Part shown: one piece after another, positions 1 through 25,754 of the stretch
How positions within the stretch are numbered: the stretch's first letter is position 1
Layout of the letters: the number at the start of each line of letters is the position of its first letter
Source of the DNA: a virus
Lineage: Duplodnaviria > Heunggongvirae > Uroviricota > Caudoviricetes
Reading direction: 5' to 3' (one strand)
Virus record (IMG/VR): IMGVR_UViG_2778261588_000001
DNA length: 25,754 nt
The notes under the pieces: model-generated
What the model was told of the DNA's origin: nothing
The model's database searches: none
The model's input: the letters and a program-made list of their open reading frames with translations, nothing else
Program-made: the position numbers and the translations under genes

Positions 1-1284
1 TTACAGACTTCTGGAAGGTTGCGCAGCTCTTACAACACGCGGTTGATCTTCCGCAGCGTCTTCCAGCGCACTTAAATCACGGTCTTTCACTTCTGGCATT
101 TTCAGCGCAGAGATTAAACCAATCACTGAATATGCCATGATCATAATGGCGATCGGATACCAGGATTCCGTCATGGTGCAGAAAATACCCGCCAGGATAG
201 GACCAAAACCGGAAGCGATAAGACCACCAATTTCTTTAGAAATGGCCATCCGGGTAAAGCGGTTTTTACAGCCGAACATTTCTGCCATGGTAATGTTTTC
301 CAGAGCAAATAATCCCAGCACCGCACAGTTATGAATCACAATCAGTGCAACCATAATGGTGCTCGGGGCATAGCTTTTATCTACAATGATAGAAAGCATT
401 GGCCATGCCAGCACAATCGCGGAGGTATTCATAATAATATACGGGATCCGGCGACCAATTTTATCGGATAACCAACCAAGGAACGGAATGGTCATAAAGC
501 CGAGAATCGAACTAATCATCAATGCATCTGTTGGAATTGCTTTGTTAAACAATAACGTCTGCACTAAATAGCCTGCAAGGAAAGTCTGAATTAACCCGGA
601 GTTACCCGCCTGACCAAAACGCAGCCCTGTTGCCAGCCAGAAGGATTTGCTCTGGAACATGCTACCAGCAGGTGCAGGTTTTGCTGTGGGTTGGTTGCTG
701 TCATTAACCTTCTCAAAGACCGGGCTTTCTTTCAGATTCATACGTAACCAGATAGCAAAGACCATCACGACAACGCTCGCCAGGAACGGTATACGCCATC
801 CCCACGCCAGCAGTTCCTCTTTACTGAGAATGAAGAACATAAAGGCCCAGATTGCCGTTGCGCTCAAGGTTCCGCAGTTAGTTCCCATAGCTACAAATGA
901 GGAGATAATTCCGCGCTTACCTTTTGGTGCATATTCCGCCAGCATCGTACCGGCACCGGAAATTTCCGCACCTGCACCCAACCCCTGAATAATACGCAGC
1001 GTCACCAGCAAGATGGGGGCAAAAACACCAATCTGTGCATAGGTCGGTAACACACCAATTAAGGTGGTACAGATCCCCATCATGGTGATGGTAATAAAGA
1101 GCACTTTTTTACGCCCTATTCTGTCGCCCATTTTGCCGAAAATAAATGCTCCGACAATACGCGCCACATAACCTGCACCGTAGGTTCCCATTGCCAAAAT
1201 TAACGCCATTGCCGTTGATGATTCAGGAAAAAATATTTCATGAAACACCAACGCTGCGCCGAGCGAATATAACTGGAAATCCAT
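1..1284 (-). CDS. ydfJ: MFS transporter, YdfJ-like (427 aa), possibly lacking its ancestral N-terminus
   Basis: Complete ORF with the MFS loop motif GKMGDRIGRKK; recalled as the E. coli YdfJ sequence. Only about 19 residues precede the first loop and an in-frame stop lies 6 codons upstream of the ATG. Confidence 0.8.
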   Translation of the reverse strand: MDFQLYSLGAALVFHEIFFPESSTAMALILAMGTYGAGYVARIVGAFIFGKMGDRIGRKKVLFITITMMGICTTLIGVLPTYAQIGVFAPILLVTLRIIQGLGAGAEISGAGTMLAEYAPKGKRGIISSFVAMGTNCGTLSATAIWAFMFFILSKEELLAWGWRIPFLASVVVMVFAIWLRMNLKESPVFEKVNDSNQPTAKPAPAGSMFQSKSFWLATGLRFGQAGNSGLIQTFLAGYLVQTLLFNKAIPTDALMISSILGFMTIPFLGWLSDKIGRRIPYIIMNTSAIVLAWPMLSIIVDKSYAPSTIMVALIVIHNCAVLGLFALENITMAEMFGCKNRFTRMAISKEIGGLIASGFGPILAGIFCTMTESWYPIAIMIMAYSVIGLISALKMPEVKDRDLSALEDAAEDQPRVVRAAQPSRSL

Positions 1285-1523
1285 AATTCACAGATGTTTT
1301 TTCTCATTCTGTGGTTTCCTTGGCGCTTTCTAGGTTTTTTCAGATAGTTACATTTTTTCAAAAGCATCCTGAGTTCGATCTTACTATCTATCTGTGGCCT
1401 ATTTCTGTCCCATATATGCCCCAAAAAACACCCCAACAGATAAGCAATCTTTTCATGGTGTTACGCGTAAAAACAATAACGGCTTGAAATTATTCAATAC
1501 ACTCTCGAAAGTGCATCAGCCAA

Positions 1524-1557
1524 CCGCAGAACGTTATTGCATACAACGTTTCTGCGG
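1524..1557. repeat. Imperfect inverted repeat CCGCAGAACGTT-N9-AACGTTTCTGCGG upstream of the ydfJ-like gene
   Basis: Read directly from the sequence; 12/13 bp arms with a 9-nt spacer, no T-run after it. Confidence 0.4.
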
Positions 1558-2000
1558 CATATCACGAAACGATTACTTAATGACTGGGACTTCAGACCAC
1601 TCAATATCCGGTACAATTATGTATCAACGCAGTTTAACAACACCCTATATTTAATCCAGAGTGCGAGCAACGTTGTCCCTTTCTCTTTTGCACTCTTAAA
1701 ATATACGATTACTTAAGTGAAGATGCTTGACGAATCGCCAAATAAAACATCTTCATCAGCATAAAAATCCATATATGATTGAAAATTTAGTCATTAATAC
1801 CATTCATATCTGAATACTAACCTAATACGCTTACTAACCGTGAGAAATCTTTTTTTTCGACTTAATCACTCGAAATAAACTTTCACTCAATTGAAAACAA
1901 TTAGCTACAATTATCATTGCAATATCAAATCAAACATAACAACTTGCATAAATTCTCATGGGATACAGCATCAGTTGTGCCAAACACATAAGGAATTGAA

Positions 2001-2198
2001 ATGGACGGAGAAAGCTTTAACTTTGATGACAATGATATTGAATTTATTGCTTCAATGTATGCATCATGTAAATTATCAGGAAGTATCGCCCCCATAATGC
2101 ATATAATGGTTAGCATTCCAAAAAATAAGAAAAAACAATTCTACGAACGAGTTGAGCATTATTGTAGTTTATATTCCAATAAAAACCCACCTTCTTAA
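2001..2198 (+). CDS. Hypothetical small protein (65 aa) in the AT-rich terminal region
   Basis: ORF preceded by AAGGA 6 nt upstream of the ATG; AT-rich codon usage; no recognised homology. Confidence 0.35.
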   Translation: MDGESFNFDDNDIEFIASMYASCKLSGSIAPIMHIMVSIPKNKKKQFYERVEHYCSLYSNKNPPS

Positions 2199-2329
2199 AT
2201 TCGCTGCATTCTAGTGGATTCCATTAAGAAAACAATGACATACACTCAAACACATCTTTTTTATCAACAGTGAATTTCAGTTCGGCCAGTTTTTACCAGC
2301 TATTATAAAAATAGCACCCATATAAAGTT

Positions 2330-2428
2330 TTTACCCCACAGGTACAGCTGGCCATTCGATAACCGCACTAAGGAAGTGCCAACACGACATCAGCAAGACC
2401 CGATATTTCTTCCATGCCGCCAGCAACG
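2330..2428 (-). pseudogene. Tail fibre assembly gene 3' remnant
   Basis: Minus-strand translation ...[13 protein letters not shown]...IEWPAVPVG* parallels the C-terminus of the intact tfa at 3019..3600 (...[16 protein letters not shown]...IEWPVAPIG*); nucleotide similarity visible; no upstream ORF. Confidence 0.6.
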
Positions 2429-2902
2429 ATGTTAAGGTTAAATTAATTATAAAAAAATATATTATAATTCCATCTTCGCATTAAATTTTAACCTTTAATC
2501 TCCACACGGAACAAGTTGCATAGGTGACTATATTAAGAAAACTTATAACCACCAAAAAGATTTGCTTTGCAAGCAAAAACAGTGACCATTGACTCTAAGA
2601 AAATTCCGATCTATTGTTAGTGTCATCAAAGTTACTTAACAGTATTCCGAAATGAAAATACAAAGCAAGCTAATTGTCTTATTAAACATTATCATTGCAT
2701 TTATATTATTTGAGCTTTTAGCTCAAAAATTTGGTTTGAGTACATTATTTTAAAGCAAGATAAACAATATCGGGCACTCTAGTTTTTATAATTAACAATT
2801 AAACGCCCATAAAATGTTATTTACTTTTCTTCGCTATTGTCATATCTTAATAGAGTGGCTTACGCCACTCTACTTTCATCATATTTTGTACGTTTATGTA
2901 CT

Positions 2903-2932
2903 CGCCATGAAGCTCTTTCATGGCGATTTTTT
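2903..2932 (+). terminator. Rho-independent terminator-like hairpin on the plus strand with no upstream gene
   Basis: Perfect 9-bp stem CGCCATGAA / TTCATGGCG, 5-nt loop, then A-TTTTTT. A second perfect hairpin TAGAGTGGC-ttac-GCCACTCTA lies at 2851..2872. Confidence 0.5.
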
Positions 2933-3018
2933 ATTCTTAATCCAAGAACATACTCCCTACCTATAGAAAAATCACTTTTTGAACAAAAGAATAACGTATT
3001 TAGGTAATCATTACGAAT

Positions 3019-3600
3019 TTACCCTATAGGTGCTACTGGCCATTCAATATCCGGTGCAGTTGTTGTATTAACACGGTTCAGCAACACCCGATACTTCTTC
3101 CAGGCTTCCAGCAACGAGATTTCTTCCTCCGTTGCAATTTCCAGATCTGCAGCATCCTGAAGCGGCGCAATATGCTCACTGGCTACCTGCATCAGGTTGT
3201 TTTTTGTTTCTTCCGCCTCCCGGATCCGGAACAGTTTTTCTGCTTCCGTATCCTTCACCCAGGCTGTGCCGTTCCACTTCTGATATTCCCCTTCCGGCGA
3301 TAACCAGGTGACATTTTCCGGTAACGAGCCAAGTTCAGAAATAAATAACGCGTCGCCGGAAGCCACGTCATAGACGGTTTTTCCCCGATGATCTTCAACG
3401 AGATGCCACGATGCCTCATCACTGTTGAAAACAGCCACAAAGCCAGCCGGAATATCTGGCGGTGCAATATCGGTACTGTTTGCTGGCAGACCTGTATGAG
3501 GCGGAATATATGCGTCACCTTCACCAATAAATTCATTAGTTCCGGCCAGCAGATTATAAATTTTTATGGTCCGTGGTTGTTCACTCATTCTGAATGCCAT
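3019..3600 (-). CDS. tfa: Tail fibre assembly protein (Tfa family, 193 aa)
   Basis: N-terminus [51 protein letters not shown] is characteristic of lambdoid Tfa proteins; start overlaps the stop of the upstream stf remnant (TAATG). Confidence 0.85.
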
Positions 3601-3746
3601 TATGCAAGCCTCACAATATAGTTAAATGCGATGTTTTTGACGGTGTTTTCCGCGTTACCAGCAGCGTTAACGGTGATGGTGTGTCCATGTGAACCAATCG
3701 CAACGGAGTGCGTATGAGCACCAATAATCGCGGTTACTCTGTTCAT
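3600..3746 (-). pseudogene. Side tail fibre gene, last 48 codons only
   Basis: Minus-strand translation [48 protein letters not shown] matches the conserved Stf C-terminus. Its first codon overlaps the endolysin stop (ATGA) and its stop overlaps the tfa start. Confidence 0.65.
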
Positions 3747-4060
3747 TGCTGACCCCACAAACAGATTTCACGCTCAATCTCACGACGAGTCATGAGACCT
3801 TTCCATTGCTTACCGCCAGCATATGTCCAGCGACGTAGCTGATCACATGCGCCTTTGATATCGCCCTGGTTTATTTTGCGAAGAAGCGTCGATGTTCTGA
3901 AATTGCCAGCACCCACGTTGTAAACGAATGAGTAAAGAGCGCCGCGCATTGTTTCCGGTATATCGACTTTGATGTACGGGTTAATTTGTCTGGCGACCGT
4001 GGCAAGGTCTTTATTCAGGAGGGCTTTGCATTCTGCTTTGGTATACGTTTTACCGAGCAT
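3743..4060 (-). pseudogene. Endolysin (P22/RrrD-type lysozyme), C-terminal two-thirds only
   Basis: The 105-aa [40 protein letters not shown]... corresponds to roughly residues 61-165 of RrrD-type SAR endolysins as I recall them. Codons for TGKDI precede the ATG in frame, then a stop. The N-terminal SAR segment and catalytic region are absent. Confidence 0.65.
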
Positions 4061-4229
4061 GATGTCTTTTCCTGTACGTCAGCAGGCCAAATACCAGGCT
4101 ACCCAGCACACCTATTGCTGCCCACTGTGAGGGCGTGACTTTATCGAGCAGCTGTAAAAACCAGTAGCCAGCACTGCCTGCGGAGGTGCCGTAGGCAATG
4201 CCTGTTGAAATTTTGTCCATGGATTTCAT
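4050..4229 (-). CDS. Pinholin (phage 21 S-like) with replaced C-terminal tail, 59 aa
   Basis: [26 protein letters not shown]...[17 protein letters not shown] matches the S21/EssD pinholin family as recalled, then diverges into RKRHHAR* read out of frame from lysozyme DNA. Strong SD GGAGGTGA 5 nt upstream of the ATG at 4229. Confidence 0.6.
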
Positions 4230-4330
4230 AGCCTCACCTCCGCACGGAACGGATGGCATAGTTATTATGTGTAGGCTTTCAGACACATCAATCAGAGCCT
4301 TAATTGATATATATGCTGGAGACGATGCAA

Positions 4331-4355
4331 TATAAAAAGCTCGCCATAGCGAGCT
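4331..4355 (-). terminator. Rho-independent terminator downstream of the lipoprotein pair
   Basis: Minus strand: perfect 7-bp stem AGCTCGC / GCGAGCT with a 4-nt loop, followed by TTTTTAT. Confidence 0.5.
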
Positions 4356-4480
4356 AATAAAATGTATTTCTCTGATATTATGTTTATTTGTATTAGCTCA
4401 GACTTGACATCACAGGTTTCGTATATAGAACATCATCAAATCTGTCAGTTTGCTATGAATGAGATATAGTAATTGAAGAG

Positions 4481-4876
4481 CTAACCTCGCATGTCAAAGC
4501 CAGATTTCTGAAAATCTCTGTAGACTTCCGGATTGTTGAAGGCCGGAAATTTGGCTTTATGAGCTGCGGACTTTATCGCTTCGCAATAGGCTTTATCACC
4601 GTTACTGGTAGATATTTTTAACGCCGTGCCATCCTGAGAGAATTCCATATGCAACCTGCATTTTTTCCCTTTCCAGTTATGCGGCTCATCAAGTTTGGCA
4701 TTAATTGCAGCTCTGATTCCCCGCGCTTGCGCCCCCCATTCATCCTGATCATCCCAGCGTCCTGAACTGCAACTACCTGTAGCAGTAGTTTTGTGGCAAT
4801 CTGAAGGGTGTAAAGGTGTGCATCCCGCAACAAAACCGACCCAAAAAGTCAACATAACGATTTTCTTTAATCCCAC
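4481..4876 (-). CDS. Lipoprotein with divergent TolA domain III-like C-terminal domain (131 aa)
   Basis: GTG start with SD GAGGAG at 6-nt spacing; signal peptide with lipobox VAGC; C-terminus ...KGKKCRLHMEFSQDGTALKISTSNGDKAYCEAIKSAAHKAKFPAFNNPEVYRDFQKSGFDMRG is paralogous to the adjacent 142-aa lipoprotein and resembles the TolA C-terminus. Confidence 0.7.
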   Translation of the reverse strand: MGLKKIVMLTFWVGFVAGCTPLHPSDCHKTTATGSCSSGRWDDQDEWGAQARGIRAAINAKLDEPHNWKGKKCRLHMEFSQDGTALKISTSNGDKAYCEAIKSAAHKAKFPAFNNPEVYRDFQKSGFDMRG

Positions 4877-5026
4877 TTCTTGCTCCTCAATCCATTAAAA
4901 TCTCAGCAATAGTAGTTGTTACGTCCGCCACTGGCTCAGAGCTGACTATCCGCTAAATTTAGCTCAGTGCCGTAGCTGTGTCAGAACAAACCTAAGCCGA
5001 AACCGTTTATTACAAAACAATAAATA

Positions 5027-5455
5027 TCAGGGTTTAAAATCCAGCACCCCATTTTGAAATACTTTATATACTTCCGGCGAAGGGGGGGCAGGTATATCAG
5101 CATTCTTTATCGCATTCATCGCTTCACGACATAAATCGAGGTCTCCACTTTCTCTTTTAACCTCCAGTAGAAGGCCATTCGGGGCCATATGCATTCTCAG
5201 TGTACACTCTTTTCCTGAATACTTACTCGCATCCCCGAACTGTTTTTCGATGGCGCTCTTGATTTGATGGGCATACAGACGGATATTCTCACTAACATCA
5301 GAAGTACGTTCAGATGAACTCACATACTGTGTCTCTATTGCTTTATCGGAGTAATATGATGTACGGTCATGATAATTTGTCGATACAGCATCAGTGCACC
5401 CGATAATAATCCCACTAATAATCAACGTAAGAATTGATGCGCTACGAAAACCCAT
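5027..5455 (-). CDS. Lipoprotein with TolA domain III-like C-terminal domain (142 aa)
   Basis: ATG with SD GAGGA; signal peptide with lipobox IIGC; C-terminal 85 residues YAHQIKSAIEKQFGDASKYSGKECTLRMHMAPNGLLLEVKRESGDLDLCREAMNAIKNADIPAPPSPEVYKVFQNGVLDFKP resemble the E. coli TolA C-terminus as recalled (...YAGQIKSAIESKFYDASSYAGKTCTLRIKLAPDGMLLDIKPEGGDPALCQAALAAAKLAKIPKPPSQAVYEVFKNAPLDFKP). Confidence 0.75.
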   Translation of the reverse strand: MGFRSASILTLIISGIIIGCTDAVSTNYHDRTSYYSDKAIETQYVSSSERTSDVSENIRLYAHQIKSAIEKQFGDASKYSGKECTLRMHMAPNGLLLEVKRESGDLDLCREAMNAIKNADIPAPPSPEVYKVFQNGVLDFKP

Positions 5456-5572
5456 TTTTCCTCACATATGTCATATAGTAAAGGATTATATATACCGTTG
5501 TTTTGGACGCTCAAACAGCGAATCAGATCAAATAAAACGCACATTTGTTAACATTTACACAAAGTCTGCGTG

Positions 5573-5593
5573 GGATATTCTGAAAGAATATCC
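5573..5593. promoter_or_regulatory. Perfect 21-bp palindrome GGATATTCT-gaa-AGAATATCC about 120 bp upstream of the 142-aa lipoprotein gene; candidate operator
   Basis: Read directly from the sequence: 9-bp perfect inverted arms with a 3-bp spacer in an AT-rich promoter-like region. Confidence 0.4.
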
Positions 5594-5988
5594 ATAATGT
5601 GGAGAGAATCTATTGAAGTGCATGGTGCCGGGTGCCTCCCGGTGAATTCAGTACCAGCACCTGAATCCGCGATTATCCCATATACCTACTCGCTGATTGC
5701 CCCTCCGCACAGGGGGATTCACCATGCCAGTTTCTTTTAACAAACTCCCCGCAAACCAGAGAACAGTCAACCGCCTGAATTGTGAAGTATTTAAAAATTT
5801 CTCCCGCTAACTGATACCCGGCTAACAGTCTGGCGTTTTCTTTTTCAGCAACGGGAAAGCAACAACCACCACACCCGCCACCAGCACACCGTCAGCCAGC
5901 ACTGACATTATCCGGCTGCTGCAATGCCATTCACAAAAACAGTAAGCAATCACTTTTTACCGTAACAGGTGATAATCCAGATATGTAT

Positions 5989-6342
5989 CTACCCCAGATG
6001 AGTAATCCGAAGTTCATCCATACCACAGGTCCTGGCTATTCTGTTGTACTCCTGAACAAGAGCAAATAATTCTGAATTAGCAACCATGAACTCATCGCAA
6101 ACCCTCTGTATAGCATCACTATTCAGAAGAATAACGTCTCTTCCCGAAAGACGATCAGGAGTACAGAACAAAACTGTCAAACGGCTGAAGGCCTTTGCTC
6201 GTGCTGCATTGACTATATCAATACGCTGCCTAAGGATGAAACACCCCGACGCCTCATCAATATTCACTCTACCCACACCATATGAATGATAAATATTTAA
6301 TGCTGAAAAAACCATTAGACCGTATAACAAACACTCAATCAA
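5989..6342 (-). CDS. Hypothetical protein (108-117 aa) between the tRNAs and the lipoprotein pair; start uncertain
   Basis: ORF only. The first codon is TTG at 6342; an ATG at 6315 gives 108 aa; no convincing SD at either; no homology recognised. Confidence 0.4.
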   Translation of the reverse strand: MIECLLYGLMVFSALNIYHSYGVGRVNIDEASGCFILRQRIDIVNAARAKAFSRLTVLFCTPDRLSGRDVILLNSDAIQRVCDEFMVANSELFALVQEYNRIARTCGMDELRITHLG

Positions 6343-6452
6343 TACTTAACAGAACTTTTATTTTTGACAAACATATAATATTTTCAACAATATCCTGAGC
6401 CAGGTATATTCCAGTATAAGGCTCTGCCGGAAGGAATCTGGAAGAATGAATA

Positions 6453-6529
6453 TGGCGCGCTGTACTGGATTCGAACCAGTAACCGATTGCTTAGAAGGCA
6501 ATTGCTCTGTCCGGCTGAGCTAACAACGC
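6453..6529 (-). tRNA. tRNA-Arg (anticodon UCU), phage argN/argO-like
   Basis: 77-nt cloverleaf on the minus strand: acceptor GCGTTGT/ACAGCGC, T-arm ACTGG-TTCGAAT-CCAGT, anticodon loop CU-UCU-AA, encoded 3' CCA. Confidence 0.85.
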
Positions 6530-6634
6530 TGAATACCGATAATGGACCGCTATCGGGGACCCGCCCCCCCCCCGCACCAACAACCCTGTTATCGTGTCGT
6601 CTGCTCTTCCTGATAAGCTCATGGCGGTTTGTGA

Positions 6635-6710
6635 TGGTGGCCCTTGCTGGATTTGAACCAGCGACCTGGCGATTATGAGTCGCTCGCTCTCACCACTGAG
6701 CTAAAGGGCC
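6635..6710 (-). tRNA. tRNA with CAU anticodon, ileX/ileZ-like (tRNA-Ile2; elongator Met not excluded)
   Basis: 76-nt cloverleaf: acceptor GGCCCTT/AAGGGCC, T-arm GCTGG-TTCAAAT-CCAGC, anticodon loop CU-CAU-AA, discriminator A, encoded CCA; differs at only a few positions from E. coli ileX as recalled. Confidence 0.85.
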
Positions 6711-6853
6711 GGGAGCAGAATAATAACGGTCCGTAATTAATTCCGCAATAAAAAACCCGCTCGGCGGCGGGTTGTAGAAACTCTTCTAACGTCAGGCATA
6801 AAAAGCCCATCGTTATGATGAATTTACCACAGATTTCGGAAAAATCAACCTTG

Positions 6854-7675
6854 TTACCTAGTTACCTTTTTTAACTGCCGCTCAGCCCATCCTTCTTCAA
6901 TATCAAACCGGGTCACCAGCGCATCATAGAATTTCTTAACTGTTTTTTCCCATGACGCGCGTGTTATCTGGTTTGTCACCTCGCATATAGCATTAAATGC
7001 CTCCGTTGATGGTAGTCTTTCATAGCCACGACCACCACAACGCTGGCAGTCTCTGATAACAGGCATACCACGTTTTACCGACTCTTCACGGTGAATGGCG
7101 ACACCACGCCCACGGCAATCCTTACAGGCGGTGGAAACCTCACCCTTTCCGCCACACTCCGGACAGGCAACTTTTACCACCTCCCTGACTTTTTTCCATT
7201 CTTCCCAGTAAGACGGATACACACCTTTCGTACACTTTGCCCATACCGGCGGCTTACCATCCGGATACTGGACCTTGTTTGTAAAAACTACGCTTTCAAT
7301 AAATTTTTCCCCATAGCAACAAGGGCACTGCTTTTTACTCGCTGCGCTGCGGGCATAATCCTCAAAAGCGTACGAAGCCATAATGCGCATCACTACCGGT
7401 TTTATTTCTGCCGGAAGTTTTCTCAACGCCGCCACACGATCGCACCGACTGAGTGCATAATCTGCCAGTAATTCTGTTGCCCGCGCCCTGTCATTCATAC
7501 TGATGCCCATTTTCCCCAGGAACGCAGAAAACCCCATCTCAGCCCGATTCTGTGTCATGCCCTGCGCGGCCATCACATCAGTGATACTCAGCGCATCTTT
7601 TGACGTTGAGGCCGATGCATCGGTCAGGCAAGGGGATTTTGGGGAGTAGTATTTCGGTAAATCTTCCAGTTTCAT
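6854..7675 (-). CDS. quuQ: Late-gene antiterminator Q, QuuQ-like, with DnaJ-type zinc-finger repeats (273 aa)
   Basis: Three CxxCxGxG motifs (CPECGGKGE, CKDCRGRGV, CQRCGGRGY); overall similarity to Qin QuuQ as recalled; position immediately upstream of the phage tRNAs. Confidence 0.75.
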   Translation of the reverse strand: MKLEDLPKYYSPKSPCLTDASASTSKDALSITDVMAAQGMTQNRAEMGFSAFLGKMGISMNDRARATELLADYALSRCDRVAALRKLPAEIKPVVMRIMASYAFEDYARSAASKKQCPCCYGEKFIESVVFTNKVQYPDGKPPVWAKCTKGVYPSYWEEWKKVREVVKVACPECGGKGEVSTACKDCRGRGVAIHREESVKRGMPVIRDCQRCGGRGYERLPSTEAFNAICEVTNQITRASWEKTVKKFYDALVTRFDIEEGWAERQLKKVTR

Positions 7676-8049
7676 TTTTTGACCTGCTCTTCATGCATTA
7701 TGGGGTAAATCTTCACCCCCAGACGTCCACCAGATACTGGCTGACCACGAACGATATTGATTTCATCAAACTGCTCATCGTCCATTAACACTCCCGCATG
7801 CGTCAGCGCATCCAGCGGTGCTTTCAGGATATTGTCCAGGTCGCGACGACGCTTATCCGGTGGCTCTGCAATCACCTTTATCGCCAGCCTTCCGGACAGG
7901 CTTAATTTCAGCCGCTGCTGGCGAACAATAAGCGCCACAGCCCGGCGATAACGCTTTCCCTCCTCCGAGATAAAATATGTGCTGCCACGGCGTCGCCAGT
8001 AAGTGTTCACCGTCGGCGGGTAAGGTAAAACCAAATCTATGAGCATCAC
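7672..8049 (-). CDS. rusA: RusA-family Holliday junction resolvase (125 aa)
   Basis: Motifs PPTVNTYW and DKRRRDLDN match the RusA family; typical nin-region position upstream of Q. Confidence 0.85.
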   Translation of the reverse strand: MMLIDLVLPYPPTVNTYWRRRGSTYFISEEGKRYRRAVALIVRQQRLKLSLSGRLAIKVIAEPPDKRRRDLDNILKAPLDALTHAGVLMDDEQFDEINIVRGQPVSGGRLGVKIYPIMHEEQVKK

Positions 8050-8058
8050 TCACCTCTT

Positions 8059-9108
8059 TTACCCAAGCACGCCAGTTGCAAAGGCGTGATCAAGAAAACG
8101 AAAAATTAAATCAACCTGAGAACCATGCTTTTCTTCGAACGCCAGAGGATCCGCATGAAGCTCGTTGTGATGCTCCCGACACAGCGGTAGCGTGAAAATA
8201 TCGTGAGATTTTGTCCCCATTCCGCCCTGACCATGACCAATCAGGTGATGGGGATCGTCGGCTGGCTTACCACAATACGCACACGGCTGTGTCTTCACCC
8301 AGCGTGTGTATTTCTCGTTAACCCAGCGGCGACGTTTAGGTCGTTTCATGAAAGATTCCGGAGACTCAGGATCAACGGCAATGCTGACCACCGTCTTTTC
8401 CTGTGGTGGGTTCTGTTGCTGGTGGGCGTGAGGCAGCGGCGCAAGATTTTTTGTGCGCTGTTTCAGTATGCTGGTGGCGGTCTGCTCTCCCGGTACGATG
8501 TCGCTTTCACGGTACATTGAGCGGATTTTTTCCGCACGCAACCCCAGCGAACGACGTAATACCGCTTCCGGTAGCGCGTCCGCCACCTGATTGCGGACCG
8601 CCCACCAGGATAATTCAGCCAGCGATAATTCCCGCTCCTGTGTGCCATTCATTGCGTGACGAATGACGTCAATCATCCATGCTGACAAGTTTTGGTGAGC
8701 AAGTTGCTCAAGTGATTCGGAGGTCTGGTCACGCAACTGGTTGTCGCAGTGCCAGCACAACACCATTGCGCCGGTACCATAACGGTGAATGACGGTTTCG
8801 CTGTGATGATAATCGCCGTGTGGCCACTGGCAGGATTTAATATGGCGCAACAGCCAGTCAGACAATGCACCAGCACCACCAGCAGCACGAATCACCCGTG
8901 CGTTACTGAAAAACGGCAGCAATGTTTTGTCTTCCACCAGCGGCTGGCGAACGGCAGGAACGCCCCCGGACGGCAGATTACGCATGCTTTTCGGTTCCGG
9001 CTCCACCAGTACCCGGGTATTGTGGAATACCGGCATGGATTCACGGCCCGGCTTAACGATCACCAGCCCGAGTTCCGGTACCAGAACAGGTCGAAGTAAT
9101 ACTCGCAC
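8059..9108 (-). CDS. ydfU: DUF968 protein, YdfU-like (349 aa)
   Basis: Length and sequence recalled as the Qin YdfU family; C-terminal Cys/His cluster CAYCGKPADDPHHLIGHGQGG...CREHHNELH. Confidence 0.75.
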   Translation of the reverse strand: MRVLLRPVLVPELGLVIVKPGRESMPVFHNTRVLVEPEPKSMRNLPSGGVPAVRQPLVEDKTLLPFFSNARVIRAAGGAGALSDWLLRHIKSCQWPHGDYHHSETVIHRYGTGAMVLCWHCDNQLRDQTSESLEQLAHQNLSAWMIDVIRHAMNGTQERELSLAELSWWAVRNQVADALPEAVLRRSLGLRAEKIRSMYRESDIVPGEQTATSILKQRTKNLAPLPHAHQQQNPPQEKTVVSIAVDPESPESFMKRPKRRRWVNEKYTRWVKTQPCAYCGKPADDPHHLIGHGQGGMGTKSHDIFTLPLCREHHNELHADPLAFEEKHGSQVDLIFRFLDHAFATGVLG

Positions 9109-9109
9109 G

Positions 9110-9388
9110 TTACCTCCAGATGCGTTGCTGGAATGTGCGGGACGGACGCGGTGATCGTTCGGAGTAAGGAAGCCTGACGGAGATTATCCAGTGACGATAA
9201 TCGAGGCTGAGGGCTTTCTTAATCTCGTATCCGTGTCTGCGGTAGCACTGAATTAGCCACTCGGCCTGTTCTTCAGTGCATGGGGGATGCTGGAACCAGT
9301 CAGATTTGAAAGTGCGGGAACGCCGCCCGTGCCTGCTGGCAAAGACGGCAGAATCATCAGAATTGTGTAATTTGGTATCGTGCGCCAT
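9110..9388 (-). CDS. Hypothetical phage protein (92 aa from the ATG at 9388)
   Basis: ORF only. The longer 135-aa version would start at a GTG upstream of the hok terminator, so the ATG at 9388 is preferred. No homology recognised. Confidence 0.4.
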   Translation of the reverse strand: MAHDTKLHNSDDSAVFASRHGRRSRTFKSDWFQHPPCTEEQAEWLIQCYRRHGYEIKKALSLDYRHWIISVRLPYSERSPRPSRTFQQRIWR

Positions 9389-9460
9389 CGGTTGTCTCTG
9401 CTGGCGCAGCAGGTGCCAGTTGTTCAGGCTGGCGTGCGAATTGTAAACCAGAATGCCAGG

Positions 9461-9487
9461 AAAAAACAAAACCCGCCGAAGCGGGTT
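9461..9487 (-). terminator. Rho-independent terminator after hok
   Basis: Minus strand: stem AACCCGC / GCGGGTT with loop TTCG, followed by TTGTTTTTT. Confidence 0.55.
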
Positions 9488-9555
9488 ACGTGCGGGTGCG
9501 TTGAGGATGCCTGACACATCAGAGGTGGCGAGGGATTTCTCCCTCGCCGGGTCTC

Positions 9556-9711
9556 TTACTCCTCAGGTTCGTAAACTGTGAAGACAGCGACCTCCGTCTG
9601 GCCGGTTCGGATTCGTACCTCGCAGAGGTCTTTCCTCGTTACCAGTGCCGTCACTATGACGGTTAAACAGATGACGATCAGGGCGATTAACATCGCCTTT
9701 TGCTGCTTCAT
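9556..9711 (-). CDS. hokD: Hok-family type I toxin (51 aa), HokD/RelF-like
   Basis: MKQQKAMLIALIVICLTVIVTALVTRKDLCEVRIRTGQTEVAVFTVYEPEE is near-identical to E. coli HokD as recalled. An in-frame 19-codon upstream extension exists but the internal ATG gives the canonical length. Confidence 0.85.
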   Translation of the reverse strand: MKQQKAMLIALIVICLTVIVTALVTRKDLCEVRIRTGQTEVAVFTVYEPEE

Positions 9712-10431
9712 AGCCTGCTTCTCCTTGCCTTTCGGCACGTAAGAGGCTAACCTAGATTTGCCGTTCATAGATTGAGCCTCAGATTAATGTTAAGCGTCTT
9801 GCAGGACGCGTAATGTTAACTGGGGCTTTTCTCTATCTGCCTTTGGTGTTCATGCCTGAGGCAGATAGCCTCAAGCACCCGCAGCAATTCTACTTAACTC
9901 CCGTCACCTCGCCAATATAAAATCAATCAGAAAGGCGATCCATAAGAACAACAGCAAGACAATAAATTGCCATTACAGCCGCAATAGCTAGCGCACATTT
10001 GAGAACCAGCACGACAACCTCCTGTATTGGACGTACACCAGTTCTGATAAATATGAGGCTGTCTCATCATTGATTCAATATAACTATTGGGTATAGTTTC
10101 TGTGATTTTGTTCTGTAGAAATGGAACACAACAACCAGTCACCACCAGCACTTCTTTAAATACGCCAAGTCCGACGCAAGCTAACCTTCTAGTCCGCTTT
10201 GAGCGAGGAGCGGACCAAACCCGGCCAACTGACTCTTAAAGGGGCCGCAGGAATTTTTCGTCTGAACTTTCGAAGCTCCTCTCCCTGAAGACAGAAAACT
10301 TCTGTGTGCTGTGGGAATATTGAATCTTTGCATTAGATATAAATAATTTTATCCCGCCTGAAGTTTACATTATTTTATTTATCTGTTTTTCTAAATCAGA
10401 CTGCACTCCTTACTTAAATCAGGAGCCAGTC

Positions 10432-11631
10432 ATGCCATTTGTTATTTATGTGTTTACTATCAGTGCCTTTGCGCTCGGACTCGCGGAATTTGTCCCCATT
10501 GGGCTGACAGACGTTATGGCTCAGGGGTTGTGTGTGGGTGTGGAGCAGACCGGGGCAGCGGTTACAACCTATGCACTGGGGGCAACGTTCGCGGCACCCG
10601 TACTGTCTGCGCTGACAGCAAGCTGGAGCCGGAAAAATGTAATGCTTACAACTGCCGTTGTGTTTACTGCCGGTAGTCTGGCGGCCGCGTTTGCAGCCAC
10701 ATTACCTCAGCTCCTGTTAGCGCGGTTCATTGCTGGTCTGGGACACGGCCTGTTTCTGGCTGCGGCATCCAGTACCGCAGCTCGTCTTGCTGGACCGGGT
10801 AAAGCAGGCAGAGCGGTGGCTGTGGTATTTGGTGGCTTTACTCTGGCGATGGCAATCGGCGTACCGCTGAGTACATGGTTGGGGGGGGTGGTCTCATGGC
10901 GTCCAGTTCTCGGCGCTATTGCCGCTTTTGGCGCGTTCGGATTCCTTGGACTGTTGTTCGGTATGAAAGATCCCGTACGCAGCGTGCCCGGTGAACATAG
11001 TGACTCAGCAATGCAGAATATCGGCATGCTGTTTAACCGTAAGTTGCTGGCCGGCGCGCTGGTTACGGTGCTGGCGTATGCAGGCTCGTTTACGGCTTAC
11101 ACCTTTATCGCACCTATTCTGACGCAGGTGACAGGGGTTACCGGAGCAACGGTGAGTCTGTTTATGCTGGTTTACGGTATTACAGCTGCGGTAGGTAATA
11201 TTCTTGGTGGGAAACTTACCGACAGCATGGGGGTTAATCGTGCCAATATACTCATCATTAGCGGCATTGTTGTTGTCGTGCTTGGTATGTGGCTGCTGTC
11301 ATCCTCACCGGTGAGCATGGGCATTCTGGTTGCGCTGCTGGGTATGGTGACATTTGCCGCAGTGCCGGCACTGCAGGCCCGTCTGATTGGTGTCGCTGAG
11401 CAACATGCTCCTCATGCGCATGGTGTTGCTGCCGGCCTGAATATTGCGGGCTTCAACTCAGGTATAGCGCTGGGATCAGTACTGGGCAGCATTACTATAA
11501 GCCACGCCGGTATCGTGTATACCGGTATCAGCGGTGCGATTGTTTCTCTGCTCGGCCTGCTGTTGCTGCTTGCACAAATCCGTCGCAGCCACAGTCGTAA
11601 ATTTCAACAGGTTAAAATCGTAGGCCAGTAA
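10432..11631 (+). CDS. MFS transporter (399 aa, 12-TM type), cargo
   Basis: Long hydrophobic ORF with Gly/Ala-rich helices; SD AGGAG upstream; visibly higher GC than flanking phage DNA. Confidence 0.85.
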   Translation: MPFVIYVFTISAFALGLAEFVPIGLTDVMAQGLCVGVEQTGAAVTTYALGATFAAPVLSALTASWSRKNVMLTTAVVFTAGSLAAAFAATLPQLLLARFIAGLGHGLFLAAASSTAARLAGPGKAGRAVAVVFGGFTLAMAIGVPLSTWLGGVVSWRPVLGAIAAFGAFGFLGLLFGMKDPVRSVPGEHSDSAMQNIGMLFNRKLLAGALVTVLAYAGSFTAYTFIAPILTQVTGVTGATVSLFMLVYGITAAVGNILGGKLTDSMGVNRANILIISGIVVVVLGMWLLSSSPVSMGILVALLGMVTFAAVPALQARLIGVAEQHAPHAHGVAAGLNIAGFNSGIALGSVLGSITISHAGIVYTGISGAIVSLLGLLLLLAQIRRSHSRKFQQVKIVGQ

Positions 11632-11642
11632 AGGGAGGTTAT

Positions 11643-12335
11643 ATGCTTACCCGTGAAAATATGCTTAATGGCACATTTGTCAGGGTGCATGAAGCGCTGC
11701 TCCCGGCGAATATGCTCTGGGACGCTGAAAAAATACGCGCATCAATGAACTCTACTCTGGAGGAGCGCCCGACGGGTGCTCCTTTCTGGATATTTGCCTA
11801 CGGGTCATTGATGTGGAATCCCGTGCTGGCAATTGAAGAAATGCAACGGGCCCGTCTGAAAGGATGGCAGCGCAGTTTCTGCATTCGTTTGATATCCGGA
11901 CGAGCGACTCCTGATGTCCCCGGCAGGATGTTATCGCTCGACGAAGGTGGAATTACCGAAGGTATTGCGTTCAGACTGCCGGAATCGACTCTTATTAATG
12001 AGCTGGAAATTGTCTGGACGCGCGAGATGATAACCGGTCTTTACCGTCCGGTCTGGGCAGACGTTTCGCTAGGAAACGGTGAGGAAATTCAGGCGCTGGC
12101 TTTCGTATCAGACAGACTGCATCCGCATTATGAACAGGACAATCTTACAGCGACCGTAGCGTTGAGCATCGCATCTGCCCGTGGAGACATTGGCACGAAT
12201 GCAGATTATGTATGGAAACTGCAGGCCACTCTGGGTGCGTTGGGAATACGGGATGATTACGTGAGTGAACTGGCCCTTGCTCTGCATGAGGCTCCCTGTA
12301 ACGATAAACTTCATCAGCGAGGCGCTTCACTATGA
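11643..12335 (+). CDS. ChaC-family gamma-glutamylcyclotransferase-like protein (230 aa)
   Basis: Motif FWIFAYGSLMWNP and downstream GRMLSLDEGG...LWTREMITG pattern typical of ChaC; SD AAGGGAGG upstream. Confidence 0.8.
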   Translation: MLTRENMLNGTFVRVHEALLPANMLWDAEKIRASMNSTLEERPTGAPFWIFAYGSLMWNPVLAIEEMQRARLKGWQRSFCIRLISGRATPDVPGRMLSLDEGGITEGIAFRLPESTLINELEIVWTREMITGLYRPVWADVSLGNGEEIQALAFVSDRLHPHYEQDNLTATVALSIASARGDIGTNADYVWKLQATLGALGIRDDYVSELALALHEAPCNDKLHQRGASL

Positions 12336-13213
12336 GCCATCTGAGCCATCTGCGAACGTTTCTTGAGGCCTATCGCTCTGGCTCCTTTTCAAAGGCGGCA
12401 GAACTACTGGGCATCACTCAGCCCGCGGCGTCACAGCATATCCAGTCTCTTGAGACTCTGGTTGGTAAGCGTCTGTTTATCAGGCAGGCCAGAGGCGTGA
12501 CGGCAACCGAAGCTGCGGATGAGCTTGCCCGCTCAGTTTCACCCTTCATTGATGGTCTGGAAGAAAAGCTGTCCTCTTTCCGGTCAGGCTCTGTACACGG
12601 GGGAACAATTAATCTGGCAGGACCGCCAGATTTTATTCATTCCCGGCTTGGGACAGTAATGGCTCCACTAATGAAGGAGGGGTATCGCCTACGCTTTCAT
12701 ACCGGCAATAAGCAACGTATTTATTCCCTTTTGCATGACGGGAGCGCCGATCTCGCTGTTACCGCATCTATGCCTGATGACCGTCTGTACGGCTATGCAC
12801 ATCTACTGACTGAACGCATGCTCCTTGTTCATGCTCCCGCCATGTCAGAGATCATCGGATCAGAACCTGGTGCTGAAACGCTTGCCTCATTACCGCTGAT
12901 TGCTTATGACGAAGAGTTGCCACTGATTAGAGCGCTCTGGGCCTCCATGTTTCAGAGAGCCCCTGAGATGCAGGCTACATTCACCATTCCGGATTTACGT
13001 ATTATCCGCGACTTGGTCTGTGACGGCCACGGGTGGACAGTGCTGCCGGATTATCACTGTGACAATGACCTGAAAAGTGGTCGCCTGATTTCAGTGACAC
13101 CTGCAGACCTCGCTCCGACTAATCATCTTTATCTGGTCTGGAACAAAAGGACGGCTAATAACAGCCGAACCGCCTATGTTCGGGATTACATTCTTAAAAC
13201 GTTTCCGCGTTGA
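12332..13213 (+). CDS. LysR-family transcriptional regulator (293 aa)
   Basis: N-terminal HTH LRTFLEAYRSGSFSKAAELLGITQPAASQHIQSLE; start overlaps the ChaC-like stop. Confidence 0.85.
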   Translation: MSHLSHLRTFLEAYRSGSFSKAAELLGITQPAASQHIQSLETLVGKRLFIRQARGVTATEAADELARSVSPFIDGLEEKLSSFRSGSVHGGTINLAGPPDFIHSRLGTVMAPLMKEGYRLRFHTGNKQRIYSLLHDGSADLAVTASMPDDRLYGYAHLLTERMLLVHAPAMSEIIGSEPGAETLASLPLIAYDEELPLIRALWASMFQRAPEMQATFTIPDLRIIRDLVCDGHGWTVLPDYHCDNDLKSGRLISVTPADLAPTNHLYLVWNKRTANNSRTAYVRDYILKTFPR

Positions 13214-13257
13214 TGTTTGAAACGGATGATTGGCGATGCGTATCATAAGTTACGTAT

Positions 13258-13281
13258 GTCCGCTTCTGGCACAAAGCAGAC
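13258..13281. repeat. Hairpin repeat copy A: GTCCGCTT-ctggcaca-AAGCAGAC
   Basis: Read directly; shares a 16-nt core (15/16 identical) with copy B at 16931..16954; lies between the convergent LysR and membrane-protein genes. Confidence 0.45.
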
Positions 13282-13343
13282 GCCCACTCTCACGCGAATG
13301 CTTTGCCCTTGACTTGCCAACAACCGTATCGCTTGCTCCGCAA

Positions 13344-14636
13344 CTATGGTTTTTTATTAGAACCTTCGCCACTAAATAAATTATAATAAATTGATTTTAT
13401 TAGATATCTGTCAGAATCTATATGGTCAGCACGAGTAGCATGCTCTAATGTTTCAAATGCTAGGGTTTGTGCGGCTTCAGCAAAAATTCCAGGCCAACCC
13501 TTACTCAGCATCGACAGTCCTTTAAGTACCCTTATCTGAATTTCCCTCATACTGGCACCATCGCGCGCAACAGGTGAGAAAAAGTCTTCAAGTAGATCGT
13601 TATTCTGAAGTGGTGCAACATGTACAGAAGGATATTTCACTTCTATTTCATCAGATTTATTCTGCGCGTAAGCGGAAAGTATACGTACACCTCTGCCAAT
13701 GACATCAATGGCGGTTCCAGGATCGTTCACTGCGGGGGAAAGGGCTCGGCAGGCTATTTCGGCCATGACGCTAAGACAAAATCGGGGGTCCTGAGCAAAT
13801 GAACGTACATCCGAGACAATAATCGTCTCAAGTAAATCGGTGCTGATTGATGACTCCTGGCCCTGACTCAGGTACAAAACTGGCGTGGACGGATGTATGA
13901 AACTGCCCGGCTGCGCCACGAGGTATACATGACGGGGATCATTGGTCAGCAGCTTGCTGAGTTTCACCATATCAACATATTCAACATAGCCAATCTTTTT
14001 CGGATAAACTGCAACCGTTCCTTTCGGCTGTTCATTGTTCTCAAGCCAAGGATATCCGCCGAGACAGGGATTTCTTGCTCTCGCAATAAATGTTTCGATG
14101 GCCGCCTGTTCTACTTTTGCCGTTGTCTCACCAACCCTCCCCAGAGAGGTCAAATGCTGTATCCAGCGAAGCAATGTGATGAGGATTAAGGCAATGACAA
14201 CCAGTGTTACAATGAATAAAATGACTCTCCCCCTTTCTCCATAAGCTCCCATATTGAGGGCAATAATCCCTACCAGACTGAAGAGAAAAGAACCGATGAA
14301 GGTGGCCAGTACATTTTGTGTGGTGACGTCTTCAACAACTAAACGAGTAGCTCTGGGAGTCACATTAGTAGTGGCTGAACCGTAGGCTGTGACCATGATG
14401 CTCAGCGAAAATGTGGTCACTGCCAGCATACTCGATGCCAGTATGTTCAGAATGTTATCGACTGCTTCCGCACCAACCTTCACGGAAACCGACTCAGGTA
14501 TCATTGATTTAAAAAGAATTGATAAAAGGGCCGTTATTATTGCGACAATTGCGAATAACGTTGCCCTGAACCATAGTTTTTTAAATGTCTGCTTCAGCAT
14601 CCATTTCCAGCGTGAAATCATTCTGCATTCCCTCAT
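13344..14636 (-). CDS. Predicted membrane protein (430 aa), DUF2254-like
   Basis: N-terminal transmembrane segments followed by a soluble C-terminal domain; family assignment from memory and uncertain. Confidence 0.65.
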   Translation of the reverse strand: MRECRMISRWKWMLKQTFKKLWFRATLFAIVAIITALLSILFKSMIPESVSVKVGAEAVDNILNILASSMLAVTTFSLSIMVTAYGSATTNVTPRATRLVVEDVTTQNVLATFIGSFLFSLVGIIALNMGAYGERGRVILFIVTLVVIALILITLLRWIQHLTSLGRVGETTAKVEQAAIETFIARARNPCLGGYPWLENNEQPKGTVAVYPKKIGYVEYVDMVKLSKLLTNDPRHVYLVAQPGSFIHPSTPVLYLSQGQESSISTDLLETIIVSDVRSFAQDPRFCLSVMAEIACRALSPAVNDPGTAIDVIGRGVRILSAYAQNKSDEIEVKYPSVHVAPLQNNDLLEDFFSPVARDGASMREIQIRVLKGLSMLSKGWPGIFAEAAQTLAFETLEHATRADHIDSDRYLIKSIYYNLFSGEGSNKKP

Positions 14637-14684
14637 ATTGCAGCCGGGATAAATAAATGCCGCCTCTGTGGCGGCATGTTGCTG

Positions 14685-16688
14685 TTAACGAACCAGATGC
14701 AGGAAGTGCAGGTGTTTTTCGTACTGGTCCAGTATGTCATTAATCAGCTGTTCCTGATTCCAGCCCATTACATCATAATTTTGGCCGCCCTCTTTGAGAT
14801 AGACTTCAGCGCGATAATATCGATGTTGTTCACTCTGCTGCTCATCATTATCCAGCGCAGCGAGCGCGAAGGTCGGTGAGTTATACCCGCGAAGCCTCAC
14901 TTCATATATATAATTCAGCTCGTTGCCCAAATCGACTTCAAGGCGAATACGATCCTCGGCGGCGTCACTGATGTGGCTTATCGTTCCCTGCTTGTTAAGT
15001 TCCTCCTGAACCAGCGTCATGGCGGGTTGGATAATGTCGTCCATAAAACGTTTCACAAGAGAGCGCTTCGGCAAATACGCGATATTGCGTAACCTTCTCT
15101 GCCAGGGAATTGGGTTACGTGCAGCCGTAGGAGCAATAGTCGCCATGCTAAGGCTTTCACGCTTGGTCAAATCCCGACGCAGGGCTTTTAACAGTCCGTA
15201 TATGGATATTAATAAGATAACTGAGAAGGGCAATGCACTCGCTATCGTTACGGTTTGCAACGCACTCAGCCCCCCTGCGATCAGCAGGGCAATAGCAACA
15301 ACGCCCATGAGCGATGCCCAGAAAATTCGCTGCCAGACGGGCGTGTTTGCCACCCCACCTGATGCCAGAGTATCCACAACCATTGCCCCCGAATCAGCAG
15401 ACGTTACAAAGAAGACGATGACCATCGCCATTGCAATGAATGACAGCACGGAAGAGAACGGGAAATGCTCCAGGAAATTAAACAGGGCAAGCGCAACATC
15501 CTGCTGAACGGTATTGGCGAGGTCAGTGGCGCCCTGGTTCATGATGAGATAGATGGCGCTGTTTCCAAACACCGTCATCCACATGAGCGTAAAGCCGGCG
15601 GGAACAAACAACACGCCAGTCACGAACTCACGAATTGTCCTGCCGCGGGAAACGCGTGCAATGAACATACCTACAAACGGCGACCATGAAAGCCACCATC
15701 CCCAGTATAATAATGTCCAGCCCCCCAGCCAGTTGCTCGACTTGGGTTCATACGCGTAAAGGTTGAACGTTTTACTCACCAGTTCCGACAGATAACCACC
15801 CGTATTTTCCACAAATGACTTCAGCAGAAGCACAGTGGGACCCAGGCACAAGACCAGCGCCAGGAGCAACACCGCCAGGCCCAGATTAAGCTCAGACAGG
15901 ATGCGTATTCCCTTGTCCAGGCCGGACACCACCGAAATCGTCGCTAACCCCGTGATGACCACGATCAAAATGACCTGTACCGTTTCATTGATGGGCACGC
16001 CGAAAAGATGGTTCAAACCGGCATTCACCTGCAATACACCGTAACCCAGTGATGTTGCAACGCCAAAGACAGTGCCTATCACGGCGAAGATATCAACCGC
16101 GTGGCCTATAGGCCCGTAAATGCGATCGCCGATAATGGGATAGAGCGCAGAACGCAGCGTTAAAGGCAGACCGTGACGGTAACTGAAAAAGGCCAGAATC
16201 AGCGCCACGATGGCATAAATTGCCCATGCGTGCAGACCCCAGTGGAAGAACGTCAGGCGCATGGCTTCCTTCGCTGCCGCAACGGTCTCTGGAGTGCCGA
16301 CAGGTGGCGAAAGATAATGCATCACAGGTTCGGCAACGCCAAAGAACATCAGGCCGATCCCCATCCCTGCCGAAAAAAGCATCGCGAACCAGGAGTGGTA
16401 GCTGAAATCAGGCTGCGCATGGTCTGGGCCCAGCTTTATATCACCGTAACGTGAGAGTCCAAGGAACGTGACGCTCAGTAAAATCAGGGCCACAGCAAGT
16501 ATGTAGAACCAGCTGGCATTCGTGAAGATTTGTTGCTGAAGTAGTTTAAAATTTTTGTCGGCGACATCCGGGAATACGGCGGCAAAGGCGACAAGAAGGA
16601 AAATTAGCAAAGCAGATGTAAAGAATACCGCTTTGTTAATCTGGCTTGTAGACTTCTTTGGGGTTGTATCATTTTCACTCATAATCAT
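14685..16688 (-). CDS. BCCT-family transporter, BetT-like (667 aa)
   Basis: Length and N-terminal pattern (...GDIKLGPDHAQPDFSYHSWFAMLFSAGMGIGLMFFGVAEPVMHY) parallel E. coli BetT as recalled; long C-terminal cytoplasmic tail. Confidence 0.85.
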   Translation of the reverse strand: MIMSENDTTPKKSTSQINKAVFFTSALLIFLLVAFAAVFPDVADKNFKLLQQQIFTNASWFYILAVALILLSVTFLGLSRYGDIKLGPDHAQPDFSYHSWFAMLFSAGMGIGLMFFGVAEPVMHYLSPPVGTPETVAAAKEAMRLTFFHWGLHAWAIYAIVALILAFFSYRHGLPLTLRSALYPIIGDRIYGPIGHAVDIFAVIGTVFGVATSLGYGVLQVNAGLNHLFGVPINETVQVILIVVITGLATISVVSGLDKGIRILSELNLGLAVLLLALVLCLGPTVLLLKSFVENTGGYLSELVSKTFNLYAYEPKSSNWLGGWTLLYWGWWLSWSPFVGMFIARVSRGRTIREFVTGVLFVPAGFTLMWMTVFGNSAIYLIMNQGATDLANTVQQDVALALFNFLEHFPFSSVLSFIAMAMVIVFFVTSADSGAMVVDTLASGGVANTPVWQRIFWASLMGVVAIALLIAGGLSALQTVTIASALPFSVILLISIYGLLKALRRDLTKRESLSMATIAPTAARNPIPWQRRLRNIAYLPKRSLVKRFMDDIIQPAMTLVQEELNKQGTISHISDAAEDRIRLEVDLGNELNYIYEVRLRGYNSPTFALAALDNDEQQSEQHRYYRAEVYLKEGGQNYDVMGWNQEQLINDILDQYEKHLHFLHLVR

Positions 16689-16930
16689 TTATTCCATTAA
16701 TTAAATCCGCACTGGATAGAAGGTACTACCTCTCACAGAGTAGCAAAGTTCAACTGGCTATGCGGGGTTAATCGGAATGCATGGTGGAATGAGTGCCGAT
16801 ACAAATCATCCTATATTCTAAGGAGTTTTAAGTTACTCAGCCTGCCAATTACTGGGGCATTTAATTTGTATGATCTGTATCAAAGCTGGGATATAAGTTA
16901 AGTGAAGTATATTAGGCACGAATTACCAGC

Positions 16931-16954
16931 GTCTGCTCTTGGCACAAAGCGGAC
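16931..16954. repeat. Hairpin repeat copy B: GTCTGCTC-ttggcaca-AAGCGGAC
   Basis: Read directly; matches copy A; lies between the BetT-like gene start and the upstream phage gene. Confidence 0.45.
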
Positions 16955-17022
16955 AACCACGCTAGCTCTACCCTGTGCCACAAAATGTCAATTTGCATCT
17001 GAACTAATGCACTTTAATCTCG

Positions 17023-17445
17023 TCACTTCAATAAATACCGAACATCCCCCTGATAAAACGACAATATGCGCTGCATAACTTCGCTCTTCCGGCACTCGCG
17101 ACAGATTATGTTTAGGCGACTGTCGTAGCGACGTATTTCTCCGTCAGGTAATGACCAGATAAGGTCCGGATCAACCACAACCGGTTTCTTCAGCTTTGCC
17201 CTCGATAATTTTTTGCGGGCATTTTGCCAGTCTTTACGAGCCTGTTCAGACGGGAATAACCCGTAGCCAGAATTGTATACATCGCCACTGGCAACCAGCT
17301 CTCTGGCCAGAACGCTCATCAGATATCTTGTTGCCCCAGTTTTAGCTTCCAGTTGTCGTAACGTCTCGCGCCCACTCTGGCGTACGAGTTCAAGAACCTG
17401 CCCTTTAATTTTTTCCCGCTCTTCTTGTGTAAAAACTTTTGCCAC
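17023..17445 (-). CDS. Hypothetical phage early protein (140 aa)
   Basis: ORF immediately downstream of the O-like gene in the early-right operon; basic, possibly DNA-binding; no homology recognised. Confidence 0.5.
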   Translation of the reverse strand: MAKVFTQEEREKIKGQVLELVRQSGRETLRQLEAKTGATRYLMSVLARELVASGDVYNSGYGLFPSEQARKDWQNARKKLSRAKLKKPVVVDPDLIWSLPDGEIRRYDSRLNIICRECRKSEVMQRILSFYQGDVRYLLK

Positions 17446-17485
17446 AAGCCCTCCTGAAAATTACCTCATGACCAGAAATTAACAC

Positions 17486-18562
17486 TTACCCCCTGAAGCC
17501 CGGCGGAATTTCGTTATCCGGTTCAGAAATATGATTCACACAACGCTGGTTGTTCGTGCCGCTTACCGGGAGCAACCAGGGGTTCTCAAAATTCCGGTCC
17601 GGTCCAAAAAACGTCGTCGCTCGCTGAACAAATTCCGTTCCCGTTTTCCCGGTAGCCGCCAAGTATCTTGCGTAACGCCTCACGCCATCCAGCATGGCCT
17701 CTGGTGGCACCCCCTCGCGTAATCTGGCCTTCCAGGCACTGAAAGCGGATTTCTTCGGGTTTGCCCCAGCACGCAACGGGTACTCCCGCCAGACCTGTTC
17801 GAACACATCCGGATAATCCACTCGTCCCACAGACTGCCCGGTGTTTTCCGGGACTACCCGATCGGCTTCCCGCTGAATGGCGGAATCGGCTTCAGGCTGC
17901 TGCAGTTGGTGTGATTGCTCCGCCCTTGCGGTCATCACCTGCTGCACAGCGCCCGAATCGGCTTTCAGCGCATACGCTGAATCGGCTTCCGGTGTCGTGC
18001 CTGCTGGCTGACCAAGATTGACGGTCTGAACATCCCCTGCCTGGTTCGTGGCGTTTTTTACGCCATGGACCATAGTGTTTTGATCTTCTTGATCTGTATC
18101 TTTATCTGTATCTTTATCTGTCGTGACTCGTCGTGACATGTGCGTGACATTTCGTGACGCGCCGTGACAATCGCCATTTTGTTCCCGCTTTCTTTCCCTC
18201 TCTCGCTGCGCCCTCTTGCGCTCTGCAGGAGATTTTGCGGTTTGCGAAATATTGCCGTTGTCCTCTTTAAGCACCTGGCGTTTTTCCCATCCAGTGATTA
18301 AATCACCATCAAGTACCCGCCCCTGCATCGTCTGCAAAATTGAATCAATTACCTCTTCTGTCACGTCGAGCGCACTTGCCAAATCTTCTGTCGTGACATC
18401 AATGTGACCTCGCGTGACATTTCGTGACGCGCTCACCAGGAGGTGGATATACACTGCCATCACTGTTGCAATTGGCTGCCCTGACACCCTGGCAATTGTT
18501 CGCCACTTAGGGTCATTTGGCATGTCATGCCATAATCTGAGCCAGGCGTTAGCCATACTCAC
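17486..18562 (-). CDS. Phage replication initiation protein, O-like / YdaU-like (358 aa), with internal repeats
   Basis: Position after the cro/YdaT-like genes; N-terminus MSMANAWLRLWHDMPNDPKWRTIARVSGQPIATVMAVY resembles prophage replication proteins; acidic TDKDTDKDTD repeat; contains iteron arrays. Confidence 0.65.
   Translation of the reverse strand: MSMANAWLRLWHDMPNDPKWRTIARVSGQPIATVMAVYIHLLVSASRNVTRGHIDVTTEDLASALDVTEEVIDSILQTMQGRVLDGDLITGWEKRQVLKEDNGNISQTAKSPAERKRAQRERERKREQNGDCHGASRNVTHMSRRVTTDKDTDKDTDQEDQNTMVHGVKNATNQAGDVQTVNLGQPAGTTPEADSAYALKADSGAVQQVMTARAEQSHQLQQPEADSAIQREADRVVPENTGQSVGRVDYPDVFEQVWREYPLRAGANPKKSAFSAWKARLREGVPPEAMLDGVRRYARYLAATGKTGTEFVQRATTFFGPDRNFENPWLLPVSGTNNQRCVNHISEPDNEIPPGFRG
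18121..18168. repeat. Iteron array 1: five TCGTGAC-type repeats at 10-11 bp spacing inside the O-like gene, next to 12-nt tandem ATCTGTATCTTT repeats
   Basis: CGTGAC starts at 18122, 18132, 18143, 18153 and 18163, read directly from the sequence. Confidence 0.55.
18391..18428. repeat. Iteron array 2: four (C/T)GTGAC repeats at 10-11 bp spacing inside the O-like gene
   Basis: Motif starts at 18392, 18403, 18413 and 18423; the 20-mer GCGTGACATTTCGTGACGCG is shared with array 1; an inverted copy GTCACG lies at 18360..18365. Confidence 0.5.
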
Positions 18563-18627
18563 CTCTTTTGATACCGAATCTTTTTACTCACAAATTGCCG
18601 GAAGTGATCCGGTATGAATATTGCGAG

Positions 18628-19053
18628 TCAATGCACAGCCACAATATTTCCTGCAGGGCCACCACGATTCATCTGGTTGAAACCAGCGATCGCCACTGCG
18701 ACAAAATCATCAGCGTCTCTCACCAGTCGTTCCCGCGTCTCCACTAGTTCCCGAAAATAGGCTGAGCTATGGCTGCGCATTCGGGCCACCAGCAGAGGTG
18801 GCATTGCTTTTTCGATAGCTGGTAACAACGCCTGAATTTTTTCAACTGCATCAGGGGTGTCTTTCTCTACCCAGCGGAAAATTTTCTGGGTATTGCGAGC
18901 CAGGGCTTCCGGATGGCTGTCGTCATACAGTTCTGGGAACGTCATACCCAGTTCAAAATAAGCCCTGGTTATTTCAGCTGCCGGAACTTTTTCACCGTCC
19001 GGATGCGCCCAGGCATTCATCGCCATGCGGATGTGTTCATGCTTGATTTTCAT
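18628..19053 (-). CDS. YdaT-like (CII-position) prophage regulatory protein (141 aa)
   Basis: Position directly downstream of the cro-like gene; N-terminus MKIKHEHI and general similarity to Rac YdaT as recalled; uncertain. Confidence 0.55.
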   Translation of the reverse strand: MKIKHEHIRMAMNAWAHPDGEKVPAAEITRAYFELGMTFPELYDDSHPEALARNTQKIFRWVEKDTPDAVEKIQALLPAIEKAMPPLLVARMRSHSSAYFRELVETRERLVRDADDFVAVAIAGFNQMNRGGPAGNIVAVH

Positions 19054-19318
19054 GAATCAAGCTCCTAGAAAGTGGTTGTGTTAACATTTTGGTATCTTCC
19101 AGCTCGGGCCAAATATTCATCCAATCAAAAGGCCTTAGTTGCTGACGTGTAACTTCACCATTACTGGCTCGCTCAATAAGGACACATAACGATGCCCCTA
19201 ACACTTGACCTTTACTCAATGCCTTTCTTAGATAACCGATGCTGGTACCACACTCGCATGCAAACATACGCTGTTCATCTGACGAAAGAGAATTGAGAAA
19301 TATTCTTAATTCTTCCAT
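19037..19318 (-). CDS. Cro-like / YdaS-family HTH regulator (93 aa)
   Basis: Divergent from the repressor gene across a 100-bp operator region; HTH-like segment GTSIGYLRKALSKGQ and ...ERASNGEVTRQQLRP motif. Confidence 0.6.
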   Translation of the reverse strand: MEELRIFLNSLSSDEQRMFACECGTSIGYLRKALSKGQVLGASLCVLIERASNGEVTRQQLRPFDWMNIWPELEDTKMLTQPLSRSLIHENQA

Positions 19319-19329
19319 AGCTACTCCTT

Positions 19330-19391
19330 AGTAAACACAGCAAAGAATACCCACAGGTAAACAAAAGTCAATACCCACAGGTTGTTTACCT
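19330..19391. promoter_or_regulatory. OR-like operator region between the cro-like and repressor genes
   Basis: Direct repeat ATACCCACAGG at 19347..19357 and 19371..19381; 10-bp perfect inverted repeat AGGTAAACAA (19356..19365) / TTGTTTACCT (19382..19391). Confidence 0.5.
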
Positions 19392-19418
19392 TGCAGTAAT
19401 CGCATCTATTATTTACCT

Positions 19419-19838
19419 ATGGACAAATATGAATTTAGACGACAGCAACTCATCAAAATTCGTGATGAGAAATGCGATGGTAAAGCGGTTAACGTGGCCA
19501 GAAAGATCGGGCGCGAGCCTTCTTATGTATCAAGAATGTTGTACCCAGAGGGGAAAAAGGGAAAAAAACGGATCGCTGATGATATGGTGGAGATTATCGA
19601 AGAGTCCTTTGGGTTACCCCGGGGATGGATGGATGGTATCGTTTCATCATCAACGAACACAGCCTCCAGTTATGAAACAAGGGTTCTAACGCCACGACAA
19701 CGTATTTTTTTAGATCTCTTAGACGAACTGCCAGAAAGTGAAGCGGATAACTTATTAAAAACTCTTGAAGAGAAAAAACAGTATTACAATATGATCTACG
19801 AAGAAATCCGTAAAAAGAAAGCACAAAACGCATCATAG
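19419..19838 (+). CDS. Prophage repressor, DicA/RacR-like HTH protein (139 aa)
   Basis: Divergent to the cro-like gene; C-terminal LTPRQRIFLDLLDELPESEADNLL parallels the DicA C-terminus as recalled; no peptidase domain. Confidence 0.7.
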   Translation: MDKYEFRRQQLIKIRDEKCDGKAVNVARKIGREPSYVSRMLYPEGKKGKKRIADDMVEIIEESFGLPRGWMDGIVSSSTNTASSYETRVLTPRQRIFLDLLDELPESEADNLLKTLEEKKQYYNMIYEEIRKKKAQNAS

Positions 19839-19879
19839 CTCACCAAACAACTAGTCACCAGTTAAGACACCGCAAAAAG

Positions 19880-19918
19880 TTACCCATGGGTATTTACTTT
19901 TTAAATACCTATGGGTAT
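19880..19918. promoter_or_regulatory. OL-like operator pair upstream of the early-left (dicB) operon
   Basis: Two palindromes 25 bp apart: TTACCCATGGGTAT (core TACCCATGGGTA perfect) and ATACCTATGGGTAT; half-site TACCCA is shared with the OR repeats. Confidence 0.5.
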
Positions 19919-20103
19919 CCTTCTTTTCATGCCAACCCACCCCGCCCCACAGAATGCAGGGCAATACTTCGAGTTACCAGGCAGTGGTCAGGGGTTAAGT
20001 AGCCAGCCCGAGGCGTAAGAACATGACGGCAGGGTTCAACTTTAATAACTATGCAGCAGGTTTTTGTTCCGCTACCCCGGCGTTAAGGGGAAATGAGGTC
20101 AGC

Positions 20104-20259
20104 ATGGATACTATCGATCTTGGCAACAGCGAATCTCTGGTATGTGGCGTGTTCCCCAACCAAGACGGTACGTTCACCGCGATGACGTATACCAAAAGCA
20201 AAACGTTTAAAACCGAAAATGGTGCCCGTCGCTGGCTGGAAAGAAACTCAGGTGAGTGA
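20104..20259 (+). CDS. Small early-left operon protein (52 aa), ydfA-position
   Basis: ATG at 20104 with SD GAGG upstream; the longer ORF from 20023 lacks an SD. Confidence 0.45.
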   Translation: MDTIDLGNSESLVCGVFPNQDGTFTAMTYTKSKTFKTENGARRWLERNSGE

Positions 20260-20260
20260 T

Positions 20261-20389
20261 ATGGATTTCGACACAATCATGGAAAAGGCTTACGAAGAAT
20301 ACTTCGAAGGTCTTGCCGAAGGCGAAGAAGCTCTCAGCTTCAACGAATTTAAACAGGCGCTTTCCAGTTCGGCAAAATCTAACGGCTGA
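20261..20389 (+). CDS. Small early-left operon protein (42 aa), ydfB-position
   Basis: ATG 1 nt after the upstream stop; translation MDFDTIMEKAYEEYFEGLAEGEEALSFNEFKQALSSSAKSNG. Confidence 0.4.
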   Translation: MDFDTIMEKAYEEYFEGLAEGEEALSFNEFKQALSSSAKSNG

Positions 20390-20418
20390 TAAGCGAAACA
20401 GCACCGCGAGGAATCAGT

Positions 20419-20634
20419 ATGCAGAAACGAGAACCCGTCATCATCGCGCCAGACTATACCGATGATGAACTTTATGAGTGGATGCACCAGAAAATTAATG
20501 CAGCGCAGGATCTGAAATGGGCCAATGAAGCTAGGGCTAAGCAGGCTGAAAATCTGTCCGCTCTGGAGCAGGATATCACCAATCTGGAAAAAGCAGCAGC
20601 ATTAAGCATTGCCAGAATGATTACAGGTTGGTAA
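20419..20634 (+). CDS. Small early-left operon protein (71 aa), ydfC-position
   Basis: SD GAGGA 6 nt upstream of the ATG; position matches the Qin dicB operon. Confidence 0.5.
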   Translation: MQKREPVIIAPDYTDDELYEWMHQKINAAQDLKWANEARAKQAENLSALEQDITNLEKAAALSIARMITGW

Positions 20635-20946
20635 TAAAGGAGTTCTCCACGGGTGAGGTGGAGTGCGTGTGCCGGACACGGGTGAGCATCCGGCACTGAC
20701 AGTTTACTGAAAGGATATTTCCCTGAAAAGTCAGACCATAACGCGAAAGCGCACGGCGAGGTAGCTGGTTCATAGATAGCCTGTCGTTAAATTTTCGTCG
20801 ACCGTGCGCTTCCGGTTGTGGCAATCCGCGAAATGGCGCGGCGGTAAGTATGGCGGGGTTATTCCTTCCCCCGTTGAGGACACCGGGTTGTCAGGTTGAC
20901 CATACGCTTAAGTGACAACCCCGCTGCAACGCCCTCTGTTATCAAT

Positions 20947-21004
20947 TTTCTGGTGACGTTTGGCGGTATCAGTTTTACTCCGTGACTGCTCTGCCGCCCT
21001 TTTT
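20947..21004 (+). ncRNA. dicF: DicF small RNA (antisense inhibitor of ftsZ and other targets)
   Basis: TTTCTGGTGACGTTTGGCGGTATCAGTTTTACTCCGTGACTGCTCTGCCGCCCTTTTT matches the DicF sequence as recalled, including its 3' terminator; lies just upstream of dicB. Confidence 0.7.
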
Positions 21005-21173
21005 AAAGTGAATTTTGTGATGTGGTGAATGCGGCTGAGCGCACGCGGAACAGTTAAAACCAAAAACAGTGTTATGGGTGGATTCTCTGTATCCGGCGTT
21101 AATTGTTAACTGGTTAACGTCACCTGGAGGCACCAGGCACCGCATCACAAAATTCATTGTTGAGGACGCGATA

Positions 21174-21362
21174 ATGAAAACGTTATTACCAAACGTTAAT
21201 ACGTCTGAAGGTTGTTTTGAAATTGGTGTCACTATCAGTAACCCAGTATTTACTGAAGATGCCATTAACAAGAGAAAACAAGAACGGGAGCTATTAAATA
21301 AAATATGCATTGTTTCAATGCTGGCTCGTTTACGTCTGATGCCAAAAAGATGTGCACAATGA
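21174..21362 (+). CDS. dicB: Cell division inhibitor DicB (62 aa)
   Basis: MKTLLPNVNTSEGCFEIGVTISNPVFTEDAINKRKQERELLNKICIVSMLARLR... is near-identical to E. coli DicB as recalled; SD GAGGA 8 nt upstream. Confidence 0.85.
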   Translation: MKTLLPNVNTSEGCFEIGVTISNPVFTEDAINKRKQERELLNKICIVSMLARLRLMPKRCAQ

Positions 21363-21550
21363 ATTCAGCATTTGCGCTTGTTCTGACAGTTTTTCTTGTT
21401 TCCGGAGAGCCAGTTGATATTGCAGTCAGTGTTCACAGGACAATGCAGGAGTGTATGACTGCAGCAACCGAACAGAAAATTCCCGGTAACTGTTACCCGG
21501 TCGATAAAGTTATTCACCAGGATAATATCGAAATCCCGGCAGGTCTTTAA
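21359..21550 (+). CDS. ydfD: YdfD-like small membrane protein (63 aa)
   Basis: ATG overlaps the dicB stop (ATGA); hydrophobic N-terminus MNSAFALVLTVFLVSG; position and length match Qin ydfD. Confidence 0.65.
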   Translation: MNSAFALVLTVFLVSGEPVDIAVSVHRTMQECMTAATEQKIPGNCYPVDKVIHQDNIEIPAGL

Positions 21551-21643
21551 AACAGTTCCGTAATAAATATCCGGTTTCATTCTTATATGCCAGCAATGGC
21601 AGGGATTTATTCATCCTTAAATCTGTCATGAGGTTAAAATAAA

Positions 21644-24115
21644 ATGAGTAAAGTCTTTATTTGCGCCGCTATTCCTGACGAACTGGCAACAAGGGAAGAA
21701 GGCGCTGTGGCTGTAGCCACAGCCATTGAAGCTGGCGACGAACGCCGTGCTCGAGCAAAATTTCACTGGCAATTCCTGGAACATTATCCGGCTGCTCAGG
21801 ACTGCGCTTATAAATTTATTGTCTGCGAGGATAAACCTGGCATACCCCGCCCAGCCCTCGATTCATGGGATGCTGAATATATGCAGGAAAACCGCTGGGA
21901 TGAGGATTCTGCTTCTTTTGTTCCGGTTGAGACTGAATCCGATCCGATGAACGTCACTTTTGACAAGCTGGCCCCTGAAGTACAGAACGCTGTCATGGTT
22001 AAGTTCGACACATGTGAAAACATCACCGTTGATATGATTATTAGCGCGCAGGAATTGTTGCAGGAAGACATGGCAACATTCGACGGACATATCGTTGAAG
22101 CGTTGATGAAAATGCCAGAAGTTAACGCCATGTATCCGGAGCTTAAGTTGCACGCCATTGGGTGGGTTAAGCATAAATGTATTCCTAGTGCTAAATGGCC
22201 CGAAATTCAGGCAGAGATGCGCATCTGGAAAAAACGTCGCGAAGGTGAACGCAAGGAAACCGGAAAATACACGTCTGTTGTTGATCTCGCCCGCGCCAGA
22301 ACCAATCAACAGTACACTGAAAATTCAACAGGAAAAATCTGCCCGGTCATTGCTGCCATTCATCGCGAATACAAGCAGACATGGAAAACACTGGATGACG
22401 AACTGGCCTACGCTCTCTGGCCTGGTGATGTGGGTGCCGGAAACATTGACGGCAGCATCCATCGCTGGGCAAAAAAAGAAGTTATCGACAACGACCGCGA
22501 AGACTGGAAGCGTATCTCGGCATCAATGCGCAAACAGCCTGATGCCCTTCGCTACGACCGCCAAACTATTTTTGGCCTTGTCCGTGAGCGTCCGATCGAC
22601 ATTCACAAAGATCCCGTAGCACTGAACAAATATATCTGCGAATACCTGACGACAAAGGGCGCGTTTGAGAATGAAGAAACAGACCTGGGCACTGTTGATG
22701 TTCTCCAGTCATCAGAAACACAAACTGATGCAGTGGAAACTGAGGTATCTGATATCCCAAAAAATGAAACCGCGCCGGAAGCTGAACCATCTGTAGAGCG
22801 TGAGGGGCCGTTCTATTTCCTCTTCGCAGATAAGGACGGAGAAAAATACGGTCGCGCAAACAAACTTTCTGGTCTGGATAAGGCACTGGCTGCTGGCGCC
22901 ACTGAAATCACAAAAGAAGAATATTTTGCCCGAAAAAATGGCACATACACGGGCTTACCGCAAAATGTAGATACCGCTGAAGATTCAGAACAACCAGAGC
23001 CGATAAAAGTTACCGCTGACGAAGTAAACAAAATTATGCAGGCAGCCAATATCAGCCAGCCTGACGCCGATAAGTTGCTTGCTGCATCACGTGGTGAATT
23101 TGTTGAAGGGATTAGTGACCCGAATGATCCGAAATGGGTTAAGGGGATCCAGACCCGCGATTCTGTGAACCAGAACCAGCATGAATCGGAACGGAACTAC
23201 CAAAAAGCGGAACAAAACAGTCCAAATGCGTTACAAAACGAGCCAGAAACGAAACAGCCTGAACCAGTGGCGCAACAGGAAGTGGAAAAAGCCTGCACCG
23301 CTTGCGGTCAGACCGGCGGCGGCAACTGCCCTGATTGTGGCGCGGTGATGGGCGACGCAACATACCAAGAAACATTCGATGAAGAGTATCAGGTTGAAGT
23401 TCAGGAAGATGATCCGGAGGAAATGGAAGGCGCTGAACATCCACACAAGGAGAACACTGGCGGCAATCAGCATCACAATAGCGATAATGAAACTGGCGAG
23501 ACGGCAGATCACCCAATTAAGGTGAACGGTCATCACGAAATCACATCCACCAGCAGGACGTGTGACCATCTAATGATCGACCTTGAAACCATGGGAAAAA
23601 ATCCTGATGCCCCGATCATCTCAATAGGTGCAATATTTTTCGATCCGCAAACCGGAGATATGGGACCGGAATTTAGTAAGACTATCGATCTGGAAACTGC
23701 TGGCGGAGTCATTGATCGGGACACCATTAAATGGTGGCTTAAGCAATCACGCGAAGCGCAATCTGCCATTATGACCGATGAAATCCCGTTAGATGATGCA
23801 CTGTTACAATTGCGGGAATTTATCGACGAAAACTCCGGTGAATTTTTTGTTCATGTCTGGGGAAATGGAGCCAACTTCGACAACACGATTTTGCGCCGTT
23901 CATACGAACGGCAGGGGATCCCCTGCCCGTGGCGTTACTACAACGATCGCGATGTACGCACAATCGTTGAGCTGGGGAAAGCCATAGACTTCGATGCCAG
24001 AACGGCTATTCCATTCGAAGGTGAGCGCCATAATGCACTTGATGACGCCCGTTACCAGGCAAAATACGTTTCAGTTATCTGGCAAAAACTGATCCCGAGT
24101 CAGGCTGATTCTTAA
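21644..24115 (+). CDS. Large early protein (823 aa) with C-terminal DEDDh 3'-5' exonuclease domain and central zinc ribbon
   Basis: C-terminal motifs MIDLETMG (Exo I), WGNGANFD (Exo II) and HNALDDARYQ (Exo III); CTACGQTGGGNCPDCG zinc ribbon; N-terminus resembles prophage proteins often annotated exodeoxyribonuclease VIII. Confidence 0.8.
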   Translation: MSKVFICAAIPDELATREEGAVAVATAIEAGDERRARAKFHWQFLEHYPAAQDCAYKFIVCEDKPGIPRPALDSWDAEYMQENRWDEDSASFVPVETESDPMNVTFDKLAPEVQNAVMVKFDTCENITVDMIISAQELLQEDMATFDGHIVEALMKMPEVNAMYPELKLHAIGWVKHKCIPSAKWPEIQAEMRIWKKRREGERKETGKYTSVVDLARARTNQQYTENSTGKICPVIAAIHREYKQTWKTLDDELAYALWPGDVGAGNIDGSIHRWAKKEVIDNDREDWKRISASMRKQPDALRYDRQTIFGLVRERPIDIHKDPVALNKYICEYLTTKGAFENEETDLGTVDVLQSSETQTDAVETEVSDIPKNETAPEAEPSVEREGPFYFLFADKDGEKYGRANKLSGLDKALAAGATEITKEEYFARKNGTYTGLPQNVDTAEDSEQPEPIKVTADEVNKIMQAANISQPDADKLLAASRGEFVEGISDPNDPKWVKGIQTRDSVNQNQHESERNYQKAEQNSPNALQNEPETKQPEPVAQQEVEKACTACGQTGGGNCPDCGAVMGDATYQETFDEEYQVEVQEDDPEEMEGAEHPHKENTGGNQHHNSDNETGETADHPIKVNGHHEITSTSRTCDHLMIDLETMGKNPDAPIISIGAIFFDPQTGDMGPEFSKTIDLETAGGVIDRDTIKWWLKQSREAQSAIMTDEIPLDDALLQLREFIDENSGEFFVHVWGNGANFDNTILRRSYERQGIPCPWRYYNDRDVRTIVELGKAIDFDARTAIPFEGERHNALDDARYQAKYVSVIWQKLIPSQADS

Positions 24116-24187
24116 TGTTCAACTGTCGCCGGTTGTGACTGGTATTCTGCAACCGGCGCTCGTCTAATGTAAGAGATAAAGAAATCG

Positions 24188-24439
24188 ATGAGCGAAGTAA
24201 TCATGATTGTCTCTCCCGGCAAATGGGTATCCGAAGAGCAGTTAATTGCGCTGAAAGGAATAAAAAAAGGTACGTTAAAAAAGGCCCGGGAAAAATCGTT
24301 TATGGAAGGAAGGGAATATAAGCATGTCGCTCATGACGGTATGCCATGGGATAACAGCCCATGCTTTTACAACCTGGAAGAAATTGATCGCTGGATTGAG
24401 CGCCAGGCATCAGCGAGACCAAGACGTCATCTTACTTGA
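24188..24439 (+). CDS. Putative excisionase-like protein (83 aa)
   Basis: Small ORF immediately upstream of the integrase; assignment by position only. Confidence 0.45.
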   Translation: MSEVIMIVSPGKWVSEEQLIALKGIKKGTLKKAREKSFMEGREYKHVAHDGMPWDNSPCFYNLEEIDRWIERQASARPRRHLT

Positions 24440-24473
24440 CTAAAAGCCACACTAACTAATGAGAGAAGTTGAA

Positions 24474-25754
24474 ATGAAATATCCGACAGGCGTGGAAAAC
24501 CATGGAGGGAAATTACGTATCTGGTTTGTTTATAAAGGCGTAAGAGTCAGGGAAAATCTGGGGGTTCCTGACACAGCAAAAAACAGGCGCGTTGCAGGTG
24601 AACTACGCGCCTCTGTTTGTTACGCAATAAAAACTGGTGTTTTCGACTATGCAAAACAGTTTCCCTCCTCACGCAATCTGGAAAAATTTGGTGAGGCCCG
24701 ACAAGATTTAACCATAAAAGAACTGGCTGAAAAATTTCTGGCACTGAAAGAAACTGAAGTCGCAAAAACATCACTCAACACATACCGTGCCGTCATCAAA
24801 AATATCCTGAGCATAATCGGTGAAAAAAATCTTGCCTCATCGATTAATAAAGAAAAATTACTGGAGGTTCGTAAAGAGCTACTGACTGGATACCAGATCC
24901 CCAAAAGTAACTATATTGTTACACAACCAGGGAGATCGGCTGTAACTGTAAATAATTACATGACAAATCTTAACGCCGTGTTCCAGTTTGGTGTTGATAA
25001 CGGTTACCTGGCAGATAACCCGTTTAAGGGGATCTCGCCATTAAAGGAATCAAGAACCATTCCGGATCCTCTTTCGCGGGAGGAATTCATCCGTCTTATC
25101 GATGCGTGCAGAAATCAGCAAGCCAAAAATTTATGGTGTGTTTCTGTTTATACTGGCGTTCGCCCTGGTGAGCTGTGTGCACTTGGATGGGAGGACATAG
25201 ATCTGAAAAATGGAACAATGATGATCAGGAGAAATTTAGCAAAAGACCGTTTCACGGTACCAAAAACACAGGCGGGAACCAATCGGGTCATTCATCTTAT
25301 TAAGCCAGCAATCGACGCTCTCCGGAGTCAGATGACATTAACGAGACTGAGCAAAGAGCATATCATTGATGTTCACCTCAGAGAGTATGGCAGAACAGAA
25401 AAACATAAATGCACCTTTGTTTTTCAACCTGAAGTGTCAGCGAGAGTAAAAAATTATGGTGACCATTTTACCGTTGACTCAATAAGGCAGATGTGGGACG
25501 CAGCGATAAAACGTGCCGGACTCCGCCATCGAAAATCATATCAGTCGAGACATACTTATGCCTGCTGGTCGCTGACTGCTGGTGCTAACCCGGCATTTAT
25601 AGCAAACCAGATGGGCCATGCAGATGCGCAAATGGTATTTCAGGTATACGGAAAATGGATGTCTGAAAACAATAATGCACAGGTAGCTTTGTTAAATACA
25701 CAGTTAAGCGAGTTTGCCCCAACCATGCCCCATAACGAAGCAATGAAAAATTAA
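24474..25754 (+). CDS. Tyrosine integrase, Rac IntR-like (about 426 aa)
   Basis: C-terminal catalytic region REYGRTEK...RHTYACWSLTAGANPAFIANQMGH...QVYGKW is typical of tyrosine recombinases and resembles IntR as recalled; ATG at 24474 preferred over 24459 for its SD-like GAGAGAAG; stop is the last codon of the window. Confidence 0.85.
   Translation: MKYPTGVENHGGKLRIWFVYKGVRVRENLGVPDTAKNRRVAGELRASVCYAIKTGVFDYAKQFPSSRNLEKFGEARQDLTIKELAEKFLALKETEVAKTSLNTYRAVIKNILSIIGEKNLASSINKEKLLEVRKELLTGYQIPKSNYIVTQPGRSAVTVNNYMTNLNAVFQFGVDNGYLADNPFKGISPLKESRTIPDPLSREEFIRLIDACRNQQAKNLWCVSVYTGVRPGELCALGWEDIDLKNGTMMIRRNLAKDRFTVPKTQAGTNRVIHLIKPAIDALRSQMTLTRLSKEHIIDVHLREYGRTEKHKCTFVFQPEVSARVKNYGDHFTVDSIRQMWDAAIKRAGLRHRKSYQSRHTYACWSLTAGANPAFIANQMGHADAQMVFQVYGKWMSENNNAQVALLNTQLSEFAPTMPHNEAMKN

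Follow-up and report, generated by a model that had tools for sequence, protein, structure and literature searches.

Why should a prophage that has lost its terminase, head and tail genes still carry an intact gene for tail fibre assembly? The question is raised by a 25,754-nt stretch of viral DNA (IMG/VR record IMGVR_UViG_2778261588_000001; "the window" in what follows), in which such a gene, tfaQ, is joined by overlapping start and stop codons to a 48-codon open reading frame (ORF) and, through it, to a lysozyme gene. A first-pass annotation, made from the letters of the sequence, proposed that the whole morphogenesis module had been deleted and that the neatness of the remaining junctions might mean that tfa had been retained for a function. 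The first part of this proposal is borne out by comparison with relatives. The second is not: the locus very probably represents a pair of deletion scars in a grounded Qin-type prophage, the result of recent, ordinary decay, with tfaQ as a bystander.

The prophage and its setting

The ORF listing, Pfam and PHROG matches and the annotation of relatives identify the window as a Qin-type lambdoid prophage in the ydfJ gene of Escherichia coli. The features on which the argument turns are listed below; D1 and D2 are deletions relative to the prophage of E. coli strain 94EC, described in the next section.

1..1284, minus strand: ydfJ', the host MFS transporter gene without its N-terminus, at the attR-side prophage/chromosome junction; annotated as "missing N-terminus" at the equivalent position in F9792, 94EC and others
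1285..3018, minus strand: right arm of the prophage, A+T-rich (29-40% GC), with two decayed tfa 3'-end stubs; assigned from composition, the region being present also in the near-intact 94EC
3019..3600, minus strand: tfaQ, tail fibre assembly (chaperone) gene, intact, 193 aa; Pfam Caudo_TAP (PF02413), profile positions 1-130 of 131, E 3e-42
3600..3746, minus strand: chimeric 48-codon ORF, with residues 1-8 of RzpD in frame with residues 984-1023 of Stf, judged from its translation against the two proteins of 94EC
3724..3726: junction of deletion D1, 24,116 bp absent relative to 94EC; 3-nt microhomology ATA, common to both parental sequences
3743..4076, minus strand: 'rrrD, the 3' two-thirds of a phage-21-type lysozyme gene; only positions 32-125 of the 125-position Pfam Phage_lysozyme profile
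4050..4229, minus strand: essD', truncated phage-21-type (pin)holin gene, 52 of 71 native residues plus seven out of frame; Pfam Phage_holin_2_1 (PF04971), profile positions 1-48 of 64, and comparison with 94EC EssD
4074..4076: junction of deletion D2, 226 bp absent relative to 94EC; 3-nt microhomology GTA (rrrD side/essD side)
4338..4355, minus strand: putative terminator-like hairpin upstream of the holin gene (pattern scan), inside a segment 99.96% identical to 94EC
6754..6773, minus strand: terminator-like hairpin just 3' of Q (pattern scan)
6854..7675, minus strand: Q-type antitermination gene, intact, 273 aa; "antitermination protein" in relatives, with Pfam Antiterm listed for the identical gene
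24459-25754: int, at the far end of the prophage; PHROG 1, E 3e-77

From the int end, the gene order runs through an excisionase, a RecE-like exonuclease, DicF, repressor, Cro and CII-like genes, replication genes and a five-gene cargo block, followed by hok/sok, a DUF968/HNH gene, rusA, Q, two tRNAs, two genes with a TolA C-terminal domain, and the lysis and fibre remnants. This is the lambdoid order (immunity, replication, nin region with rusA, Q, lysis), as read from the ORFs, their PHROG and Pfam matches and annotation transferred from the 99.96%-identical 94EC prophage. No terminase, portal, capsid, head or tail gene is found between ydfJ' (1-1284) and int (24459-25754), and the element has no structural genes at any other place. 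The prophage is defective, or cryptic, in that neither cell lysis nor particle formation is predicted to be possible. The ydfJ site is empty in many strains; in strain 510016, for example, the empty site carries an intact 455-aa ydfJ.

The Q gene marks the head of a late transcription unit that still contains tfaQ. By analogy with lambdoid gene order, the hairpin just 3' of Q probably sits where the late terminator tR', which Q overrides, would be. Two tRNA genes lie 3' of Q (6453-6529 and 6635-6710, minus strand), one for Arg-TCT and one with a CAT anticodon, called Met by ARAGORN and Ile by RefSeq in relatives. The two genes with a TolA C-terminal (domain III-like) region (4481-4876 and 5027-5455, minus strand) occupy a moron position between Q and the tRNAs on one side and the holin gene on the other, and are preceded by a match to the Rfam family STnc100 (5566-5756, minus strand). 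Their products could serve as periplasmic TolA-III decoys that block Tol-dependent colicins or filamentous phages.

The cargo block (10432-16688), between hok/sok and the replication genes, encodes an MFS transporter, a gamma-glutamylcyclotransferase, a LysR regulator, a DUF2254 protein and a BCCT transporter; this non-phage block is also present in 94EC. The hok/sok toxin-antitoxin locus is at 9706-9880 (minus strand), with a hokD ORF at 9556-9768, and the DicF antisense RNA is at 20948-20999 (plus strand).

Two deletions and what they removed

E. coli 94EC (NZ_CP047576, at about 312-357 kb) carries a near-complete copy of the same prophage at the identical site. Its late region consists of Q, the tRNAs, the TolA-like genes, essD, rrrD, rzpD, iss, ylcI, the small and large terminase genes, portal, head and tail genes, J, lom, stf (1,023 aa), tfaQ and ydfJ'. 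The 94EC prophage is itself damaged, with internal stops annotated in its S49 prohead protease and exonuclease genes. In blastn alignments, the window falls into three segments:

window 1-3726: 99.87% identity to 94EC
window 3724-4076: 98.87% identity to 94EC
window 4074-23898: 99.96% identity to 94EC

Prophage-wide, the window diverges from 94EC by about 0.04%, and the retained DNA is 99.9% identical. The junctions were placed from the blastn end points and a base-by-base three-way comparison; comparison with an intact lambdoid relative, the check proposed in the first-pass annotation, thus mapped the end points to 3724-3726 (D1) and 4074-4076 (D2). Both deletions are private to the window allele when compared with 94EC. 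An IS element or a repeat was considered as the cause and rejected: neither junction has an IS or any repeat of more than 3 nt.

D1 begins at codon 8 of rzpD and stops 40 codons short of the stf stop codon. In 94EC, the 24,116-bp block that it removed holds the spanins, iss, ylcI, terminase, portal, head and tail genes, J, lom and most of stf, and the loss of the morphogenesis module is thereby confirmed. The claim that everything between R and the 3' end of stf had gone, Rz included, is correct for the terminase, portal, head and tail genes, but eight codons of Rz remain and supply the start of the 48-codon ORF.

This ORF runs on the minus strand from an ATG at 3746, which is the rzpD start codon, to a TAA at 3602..3600. 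A preceding ORF ends in a TGA at 3745..3743 that overlaps the ATG (3746..3744) as ATGA, read directly from the sequence (tcat on the plus strand), and the TAA shares one base with the tfaQ start codon (3600..3598) to give TAATG. The first-pass annotation had noted both overlaps, and its coordinates (3743-3746 and 3598-3602) agree with the sequence and the ORF listing. Both are also present, unchanged, in 94EC, where rrrD and rzpD overlap by 4 nt and stf and tfaQ by 1 nt. They are thus the inherited R/Rz and stf/tfa junctions and not products of deletion.

What had been taken for an stf remnant is one only in its last 40 codons; the first eight, encoding MNRVTAII, are those of Rz. Likewise, the junction described as precise and in phase does join Rz to stf in frame, but at 3724-3726, 20 nt inside the ORF, rather than at the ATGA. 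By this comparison, the sole novelty from D1 is the match of frames across the junction, which has a chance of about one in three. The 48-aa product matches only the final 44 positions of the PHROG 295 tail fibre profile (E 1e-25) and has no Pfam match. With codons 1-8 of the 153-codon rzpD left, it has neither the transmembrane anchor nor the periplasmic coiled-coil domain of an Rz/Rz1 spanin, and with the last 40 of 1,023 Stf residues, it has neither the N-terminal tail-attachment domain nor the shaft of a fibre. It probably has no function.

D2 took the 3' end of the holin gene together with the first 60 codons of the endolysin gene, and left holin codon 52 running out of frame into codon 55 of rrrD. 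The holin that remains falls short of the full-length, 71-aa S protein of the PF04971 family. The largest ORF left in rrrD starts at an internal methionine, Met61 (4060), and encodes 105 aa corresponding to residues 61-165 of the 165-aa RrrD, with T98M the one substitution relative to 94EC. The SAR export segment expected of such a PF00959 lysozyme lay within residues 1-60 and was removed by D2, and the PF00959 catalytic domain is incomplete, its N-terminal third missing. This third carries the catalytic glutamate, part of the E35/D44/T50 triad of R21. The rrrD remnant is therefore best described not as the endolysin of the first-pass annotation, which would have been intact, but as a predicted catalytically dead C-terminal stub made by D2, sitting behind a truncated holin gene.

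Four substitutions relative to 94EC and F9792, T98M among them, are clustered within 55 nt of the rrrD stub (3911-3965), between flanks that are 99.96% identical. All 353 nt of the stub recur without a difference at rrrD-rzpD junctions elsewhere, such as those of the prophages of Nissle 1917 and ATCC 11775. This pattern suggests a gene-conversion patch or a mosaic ancestor.

The anatomy of the locus points to the following course of events, and nothing found in the analysis contradicts that anatomy. The ancestor would have had a late operon of Q, the tRNAs, two TolA-like morons, essD, rrrD, rzpD/rzoD, iss/bor, terminase, head and tail genes, J, lom, stf and tfaQ. Two RecA-independent, illegitimate deletions at 3-nt microhomologies would then have grounded it. 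D1 would have deleted the spanins, iss and the packaging, head and tail genes, joining by chance the start of Rz to the tail of Stf in frame, and D2 would have destroyed the 3' end of the holin gene and the 5' end of the endolysin gene, so that the two together disabled all three lysis functions. In this reconstruction, D1 ended 127 nt upstream of tfaQ, and tfaQ would be intact because D1 stopped short of it and because there has been too little time for mutation. D1 may have struck an intact phage directly, in a single step, or may have come after a smaller deletion of the F9792 type; these two routes look alike because D1 swallows the F9792-type junction. Theory and surveys alike indicate that prophages without lysis and particle formation are favoured.

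The retention of tfaQ

The most serious alternative is that tfaQ and the fibre-tip stub have been domesticated, that is, kept by selection in grounded Qin-type prophages, either as a chaperone acting in trans on the fibres of other prophages or as a reservoir cassette for fibre-tip/chaperone recombination, with the in-frame join preserving translation. Some features of tfaQ would fit such a role. The gene is no pseudogene: it matches Caudo_TAP in full, and its nucleotides are 100% identical to those of the copies in 94EC and F9792 (WP_001593356.1). Its product, a chaperone by family membership, matches Mu TfaU (PDB 5YVQ) in its C-terminal region. As had been proposed, it is placed to be read from the late transcript, on the same strand as the intact Q gene and about 3.25 kb downstream of it. 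A Shine-Dalgarno sequence, GAGG, lies 8 nt before its ATG, inside the 3' end of stf. Expression of tfaQ after induction is thus plausible, though no more so than in any lambdoid phage.

Published work also lends the idea some weight. Among incomplete prophages, the genes lost preferentially are those for lysis, terminase and portal, and an over-representation of tail-fibre genes is statistically supported (PMC7744054); this pattern also counts in favour of the decay reading. Phage lambda recombines with the stf-tfa remnants of the K-12 Qin and Rac prophages at about 2e-6 per phage (PMC3945230). As general background, Tfa proteins have a modular build: the N-terminal domain varies and binds the fibre, and the C-terminal one is conserved and mediates trimerisation (PMC9608196). 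A literature search on cryptic-prophage stf/tfa genes and host range found nothing, and one for "tfaQ" gave almost only unrelated acronyms.

Against selection stands the lack of any time for it to act. Neither tfaQ nor the stf stub differs at any nucleotide from its counterpart in 94EC or F9792; at a background divergence of about 0.04%, an unchanged tfaQ is what would be expected whether the gene is useful or not, and its intactness is a sign of recency rather than of selection. Nor does the in-frame join matter to tfaQ, since the gene has its own ribosome-binding site and its translation is independent of the frame upstream; the join itself is a one-in-three event. A dN/dS-style comparison of five tfaQ alleles was tried and set aside: the differences numbered 0, 0, 3 and 12, with six synonymous and six nonsynonymous in the most divergent, and they reflect mosaic phage alleles, so that they say nothing on selection after the deletion.

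The other alleles at the site can be read both ways. The ydfJ locus, viewed in individual relatives and across about 60 complete genomes, shows further independent deletion alleles in F9792, B4103-1, GENOMIC23-002, WCHEC035123, Ec-RL2-1X and of the K-12 type, and the site is evidently a hotspot of independent decay. Several of these alleles join a lysis-region gene to a 5'-truncated stf, with 126, 555, 834 or 1,650 nt of stf left, and the survival of an intact tfaQ in several of them would speak for selection. The frames of the fusions look random, however: in B4103-1, lysozyme codons 1-36 are fused in frame to the last 277 residues of Stf, in GENOMIC23-002 the fusion is out of frame, and in F9792 there is none. 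Moreover, tfa is N-terminally truncated at the ydfJ site in WCHEC035123 and Ec-RL2-1X, and many strains do without a prophage there altogether. The sampled decayed alleles with the right arm seen here all end inside stf and spare tfaQ, in a sample biased to loci that contain tfaQ. The clustering of right end points in stf was considered as a sign of selection and rejected, since the queries had required tfaQ-proximal sequence.

The window allele itself is seldom met. A single assembly on record, GCA_002459785.1, has the exact 48-aa product; it is a draft, and its contig NJUI01000006.1 (313 kb; reported in two samples) matches the window at 100% identity over 9,746 nt and is presumably the source of it. 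Neither junction is present in 5,426 complete E. coli genomes, where 71-nt queries for each junction recovered just the undeleted state in two pieces or half-matches, and a 32-nt pattern for the D1 junction is absent from GTDB representative genomes and metagenome contigs. An allele private to one assembly, with no substitutions in tfaQ and with truncated tfa genes in other decayed alleles at the locus, argues against the suggestion that tfa was retained for a function, and domestication of tfaQ together with the fibre-tip stub is accordingly considered improbable. Taken by itself, the window neither supports nor opposes selective retention of tfaQ and is one more example of a documented pattern.

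This rarity might also be taken to mean that the deletions are not real, and that a short-read draft assembly produced the 24-kb and 226-bp gaps by collapse or misjoining: the sole assembly with the junctions is a draft, and no independent genome has them. Misassembly arises at repeats, however, and here the two sides share 3 nt only; the contig is long, collinear with the chromosome on both sides and reported in two samples, and analogous deletions at the locus are found in closed genomes, where they are real. An artefact is very unlikely. Least likely of all, and scarcely credible, is that the 48-aa Rz'::'Stf peptide works as a micro-protein in its own right, for instance as a fibre-tip decoy that titrates the Tfa chaperones of incoming phages or hinders fibre trimerisation: it has a native start codon with the Rz translation-initiation region, stays open to the native stf stop, keeps the His-x-His-rich fibre terminus and is annotated as a gene in the source, but it was born of a chance 3-nt microhomology deletion in a single lineage, its 40 Stf residues are the last 4% of a 1,023-aa trimeric fibre, and no homologous fusions exist elsewhere by which conservation could be shown.

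Two further observations concern the 3' end of tfa. This conserved stretch occurs three times in the same orientation, as decayed stubs at 1590-1673 and 2330-2429 and as the real end of tfaQ at 3018-3117; the copies were found as direct-repeat families D1, D2 and D4, which are names of repeats and not of the deletions. The stubs look like footprints of earlier replacements of the fibre/chaperone cassette by recombination in the conserved C-terminal coding region of tfa. A match to the Rfam family IS009 (RF02111; 225 bits, 3059-3257, minus strand) lies wholly within the 3' half of the tfaQ coding sequence, and it seems that this "sRNA" family and the conserved 3' region of tfa are the same stretch.

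Significance and comparison with known systems

With two deletion scars and a bystander tfaQ as the preferred reading, the locus matters little except for its annotation. The 48-codon ORF and the supposed "endolysin" and "holin" are pseudogene fragments, and the element is due for annotation as a lysis- and morphogenesis-defective Qin-type prophage. The kind of event is already known. What the window does offer is a clean case of prophage grounding, resolved to the base, with a near-intact relative for comparison and the loss of both killing and particle functions. It also adds one allele to a decay hotspot at which the selective retention of fibre-chaperone genes could be tested population-wide.

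The lysis genes belong to the type of cassette found in phage 21 and DLP12 (S21 pinholin, R21 SAR endolysin and Rz/Rz1; essD-rrrD-rzpD-rzoD), with which they share protein families, gene order and the native ATGA overlap. Unlike these, the window has a holin without its last 19 residues, an endolysin without residues 1-60 and an Rz of eight codons, and Rz1 lies in the deleted part of rzpD. Judged from what is left of its genes, this lysis cassette cannot work.

The fibre end resembles the stf-tfa module of lambda and the Mu-type Tfa (PDB 5YVQ) in its full Caudo_TAP protein, the C-terminal region held in common with Mu TfaU and the native one-base overlap of stf and tfa. It differs in that the fibre is cut to its last 40 residues and the element encodes no tail.

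The 94EC prophage shares with the window an identical tfaQ, the cargo island, the region of Q, tRNAs and TolA-like morons, and the attachment site. It differs in keeping 24.1 kb more (rzpD, iss, ylcI, terminase, portal, head and tail genes, J, lom and a full stf), as well as intact essD and rrrD.

The classic counterpart is the Qin prophage of K-12 (ydfJ'-ydfK-pinQ-tfaQ-stfQ'-nohA ... quuQ ... intQ). Qin is likewise inserted in ydfJ, carries DicF and hok/sok, and has a lambdoid Q and lysis cassette; its morphogenesis genes have been lost, and what follows the cassette is an stf truncated at its 5' end, with tfaQ intact. In Qin, however, the right arm includes ydfK and the pinQ invertase gene, and the deletion joins nohA to stf. 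The window has no pin gene; instead, it carries a five-gene cargo island, its lysis genes are destroyed, and 40 codons of stf are fused to eight codons of Rz.

Follow-up and report, generated by a model that had tools for sequence, protein, structure and literature searches.

A phage 21-type lysis cassette very probably decayed by two microhomology deletions in a Qin-like cryptic prophage

The window analysed here, the whole 25,754-nt stretch of IMG/VR record IMGVR_UViG_2778261588_000001, contains a Qin-like cryptic lambdoid prophage inserted in ydfJ. The element carries genes for an integrase, an excisionase and an exonuclease together with dicB/DicF, ydfD, a YdaS/YdaT-like pair, hokD/sok and RusA. 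The ydfJ insertion, dicB/DicF, ydfD, hokD/sok and the lack of virion genes, taken from the annotation of the corresponding prophage of Escherichia coli O169:H41 F6326-C1, Rfam and the ORF list, place it with the Qin-like prophages. Neither the ORF list of the window nor the F6326-C1 annotation contains a terminase, head/capsid or tail gene within the element. A block of non-phage genes lies in the middle of the prophage (10432-16688), between hokD and the replication/immunity region, and encodes an MFS transporter, a gamma-glutamylcyclotransferase, a LysR regulator, a DUF2254 protein and a BCCT transporter. With no virion genes and a host-type block in its midst, the element is already incapable of phage production. 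Rfam matches to sok (9706-9880, minus strand), beside hokD, and to DicF (20948-20999, plus strand), upstream of dicB, are both full length. Judged by sequence, it is the lysis cassette that has suffered, and the regulatory and toxin modules seem to have escaped damage.

The late region begins with a Q-type antiterminator gene (6854..7675, minus strand; Pfam PF03589, Antiterm) that is uninterrupted and has the same length as in F6326-C1. It is followed, in order, by a tR'-like hairpin (6773-6754), two tRNA genes, two genes encoding TolA C-terminal domains and the damaged lysis cassette. The tRNA genes occupy 6453-6529 and 6635-6710 (minus strand); one is tRNA-Arg(TCT), and the other, which has a CAT anticodon, is called Met by ARAGORN and tRNA-Ile by RefSeq in F6326-C1. 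The two TolA-like genes (4481-4876 and 5027-5455, minus strand; 131 and 142 aa; Pfam PF06519) are paralogous, lie between the Q/tRNA region and the holin gene as late-operon morons and are intact in the window and in its relatives, with an Rfam match to the STnc100 sRNA just upstream of them (5566-5756, minus strand). Late-operon transcription of the cassette remnants would come from the Q region, and to enter the cassette it would need to read through a hairpin predicted by consensus scan only, a terminator-like structure with a T-run after it, located some 100 nt before the holin start (4338..4355, minus strand).

The cassette opens with a truncated S21/EssD-type pinholin gene (4050..4229, minus strand), recognised from the ORF list, its translation and Pfam PF04971. 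Its translation start is well preserved, with a strong Shine-Dalgarno sequence, GGAGGTGAGG (4241-4232, minus strand), and an MKSM dual start of the antiholin S71/holin S68 type (ATG AAA TCC ATG, 4229-4218, minus strand). The reading frame consists of native codons 1-52, which match EssD 1-52 of F6326-C1 and comprise the dual start M1/M4, TMD1, the loop and the initial 17 residues of TMD2, and then of seven frameshift codons, RKRHHAR, ending at a TAA at 4052-4050. Missing are residues 53-71 in S21-71 numbering, which comprise LTNLYF, the final six residues of TMD2, and the charged native tail at the C-terminus, KIKEDKRKAARGE, now replaced by RKRHHAR. An S21-type pinholin, which opens pinholes, depolarises the inner membrane and thereby frees the SAR endolysin, has two complete TMDs, a SAR-like TMD1 and a pore-forming TMD2, and its native tail; only TMD1 is complete here. 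The hydrophobic core of TMD2 is reduced from 23 residues (W36-F58) to 17 (W36-Y52) by the loss of L53-F58; its G40xxxS44xxxG48 portion is kept, and the tail that now follows is cationic by chance, with a net charge of +4. The class II holin profile PF04971 is accordingly matched over positions 1-48 of 64 (E=4.2e-25, 88 bits), compared with positions 1-63 of 64 for the intact 71-aa EssD of F6326-C1. A FuN-screen study found that S21-68 truncated from its C-terminus to K56 still formed pores and that the K/R anchor at that point was essential (bioRxiv 10.1101/2021.04.20.440580); the pinholin of the window, with its 17-residue TMD2 core, is six residues shorter than any S21-68 truncation in that study. 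Among approximately 15 billion proteins, the exact 59-aa product (WP_096956944.1) comes from one contig (NJUI01000006.1, GCA_002459785.1). Pieces of this contig, each two kilobases long, are exact matches to the window, which identifies it as the DNA from which the window was taken.

The second gene of the cassette is an endolysin remnant of 105 aa (3743..4060, minus strand) that corresponds to R21/RrrD residues 61-165, as identified from the ORF list, Pfam PF00959 and 3hde_A. The product agrees at every position with residues 61-165 of the phage 21 lysozyme whose crystal structure is known (PDB 3hde_A), and it matches the T4-type lysozyme profile PF00959 over positions 32-125 of 125 (E=1.4e-33), compared with positions 3-125 of 125 for the intact 165-aa RrrD of F6326-C1. 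The match to RrrD extends from the ORF at residue 61 back to residue 56, since codons T56-I60 (T-G-K-D-I) survive at 4075-4061 (minus strand); on their 5' side the endolysin frame holds a single Arg codon, preceded by a TGA at 4081-4079. The remnant's ATG, with AGGA before it, precedes the new holin stop by 10 nt. RrrD residues 1-55, including the Gly/Ala-rich, weakly hydrophobic SAR domain AVAAAIGGGAIAIASVLI, fall within the first of the two deletions described below, and the remnant has no N-terminal SAR domain of the kind found in R21/RrrD-type endolysins. The lysozyme class to which R21/RrrD belongs is defined by an E-X8-D-X5-T motif (PMC9239132). A literature search retrieved no paper that gives R21 E35, D44 and T50 explicitly, and the general motif was therefore applied to the sequence; read in this way, the deletion has taken all three of E35, D44 and T50 from RrrD, and the remnant is without the motif. 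What is left is predicted to be a non-catalytic C-terminal lobe only, which, having no export signal, should be able neither to reach peptidoglycan nor to cut it.

Comparison with intact relatives defines both lesions to the base. When the whole window was compared by megablast with 5,426 complete E. coli genomes, near-identical Qin-like cryptic prophages were recovered, the top genome matches being 99.9% identical and about 1.7 kb longer than the query. Relatives at ydfJ include the prophages of E. coli O169:H41 F6326-C1, F9792 and F8111-1SC3 (NZ_CP024263.1 and relatives), which share with the window an insertion site, a gene content and 99.9% identity, extending over the integrase, exonuclease, dicB/DicF, ydfD, hokD/sok, the transporter/LysR block, Q, the tRNAs, the TolA-like genes and tfaQ. 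F6326-C1 is the best of these matches, and its cassette is annotated as essD (71 aa), rrrD (165 aa), rzpD, iss, a tail-protein pseudogene and tfaQ. The O169:H41 copies keep intact essD, rrrD, rzpD and iss and a longer tail-fibre remnant, whereas the window has deletions of 226 and 1506 bp. Pairwise BLAST against the F6326-C1 locus (L002), from which the deletion ends were taken, resolves into three collinear blocks: window 1-3726 to locus 501-4226, window 3724-4076 to locus 5733-6085, and window 4074-25500 to locus 6309-27735. To the right of the cassette, 21.4 kb align at 99.96% identity, and the gaps measure exactly 226 and 1506 bp.

The smaller deletion, deletion A, removes 226 bp at a junction with 3 bp of microhomology (4074..4076, collinear alignment to F6326-C1) and joins holin codon Y52 to endolysin codons H55/T56. 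On the coding strand, with a slash marking the break point, the intact holin reads CTG CTG ACG TAC/CTG ACA AAC and the intact endolysin GGG CAT AC/A GGA AAA GAC ATC ATG, while the window reads CTG CTG ACG TAC AGG AAA AGA CAT CAT GCT CGG TAA. The shared TAC is the sole homology at this joint, and inspection of the end sequences at both deletions found none longer than the 3 bp at each junction. Because 226 is not a multiple of three, the holin reads on out of frame for seven codons. The original prediction had described a pinholin frame that follows the S21 family to GLLTY and then continues out of frame as RKRHHAR, an endolysin ORF that begins at an internal Met near residue 61 with TGKDI in frame behind a stop, and a deletion of roughly 200 bp that took the holin tail together with the endolysin SAR domain and catalytic N-terminus. 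This structural reading stands in every detail: translation places the last native holin residue at Y52, the ORF begins at M61 with TGKDI behind a stop, here a TGA at 4081-4079, and the alignment to intact essD/rrrD that had been proposed as a check, run here against F6326-C1, defines a single internal, out-of-frame deletion with the predicted losses from EssD and RrrD.

The larger lesion, deletion B, is not mentioned in the original prediction. It removes 1506 bp at a junction that also has 3 bp of microhomology (3724..3726, collinear alignment to F6326-C1) and takes out the bor/iss lipoprotein gene together with everything in rzpD/rzoD past codon 8 and about 430 bp of the pseudogene for the tail fibre. 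In place of a complete Rz with embedded Rz1, eight rzpD codons are left, compared with 153 aa for rzpD of F6326-C1. As 1506 is 3 x 502, the join is in frame and gives a chimeric 48-aa ORF (3600..3746, minus strand; from translation) made of RzpD 1-8 (MNRVTAII) and the last 40 residues of the tail-fibre remnant. NCBI annotates this ORF as a gene (L003, 6484-6630); a Pfam search with it returned no family match, and the chimera is most likely meaningless. Beyond it lies a tfaQ-type tail fibre assembly gene that looks intact (3019..3600, minus strand; Pfam PF02413, E=3e-42; tfaQ in F6326-C1) and is orphaned, with no complete tail fibre gene left in the element. A full-length Rfam IS009 match of 225 bits is found inside the tfaQ coding sequence (3059-3257, minus strand). 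Phage 21 lyses its host through three envelope-disruption steps, carried out by pinholin, SAR endolysin and spanin (bioRxiv 10.1101/2025.11.12.688109). With the genes for all three damaged within 2 kb, every one of these steps has been hit.

Beyond the two deletions, the window differs from its sister prophage at a small number of positions that are unevenly distributed. Four SNPs fall within 55 bp of the rrrD remnant (3911-3965), compared with nine differences in the next 21.4 kb, and one of the four gives the phage 21 allele M98 instead of T98. Copies in 17 other loci match the 347-bp rrrD remnant at 100% identity. The cluster at 3911-3965 suggests a gene-conversion or mosaic patch acquired from another lambdoid prophage. 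At the left edge, the ydfJ remnant (1-1284, minus strand) shows 17 differences from the O169:H41 relative over its 1284 positions (1.3%), against 0.04% in the prophage interior, so that the prophage and its flank have had different histories, through recombination or transfer between lineages. The BCCT-family transporter gene (14685-16688, minus strand) is an open 667-aa ORF in the window and a pseudogene with an internal stop in F6326-C1, a difference for which a C/T substitution at window position 16390 may account. The elements of the window and of F6326-C1 appear to be decaying at different genes.

We searched for the two junctions with 40-nt probes centred on each, which cannot seed a 28-mer on intact DNA. 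In the 5,426 complete E. coli genomes neither the junction A probe nor the junction B probe found a match. A 25-mer across junction A was absent from GTDB species representatives, JGI metagenomes and IMG/VR, while a control 25-mer of intact sequence matched at least 120 IMG/VR contigs. The deleted allele is private to one draft assembly, GCA_002459785.1. In phage records, 134 entries match the remnant, and all 12 of those listed align in two pieces with about 226 bp extra between them, as do the listed complete E. coli genomes. The alternative raised with the original prediction, that these truncated ends are the native form of a short holin/endolysin variant, is rejected, since the listed phage and genome copies carry the additional 226 bp or so and Pfam coverage of both products is truncated; the short forms look like lesions.

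The 105-aa endolysin product is less unusual than the junction that gives rise to it. An identical lysozyme product starting at Met61 has been called on 181 contigs, and a conserved short form was considered and rejected because elsewhere the ORF arises from different lesions with N-terminal debris upstream. Ten places with the identical ORF were inspected (L004-L013). An IS3-family insertion at about rrrD codon 50 generates it in L004, an IS21-family insertion at about codon 40 in L006 and 1-bp indels in L007, L008 and L013, and in L005, L010 and L011 everything upstream of rrrD nt 76 has been replaced. These loci thus share their product with the window but differ from it in their lesions, and most of them have kept an intact holin. 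The frequency of such damage was estimated from 108 IMG/VR loci whose S21-type holin is intact, a non-random sample drawn from the first 120 matches, in which 92 have the canonical intact 165-aa lysozyme, about nine have a different endolysin module, two have harmless variants and about five carry disabling lesions in an R21-type lysozyme. Many E. coli prophages carry broken R21-type endolysin genes; the breaks seen in L004-L013, L033, L084, L106, L108 and L126 are independent, several of them fall between codons 40 and 58, and the kinds of lesion include a nonsense codon at K58. Breakage of the R21-type endolysin is a regular but minority outcome, and its occurrence in only about 5% of the surveyed copies fits what is expected for unselected decay.

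Taken together, these observations very probably describe a decayed phage 21-type lysis cassette of a Qin-like cryptic prophage that has suffered two microhomology deletions. The ancestral cassette would have encoded the pinholin S21/EssD, the SAR endolysin R21/RrrD and the spanins Rz/Rz1, and two independent illegitimate-recombination events, each using 3 bp of microhomology, would have cut it down. Deletion A, being out of frame, would have exchanged the pinholin tail for RKRHHAR and cost the endolysin its start codon, SAR domain and catalytic triad; deletion B would have removed the spanins and bor/iss and joined the region of the endolysin stop to the tail-fibre remnant. We infer microhomology-mediated deletion from the short identities at both joints, and the events were most probably recent and neutral. 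Lysis would be abolished by these losses. The original prediction that lysis has been disarmed is sound on the same grounds, with both the triad and the SAR export signal gone, and the removal of the spanins now adds to it.

The most durable of the competing explanations, which we nonetheless consider unlikely, is that the remnants retain some function, the truncated pinholin depolarising the membrane as a lysis-less toxin or antiholin-like modulator with the 105-aa lobe made by translational coupling. This idea is compatible with the survival of the Shine-Dalgarno sequence, the dual start, TMD1 and the glycine-zipper stretch of TMD2, with the resemblance of RKRHHAR to the required K/R anchor, with the placement of the lobe's ATG 10 nt upstream of the holin stop with AGGA before it, and with the full-length, uninterrupted Q gene upstream. 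However, a TMD2 core shortened from 23 to 17 residues by the loss of L53-F58 lies below any truncation tested in the literature we found, the 59-aa holin allele occurs on one contig rather than being conserved, and the lysozyme lobe has neither an export signal nor catalytic residues.

A slightly less probable explanation is that the deletion is real but spread through selection, the loss of a lethal holin-endolysin pair having benefited the host. Lysis genes are toxic, inactivating lesions in R21-type endolysins recur independently and all three lysis functions have been struck inside 2 kb, and these points speak in its favour. The distribution of the allele argues against this explanation, as it is confined to a single assembly, with neither junction in any of the 5,426 complete genomes, and is not conserved across independent lineages, as a domesticated module would be expected to be. 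The closest listed sister copies of the same defective prophage keep essD-rrrD-rzpD intact, which indicates that the cassette is tolerated in the cryptic state and that residency does not require it to be disarmed; for the same reason, damage to a toxic gene does not on its own point to domestication. The roughly 5% of R21-type copies broken in the IMG/VR survey match unselected decay, and the documented host role of the DLP12 module needs intact genes (PMC7918800). Neutral decay fits these data at least as well as selection. The one part of the original prediction that does not hold up is its description of the lesion as a domestication signature, which is unsupported for a private allele in a prophage already without virion genes whose sister copies are intact.

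The deletions might instead reflect an assembly or sequencing artefact in which reads from several essD/rrrD prophage copies were mis-assembled, a possibility to which we assign a low probability. Evidence for the allele comes from one draft assembly (GCA_002459785.1), essD/rrrD is multi-copy, with a median of three places per genome, two rearrangements lie within 350 bp of each other, and the 347-bp segment between them combines a four-SNP cluster relative to the sister prophage with complete identity to 17 other loci. Against this, graph assemblers make false joins where repeats reach k-mer length, whereas these joins share 3 bp only; contig NJUI01000006.1 runs for 313 kb straight through the region; and both flanks are collinear with the F6326-C1 prophage. 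A microhomology of 3 bp is typical of genuine illegitimate recombination. Least credible is a lysis-less killing or phage-exclusion module assembled by chance from the 59-residue mini-pinholin and the translationally coupled, dead cytoplasmic lysozyme C-lobe, in which TMD1, the shortened TMD2 and the Arg/Lys/His anchor would depolarise the membrane whenever the late operon was read.

The two ORFs deposited under the names "class II holin family protein" and "lysozyme" are remnants of pseudogenes, and to count them as a working lysis system would be wrong. Lysis genes that have become pseudogenes inside a cryptic prophage are an ordinary and already well-understood kind of feature, and the present locus is a clean, base-exact case of microhomology-mediated decay in such an element, with little import beyond correct annotation. 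The only question with some interest for experiment is whether a pinholin can still form pores when its TMD2 has been cut to 17 residues and its cationic tail is fortuitous.

The closest known systems are the S21-R21-Rz/Rz1 cassette of phage 21 and, in E. coli K-12, essD-rrrD-rzpD of DLP12 and essQ-rrrQ-rzpQ of Qin, which have the same gene order as the window and near-identical sequence; the remnant DNA is likewise 96.8% identical to the intact cassettes of lambdoid phages such as Turner, ev207 and PhiR11_1. Unlike a phage 21-type cassette, that of the window lacks the holin C-terminus, endolysin residues 1-55 and the spanins past codon 8, and from its sequence it is predicted that it cannot be working. 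Two bacterial systems illustrate what retention of phage lysis genes by a host looks like. The SRRzRz1 module of DLP12 is an intact, regulated operon whose deletion alters vesiculation and which also contributes to cell-wall maintenance (PMC7918800), and SpmX of Caulobacter is a domesticated phage lysozyme (bioRxiv 10.1101/418723). Both resemble the window in being phage lysis genes resident in a bacterial chromosome. They differ in that each preserves either the whole module or a lysozyme domain that is complete though attenuated, is conserved across lineages and has a host phenotype, whereas in the window the catalytic half of the lysozyme is deleted and the allele is private.

Follow-up and report, generated by a model that had tools for sequence, protein, structure and literature searches.

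Two lipoprotein genes in the late region of a defective prophage

The window (the whole stretch of DNA that was analysed, 25,754 nucleotides; IMG/VR virus record IMGVR_UViG_2778261588_000001) belongs to a defective Escherichia coli prophage that carries two small lipoprotein genes, referred to here as the 142-type and the 131-type after the lengths of their products (Table 1). An earlier, sequence-only reading of this DNA had described two adjacent lipoprotein ORFs, and this was borne out: a PROSITE-style lipoprotein pattern identified a lipobox in both proteins, IIGC (Cys20) in the 142-type and VAGC (Cys19) in the 131-type. The GTG start codon of the 131-type has a GAGGAG Shine–Dalgarno sequence 6 nt upstream. 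Residue +2 is Thr in both proteins, so that the Asp inner-membrane retention signal is absent, and from the lipobox together with this Thr an outer-membrane anchor is predicted for both proteins.

Table 1 Features of the lipoprotein cassette and its neighbourhood (positions are those of the window).
Feature	Position	Strand	Evidence and remarks
Late antiterminator Q	6854..7675	minus	Pfam PF03589, E 3e-54; upstream boundary of slot
tR'-like terminator	6754..6773	minus	3' of Q
Two tRNA genes, anticodons CAT and TCT	6453..6710	minus	ARAGORN, Rfam
STnc100 sRNA family match	5566..5756	minus	Rfam RF02076, 114 bits; just 5' of cassette
Promoter-like TTGAGC-18-TATAAT	5485..5514	minus	~30 nt 5' of the 142-aa start codon
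142-aa lipoprotein gene (142-type)	5027..5455	minus	ORF; ATG start, GAGG Shine–Dalgarno
142-type signal peptide, residues 1–19	5455..5399		
142-type lipidated Cys20	5398..5396		Predicted
142-type disordered tether, residues 21–51			
142-type TolA domain III, residues 52–142	5302..5030		
131-aa lipoprotein gene (131-type)	4481..4876	minus	ORF; GTG start
131-type signal peptide, residues 1–18			
131-type lipidated Cys19	4822..4820		Predicted
131-type invariant Cys-containing segment			C19..C28..C36..GRWDDQDEWG
131-type TolA domain III, residues 41–131	4756..4484		
Terminator-like hairpin and T-run	4338..4355	minus	Between 131-type gene and holin
P21-type holin	4286..4050	minus	Pfam
Inactivated lysis cassette	3743..4286	minus	Pfam and alignment; downstream boundary of slot

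The gene order is Q, the tR'-like terminator, the two tRNAs, DUF3927, the 142-type, the 131-type and the P21-type holin, with all genes of the Q-to-holin region on the same strand. The CAT and TCT tRNAs match ileZ and argN of Stx phages in position; in the Stx2a phage used for comparison, the order is Q, ileZ, argN, argO, stx2AB and then a 645-aa ORF. A 65%-identical variant of the 142-type immediately follows the tRNAs and precedes a 648-aa ORF with nanS-p-type domains (DUF1737, SASA). Gene order and the Stx2a phage comparison agree with the earlier placement of the pair between Q and holin: the two-gene cassette occupies the stx slot of lambdoid phages. It resembles Stx and other morons in this position after Q and the tRNAs, but its products are unrelated to Stx. 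A candidate promoter and terminator are present, and independent transcription of the moron kind is putative.

The promoter-like site 5' of the 142-type was the top consensus match in the region (10/12). Sites of this kind numbered 11, little more than the 6.8 ± 2.4 expected from shuffled sequence, and the site is a weak candidate for the gene's own promoter and suggestive only. The hairpin between the 131-type gene and the holin has a 7-bp stem with 5 GC pairs, followed by TTTTTAT. The STnc100 match was considered as a component of the cassette, which is unsupported, as it is missing beside the 65%-identical 142-type variant. In the lysis region, a 226-bp deletion, relative to the intact essD–rrrD of strain AR_452, joins the holin to an N-terminally truncated lysozyme. 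The lipoprotein cassette is intact despite the deleted lysis genes.

Both proteins contain TolA domain III

Pfam PF06519 (TolA C-terminal; cutoff 25) matched the 142-type with 82.0 bits (E 3.6e-23) and the 131-type with 54.6 bits (E 1.3e-14), and phmmer against PDB TolAIII chains gave E values of 2e-27 and 5e-9, respectively. The C-terminus of the 142-type aligned without gaps to K-12 TolA 335–421, with 51/87 identical residues (59%) including the terminal LDFKP, and the best full-length match of its domain was an E. coli-type TolA; for the 131-type, 27/79 residues were identical to TolA (34%). AF2 models were confident at residues 52–142 of the 142-type (pLDDT 74–92) and 41–131 of the 131-type (pLDDT 85–96), and the TolAIII fold of three strands and three helices was present in both. 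Foldseek superposed the models on E. coli TolAIII with an rmsd of 1.1 Å in each case (142-type on 2x9a_B, TM 0.93; 131-type on 3qdp, TM 0.92), and the disulfide cysteines equivalent to TolA C363 and C388 are retained in both proteins. By these models, TolA domain III is predicted to be the sole folded part of each protein. The sequence-only reading had described the 142-aa copy as matching the TolA C-terminus at roughly half of positions, LDFKP included, with the 131-aa copy more divergent, and it had noted a resemblance to TolA domain III in each; alignment and structure prediction support it on all of these points.

Both proteins therefore share the domain family and fold of TolA domain III (PDB 1TOL, 2X9A, 3QDP/3QDR, 1S62), and keep its disulfide pair, the D/K(R) pair of β3 and an LDFKP-type C-terminus. 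Unlike TolA, they have neither the TolQR-coupling transmembrane helix at the N-terminus nor the helical domain II, with a lipoprotein signal peptide in place of the membrane anchor, and they are encoded in the late region of a prophage and not in a tolQ–tolR–tolA–tolB–pal operon (the K-12 tol operon being the one compared).

The domain itself is already annotated in databases. Matches to the NCBIfam TolA models span just the last ~80–100 model positions: scores for the full-length TolA equivalog NF007065 were 106 (142-type) and 54 (131-type), below the cutoff of 213, while for TIGR02794 the 142-type scored 75.1, over the cutoff of 59.45 via its C-terminus only, and the 131-type scored 47.2, under the cutoff. 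The label ‘TolA’ given by PGAP to the 142-aa lipoprotein is an over-annotation.

We ruled out that GRWDDQDEWG, in the tether of the 131-type, is a TolB-box-like motif (compared with GWSSENNPWG of colicin E9). W47 aligns to the NNYAGQ that opens a TolAIII helix and is thus inside the domain (gapless alignment with TolA and the AF2 model, in which W47 falls within helix 46–61), and the motif spacing differs from that of colicin E9.

Distribution and selection

The cassette was identical in 77/77 IMG/VR contigs with room for both genes and was found in 773 of 5426 complete E. coli genomes. The 142-type also occurs singly in other prophages, and the 131-type singly on plasmids and on chromosomes. 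Because the two types are only 29% identical and each is found alone elsewhere, we reject a recent tandem duplication as the origin of the pair. The two genes, previously called tandem paralogues, are indeed adjacent, but they belong to separate subfamilies and are two independent cassettes brought together, not products of local duplication.

The 131-type is carried by 607 plasmids, including pO157 and IncK2/Z plasmids (there after the relaxase), and in E. coli it is on mobile elements only. In the Enterobacter cloacae complex it is a fixed single chromosomal gene amid housekeeping genes, its site in many Enterobacter genomes being between gpx and a RidA-family gene, and in Serratia it is likewise a fixed chromosomal gene, adjoining GmrSD/HEPN genes. 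It is 78–89% identical among Citrobacter, Enterobacter, Serratia, Klebsiella and Raoultella, and a conserved upstream region of ~90 bp accompanies it in every context. A GTDB species scan with family patterns returned only 6 loci and said little on distribution, for which an exhaustive HMM search and a word-index search were more informative.

Among short TolAIII proteins more generally, 50 of 76 representatives have lipoboxes, none with Asp at +2. Overlapping genes for a lipo-TolAIII protein and a Sec-exported TonB_C protein are present on some 380 plasmids, most of them of the Klebsiella ColE1 type; in the one plasmid examined, this pair adjoins a bacteriocin operon. A single metagenomic lipoprotein (P0051) fuses TonB_C to TolA_C. 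Both prophage proteins fall in phrog_5772 of PHROGs, of unknown function, other PHROG matches being weak (E 0.003 or worse) and likewise without an assigned function, and PADLOC gave no match for either protein or for two upstream ORFs of the slot. Full-text literature searches turned up no work on TolAIII lipoproteins of phages, plasmids or chromosomes; one Klebsiella bacteriocin survey merely mentions ‘TolA’ on a plasmid.

Both genes are under purifying selection, with dN/dS of 0.08–0.37 across the two. Values were 0.26 for the 142-type domain and 0.06–0.08 for the 131-type domain, the latter gene giving 0.08–0.11 against its plasmid and chromosomal homologues; selection on the 131-type is very strong and includes the invariant Cys-containing N-terminal segment (dN/dS 0.01–0.1). 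Conservation is higher in the cassette than in its flanks: it is 98–100% identical at loci whose holin is 87–91% identical.

Ligand-binding edges and candidate functions

Substitution of TolA D418 and K420 in β3 by Pro abolishes binding of ColN-T, g3p-N1 and TolB alike (PMC4339652); at the equivalent positions the 142-type has D/K and the 131-type D/R. The colicin A site on TolA consists of L375–P380 with K368, K379 and K396 (PMC3365938). The corresponding stretch is LLEVKR in the 142-type, with H, K and K at the three lysine positions, and ALKIST in the 131-type, with E, S and H. Judged by these residues, the 142-type appears to retain most of the colicin A edge and the 131-type to have lost it. 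The idea that two diverged copies have different targets is reasonable given these interface differences, but the divergence is that of independent cassettes, not of duplicated copies. Parasite ligands bind TolAIII with affinities of about 1–12 µM, compared with about 40 µM for TolB (PMC4339652).

We propose that both proteins are outer-membrane-anchored TolAIII decoys that would make their carriers tolerant of Ff/If1-type phages and of colicins that depend on TolA. There is laboratory precedent for this plausible reading, and we hold it as the likeliest of those considered while stopping short of calling it probable. The location, binding and protective effect that we infer are as follows. 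A short tether would hold both lipoproteins at the periplasmic surface of the outer membrane, the site at which colicin translocation domains, the g3p N1 domain and the TolB N-terminus would first appear, and would bind these ligands by TolA-like β-strand augmentation. Such binding would be unproductive. Lacking the TolA membrane anchor and long helical domain, neither protein could transmit force or couple to TolQR. The lysogen or plasmid host would become tolerant, with some loosening of Tol–Pal function as a likely side effect at high expression. At both known binding edges the 142-type would closely imitate E. coli TolAIII; in the 131-type the β3 edge alone is kept, and for this reason we propose a narrower or different ligand range for it. 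As parasite ligands bind TolAIII more tightly than TolB does, a decoy could trap invaders preferentially.

Consistent with this proposal, just the ligand-binding domain has been kept, together with an export signal and a predicted outer-membrane anchor, and the same architecture occurs on bacteriocin plasmids beside a periplasmic TonB C-terminal protein, and once fused to TonB_C. The spread of the two types, the survival of the cassette next to deleted lysis genes and the purifying selection on both domains also count in its favour. The proteins may be likened to the dominant-negative TolAIII and TonB C-terminal exports made in the laboratory, in which a free docking domain competes with the energized protein in the periplasm. 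Those constructs are artificial, soluble and overexpressed, whereas the proteins described here are natural, diverged and predicted to be lipid-anchored, have conserved tethers of their own and, on mobile elements and chromosomes alike, are kept by selection. Periplasmic TolAIII reportedly also confers colicin tolerance. Signal-sequence-fused TolAIII in the periplasm disturbs the envelope (Wan & Baneyx 1998 and Levengood-Freyermuth 1993, as cited in PMC6195910), and g3p-N1 in the periplasm sequesters TolA, blocking uptake of colicin A and phage (PMC10424213). Small envelope proteins of other mobile elements, namely Cor of phi80 and N15, Llp of T5, TraT of F and filamentous-phage g3p, offer a parallel in exclusion, in that the TolAIII lipoproteins would likewise block entry of competitors. 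They have no sequence relationship to Cor or Llp (PHROGs, phrog_5772), and the logic would be reversed: Cor, Llp and g3p act on a host receptor, whereas a TolAIII mimic would bind the ligand of the invader.

Several observations weigh against the decoy reading. A TolAIII decoy could also compete with TolA for TolB, at potential cost to the host; the colicin A contact residues appear to be missing from the 131-type; and expression in the lysogen is only putative, as the call of an own promoter is weak. The missing PADLOC match, the late-operon position beside the holin and the fixed chromosomal 131-type of Enterobacter count against it as well. A ciprofloxacin RNA-seq paper was unusable as expression evidence, because EDL933_2012, which it links to TolA, is a tail fibre protein in its own table.

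The same domain and location could serve other ends. That the genes are functionless debris, tolA fragments captured by recombination and carried passively, is very improbable: lambdoid late regions are mosaic, this prophage is defective and a few database variants are frameshifted (P0010, P0031), but canonical lipoprotein signal peptides and Shine–Dalgarno sequences, which tolA does not supply, precede both domains, the fold and disulfide cysteines are retained, hundreds of copies are intact, the cassette is conserved beyond its flanks, and the dN/dS values bring this reading close to refuted. We regard as unlikely, but worth weighing, that the lipoproteins loosen the envelope by binding the TolB N-terminus in competition with TolA, cutting Pal mobilization and causing a mild tol phenotype with leakiness and vesiculation; made from the late promoter, they would in this way help release of progeny or cargo, and on bacteriocin plasmids that of bacteriocin. 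A role in lysis, too, would suit the position of the genes, in a Q-dependent late operon on one strand and immediately 5' of the holin, and Stx phages use the same slot for a product released at lysis. Periplasmic TolAIII is a laboratory tool for leaking periplasmic proteins, a leaky outer membrane having been reported (PMC6195910); TolA β3 mutants lacking TolB binding are leaky (PMC4339652); and modulated TolB interactions could regulate vesicle production (review, PMC7391070). Yet the cassette has stayed intact here with holin and lysozyme both destroyed, non-lytic plasmids and chromosomes carry genes for the same proteins, spanins are already present in these phages, and the TolB–TolA affinity is weak; nor would loosening of Tol–Pal explain the pairing and fusion with TonB C-terminal domains.

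It is rather unlikely that the proteins, mainly the 131-type, are ordinary components of envelope physiology, outer-membrane-anchored TolAIII paralogues with a host function such as keeping a partner (TolB, CpoB or another) at the outer membrane, acquired secondarily by mobile elements and without a role against colicins or phages. The fixed 131-type gene of the Enterobacter cloacae complex does look like an ordinary envelope protein and not a defence gene, and since it is fixed in that chromosome it is no phage-specific weapon; its gpx/RidA-family site in many genomes, its identity across five genera, the very strong selection on its Cys-containing segment and its constant upstream region all fit a host function. 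Such a function fits less well with the confinement of the E. coli 131-type to mobile elements and with the defence-type neighbours in Serratia, and its repeated uptake into prophages, conjugative plasmids and a virulence plasmid suggests a transferable benefit; nothing observed points to a partner beyond the known TolAIII ligands.

More tentatively, and with some doubt, the decoy reading may extend to a general class of ‘import-hub decoys’, in which outer-membrane-tethered or periplasmic TolA and TonB C-terminal docking domains, single, paired or fused, in enterobacterial mobile elements and some chromosomes would intercept the translocation epitopes of group A and B bacteriocins and of Tol- and Ton-dependent phages ahead of the energized machines; the prophage cassette would be a two-specificity version. 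Such a class, undescribed so far, would make its carriers broadly tolerant without recourse to immunity proteins.

Under either the decoy or the envelope-loosening reading, the database label ‘TolA’ for the 142-aa lipoprotein misleads. Should the proteins loosen the envelope, phages and plasmids would control through them a route to vesiculation and release. Should they be decoys, a transferable tolerance to colicin-like bacteriocins and filamentous phages would be present in about one in seven complete E. coli genomes, on pO157 and IncK/Z plasmids and on hundreds of bacteriocin plasmids of Klebsiella, achieved by mimicry of a host hub and not by receptor alteration. This could explain variable colicin sensitivity between isolates and would be relevant to bacteriocin and phage therapeutics against EHEC and Klebsiella, and the proteins, as natural competitors of the TolA–TolB contact, would be useful probes of Tol–Pal.

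Two lipoproteins that end in TolA domain III

Profile, sequence and structure comparisons confirmed, far beyond chance, that the C-termini of the adjacent 142-aa and 131-aa proteins are TolA domain III (TolAIII). Pfam PF06519 scored 82.0 and 54.6 bits, respectively (cutoff 25), phmmer against PDB TolAIII chains gave E values of 2e-27 and 5e-9, and Foldseek comparison of the AF2 models with E. coli TolAIII gave TM scores of 0.93 and 0.92 (rmsd 1.1 Å). The sequence-only reading had described the 142-aa C-terminus as about half identical to TolA, including the terminal LDFKP, and the 131-aa copy as more divergent. This held on alignment: the C-terminal 87 residues of the 142-aa product match K-12 TolA 335–421 without gaps at 51 positions (59%), LDFKP included, compared with 27/79 (34%) for the 131-aa protein. 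The models were confident over residues 52–142 (pLDDT 74–92) and 41–131 (pLDDT 85–96), with signal peptide and tether disordered in both.

The signal peptide and lipobox previously noted in each protein were also borne out, as both N-termini (MGFRSASILTLIISGIIIG-C20 in the 142-aa protein and MGLKKIVMLTFWVGFVAG-C19 in the 131-aa protein) fit a PROSITE-style lipoprotein pattern. Because residue +2 after the lipidated Cys is Thr in both, with no Asp inner-membrane retention signal, both are predicted to be sorted to the outer membrane. For the 131-type, the GTG at 4876 and its Shine–Dalgarno sequence yield a canonical lipoprotein signal peptide; chromosomal records set the start at Met8, losing the KK n-region, and plasmid records set it 12 codons too early (143 aa).

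PGAP names the products ‘cell envelope integrity protein TolA’ (142-aa; also ‘tolA’) and ‘TolA C-terminal domain-containing protein’ (131-aa). The former name arises because TIGR02794 exceeds its cutoff (75.1 versus 59.45) through the C-terminus alone; the name is an over-annotation, because this protein, like the 131-aa one, lacks bona fide TolA's TM helix, domain II and operon context. Both genes have annotation problems in three retrieved records (L001, L003 and L007).

A late-operon slot in a lysis-dead prophage

The window is a defective lambdoid prophage at the Qin site (ydfJ/tfaQ), in which everything from Q to the P21-type holin lies on the same strand. Its lysis cassette is dead: the holin is fused to an N-terminally truncated lysozyme through a 226-bp deletion, and the spanin gene runs for 22 nt before giving way to tail-fibre remnants and tfaQ. 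Directly upstream, the pair of TolA-like genes is intact.

Features of the prophage around the TolAIII lipoprotein genes
Feature	Position	Strand	Remarks
Antiterminator Q	7675..6854	minus	
tR'-like terminator	6773..6754	minus	
tRNA(CAT), tRNA-Arg(TCT), then DUF3927 ORF	between tR'-like terminator and gene pair	minus	
117-aa ORF	5989-6342	minus	TTG start; between tRNAs and DUF3927
STnc100 sRNA family match	5756..5566	minus	Rfam RF02076, 114 bits, E 4e-25; between DUF3927 ORF and 142-aa gene
Promoter-like site	5514..5485	minus	10/12 match; ~30 nt upstream of 142-aa gene
142-aa ORF	5455..5027	minus	ATG start, GAGG upstream
131-aa ORF	4876..4481	minus	GTG start, GAGGAG upstream at 6 nt
131-aa residues 19-48	4733-4822	minus	post-lipobox segment
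Hairpin + T-run	4355..4338	minus	between gene pair and P21-type holin
Lysis cassette	3560-4300	minus	
hok/sok locus	9706-9880	minus	Rfam sok, 112 bits
ORF block, ~6 kb	10432-16688		adjoins hok/sok locus

The proposed placement in the slot where Stx phages carry stx agrees with an Stx2a phage, which has Q, ileZ, argN, argO, stx2AB and then a 645-aa ORF. A variant sharing 65% identity with the 142-aa gene directly follows the same tRNAs as in that phage, with a 648-aa ORF carrying nanS-p-type domains (DUF1737, SASA), DUF1378, DUF826 and a holin downstream. No STnc100 match was found beside the diverged variant in two retrieved loci (L089 and L091). The promoter-like site is only suggestive as a promoter of the 142-aa gene. 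The 117-aa ORF has no Pfam or PADLOC match, RefSeq records covering this locus leave it unannotated, and it is probably not a gene. Elsewhere, the ~6-kb block corresponds, by position only, to MFS transporter, gamma-glutamylcyclotransferase, LysR, DUF2254 and BCCT transporter genes in AR_452's related prophage.

Distribution, selection and relatives

The genes had been read as tandem paralogues; they are adjacent, but a recent tandem duplication was rejected, as the proteins share 29% identity, diverged 142-type alleles exist without any 131-type partner, and the 131-type is found alone on plasmids and chromosomes. The pair consists of two cassettes with different histories. The 142-type hardly occurs outside Escherichia and Shigella prophages. 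The exact pair (at least 99% identity) occurs in 773 of 5,426 complete E. coli genomes and in phage mEp460_ev081; all 77 IMG/VR contigs that could accommodate both genes carry them side by side, with spacing fixed in 76, and the flanking holin is only 87–91% identical.

The 131-type ranges more broadly, at 78–89% identity in Citrobacter, Enterobacter, Serratia, Klebsiella and Raoultella, and on 607 plasmids, including pO157 (near toxB) and IncK2/Z conjugative plasmids (directly 3′ of the relaxase). In the Enterobacter cloacae complex it occupies a fixed chromosomal position as a single gene flanked by gpx and a RidA-family gene, and in Serratia marcescens (L102/L103 7001–9736) it lies between nrdDG and a GmrSD_N/HEPN gene pair, a defence-island-like neighbourhood. 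Some 90 bp upstream of the gene are shared across all contexts.

dN/dS was 0.08–0.11 for the whole 131-type gene and 0.06–0.08 for its domain, and 0.26 (domain) and 0.5 (tether) for the 142-type. The 131-type N-terminal segment (C19..C28..C36..GRWDDQDEWG) gave 0.01–0.1 and is invariant in most aligned homologues. This post-lipobox stretch, C-x-PLHPS-x-C-HKTTATG-x-C-x-SGRWDDQDEWG, is near-unchanged across Escherichia, Citrobacter, Enterobacter, Serratia and Klebsiella, and AF2 placed a small, low-confidence hairpin between C28 and C36; the segment appears to be more than a passive tether.

An exhaustive TolAIII profile search over 1.84 billion representatives (E ≤ 1e-3) returned 607 clusters. 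Among the top 150 matches, 50 of 76 short proteins (100–175 aa) had a lipobox and none had Asp at +2. On ~380 plasmids, mostly Klebsiella ColE1-type of 10–12 kb, a lipoprotein TolAIII gene overlaps a Sec-exported TonB C-terminal (TonB_C) gene. In the one plasmid examined for context, a 10-kb K. pneumoniae ColRNAI plasmid (L004 4908–5641), the TolAIII lipoprotein has LLLTAC and the C-terminus PLDFRP, and the pair adjoins an operon for a colicin-like tRNase bacteriocin, immunity and lysis. A 235-aa metagenomic lipoprotein (P0051) fuses TonB_C (47–114) to TolA_C (142–233), and in a 323-aa Kosakonia-type protein (P0048) with a signal peptide, an Ala/Lys-rich helix separates two TolA-like domains. 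Bacteriocins and some phages exploit the two periplasmic hubs, TolAIII and the C-terminal domain of TonB; we take their pairing and fusion here as the strongest comparative case for a putative decoy role.

Putative decoys and other readings

Levengood-Freyermuth reportedly obtained colicin tolerance from exported TolAIII in 1993. In TolAIII, β3 is the edge bound by the N-terminus of TolB, by g3p-N1 and by colicin N, and colicin A binds β2 on the opposite side (PMC7391070). TolA D418P and K420P abolish ColN, g3p-N1 and TolB binding (PMC4339652); at the equivalent positions the 142-type has D/K and the 131-type D/R. At the colicin A contacts, L375–P380 plus K368, K379 and K396 (PMC3365938), the 142-type, whose nearest full-length relative is E. 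coli-type TolA, has LLEVKR plus H, K and K, and the 131-type ALKIST plus E, S and H. By these residues the 142-type would mimic both edges and the 131-type only the β3 pattern, which fits different ligand ranges. The interface differences make the suggestion of two diverged copies with different targets reasonable as to targets, but not as to diverged duplicates. Because TolAIII binds parasite ligands at ~1–12 µM and TolB at ~40 µM (PMC4339652), a decoy could favour invaders over its physiological partner.

We tentatively put at somewhat below even the probability that both proteins are outer-membrane-tethered, force-incompetent TolAIII mimics that would capture TolA ligands unproductively and so make the cell tolerant of Tol-dependent colicins and of filamentous phages. 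There are precedents: exported TolAIII disturbs the envelope (PMC6195910), and g3p-N1 in the periplasm is protective because it sequesters TolA (PMC10424213). Envelope loosening that aids release at lysis would suit the late-operon position, but is fairly unlikely given retention in a lysis-dead prophage, copies on plasmids and chromosomes, and pairing with TonB. A third reading, mainly of the 131-type, is an ordinary role in the envelope; the fixed Enterobacter locus favours it, and we rate it unlikely. The selection data and signal peptides make it highly improbable that the genes are debris.

In PHROGs the family (phrog_5772) is entered as of unknown function, no PADLOC model matched either protein, and our literature search found no functional study of phage-, plasmid- or chromosome-encoded TolAIII lipoproteins. 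The domain itself is already recognised in databases; what we propose as new is a mobile-element envelope exclusion or tolerance protein, of a known kind, that would act by the variant route of host-hub mimicry. The TolAIII lipoprotein cassette is real, widespread and testable, and its role is predicted.

What the first reader, a model, noticed from the sequence alone, without database searches (positions are those of the whole stretch)
10192..16954. Non-phage transporter and metabolism cargo block inside the prophage
Between the hok/nin region and the replication genes, where lambdoid phages normally carry P and nin genes, sits a GC-richer block. It encodes an MFS transporter, a ChaC-like gamma-glutamylcyclotransferase, a LysR regulator, a DUF2254-like membrane protein and a BetT-like BCCT transporter. 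This is not a known lambdoid module. The ChaC-MFS-LysR trio suggests a regulated uptake or turnover pathway for a gamma-glutamyl compound, paired with an osmolyte-type transporter. No P/DnaC-like helicase loader gene is left.
Basis: partly seen in the sequence, partly recalled or inferred. Interest (0 to 1): 0.6.

Follow-up and report, generated by a model that had tools for sequence, protein, structure and literature searches.

The report
Swappable cargo cassettes in a prophage
The transporter and metabolism block is real foreign cargo, but it is two separate gene cassettes in this prophage family's standard cargo slot, bounded by short palindromic recombination-type sites that bound the same and other cassettes in plasmids, conjugative elements and genomic islands.

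Summary
The five genes are present as described: MFS, ChaC-like, LysR, DUF2254 and a BetT-like BCCT. The block is not phage core. Relatives of this Qin-site lambdoid prophage carry at least 17 other cargos, mostly anti-phage defence genes, at the same position between hok/sok and the DUF977/replication genes. The block is composite. Module 1 (MFS-ChaC-LysR) is 84-87% identical in DNA to ordinary chromosomal operons of Pantoea-like bacteria. Module 2 (DUF2254-BCCT) is a wandering 3.7-kb unit, 99.8% identical in an IncY plasmid and a conjugative element. Its diverged copies occur in about 1,500 E. coli chromosomes and about 1,270 Klebsiella plasmid records.

Each has inverted arms (GTCCGCT / AGCGGAC) around an asymmetric centre. 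All homology breakpoints fall in these centres, and the arms of B and C are hybrid, as after conservative site-specific integration of a circle. A ~200-aa tyrosine recombinase, absent from this window, is flanked by the same site types in other arrays. The claim that a P helicase loader was lost is wrong, and GC content does not separate the block from its neighbours. The recombination mechanism and the cargo functions are inferred, not shown.

The parts
9556..9880 (-). hokD toxin gene (9556-9711) with sok antisense RNA (9706-9880). This is the phage backbone on the left of the slot.
   Evidence: RefSeq annotation of the identical AR_452 prophage; Rfam sok 111.7 bits.
10192..10215 (.). Site A: GTCCGCT TT GAGCGA GG AGCGGAC. 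The outer arm and centre (to 10206) belong to the phage backbone. The inner arm belongs to the cargo.
   Evidence: Found by pattern in window and relatives. Phage homology stops at 10206/10215. Among 23 cargo contexts, breakpoints start at site position 16, right after GAGCGA. It is arm I1 of the top inverted repeat.
10216..13257 (+). Module 1: promoter-like site 10320-10347, MFS transporter 10432-11631, ChaC-like gamma-glutamylcyclotransferase 11643-12335, LysR regulator 12332-13213 (start overlaps the ChaC stop).
   Evidence: Pfam. 10319-13216 is 84-87% DNA-identical to chromosomal loci of Pantoea rwandensis and 'Enterobacter sp. BIGb0383', where the neighbours are ordinary chromosomal genes. 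ChaC-like is 44% identical to K-12 ChaC. Promoter scan.
13258..13281 (+). Site B: GTCCGCT TC TGGCACA A AGCAGAC. A hybrid C-type site, with the left arm from module 1 (target) and the right arm from module 2.
   Evidence: It is the left homology boundary of module 2 in five unrelated contexts. Direct repeat D2 with site C.
13282..16930 (-). Module 2: DUF2254 membrane protein 13344-14636 (RefSeq start 14621) and BetT-like BCCT transporter 14685-16688 (RefSeq start 16682). A hairpin lies between them at 14657-14677.
   Evidence: Pfam and NCBIfam. It is 99.8% identical in plasmid pPO125 and in an ICE of strain JMF1. It is ~94% identical at the fec/acuR chromosomal island and ~93% on Klebsiella plasmids. 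BCCT is 43% identical to K-12 BetT. Hairpin.
16931..16954 (+). Site C: GTCTGCT CT TGGCACA A AGCGGAC. A hybrid C-type site, with the left arm from module 2. The centre and right arm belong to the phage backbone.
   Evidence: Right homology boundary of module 2. Among 24 cargo contexts in lambdoid loci, homology from the phage side breaks at -1 to -13 relative to TGGCACA.
17023..18562 (-). Phage backbone on the right of the slot: DUF977/Ren-like protein (17023-17445) and a 358-aa replication initiator with a DnaD-like loader half (17486-18562).
   Evidence: Pfam DUF977; PHROG 142, 3729 and 1701. Same order in relatives with other cargo.

Best explanation
The block is two mobile gene cassettes occupying the standard cargo slot of a family of lambdoid prophages. 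The slot is defined by two short sites. Each has inverted arms of 7-11 bp (ATGTCCGCTtt / aaAGCGGACAT) around a 6-7 bp asymmetric centre. The A type has centre GAGCGA and lies on the hok side. The C type has centre TGGCACA and lies on the replication side.

Shown:
- Homology between elements with different cargo ends inside these centres.
- The same cassettes occur at 99.5-99.8% identity between phages, a plasmid and an ICE.
- Sites B and C carry hybrid arms.

Inferred:
- Module 2 (DUF2254 plus BetT-like BCCT) entered as a circle carrying one site (GCGTCTGCT ct TGGCACA a AGCAGACGC, perfect 9-bp inverted arms). It recombined with the C-type site next to module 1 by conservative site-specific recombination, with crossover in TGGCACA.
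- Whole slot contents are swapped by recombination at the A and C sites, which have different centres and so should not recombine with each other.
- The enzyme is a ~200-aa tyrosine recombinase consisting of a catalytic domain only (here called 'sInt'). In other arrays it sits between a C-type and an A-type half-site. It is not encoded in this window, so the block is at present stranded unless sInt is supplied in trans.
- Module 1 was captured from a Pantoea-like chromosomal operon by an unknown step.

Inferred from family membership only, for function:
- Module 2 gives the lysogen an extra BetT-type proton-coupled quaternary-amine (choline/betaine-like) importer plus a membrane protein of unknown role.
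- Module 1 gives a second, diverged ChaC-type gamma-glutamylcyclotransferase, which would release 5-oxoproline from glutathione or another gamma-glutamyl compound. It is co-transcribed with a DHA1-type MFS carrier and its LysR regulator.
For: 1. Slot: relatives ZJ3920 and F95 have other genes between the same sites. There are 17 cargo types in 39 lambdoid loci, mostly defence genes: Tmn, Hp1/Hp2, PDC-S39, GmrSD-like, PDC-S06 and a CBASS cyclase.
2. Breakpoints: from the C side, nearly all of 274 pairwise comparisons (264) break at -1 to -13, 96 of them exactly at -1 before TGGCACA. From the A side, nearly all of 247 break at positions 16-29, 77 of them at position 16.
3. Chance: 0.065 such sites are expected per shuffled window, and three are found, exactly at the block edges and the module junction. 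They are the top repeats in an unbiased scan.
4. Hybrid arms: B is GTCCGCT...AGCAGAC and C is GTCTGCT...AGCGGAC. The joined module ends give a perfect palindrome.
5. Module 2 lies next to at least 5 different upstream cargos in phages, an ICE and a plasmid, at 99.8% identity.
6. Two further cassettes are shared between phage and non-phage elements at 99.5-99.8%, with ends at site centres.
7. sInt is flanked by a variable arm plus TCGCTC upstream and TGTGCCA plus a variable arm downstream. This holds in E. coli phages, pPO125, Proteus prophages and a Pantoea plasmid, and in the CFT073 island.
8. There are 13 sites in 62 kb around sInt, against 0.18 by shuffling and 2 in 94.5 kb of control loci.
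9. sInt is a Xer/FimB-like tyrosine recombinase family member, and the site geometry of 11-6-11 is Xer-like.
10. The hairpins are weak and are not called as terminators.
Against: - No recombination was observed.
- The predicted circular junction and the module-2-free allele were not found in viral or metagenome contigs.
- sInt is absent from the window and from 15 of 16 sampled chromosomes that carry module 1. Co-occurrence is about background.
- sInt homologues in a marine ICE have no canonical full sites nearby.
- Inner arms next to sInt are divergent.
- No site flanks the Pantoea-like donor loci, so how module 1 was captured is unexplained.
- Cargo functions rest on 43-44% identity to characterised proteins and on family models.
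- DUF2254 gave no informative structural match.
Confidence: 0.6

Rival explanations
1. Short-homology recombination. The palindromes are conserved 'boundary' sequences. Cargo is swapped by homologous or homeologous recombination (RecA, or the phage's own RecE/RecT- or Red-type system) across the 11-15 identical bases, without a dedicated site-specific recombinase.
For: The longest identical stretch between partner sites is the centre plus one arm (TGGCACAAAGC), so homology-driven exchange would also place breakpoints there and give hybrid arms. The prophage encodes a RecE-like exonuclease. Most block-carrying genomes have no sInt. Shigella carries module 1 with a divergent allele of module 2, as after allelic replacement.
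Against: It does not explain why unrelated cassettes in phages, plasmids, ICEs and islands of several genera all end in the same two palindromes with two distinct centres. It also does not explain why a tyrosine recombinase gene is itself framed by one site of each type at fixed distances, or why sites are about tenfold enriched around it. Eleven to fifteen bases is short for efficient homologous exchange (established knowledge; not tested here).
Confidence: 0.2
2. Transposition. Module 2 is a non-autonomous transposon with 9-11 bp terminal inverted repeats (AAGCAGACGC ... GCGTCTGCTCT). It inserts into palindromic targets and duplicates 7 bp (TGGCACA).
For: Read literally, module 2 has inverted ends and is flanked by a 7-bp direct repeat.
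Against: The 'duplication' is always the same 7 bases in every context, which indicates a fixed site centre and not a target duplication. The ends resemble the target arms, as expected for sites bound by one recombinase. Whole-slot cargos have different sequences at their two ends (GAGCGA and TGGCAC) and no duplication. No transposase is consistently linked.
Confidence: 0.07
3. A single pick-up event. The whole 6.7-kb block was captured once from a bacterial chromosome by illegitimate recombination or aberrant excision. The short repeats are incidental, for example terminators or operators.
For: In E. coli, module 1 is almost always found together with module 2 in this prophage (298 versus 297 records).
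Against: The two halves have different origins and distributions. No genome scanned has them adjacent outside this prophage. The sites are weak hairpins without T-runs and are not called as terminators. The same sites bound other cargo elsewhere.
Confidence: 0.03

Closest known systems
Integrons (IntI integrase, attI, attC gene cassettes)
   Same: A tyrosine recombinase is associated with arrays of promiscuous, mostly single-operon cassettes. Each cassette is bounded by short imperfect palindromic sites. A cassette with one site can be drawn as a circle that integrates at a resident site. The cargo includes defence genes.
   Different: sInt is ~200 aa, against ~320-340 aa for IntI, and scores far below the integron-integrase models (17 bits against cut-offs of 265-435). 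The sites are 24-28 bp simple duplex-type palindromes, not 57-141-bp attC sites recombined as folded single strands. There are two site types with different centres flanking each slot. The recombinase sits inside the array between two slots rather than at one end with a cassette promoter.
pdif modules of Acinetobacter plasmids (modules flanked by inversely oriented 28-bp XerC/XerD sites)
   Same: The site geometry is 11-6-11 bp. Modules are bounded by two sites in opposite orientation. Identical modules occur in different replicons. The cargo is a mix of resistance, toxin-antitoxin and transport genes. The mechanism of movement has not been demonstrated there either (my knowledge of that literature; not checked here).
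   Different: The arms (GTCCGCT) are unlike the XerC/XerD arms of dif, cer or psi (comparison from memory). A dedicated small recombinase gene is linked to the arrays. The hosts are Enterobacterales and other Proteobacteria, and the elements include prophages, ICEs and pathogenicity islands.
Defence and moron hotspots of temperate phages (P2/P4 hotspots, lambdoid morons)
   Same: There is a fixed position in the phage genome with highly variable, mostly anti-phage cargo. The cargo is rapidly swapped between relatives and does not disturb the phage modules (PMC9122126 and PMC13586616 for P2/P4).
   Different: Here the slot has defined recombination-type sites, and the same cassettes occur outside phages. 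The occupant in this window is transport and metabolism cargo rather than defence.
E. coli BetT (choline:H+ symporter) and ChaC (glutathione-specific gamma-glutamylcyclotransferase)
   Same: There is full-length similarity in both cases: 43% identity to BetT, including the C-terminal extension, and 44% to ChaC, including the YGSLMWNP and REMITG motifs.
   Different: Both are diverged extra copies carried on mobile cassettes. They have different partners (DUF2254; MFS plus LysR) and are not next to betIBA or chaAB. Their substrates are untested.

Membership tests
BCCT transporters, BetT subfamily | Full-length match to the BCCT domain and to the BetT subfamily model above the curated cut-off | tested here: met
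   Pfam BCCT E=7e-199. NCBIfam NF007399 BetT 752 bits against a cut-off of 695. 43% identity to K-12 BetT over 567 residues.
BCCT transporters, BetT subfamily | Choline (or other quaternary amine) transport activity and osmotic regulation | not testable with these tools
   There is no experiment. The glycine-betaine BCCT model also scores 593 bits, below its cut-off of 650, so the substrate is open.
ChaC-type gamma-glutamylcyclotransferase | ChaC domain with the YGSL motif and the catalytic glutamate | tested here: met
   Pfam ChaC E=4.8e-35. YGSLMWNP and REMITG align with K-12 ChaC and human ChaC2.
ChaC-type gamma-glutamylcyclotransferase | Specificity for glutathione | not testable with these tools
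   44% identity to the characterised enzyme. No NCBIfam model is matched.
   Relatives with other cargo go initiator, DUF977, slot, hok without such a gene. The initiator itself matches DnaD-like loader families.
Integron | IntI-type integrase (about 320 aa, integron-integrase model) | tested here: not met
   There is no integrase in the block. The linked sInt elsewhere is 200 aa and scores 17 bits against cut-offs of 265-435.
Integron | attC sites (57-141 bp, RYYYAAC...GTTRRRY) | tested here: not met
   The sites are 24-28 bp with GTCCGCT/AGCGGAC arms. The attC core motifs are recalled from memory and are not present in the sites as read.
Xer-dependent (dif/pdif-type) modules | 28-bp site with 11-bp arms and a 6-bp centre; modules flanked by inversely oriented sites | tested here: met
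   Examples are ATGTCCGCTTT GTGCCA AAAGCGGACAT (L126) and TAGTCCGCTTT GAGCGA AAAGCGGACGT (L027). The A and C types face each other across each slot.
Xer-dependent (dif/pdif-type) modules | Arms that match XerC and XerD binding sequences, and dependence on XerC/XerD | tested here: inconclusive
   The arms do not resemble E. coli dif as I recall it. No Xer site model was available to score them. A separate recombinase gene is linked instead.
Simple tyrosine-recombinase core site | Two inverted recombinase-binding arms around a 6-8 bp asymmetric overlap in which exchange occurs | tested here: met
   The arms are inverted and the centres are asymmetric. Breakpoints fall at the edges of the centre, and B and C have hybrid arms. 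Catalysis itself is not testable here.
Phage moron / cargo hotspot | Variable non-essential genes at one conserved position between conserved phage genes | tested here: met
   There are 17 cargo types between the same flanks. The backbone is 93-97% identical on both sides.

The most novel reading that the evidence does not exclude
The block's edges reveal a widespread cassette-exchange system that is undescribed as far as the searched literature shows. It consists of a ~200-aa tyrosine recombinase plus two 28-bp palindromic site types with different centres (GAGCGA and GTGCCA). Its arrays have the form A[cargo]C-recombinase-A[cargo]C. It would shuffle defence, transport, iron-uptake, toxin and metabolic cassettes among lambdoid prophages, plasmids, ICEs and pathogenicity islands of E. 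coli, Shigella, Proteus, Pantoea and beyond. Functionally it would be a natural equivalent of recombinase-mediated cassette exchange.
Probability: 0.4. Interest if true: 0.85.

Novelty: new variant of a known kind. Interest (0 to 1): 0.68.

Why it matters
Taken at face value, the finding is ordinary: prophages carry cargo. What matters is how the cargo is bounded.

If the sites and the small recombinase work as inferred, there is a defined, testable mechanism for something so far known only as an observation. Defence and accessory genes hop between phage hotspots, plasmids, ICEs and islands at near-100% identity.

Such a mechanism would do three things:
- It would give a sequence signature for delimiting cassettes. 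That would help discover new defence genes and trace transporter or virulence modules, such as the DUF2254-BCCT pair common on Klebsiella plasmids or the iron-uptake operon in the CFT073 island.
- It would explain why this slot can hold non-defence cargo.
- It might provide a compact natural recombinase and site pair with two non-cross-reacting site types.

For the lysogen, the cargo predicts extra choline/betaine-type uptake and gamma-glutamyl turnover. These traits are plausible in gut and urinary niches, but they are untested.

Tried and rejected
- GC and GC3 profile: it does not separate the block from neighbouring phage genes.
- Terminator or hairpin reading of the sites: the stems are weak (-3 to -7 kcal/mol, z from -2.4 to +0.6), there are no T-runs, and the scan does not call them.
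- Clustering ORFs around sites to find a universally linked enzyme: only phage backbone genes and relBE came up. sInt was noticed only when cargo ORFs were read.
- K-12 YdfW ('IntK') as a relic of sInt: no similarity.
- Site arrays in satellite-like viral contigs L119 and L126: ordinary integrases and a large serine recombinase lie nearby, with no clear link.
- Literature: no hit for the site sequences, DUF2254 biology, lambdoid hotspot sites or integron-like systems of this kind. The library lacks most subscription journals, so prior description cannot be excluded.
- The resemblance of the C centre (GTGCCAA on the reverse strand) to the R64 shufflon spacer is recalled from memory. The arms do not match, so it is treated as coincidence.
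- Searches for the circular junction of module 2 and for a module-1-only allele: none found.
- Co-occurrence of sInt with the block: about background.

Full report
**What the window is.** The window is 99.95% identical to a lambdoid prophage of E. coli AR_452, integrated next to rspB/ynfA, the Qin site. On the minus strand the order is: repressor region, YdaS/YdaT-like genes, a 358-aa replication initiator, DUF977, the block, sok/hokD, a small ORF, DUF968 (an HNH protein), RusA, Q, tRNAs, and lysis genes.

**Checking the observation.** The five genes are real and belong to the stated families.
- MFS_1: 10432-11631.
- ChaC: 11643-12335.
- LysR: 12332-13213, overlapping the ChaC stop.
- DUF2254: 13344-14636.
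- BCCT: 14685-16688.

The BCCT passes the curated BetT-subfamily cut-off and is 43% identical to K-12 BetT, including its C-terminal extension. The ChaC-like protein is 44% identical to K-12 ChaC and keeps the YGSL and RE(M)ITG motifs. The MFS is nearest to DHA1-type efflux and sugar-efflux carriers (Cmx/CmrA, AraJ, NepI), all below cut-off.

The complete block occurs in 296-297 of 5426 complete E. coli genomes and in no deposited phage genome.

The 'GC-richer' statement is weak. The block is 50.0% GC, against 45-47% for the phage parts as wholes. The genes immediately outside are 54% GC, and DUF2254 inside is 44.8%.

The 'lost P/DnaC' statement is wrong. Relatives with other cargo have the same backbone order. 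The 358-aa protein matches phage replication-initiator and DnaD-like helicase-loader families, and DUF977 matches Ren-like proteins.

**The block is composite.** Searches with the whole block and with its left half behave differently.

The right half (window 13258-16954; DUF2254 plus BCCT) is a unit found in many places:
- 99.8% identical on the E. coli IncY plasmid pPO125 and on a Shigella plasmid.
- 99.8% identical in an integrative conjugative element at tRNA-Thr in strain JMF1.
- About 94% identical at an IS-rich chromosomal island next to fec/acuR, in roughly 1,500 E. coli genomes.
- About 93% identical in about 1,270 Klebsiella plasmid records, for example beside sil on one IncF plasmid.

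The left half (10319-13216) has no other home in E. coli or in plasmids. It is 84-87% identical in DNA to chromosomal loci of Pantoea rwandensis and 'Enterobacter sp. BIGb0383'. There it sits among ordinary chromosomal genes (aminotransferase, TetR, GNAT, AraC, LeuA-like) and without the sites described below.

**The sites.** Aligning the ends of the right half across five contexts showed that homology stops at a shared motif. The window holds three copies.

| Site | Coordinates | Sequence |
|---|---|---|
| A | 10192-10215 | GTCCGCT TT GAGCGA GG AGCGGAC |
| B | 13258-13281 | GTCCGCT TC TGGCACA A AGCAGAC |
| C | 16931-16954 | GTCTGCT CT TGGCACA A AGCGGAC |

- A shuffled window is expected to hold 0.065 such sites.
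- An unbiased repeat search returns A/C as the best inverted repeat and B/C as a direct repeat.
- The best-preserved copies elsewhere read ATGTCCGCTTT-GTGCCA-AAAGCGGACAT. That is 11-bp inverted arms around a 6-bp asymmetric centre.
- There are two centre classes: GAGCGA for the A type, and GTGCCA (TGGCAC on the other strand) for the C type.
- As single strands they fold weakly. They have no T-run and are not called as terminators.

**The slot.** A scan of viral contigs for the phage-side half of site C returned 120 loci.
- In 55 of them the site is followed by the same DUF977-side flank.
- These carry 24 different sequences on the cargo side. In pairwise comparisons, nearly all of 274 pairs (264) break between -1 and -13 relative to TGGCACA, 96 of them exactly at -1.
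- On the hok side, 23 cargo contexts diverge from position 16 of site A, directly after GAGCGA.
- Between the two sites there are 17 cargo types in 39 loci.
- Most cargo types are recognisable defence genes: a Tmn/YobI-type NTPase, Hp1/Hp2, PDC-S39, a GmrSD-like nuclease, a PDC-S06/AAA_13 ATPase, a CBASS-type cyclase, and HEPN/RES-like proteins.
- A few are not defence genes: HAD plus Nudix, and an SDR with a regulator.

The position is therefore a general cargo hotspot, and the transporter and metabolism occupant of this window is the unusual case.

**Signature of site-specific exchange.** Module 2 lies next to at least five different upstream cargos in phages. It also occurs in the ICE and the plasmid, always starting TGGCACA-AAGCAGACGCCC and ending CCAGCGTCTGCTCT-TGGCACA.

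Joining its ends gives GCGTCTGCT-CT-TGGCACA-A-AGCAGACGC, which has perfect 9-bp inverted arms. Site B has a target-type left arm (GTCCGCT) and a module-type right arm (AGCAGAC). Site C has the reverse arrangement. This is what integration of a circle into a resident C-type site by conservative recombination within the centre would leave.

Other observations point the same way:
- Two more cassettes are shared between phages and non-phage elements, with ends at site centres. A 269-aa gene is shared by six lambdoid loci and pPO125 (99.8%). A 417+379-aa pair is shared by a lambdoid locus and the JMF1 ICE (99.5-99.8%).
- In two pairs of loci the same upstream cargo is followed, right after TGGCACA, by different DNA.
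- Shigella flexneri carries module 1 unchanged but a divergent allele of module 2.

**A candidate recombinase.** Reading the cargo ORFs revealed a ~200-aa protein with only a tyrosine-recombinase catalytic domain. It occurs inside the arrays of pPO125 and of two lambdoid loci.
- Motifs consistent with the R, K, HxxR, H and Y catalytic residues can be read in its sequence.
- Its best family matches are weak hits to Xer, FimB/FimE-type invertase and integron-integrase models, none near a cut-off.
- It is 77-95% identical across Escherichia, Providencia, Proteus, Pantoea, Pectobacterium, Idiomarina and others.
- It occurs in 894 of 5426 E. coli genomes and on 405 plasmids of many Proteobacteria.

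In every close copy examined, the layout is as follows:
- Upstream: a variable arm, then TCGCTC, then a diverged inner arm, about 45 bp before the start codon.
- Downstream: a hairpin, then TGTGCCA, then a variable standard arm.

Arrays thus read A[cargo]C-sInt-A[cargo]C. Where sInt is missing, C and A sites sit 39-42 bp apart, measured start to start.

Three examples outside this prophage family:
- A Pantoea megaplasmid has 11 sites in 12.6 kb around sInt.
- Proteus prophage ends show the same arrangement.
- The aspV island of CFT073 has an array in which a TonB-receptor/ABC iron-uptake operon lies between a C-type and an A-type site.

Sites are about tenfold enriched around sInt compared with control loci, and far above the shuffle expectation.

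**Limits of the evidence.**
- Nothing here shows catalysis.
- sInt is not in the window. It is absent from 15 of 16 sampled chromosomes that carry module 1, and co-occurrence is about background.
- sInt copies in a marine ICE lack canonical sites.
- The predicted circle junction and a module-1-only allele were not found in viral or metagenome contigs.
- How a Pantoea-like operon acquired flanking sites is unknown.
- The main rival is exchange by short homology across conserved boundary palindromes, which would also place breakpoints in the shared centre. It does not explain the recombinase framed by one site of each type, the two centre classes, or the presence of the sites around unrelated cargo in several kinds of element.

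**Function of the cargo (inference only).**

Module 2:
- It adds a BetT-type, presumably proton-coupled, quaternary-amine importer.
- It is co-oriented with the phage early-right transcript, but the same 240 bp lie upstream of it in all contexts, so it probably has its own control region.
- The simple scan found no consensus promoter there.
- DUF2254 always travels with it. Its model has an N-terminal bundle of long helices and a confident C-terminal mixed domain, but no informative structural neighbour.

Module 1:
- It is an operon of an efflux-type MFS, a ChaC paralogue and a LysR regulator, with a promoter-like site at 10320-10347.
- The likely chemistry is cleavage of glutathione or another gamma-glutamyl compound to 5-oxoproline.
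- The direction of transport is open.

**Comparison with known systems.**
- In what it works like, the arrangement is closest to integrons and, in architecture, to the pdif modules of Acinetobacter plasmids. The pdif comparison rests on my knowledge of that literature.
- It fails the defining tests for integrons, in integrase type and in attC structure.
- It cannot be shown to be Xer-dependent.
- Searches of the available literature found no description of these sites or of this recombinase's role. The library is incomplete, so the possibility of a prior description stays open.

**Verdict.**
It is wrong on three points: it is not a single block, no replication gene was lost, and composition does not mark it.
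- The cargo itself is a new occupant of a known kind of phage hotspot.
- The bounded, recombinase-linked cassette architecture behind it is the interesting part. It is directly testable.

Noticed in passing
window 4923-4946: A fourth, degenerate C-type-like site (GTCCGCCACTGGCTCAGAGCTGAC) lies between two TolA-C-terminal-like genes (4481-4876 and 5027-5455, minus strand) in the late region. The same sequence is present in viral loci L091 and L129. It may mark a second, decayed slot.
   Followed up: no
L133 (E. coli K-12 Qin prophage) 4982-5005 and 5973-5996: K-12's cryptic Qin prophage has a C-type site 109 bp upstream of relB and an A-like site (centre TTGCTCTT). Together they bracket ydfV/flxA. 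The relB-side flank is the same DNA that follows site C in plasmid pPO125, so relBE-hokD and flxA may also be cassette-borne.
   Followed up: partly
L151 (E. coli CFT073, aspV island) 7442-17457: The small recombinase (9007-9609) sits in an array with sites at 7442, 10654, 11668/11710 and 17430. A TonB-dependent receptor plus ABC iron-uptake operon (11984-16990) lies between a C-type and an A-type site. It is another transporter cassette in the same system, inside a well-studied pathogenicity island.
   Followed up: partly
L150 (Pantoea sp. JZ2 plasmid pJZ2-01) 1570-12569: Eleven sites lie in 12.6 kb around the recombinase. The cassettes encode chemotaxis receptors, a phosphatase, an LRAT-family protein and a DUF2778 protein. 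Pantoea is also the closest source of module 1.
   Followed up: partly
L008 (Shigella flexneri SFBU0723) 5551-8639 and beyond: The same prophage slot holds module 1 at about 100% identity, but followed by a clearly divergent allele of the DUF2254-BCCT module. This looks like replacement of one cassette allele by another.
   Followed up: partly
window 10192-16954 in other genomes (hits H1, H23, H27): In several E. coli genomes the block is interrupted by an IS100 (IS21-family) insertion.
   Followed up: no
window 10179-10215 and 16931-16967: The inverted symmetry of sites A and C extends about 13 bp into the phage flanks (AGCTAACCTTCTA / AACCACGCTAGCT), giving a 37-nt imperfect inverted repeat around the whole slot.
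   Followed up: no
window 3059-3257, 5566-5756, 20948-20999, 6456-6710: Rfam calls IS009 and STnc100 sRNA-like elements, DicF RNA and two tRNAs in the prophage. The region 1500-3000 is very AT-rich (32-34% GC) and differs from the AR_452 prophage to the left of about 3724.
   Followed up: no
L002 (E. coli W5-6 chromosome) 7179-11420: The chromosomal copy of DUF2254-BCCT sits next to a gene annotated as the acrylate-utilisation regulator AcuR, in an IS-riddled island beside fecABCDE. In BL21 and many strains the DUF2254 gene is truncated. The AcuR neighbour hints at a DMSP- or acrylate-related substrate, but this was not examined.
   Followed up: no

Follow-up and report, generated by a model that had tools for sequence, protein, structure and literature searches.

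Two classes of 24-bp palindromes bound accessory cassettes in a Qin-like prophage and may be the sites of their exchange

What are the near-identical hairpins that stand on either side of a membrane-protein gene and a transporter gene in a prophage of Escherichia coli, and how did the genes between them come to be there? The locus lies in a stretch of 25,754 nucleotides (IMG/VR record IMGVR_UViG_2778261588_000001), here called the window, which is an E. coli Qin-like lambdoid prophage. The question matters beyond this locus: it is in variable hotspots of temperate phages and their satellites that anti-phage defence and other accessory genes have a major reservoir, and a 2026 survey, which covered P2-like phages by the thousand, still lists as unknown the mechanism that exchanges such loci with unrelated elements (PMC13586616). 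An earlier note, made from the sequence alone, had reported two hairpins with 15 of 16 nucleotides in common, flanking exactly a DUF2254 gene and a BCCT gene, and a weaker third one at the left edge of the cargo. It had proposed recombination footprints of module insertion, a small palindromic repeat family or shared terminators.

The three hairpins do lie where that note had placed them, between the replication genes and hok/sok of the prophage (Table 1). All are 24-bp palindromes on the pattern GTCCGCT-N10-AGCGGAC and share one orientation; one is of a type that we name A, two are of a type that we name B. That B1 and B2 flank exactly the DUF2254 and BCCT genes is upheld by Pfam and by the RefSeq annotation of the identical E. 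coli locus. The count of 15 in 16 is not: the shared stretch, TGGCACAAAGC[A/G]GAC, matches at 14 of 15 positions (14 of 16 with the preceding base), and the full 24-mers at 20 of 24. The third hairpin is at the place claimed, being the left boundary of all cargo at this hotspot, upstream of the MFS gene; it is not merely weaker, however, but a separate class, in which identical arms enclose another conserved core.

Table 1. Coordinates of sites, cassettes and genes in the window (Pfam, RefSeq: annotation of the identical E. coli locus).
Feature	Position	Strand	Sequence or basis
Degenerate B-like palindrome	4923-4946	+	GTCCGCCACTGGCTCAGAGCTGAC; between two TolA-C-terminal-domain morons
A-type site	10192-10215	+	GTCCGCTTTGAGCGAGGAGCGGAC; arms GTCCGCT / AGCGGAC, core GAGCGA
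Cassette 1 (A-to-B interval)	10216-13257	+	Pfam; RefSeq
MFS transporter gene, cassette 1	10432-11631		Pfam; RefSeq
ChaC-like gamma-glutamylcyclotransferase gene, cassette 1	11643-12335		Pfam; RefSeq
LysR regulator gene, cassette 1	12332-13213		Pfam; RefSeq
B-type site B1	13258-13281	+	GTCCGCTTCTGGCACAAAGCAGAC; core TGGCACA
Cassette 2 (B-to-B interval)	13282-16930	-	DUF2254 and BCCT genes; Pfam
DUF2254 membrane protein gene, cassette 2	13344-14636	-	Pfam; RefSeq
Terminator-like hairpin between DUF2254 and BCCT genes	14657-14677		Terminator scan
BCCT (BetT-like) transporter gene, cassette 2	14685-16688	-	Pfam; RefSeq
B-type site B2	16931-16954	+	GTCTGCTCTTGGCACAAAGCGGAC; core TGGCACA
Conserved backbone-side extension of B2	16955-17022	+	Ends at stop codon of DUF977 gene

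Is this more than chance? An unbiased test supports the earlier claim that it is: three 7-N10-7 palindromes with the common arm GTCCGCT occur in the window, and none of 200 dinucleotide shuffles yielded three or more. A pattern scan that tolerates mismatches is only marginal, with four matches in the window for 1.4 expected. Beyond the window, 253 sites were counted in 1.2 Mb of viral loci, against about four expected, and the proposal of a small palindromic repeat family holds. The layout of the sites is 7-2-6-2-7: arms of 7-9 bp (GTCCGCTyy / rrAGCGGAC) enclose an asymmetric core of 6-7 bp, arms and core being more than 90% conserved and positions 8-9 and 16-17 about 45%. Inverted arms around an asymmetric 6-8-bp centre are what is asked of core-type sites of tyrosine recombinases (lox, FRT, dif or attB-like), and this the palindromes fulfil. 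On the backbone side, B2 is prolonged by a conserved extension which holds an inverted B core (CCCTGTGCCA, 16971-16980) and is about 78% similar to the stretch of P2 from its B site to gene G. The degenerate palindrome at the left of the window, also present with the same flank in another locus (L076), is possibly a decayed site at a second hotspot. Two other identities were tried and rejected. TGGCAC is the -24 element of a sigma-54 promoter, but inspection finds no -12 TTGC at the right spacing; and the arms lack the GTTRRRY / RYYYAAC core of an integron attC site, with no GTT/AAC triplet.

The same sites, and the same cassettes, are found elsewhere. In phage P2 (NC_070905), the Z/fun cargo is enclosed by A (GTCTGCTTTGAGCGAGGAGCGGAC) and B (GTCTGCTCTTGGCACAGAGCGGAC), which differ from the window's A and B2, respectively, at one position in 24 each. 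What defines a Z/fun-type locus is thus met on both counts: the same repeats bracket variable cargo between genes G and FI, and the same cargo is exchanged with other elements at the repeats. Four clusters of cargo are found within flanks of the Qin type as well as of the P2 type, and their sites are exact chimeras. The earlier note had asked whether the two-gene module sits at other loci with the same flanks. It does, in a P2-like prophage of strain S10 (locus L248), where the B-to-B unit is 99.5% identical to window 13256-16978, and on the IncY plasmid pPO125. Overall the unit is carried by 1,533 plasmids, on which homology runs exactly from B1 to B2 (window 13256-16955); in the P2-like prophage and in plasmids identity exceeds 99% and the sites are hybrid each time. 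In two loci (L042 and L248) the left arm of B2 is joined to the P2-specific right half TGGCACAGAGCGGACtgtcag, and the A-to-B cargo that precedes the unit differs in L028, L062, L106 and L248. A locus with the P2 flank and the first cassette only (L105) differs from L248 by one B-bounded unit, and comparison leads us to infer that the two represent the states before and after its entry. Not every hotspot is concerned: no sites were seen in the second P2 hotspot or in P4, and K-12 has two in 26 kb of Qin and none in Rac. The finding that would have refuted the link, a ubiquitous repeat unrelated to module boundaries, is not met in Enterobacteria; elsewhere, in some alphaproteobacterial MAGs, the palindrome is indeed a high-copy intergenic repeat.

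Where exactly does homology stop? For more than 30 other prophages it stops inside the A and B sites of the window. On the left flank (hokD side) it ends at 10206, the end of the core, or at 10214-10216; on the right flank it begins at 16931/16932; that of the DUF2254-BCCT unit begins at 13256-13259 where the upstream cargo differs. The proposal of recombination footprints, or module-insertion junctions, is upheld, as homology with other prophages, with the P2-like prophage and with plasmids stops within the palindromes. Each site is chimeric between its two neighbours, and whole hairpins do not move with the cargo: the left arm of B1 (GTCCGCTTC) goes with cassette 1 and its right arm (AAGCAGAC) with cassette 2, the left arm of B2 (GTCTGCTCT) with cassette 2 and its right arm (AAGCGGAC) with the prophage backbone. 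A position-linkage analysis was made of sites that have one flank in common and differ in the other. In A sites, positions 1-9 follow the left flank and 16-24 the cargo, the switch lying between 9 and 16; in B sites, positions 1, 4, 8 and 9 follow the left context, and 17 and 21 the right. By comparative inference, these polymorphisms put the crossover in the central 6-7 nt. Exchange in the central region, each arm staying with its own flank, is the other property of core-type sites, and it is met in this comparative sense, without biochemistry. A referee may object that sites of about 24 bp offer few polymorphic positions, and that short-homology recombination, kept within bounds by the variation at positions 8-9 and 16-17, could look like a central crossover.

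Might the cassettes rather be non-autonomous elements resembling transposons, in the style of MITEs, IS200/IS605 or RAYT, with terminal inverted repeats AGCGGAC...GTCCGCT mobilised by a transposase and a hairpin loop as target? The cargo ends are indeed 7-bp inverted repeats. Elements with hairpin ends moved in trans are known (IS200/IS605, REP/RAYT), which speaks for this view. Against it, the predicted empty target, the left half of A fused to the right half of B, is not in IMG/VR, where all 25 matches lack the arms and are due to chance; there are no target-site duplications; and whole hairpins, as just described, do not move with the cargo. No recurring HUH or DDE transposase or RAYT was found near the sites, either among 767 clustered ORFs of 120 genome loci or among 90 cargo ORFs compared with Pfam and PADLOC. 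We consider this explanation very unlikely.

The arrangement of the sites is as strict as their anatomy. Across 120 viral contigs the order is A-cargo-B, with a B-A linker of 18 nt: consecutive pairs are AB in 74 cases, BA in 29, BB in 10 and AA in one. The AB pairs enclose cargo of 465-5832 bp, 23 of the 29 BA pairs are linkers of at most 27 nt (mode 18), and 112 of 115 neighbouring pairs are co-oriented. The orientation of the cargo relative to the sites is mixed (22 + and 38 -), and therefore the sites are not gene-polar RNA signals. This bears on the view that they are transcript-level elements (terminators, 3'-end stabilisers or insulators) which travel with morons, their place at module edges being a by-product. 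In its favour, the sites can form 7-9-bp stems, alphaproteobacterial sites lie just 3' of stop codons, and B2 and the B site of P2 stand 3' of the DUF977 gene and of gene G, respectively. But none of the three sites is called by the terminator scan, whichever strand is read; no T tract follows, the tails being gcccactc, aaccacgc and caaacccg; folding z-scores range from -1.6 to +0.7; loops are conserved as much as stems; each site is chimeric between neighbours while cargo genes run either way; and a proper terminator-like hairpin sits elsewhere, between the two genes of cassette 2. Rfam gave no match at the sites, at the gathering threshold or at E<=1, in the window and 10 related loci. As to covariation, the picture is ambiguous: double changes are mostly the T4/A21 variant, and complementarity is slightly higher across linker-flanking arms than within the hairpin; the T/A variant at both ends of the DUF2254-BCCT unit is not general in other cassettes. 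The transcript-level reading is very improbable, and with it the proposal of shared terminators fails, site orientation being fixed.

The sites, their arrangement, the breakpoints in their cores and the presence of one cassette in a lambdoid prophage, a P2-like prophage and plasmids are shown. What we favour as their explanation, with a probability of roughly 0.6, is that the hairpins are double-stranded recombination sites that bound exchangeable cassettes, and not RNA elements. The two core classes, A (GAGCGA) and B (TGGCACA), would not recombine with each other. Accessory cassettes would lie A-to-B or B-to-B, the complementary B-to-A interval being occupied by prophage backbone, an 18-nt linker or a recombinase gene, and would be exchanged through crossovers within the cores. 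The DUF2254-BCCT unit would have been inserted at a B site already present, in the simplest case as a circle with one B site, leaving the hybrid sites B1 and B2; for A-to-B segments, the swap would take an AxA crossover paired with a BxB one, which would be recombinase-mediated cassette exchange in a natural form. Catalysis would be provided in trans by a family of tyrosine recombinases of about 200 aa, reduced to the catalytic domain, whose gene is flanked by an A core upstream and by a stem-loop and a B core downstream. That the reaction is conservative site-specific recombination catalysed by these enzymes is inferred from comparison only: no product, circle or excision junction has been observed.

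The candidate came to light through integrase matches among the 90 cargo ORFs (Pfam, PADLOC), which led to plasmid pPO125 and from there to the recombinase. It is a 200-aa protein of the Phage_integrase family with the motifs R..HxxR..H..Y. Of 5,426 E. coli genomes, 864 have it; its homologues number at least 8,000, with identities of 77-92% across Gammaproteobacteria. Wherever its gene was inspected in an enteric context, the gene is preceded by a variable arm and a TCGCTC core, and followed by a stem-loop, a TGTGCCA core and a variable arm; at least 13 distinct contexts were found downstream and at least nine upstream, and its neighbours are different defence genes. A clade of recombinases 60-64% identical has the core CCGGCCA beside the gene, and other palindromes of the same loci have matching GGCC-type cores. 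Copies in Cycloclasticus have degenerate flanking cores only, with no canonical sites within 8 kb. The protein scores far below the cut-offs for Xer or integron integrases (53.6 against 220 bits). Membership of the FimB/FimE-type DNA invertases was rejected as well (NCBIfam NF007371, 25.5 bits against a cut-off of 222), although it resembles them in size and in the absence of an arm-binding domain. N-terminal fragments of this type occur in Bradyrhizobium. Binding and cleavage of the sites are only presumed, from the position of the gene between A and B cores; the enzyme is a plausible candidate for the cognate recombinase.

The most serious rival does without any dedicated recombinase. The palindromes would be REP-like, serving merely as portable microhomology for general or phage recombination (RecET, Red, Erf), for template switching at hairpins or for cleavage of the gyrase type. 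It is true that the sites are the only sequence common to different cargos and backbones, that in Alpha- and Betaproteobacteria the palindrome has the character of an intergenic repeat in high copy number, and that the candidate is missing from most E. coli genomes. Lambdoid prophages are known to encode relaxed recombinases, which supports this view (see PMC2327257, PMC3945230). Yet crossovers are limited to the central core though both 7-nt arms are equally conserved; the sites are strictly co-oriented, with asymmetric cores; and between the two core types lies the gene of a recombinase. Furthermore, A and B have both arms in common, yet neither AxB deletion products (A/B fusions) nor empty hotspots with a single site were found in IMG/VR, as expected if the two cores are incompatible. 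Microhomology alone seems unlikely to us.

Returning to recombination at dedicated sites, several facts speak against it. The candidate gene is missing from the window, whose sole integrase is that of the prophage (from 24459 onwards), and from about 84% of complete E. coli genomes, and it could be just another shuffled passenger of B-to-A intervals. Alphaproteobacterial MAGs carry the palindromes after housekeeping genes, in high copy and without a cassette signature. Finally, the pre-insertion junction, in which the LysR end of cassette 1 directly joins the DUF977 flank, is absent from the 5,426 E. coli genomes. There is also a bolder reading, which we are rather more inclined to doubt than to accept: an unrecognised cassette system, integron-like but distinct, with a stand-alone tyrosine recombinase of about 200 aa encoded between B and A sites, and two heterospecific 24-bp sites with cores GAGCGA and TGGCACA and their clade-specific variants. 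Such a system would carry defence, transport and other cassettes to and fro between P2-like phages, lambdoid prophages, plasmids and genomic islands; in Alpha- and Betaproteobacteria, related sites would have become dispersed as repeats of the REP kind. To the question of how cargo is exchanged, the sites offer an exact and testable answer for one lambdoid and one P2 hotspot at least: 24-bp junctions are defined, a concrete enzyme can be named as candidate, and the two-site arrangement would account for cargo being replaced and not simply lost. Confirmation would place a second natural system of cassette capture beside integrons; cassette boundaries would become predictable in genomes, and compact heterospecific recombination sites could be supplied for engineering.

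How does all this compare with what is known? In P2-like coliphages, the Z/fun locus has been described as lying between inverted repeats (Nilsson, Karlsson & Haggard-Ljungquist 2004, Mol Biol Evol 21:1), and these are the same sequences as the sites of the window; a search of the literature for the site sequence strings returned only unrelated primers. To these repeats the present work adds a lambdoid prophage, two core classes, a strict A-cargo-B order, plasmids and a candidate recombinase. The two-site arrangement, the wider reach and the candidate may be new, to the extent that the 2004 study did not already cover them. As in integrons, we see arrays of promoter-poor cassettes, short structured sites, a tyrosine recombinase gene beside the array, cassettes gained singly and defence genes as cargo. 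Unlike integrons, there is no GTTRRRY core, sites have 24 bp and not 57-141 bp and come in two alternating classes, the recombinase, of about 200 aa, resembles Xer only distantly and is without the IntI-specific insertion, breakpoints fall on either side of a B-linker-A pair, and nothing suggests a single-stranded substrate; nor does the window have IntI and attI beside an array, its only integrase being that of the prophage. REP/BIME sequences with RAYT share short palindromes in co-oriented clusters, alternating loop types, high copy number in some genomes and a position 3' of genes. The sites differ in having no GTAG head and no RAYT, and in being near-identical across bacterial classes whereas REPs are species-specific. 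The hundreds of chromosomal copies with a RAYT that mark REP/BIME in E. coli are not met either: sites were seen only in prophage, plasmid and island hotspots, without a whole-genome count. The PeSLs of T4-type phages are also repeated stem-loop units that flank novel ORFs in hyperplastic regions and are proposed to shuffle them, but they are units of early promoter and terminator acting through homologous recombination (PMC2839356), whereas our sites have no promoter or terminator signature and their crossovers are core-restricted. The pdif modules of Acinetobacter plasmids are gene modules bounded by XerC/XerD sites. They too are discrete, have short core sites with inverted arms and a 6-bp centre, and occur on many replicons; the present sites are unrelated in sequence to dif, are co-oriented with two core classes, and their candidate enzyme is not XerC/D. 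There remains the recombinase-mediated cassette exchange that engineers have built with heterospecific lox or FRT sites. The system proposed here would be natural, its enzyme is unproven and A and B are taken to be incompatible only because hybrids are missing, but the design is the same: common arms, incompatible spacers, and a segment that can be swapped and is not lost.

The window is an Escherichia coli Qin-like lambdoid prophage of 25.7 kb, integrated beside rspB/ynfA, and many complete E. coli genomes are 100% identical to it over the 4 kb tested. On its minus strand we find, in order, a cro-like regulator, ydaT, a replication gene, DUF977, the cargo, hokD/sok, DUF968, RusA, Q, tRNAs, the lysis genes and terminase. 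The cargo itself has three plus-strand genes (MFS, ChaC-like, LysR) and a DUF2254-BCCT pair on the minus strand. Three palindromes punctuate it, all fitting the pattern GTCCGCT-N10-AGCGGAC: the two that surround DUF2254-BCCT have TGGCACA as their core (B-type, B1 and B2), while the one at the left cargo edge has GAGCGA (A-type). The earlier note had placed three hairpins at these positions, and the sequences are indeed there; its argument that the recurrence of a 16-mer was unlikely by chance is, counted over the shared 15-mer, only marginally significant once mismatches are allowed. In an unbiased shuffle test, by contrast, none of 200 shuffles reached three palindromes with a common arm, so that those of the window cannot be ascribed to chance.

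What do these sites do? The interval from hokD to DUF977 differs widely among other E. coli prophages, and identity breaks inside the palindromes. When the window is compared with 120 IMG/VR loci, homology of the left flank stops either where the A core ends, at 10206, or at 10214-10216, and that of the right flank begins at 16931/2; in loci with a different upstream cargo, the DUF2254-BCCT unit starts to match at 13256-9. Breakpoints falling inside the palindromes mean that the sites are chimeric: in a B site the left arm and positions 8-9 go with the left cargo, the core and right arm with the right-hand neighbour, and the A site is divided between flank and cargo as the mirror image of this. 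The suggestion that the hairpins belong to a palindromic repeat family marking recombination at module boundaries has thus held. We favour the view that cassettes are swapped by crossover in the site cores, giving it a probability of about 0.6; the mechanism is inferred, from comparative evidence only.

Other identities were considered. Shared terminators, one of the readings offered in the earlier note, are rejected: there is no T tract, a terminator scan did not call the sites and folding z-scores are weak. The sites match no known RNA family; they lack the GTT core that would make them attC sites; and they are not E. coli REPs.

In the viral loci, 253 sites occur in 1.2 Mb against some 4 expected. 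These loci were gathered by searching for the TGGCACA class only, not GAGCGA, and the latter is present 79 times. Consecutive sites are arranged as AB (74 pairs, with 0.5-5.8 kb of cargo), BA (29, mostly with an 18-nt linker), BB (10) or AA (1), and 112 of 115 pairs are co-oriented. About 60 distinct cargos are found, with genes pointing either way; many of these cargos serve defence, with CBASS, Tmn, retron RT, PD-T7-1, HEC-08, parts of Lamassu and others among them. Neither a fused A/B site nor an empty hotspot with a single site was found in IMG/VR.

A short BLAST match pointed to phage P2. There the Z/fun cargo lies between G (tail-fibre assembly) and FI (sheath), with an A site at one end and a B site at the other; each is a single base away from its counterpart in the window, and their relative orientation is the same. 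P2 has no further such sites and P4 none at all. Four cargo clusters are common to P2-type and Qin-type flanks, with arm variants that match the flank at one side of a site and the cargo at its opposite side. The earlier note had proposed looking for the module elsewhere with the same flanks, and DUF2254-BCCT does appear in a P2-like prophage and on plasmids. The prophage, in E. coli S10, reads FI, A, a cassette encoding WP_000161640, B, DUF2254-BCCT, B, G, and its unit shares 99.5% identity with window 13256-16978. A comparison locus with the same P2 context (L105) lacks the unit, the difference being exactly one B-bounded segment, as would be expected of a circle integrating at a B site. The unit is also carried by 1,533 plasmids, mostly of Klebsiella, with homology covering exactly B1 to B2.

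A candidate enzyme is encoded in the array of the IncY plasmid pPO125; the window has no copy of it. This 200-aa Phage_integrase-family protein, for which WP_001752951 and WP_001305361 are accessions, has the R..HxxR..H..Y motifs without an N-terminal arm-binding domain. Close relatives are found in 864 of 5,426 E. coli genomes, Nissle 1917 included, in 67 IMG/VR loci, and in Phytobacter, Proteus, Idiomarina and Cycloclasticus; homologues across Gammaproteobacteria are 77-92% identical. Upstream of the gene, in enteric contexts, stand a variable GTCCGCT-like arm, NN, TCGCTC, then ATAAGGGACAACC and on to the ATG; downstream come a stem-loop (GGGCTGC-N4-GCAGCCC), TGTGCCA, NN and a variable AGCGGAC-like arm. 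Flanked by these two cores, the gene occupies a B-to-A interval; homology between contexts stops at them, and the neighbours are differing defence genes. In a clade 60-64% identical, the gene-proximal site has the core CCGGCCA, and GGCC-type cores appear in the other palindromes of the same loci. That this family acts on A/B sites is plausible, on evidence that is circumstantial but coherent.

Beyond viral loci, B-type sites turned up, in a single scan of species-representative genomes, in Serratia, Pantoea, Providencia, Klebsiella, Kosakonia and others, and many more matches came from Hyphomicrobiales and Xanthobacteraceae and from Nitrosomonadaceae MAGs. The GTCY head, not specified in the search, was present in 98 of 138 matches, and downstream of 62 lay another hairpin whose arms were the same. 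Alphaproteobacterial loci contain co-oriented, REP-like clusters of palindromes, some with other cores (GGGGGTA, TGACCCA), after ordinary genes. In four MAG contigs from this group (L170, L161, L232, L238), hairpins stand in co-oriented groups of three at a 45-47-nt period; their arms are identical, but their loops are of three types (those two and TGGCACA). As many as 17 hairpins occur within 8 kb, and often the stop codon of an ABC_sub_bind-like gene (ending ...ADEVIE) lies ahead of the triplet.

Several further observations deserve record (see the table). Across all sites, C to T at position 4 and its mirror, G to A at position 21, far outnumber every other arm variant; they represent the same cytosine on either palindrome strand, which suggests a mutational hotspot. 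The degenerate palindrome, shared with its flank by another locus (L076), might be the decayed remnant of a site from a second hotspot, located between Q/tRNAs and the lysis genes. The inverted B-core copy, which reads CTCTGTG(C/T)CA in P2-like phages, could conceivably pair with the B core; its function is unknown, as is that of a conserved GAGCTAATAC-like box beyond it. DUF2254 and BCCT look like a single operon despite the terminator-like hairpin between them. The tRNA is tRNA-Met (CAT) for ARAGORN and tRNA-Ile in RefSeq (identical gene), probably a CAT anticodon with lysidine modification. Strain AR_452 has an otherwise near-identical prophage in which the annotation makes the exoribonuclease-domain ORF a pseudogene with a frameshift. 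The K-12 Qin flxA cassette (cluster 1), 967 bp long, is also present in several IMG/VR contigs; the K-12 Rac prophage has no sites. In the Nissle 1917 island one cassette holds a TonB-dependent receptor with an ABC iron-uptake operon (5.7 kb), another the small recombinase described above, adjoining a HEC-08 defence gene. The recombinase pair of L080 is, from its appearance, likely an unrelated Tn554-like insertion.

Coordinates of the features discussed, in the window unless another locus is named
Feature	Position	Sequence	Remark
A site	10192-10215		left cargo edge
B1 site	13258-13281		
B2 site	16931-16954		
TolA-C-terminal-domain moron	4481-4876		
Degenerate B-like palindrome	4923-4946	GTCCGCCACTGGCTCAGAGCTGAC	between the two morons
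TolA-C-terminal-domain moron	5027-5455		
tRNA	6635-6710		
Terminator-like hairpin	14657-14677	ATGCCGCC-N5-GGCGGCAT then TTATTTAT	bidirectional
Inverted B-core copy	16971-16980	CCCTGTGCCA	~16 nt past B site, backbone side
Inverted B-core copy, P2	L005 ~2543-2552		
3'-5' exoribonuclease-domain ORF	21644-24115		823 aa, intact
B-like and A-like sites, K-12 Qin	L246 17982-18005, 18973-18996		bracket flxA; B-like within annotated ydfV ORF, A-like core GAGCAA
A/B site array, Nissle 1917 chromosomal island	L277 7436-17447		
Two larger tyrosine recombinases (335, 707 aa)	L080 2775-6702		split umuDC operon; B-to-A interval, beside ars operon

How does this stand with what is known? The repeats are not mentioned in the 2022 and 2026 hotspot papers, and the latter, devoted to P2, counts the way in which exchange with other mobile elements takes place among the unsolved questions (PMC13586616). 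The phenomenon was first noted in the work of Nilsson et al. on the P2 Z/fun locus, according to a review citing it, so that for P2 the core observation is not new; the two-class arrangement, the passage of cassettes from one type of replicon to another and a small recombinase encoded between the two kinds of core together make a promising and directly testable lead.

Follow-up and report, generated by a model that had tools for sequence, protein, structure and literature searches.

An E. coli prophage of the Qin/DicB lambdoid type probably carries its vegetative replication origin inside the gene for its own initiator. In the stretch of viral DNA analysed here (the window, 25,754 nucleotides of IMG/VR record IMGVR_UViG_2778261588_000001), this gene occupies the position of lambda O and contains two arrays of short direct repeats together with an AT-rich tract. 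These elements are selected at the DNA level and track the N-terminal domain of the protein whose gene surrounds them, and it is from these observations that we infer origin activity. An origin within an initiator gene is the expected kind of element, and in the present family of initiators it seems to be undescribed; we found no published account of an origin in this gene in the searchable literature. The gene itself is common, occurring in 2699 of 5426 complete E. coli genomes (about half), and it is also found in Shigella and a number of temperate phages with sequenced genomes. The elements, with their positions in the window, are as follows.

17486..18562, minus strand: initiator gene, the O-analogue, 'phage replisome organizer' by its cluster name, with a match to phrog_3729
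17489..17560, minus strand: C-terminal tail, aa 335-358 (...VNHISEPDNEIPPGFRG), near-identical to the C-terminal tail of host DnaT
17861..17989, minus strand: third repeat set, four copies of ATCGGCTTY (RAAGCCGAT in gene sense) in the linker-coding region, of uncertain relation to the origin
18042..18072, no strand assigned: GC-rich inverted repeat with a 13-pair stem and a 5-nt loop, bordering the AT tract on its distal side
18083..18121, no strand assigned: AT-rich tract, a putative DNA-unwinding element, made of a 12-mer tandem repeat directly after array 1
18122..18168, minus strand: iteron array 1, with GTCACG five times in direct orientation every 10-11 bp, encoding aa 132-147 in the disordered linker
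18360..18365, plus strand: lone inverted core, encoding D-V-T, 33 nt past array 2 in gene sense
18392..18428, minus strand: iteron array 2, with four cores in direct orientation every 10-11 bp, encoding aa 45-57

An initiator gene in the O position

The product of 17486-18562 is the analogue of O in an E. coli lambdoid prophage of the Qin/DicB type. It is 358 aa long (356 aa counted from the RefSeq ATG), matches phrog_3729, 'replication initiation protein', at E=2e-257, and falls in a protein cluster that the sources name 'phage replisome organizer'; its RefSeq label is 'hypothetical protein'. The sequence-only reading had called the gene O-like, and this is apt for its place in a module of cI, cro, a cII-like gene and the initiator, but not for homology, as the whole protein matches no Pfam family at E<=0.01, Phage_rep_O included. 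When the protein is split by domain, weak matches to Phage_rep_org_N and HTH_Crp_2 appear and nothing else. The first of these spans 119 of the 121 positions of profile PF09681 over the N-domain at a sub-threshold score (E=0.0086, 16.5 bits against a cutoff of 23.3). An AlphaFold model and its pLDDT profile suggest a winged-helix-like DNA-binding N-domain (aa 1-95), a basic helix (112-128), a disordered linker (129-247), and a helical C-domain (250-320) that is followed by the DnaT-like tail. The long disordered linker keeps confidence in the model as a whole low (pLDDT 54.7), and a fold search of the model against the PDB returned nothing significant and no known initiator, the best hits being MarR, CRP and Rex winged-helix proteins at E>0.5.

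The initiator gene follows cro and a cII/YdaT-like gene, and the next gene after it is a DUF977 gene, both in the window and in phage Tritos. As the sequence-only reading had stated, a helicase-loader gene is lacking: no P/DnaC-type loader or helicase gene is found in the 25.7-kb window. Relatives do have such a gene directly after the initiator; it is of the lambda-P family in some (PF06992; L004, L005, L008 and L017), IstB/DnaC-like in others (L019, L136-L138 and phage 75/02), and DnaB-like in L135. The loader-less copy in the window could be replication-defective; phages with a 98-99.5% identical module share the loader-less arrangement. The C-terminal tail of the window's initiator was aligned with the tails of PDB entries 6aep and 2ru8, and it matches the NCBIfam DnaT model NF002770 at E=7e-4, below that model's cutoff. 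By its resemblance to DnaT, this tail is a candidate adaptor to the host helicase-loading machinery. The role of the DnaT C-terminal tail itself is left unsettled by a 2026 preprimosome paper and by the other literature searched.

Iterons, an AT-rich minimum and a hairpin

Array 1 consists of five CGTGAC cores that begin on the plus strand at 18122, 18132, 18143, 18153 and 18163, with spacings of 10, 11, 10 and 10 bp. Array 2 has four, beginning at 18392, 18403 (TGTGAC), 18413 and 18423, which read GTCACG in gene sense with GTCACA as the third unit. An earlier description of array 1 as five TCGTGAC repeats at 10-11 bp spacing over 18121..18168 is right in the number of units, their coordinates and their spacing, but only 3/5 units have the leading T, which reduces the core to the 6-mer CGTGAC, or GTCACG when read in gene sense. 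The four further repeats placed about 230 bp away (18391..18428) correspond to the cores at 18392-18428, at an array-to-array distance of 229 bp, and the inverted copy at 18360-18365 is an addition to that list. In this minus-strand gene the order is array 2 (codons 45-57), array 1 (codons 132-147) and then the AT tract. In the DNA-binding domain, array 2 codes for the last part of helix 3 and for the loop that leads to the HTH. Array 1, the AT tract and the hairpin encode aa 132-172, within the linker that joins the N-domain (aa 1-95) to the C-domain (aa 250-320), and pLDDT in the AlphaFold model is about 27-30 over the residues encoded by array 1.

The units are 10-11 bp long with a 6-bp direct core, their spacers are uninformative, and dyad symmetry inside them is absent. 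The 20-mer common to both arrays, GCGTGACATTTCGTGACGCG, is exact at 18142-18161 and 18412-18431 and reaches a 21-mer, and the duplication that had been noticed in the protein is recovered when SASRNVTRGHIDVTTED (aa 44-60) is aligned with GASRNVTHMSRRVTTDKD (aa 134-151). The cores of array 1 fall, in gene order, in codon phases 1, 2, 0, 2 and 0, and cores in all three phases mark the repeat as a DNA-level feature. Across the 25.7-kb window, the two arrays are the only chains of at least four GTGAC at 10-11 bp spacing. When synonymous codons were shuffled with the protein kept, the gene had a mean of 2.9 GTCAC and a maximum of 8 in 5000 shuffles, against 9 observed; a chain of at least four arose in 14/5000. 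In a separate count, the three-unit pattern at fixed spacing was observed twice against 0.00 expected. Their use of all codon phases and their excess over a protein-preserving null make the repeats DNA-level elements, and the helical periodicity claimed before from the letters is upheld. A promoter/terminator scan gave a promoter-like match within array 1, at chance level (3 found, 3.0 expected). Within-species SNP density among 43 distinct near-identical copies, a sample of low diversity and low power, did not separate the cores (2/54) from the rest of the gene (spacers 3/30, AT tract 1/39, hairpin 2/31, gene about 7%).

The last core of array 1 ends at 18122, abutting the AT tract at 18083-18121. 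The AT-rich 12-nt tandem repeats reported beside the array at 18092..18115 are present, with ATCTGTATCTTT at 18092-18103 and 18104-18115 (GATAAAGATACA in gene sense, 2.9 copies), and TRF finds them as period 12, 2.9 copies and 95% match over 18087-18121. The tract is the least stable 36-mer in the gene, with dG -38.9 where the mean over the gene is -51.4 (sd 3.5). Its plus strand is pyrimidine-rich, two GATC sites lie at its distal edge (18082, 18091), and its copy number is polymorphic, by +12 or -6 nt. An AT tract flanks the iterons in 22/22 GTCACG loci. The tract is held AT-rich by codon choice, against host codon bias: its GC content among 22 relatives is 14-47%, including loci of 66-69% GC, and in these relatives its Asp codons are GAT in 70/72 cases (97%) and its Lys codons AAA in 63/71 (89%), whereas the remainder of these genes uses them at 47% and 52%. 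An AGATAA motif survives a change of frame among relatives, where it is read as LDKIREE or PQIREEE.

At the distal edge of the tract, the inverted repeat folds as DNA on the plus strand with dG -10.9 (z -4.95, 0/200 shuffles as good) and on the minus strand with dG -8.7 (z -2.85). Four diverged versions (L134, L136-L138), folded one by one, all form a hairpin (z -3.6 to -5.9) with compensatory changes, the outer stem pairing in a shifted register in L136-L138. A stem of at least 6 bp within 110 nt past array 1 is present at 11/22 loci and in 26/126 control windows, and the offsets of these stems cluster at 47-60 nt. An Rfam scan found no known RNA family overlapping 17.4-18.6 kb.

Further into the linker-coding region, the ATCGGCTTY copies of the third repeat set form two pairs, 24 bp apart, with a pair-to-pair distance of 96 bp (4 observed, 0.51 expected). 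Two variants with a 32-aa deletion (P0004, P0016) have lost exactly the segment between these pairs. A further variant, P0019, is a natural in-frame deletion of the putative origin.

Arrays that travel with the N-domain

The same layout, at the same gene positions, is found at about 25 loci in Gamma- and Betaproteobacteria, with the N-terminal DNA-binding domain as the sole part in common with the window. Detection extended to more than 580 viral contigs and 1486 proteins. These loci come from Aquitalea, Bordetella, Pseudomonas, Acidovorax, Gilvimarinus, Chromobacterium and other genera, and their N-domain identity is 55-77%. Relatives have three to six GTCAC(G) at gene nt ~129-160 and three to five at nt ~380-450. 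Array 2 is at the equivalent position (nt 129-160) in 23 loci, with four units in nearly all GTCACG loci. The inverted core is at the equivalent position in 20/23 relatives, with its Val always GTG, and its conservation could be explained in part by conservation of the protein. Over 174 units in 23 loci the codon phases of the cores are 74/48/52, and the encoded peptides vary by lineage while the DNA core and its spacing are constant.

Changes in one array are matched in the other. Some loci have a GTAACG core in both arrays (L023, L025, L033, L035, L136, L137), others have CGAACG in both (L030, L032, L034, L038), and extra units are found in both arrays in P0003/P0022 and L004. At L005-L021 the N-domain is the only protein in common with the window, the neighbouring regulators, the C-domain and the DUF977 gene all being unrelated, and the arrays are still there. 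The Stx phage 75/02 has another N-domain and other repeats, with just one GTCAC, and L029, L031 and L036 keep the AT tract without a recognisable array 2. That the arrays track the N-domain alone and switch core in concert is indirect evidence that the N-domain binds the repeats, though the arrays are part of the very sequence that encodes the N-domain and the linker next to it, so their co-inheritance with the N-domain is partly unavoidable linkage. Absence of the repeats from functional homologues, which the sequence-only reading had named as a point against an origin, is not what we see: the induced or isolated phages Tritos, Evi and the vB_Eco series, whose gene is 98-99.5% identical to that of the window, have them, as does the circular P. 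aeruginosa phage genome CP137943.

Residues A112/K116/Q119 share a face of the basic helix and sort with core type; they were considered as determinants of specificity and rejected. L027 has GTCACG cores together with the residues of the GTAACG group at these positions, which makes the pattern phylogenetic. Helical phasing between the two arrays across lineages was also dropped, since differences in the inter-array distance arise from gain and loss of units and make any inference of phasing impossible.

Initiation model, alternatives and comparison with known origins

On the reading we favour, derepression would lead to production of the initiator from the cro-side operon, and its N-terminal winged-helix domains would bind the 6-bp GTCACG cores. 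As the cores repeat once per helical turn, bound protomers would share one face of the DNA and could oligomerise into a bent nucleoprotein complex. Array 2 and the inverted core, 229 bp upstream, would be bound by the same domain and would either loop to array 1 or titrate or regulate the initiator. On supercoiled DNA the complex would melt the adjacent AT-rich (GATAAA/GATACA)n tract, with the GC-rich hairpin as the far boundary of the melted region. The C-domain would then recruit the replicative helicase, which relatives may do through the P-type, DnaC-type or DnaB-type partner encoded downstream; with no such partner in the window, the element would have to use host DnaB-DnaC, possibly via the DnaT-like tail. 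A bolder version, which we consider unlikely, is that the initiator is self-sufficient in helicase recruitment, the loader gene of its relatives having been lost and the host restart machinery being used in its place. Melting of the AT tract would extrude the hairpin as a PriA-type primosome-assembly structure, the DnaT-copy tail (the last ~20 residues) would dock on PriA/PriB or DnaB-DnaC, and the looped two-array complex would set the site. If true, an origin-specific initiator would feed straight into the restart primosome.

The part played by array 2 allows a narrower reading, which we think quite possible but lean against, in which the origin is array 1, the AT tract and the hairpin only, and array 2 is regulatory and dispensable for initiation. 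Array 2 could then serve in titration or 'handcuffing' for control of copy number or timing, or could block transcription or translation of the initiator once it accumulates. This would fit with the absence of an AT-rich tract beside array 2, with its location 229 bp off in the coding region of a structured domain, and with the loci that have an AT tract and no recognisable array 2 (L029, L031, L036). Iteron plasmids, too, commonly have a second cluster of iterons that is regulatory. In vitro, lambda needs only the iterons that adjoin the AT tract (PMC7466680), which also counts towards a regulatory array 2. Nevertheless, array 2 is conserved as well as array 1 or better, its core switches together with that of array 1, and its upkeep within a folded domain has a cost that points to an important role. 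Its conservation, co-switching and cost fit a role in initiation and a role in regulation alike.

It is much less probable that the repeats bind something else for a function other than replication, such as terminase at a pac-type site, a host nucleoid protein or another phage regulator, or that they are a recombination or module-boundary sequence that promotes mosaicism. In its favour, the mosaic junction between 75/02-type and window-type genes falls exactly at the AT tract/hairpin, and the hairpin co-travels with the C-domain, not the N-domain; intragenic repeats are also known from pac sites. However, the arrays are unchanged at L005-L021 despite unrelated regulators, C-domain and DUF977 gene, they are found in a replication gene beside a loader gene across phyla, and a conserved origin would by itself make a patch of homology for recombination. 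Direct repeats by an AT-rich minimum are, moreover, the classical signature of an origin (PMC5737612). The remaining explanation, to which we give almost no weight, is that the repeats are a by-product of protein repeats or of a low-complexity linker (SRNVT...VTT, DKDT) and have no function at the DNA level. The peptide duplication is real, DK/DT-rich linkers of variable length are common in disordered regions, and the copy number of the tract varies by slippage. Yet a single peptide repeat cannot yield cores in all three reading phases, the peptides differ between lineages where the DNA core and spacing are kept, AGATAA is retained in other frames, and the GAT and AAA preference of Asp and Lys in the tract persists even at 66-69% GC. 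The by-product reading is largely refuted.

A literature search, for which most subscription journals were outside reach, returned nothing on this type of origin, the GTCACG iteron or Qin-type replication, and no binding, unwinding or replication experiments on this initiator family were found in the searchable literature. Matches in PLSDB are large plasmids with prophage-like DNA, misfiled chromosomes and 50.9-kb circular phage genomes, with no replicon typing given, and no minimal plasmid replicon built on the initiator is among them. The origin that we propose here offers a precise and testable map of cores, spacing, unwinding tract and hairpin for a replication module that spans Gamma- and Betaproteobacteria. 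Such a map could be used to annotate prophage origins, to build new E. coli replicons, and to gauge whether cryptic prophages still replicate, as in the case of the in-frame deletion in P0019. It is also a case of dual coding, in which the putative binding sites of a protein are written into a loop of its own DNA-binding domain, and the loader-less variant with its DnaT-like tail provides a way into how phages may recruit the host helicase without a P or DnaC protein.

Among known systems, the ydaS-ydaT-ydaU-ydaV-ydaW module of the Rac prophage of E. coli K-12 has the gene order of the window, in which YdaS/Cro-like, YdaT-like, replication protein and DUF977 genes follow one another; Rac has in addition a DnaC-like gene, ydaV, between the replication protein and DUF977 genes, which the window lacks. 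In lambda and Stx phages, ori-lambda lies in the middle of gene O, between the DNA-binding and helicase-recruiting parts (PMC7466680). The candidate origin of the window likewise lies mid-gene, with iterons and then an AT-rich tract between the N- and C-domains. The gene is likewise downstream of cro and cII in an early operon of the rightward type, and in many relatives it is followed by a lambda-P family gene. Unlike ori-lambda, whose iterons are 19-bp imperfect inverted repeats to which O binds as a dimer, the window has 6-bp direct cores, one per helical turn, and a second array 229 bp upstream in the coding region of the DNA-binding domain; by Pfam its initiator is no homologue of lambda O, and no P gene follows it.

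The oriL of SPP1 lies inside gene 38 and consists of direct repeats (AB boxes) bound by G38P with an adjacent AT-rich DUE (PMC5737612, PMC6316719). The window resembles it in having direct repeats and a candidate AT-rich DUE within the organizer's own gene, and in an initiator that is non-AAA+. The sources call the initiator of the window 'phage replisome organizer', and its N-domain matches Phage_rep_org_N weakly, below the threshold (16.5 against 23.3 bits). In contrast to the window, SPP1 encodes a loader, G39P, and a helicase, G40P, and has a second G38P-binding region, oriR, kilobases away. Its hosts are Firmicutes rather than the Proteobacteria considered here, and the C-domain of the window's initiator, with its DnaT-like tail, is unrelated to SPP1. 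Iteron plasmids have helically phased direct repeats that are bound by their own initiator beside an AT-rich DUE, often with a second cluster in control, an arrangement that the window would share. Plasmid iterons are typically ~17-22 bp long and their Rep proteins are from other families, whereas the cores in the window are 6 bp and its candidate origin lies within a coding sequence.

Repeat arrays within the initiator gene

The window is E. coli chromosome with a Qin/DicB-type lambdoid prophage, and its initiator gene is 100% identical over its length to many complete genomes. In a matching genome, the annotated gene order is int, xis, exonuclease, dicB, DicF, ydfABC and repressor, then cro-like, YdaT/cII-like, 'hypothetical protein' (the initiator), DUF977 and a cargo block (BCCT transporter and others), followed by hokD, DUF968, RusA, Q and tRNAs. 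The initiator gene occupies the O position of the replication module. Its product belongs to phrog_3729, 'replication initiation protein' (PHROGs, E=2e-257), with separate PHROGs families for the N part (aa 3-151) and the C part (aa 202-358), and its 90%-identity cluster goes by the name 'phage replisome organizer' in source databases. At 98-99.5% identity, the gene also occurs in phages Tritos and Evi and in several vB_Eco isolates. The cargo block (10432-16688, between the DUF977 gene and hokD) encodes an MFS transporter, a gamma-glutamylcyclotransferase, a LysR regulator, a DUF2254 protein and a 667-aa BCCT (BetT-like) transporter; Tritos has a different insert at this site. Rfam matches elsewhere in the prophage are DicF, sok antitoxin RNA (beside hokD), STnc100, IS009 and two tRNAs (20948-20999, 9706-9880, 5566-5756, 3059-3257, 6456-6710).

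Features of the initiator gene
17486-18562, minus strand: initiator gene, 358 aa, annotated 'hypothetical protein' in the matching genome
18392, 18403 (TGTGAC), 18413 and 18423, read on plus strand: array 2 cores, CGTGAC, codons 45-57
18360-18365, opposite orientation to the arrays: single inverted core, 33 nt past array 2 in gene order
18122, 18132, 18143, 18153 and 18163, read on plus strand: array 1 cores, CGTGAC, codons 132-147
18083-18121: AT-rich 12-mer repeat (AT tract), least stable 36-mer of the gene
18042-18072: inverted repeat (hairpin), 13 pairs
17489-17560: DnaT-like tail, last 24 residues VNHISEPDNEIPPGFRG, aa 335-358

In gene sense, the order is array 2, the inverted core, 229 bp of coding sequence, array 1, the AT-rich 12-mer repeat and the 13-pair inverted repeat. 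The five-plus-four repeat arrays described by a sequence-only reading are present in the window sequence, with CGTGAC cores spanning 18122-18168 and 18392-18428, and TRF calls tandem arrays of period 10 (18120-18169) and period 12 (18087-18121, 2.9 copies). The 20-mer said to be shared by both arrays matches exactly, and the protein-level duplication that the reading pointed out is real. A peptide repeat cannot cause the cores, because the gene-sense core, GTCACG, starts in all codon phases (2, 0, 1, 0 in array 2; 1, 2, 0, 2, 0 in array 1). Against protein-preserving synonymous-codon shuffles, the gene's nine GTCAC compare with a mean of 2.9 and a maximum of 8 in 5000, and a chain of at least four at 10-11 bp arose in 14/5000. 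Outside the two arrays the window has no such chain, and a three-unit spaced pattern matches twice against 0.00 expected. The repeat elements exist beyond chance expectation, and selection is on the DNA, not on the peptide.

The AT-rich tandem repeat that the same reading placed beside array 1 is likewise borne out: it is the stability minimum of the gene (dG -38.9 against a gene mean of -51.4, sd 3.5; 98.9th percentile of the window), and DNA folding gives it no secondary structure of its own. Two GATC (Dam) sites, at 18082 and 18091, lie 9 bp apart at its distal edge. The hairpin folds on the plus strand at -10.9 kcal/mol (z -4.95; 0/200 shuffles as good). In an AlphaFold model made from 15 aligned sequences, aa 1-95 fold confidently into a helical, winged-helix-like N-terminal domain (pLDDT 82-92). 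A basic helix spans aa 112-128, aa 129-247 form a long, disordered linker (pLDDT about 27-30), and the C-domain is helical. Array 1, together with the AT tract and hairpin, thus falls in coding sequence for a linker under little protein constraint; in this model array 2 encodes the last part of helix 3 plus the loop preceding the HTH.

A third repeat, ATCGGCTTY (gene sense RAAGCCGAT, coding E/K-A-D), occurs four times against 0.51 expected at 17861-17989, as two pairs 24 bp apart with 96 bp between pairs. Exactly the segment between the pairs is gone from protein variants that lack 32 aa (P0004, P0016). A GAAGCCGAT pair at 24-nt spacing occurs in homologous loci L134 and L138, the second L134 copy being in another frame.

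Arrays and N-domains across relatives

A genome scan with homologue alignment returned 51 loci. The N-domain, the DNA-binding part of the initiator, is common at 55-77% identity to about 25 loci (Aquitalea, Bordetella, Pseudomonas, Acidovorax, Gilvimarinus, Chromobacterium, Castellaniella and other genera), which carry GTCAC(G) three to six times at gene nt ~129-160 and three to five times at nt ~380-450, with (GATAAA/GATACA)n always after the second set. Over 174 units, core position 6, not itself a selection criterion, is a G in 89%, spacers of 4-5 nt hold 0.1-0.5 bit, and the codon phases are used 74, 48 and 52 times. The two arrays change in concert: the core is GTAACG in both arrays of L023, L025, L033, L035, L136 and L137, and CGAACG in both arrays of L030, L032, L034 and L038, and both vary in how many units they have. 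L005-L021 have nothing but the N-domain in common with the window, the C-domain and the DUF977, cII-like, cro and repressor genes all being unrelated or absent; the arrays go with the N-domain alone.

Selection on the AT tract acts at the DNA level. Over the 36 nt past array 1 in 22 loci, Asp is GAT in 70/72 and Lys is AAA in 63/71, versus 218/468 and 166/321 in the rest of those genes; even in loci of 66-69% GC, the tract keeps to about 28% GC, and the AGATAA motif is kept whether the frame gives LDKIREE or PQIREEE. Its copy number is polymorphic in near-identical E. coli copies (+12 and -6 nt). Four diverged versions of the hairpin (L134, L136, L137, L138) all fold on both strands (z -3.6 to -5.9), with compensatory substitutions and a shift of register. 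At this offset (47-60 nt), the stems of other lineages are GC-rich and unrelated, and a stem of at least 6 bp is found in 11/22 loci versus 26/126 control windows.

Shigella phage 75/02 Stx (L134) pairs the window's C-domain with a different N-domain, and its gene has one GTCAC and no GTCAC arrays. It has repeats of its own, AAGGGGCTTC two to three times and inverted GAAGCCCCTT twice, at nt 185-215 and 439-466; a purine-rich tract, (GAACAG)n, comes after the second set, and then the window's hairpin. Initiator genes of this class may generally have the two-array layout.

Other natural variants were observed. In Serratia and Pantoea (L037, L047), the shared N-domain is joined to an additional internal domain (peptide ...VGISRNPWAR...), and the genes are without GTCACG arrays and have ACTACG/CGTAGT repeats at nt ~326-370 and ~650-690. 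P0019, from an E. coli chromosome, has a natural in-frame deletion, aligned to window aa ~137-222, that removes most of array 1, the entire AT tract, the hairpin and some following linker and leaves both protein domains intact; it looks like an origin-deleted, replication-dead prophage copy.

Missing loader and DnaT-like tail

The sequence-only reading was also correct that a helicase-loader gene is missing. The window, at 17023-17445, and phage Tritos have no gene of the P, DnaC or DnaB-like kinds following the initiator, DUF977 being directly next, whereas every relative examined (L004-L020 and L134-L138 among them) has one. With the same N-domain, the neighbor is a lambda-P family gene (PF06992) in L004, L005, L008 and L017, an IstB/DnaC-like ATPase in L019, and a DnaB-like helicase gene in the circular P. 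aeruginosa phage genome CP137943. An IstB/DnaC-like gene also follows distant full-length homologues with the same N and C domains (P0087, P0078, P0042) and the phage 75/02 initiator. Given these neighbors, the loader-less state of the window is derived.

The initiator's tail is almost identical in sequence to the C-terminal end of DnaT, the host's primosomal protein (PDB 6aep INSVSEPDNHIPPGFRG; PDB 2ru8), with an NCBIfam match to DnaT (E=7e-4) below cutoff, and mosaic relatives have a full DnaT DNA-binding domain (PF17948) in its place. This likeness suggests that the tail mimics a host replication-restart adaptor. No partner is assigned to the DnaT C-terminal tail in the literature examined, so we offer helicase recruitment by the tail as a hypothesis.

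A probable origin inside the gene for its initiator

The evidence best supports an iteron-type origin lying within the gene for its own initiator. Along one face of the DNA, winged-helix domains of the initiator would bind a 6-bp core at every helical turn, and the bound initiator would oligomerise, perhaps bridging both arrays. This complex would melt the adjoining AT tract on supercoiled DNA, and the C-terminal part of the initiator would recruit helicase. We infer core binding, melting and recruitment, as well as a role for array 2 in initiation or control. We found no published description of this origin, within incomplete literature coverage.

The proposed origin follows the same logic as ori-lambda, whose iterons and AT-rich tract lie midway through O (PMC7466680), and as SPP1 oriL, with AB-box repeats and a DUE within gene 38, where 356 bp is enough in vitro (PMC5737612, PMC6316719). 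However, the window's initiator is not a homologue of lambda O, lambda iterons are unlike the window's in being 19-bp inverted repeats, the match to Phage_rep_org_N of the SPP1-type organizer is below threshold, and the window's version is without an accompanying loader or helicase gene. An origin in such a gene is what a specialist would expect; its unusual traits are 6-bp iterons spaced one turn apart, a second array that co-evolves and lies inside the region coding for the DNA-binding domain, and a variant that has a DnaT-like tail and no loader. By analogy, the window origin would work like ori-lambda and oriL while missing some defining features of each.
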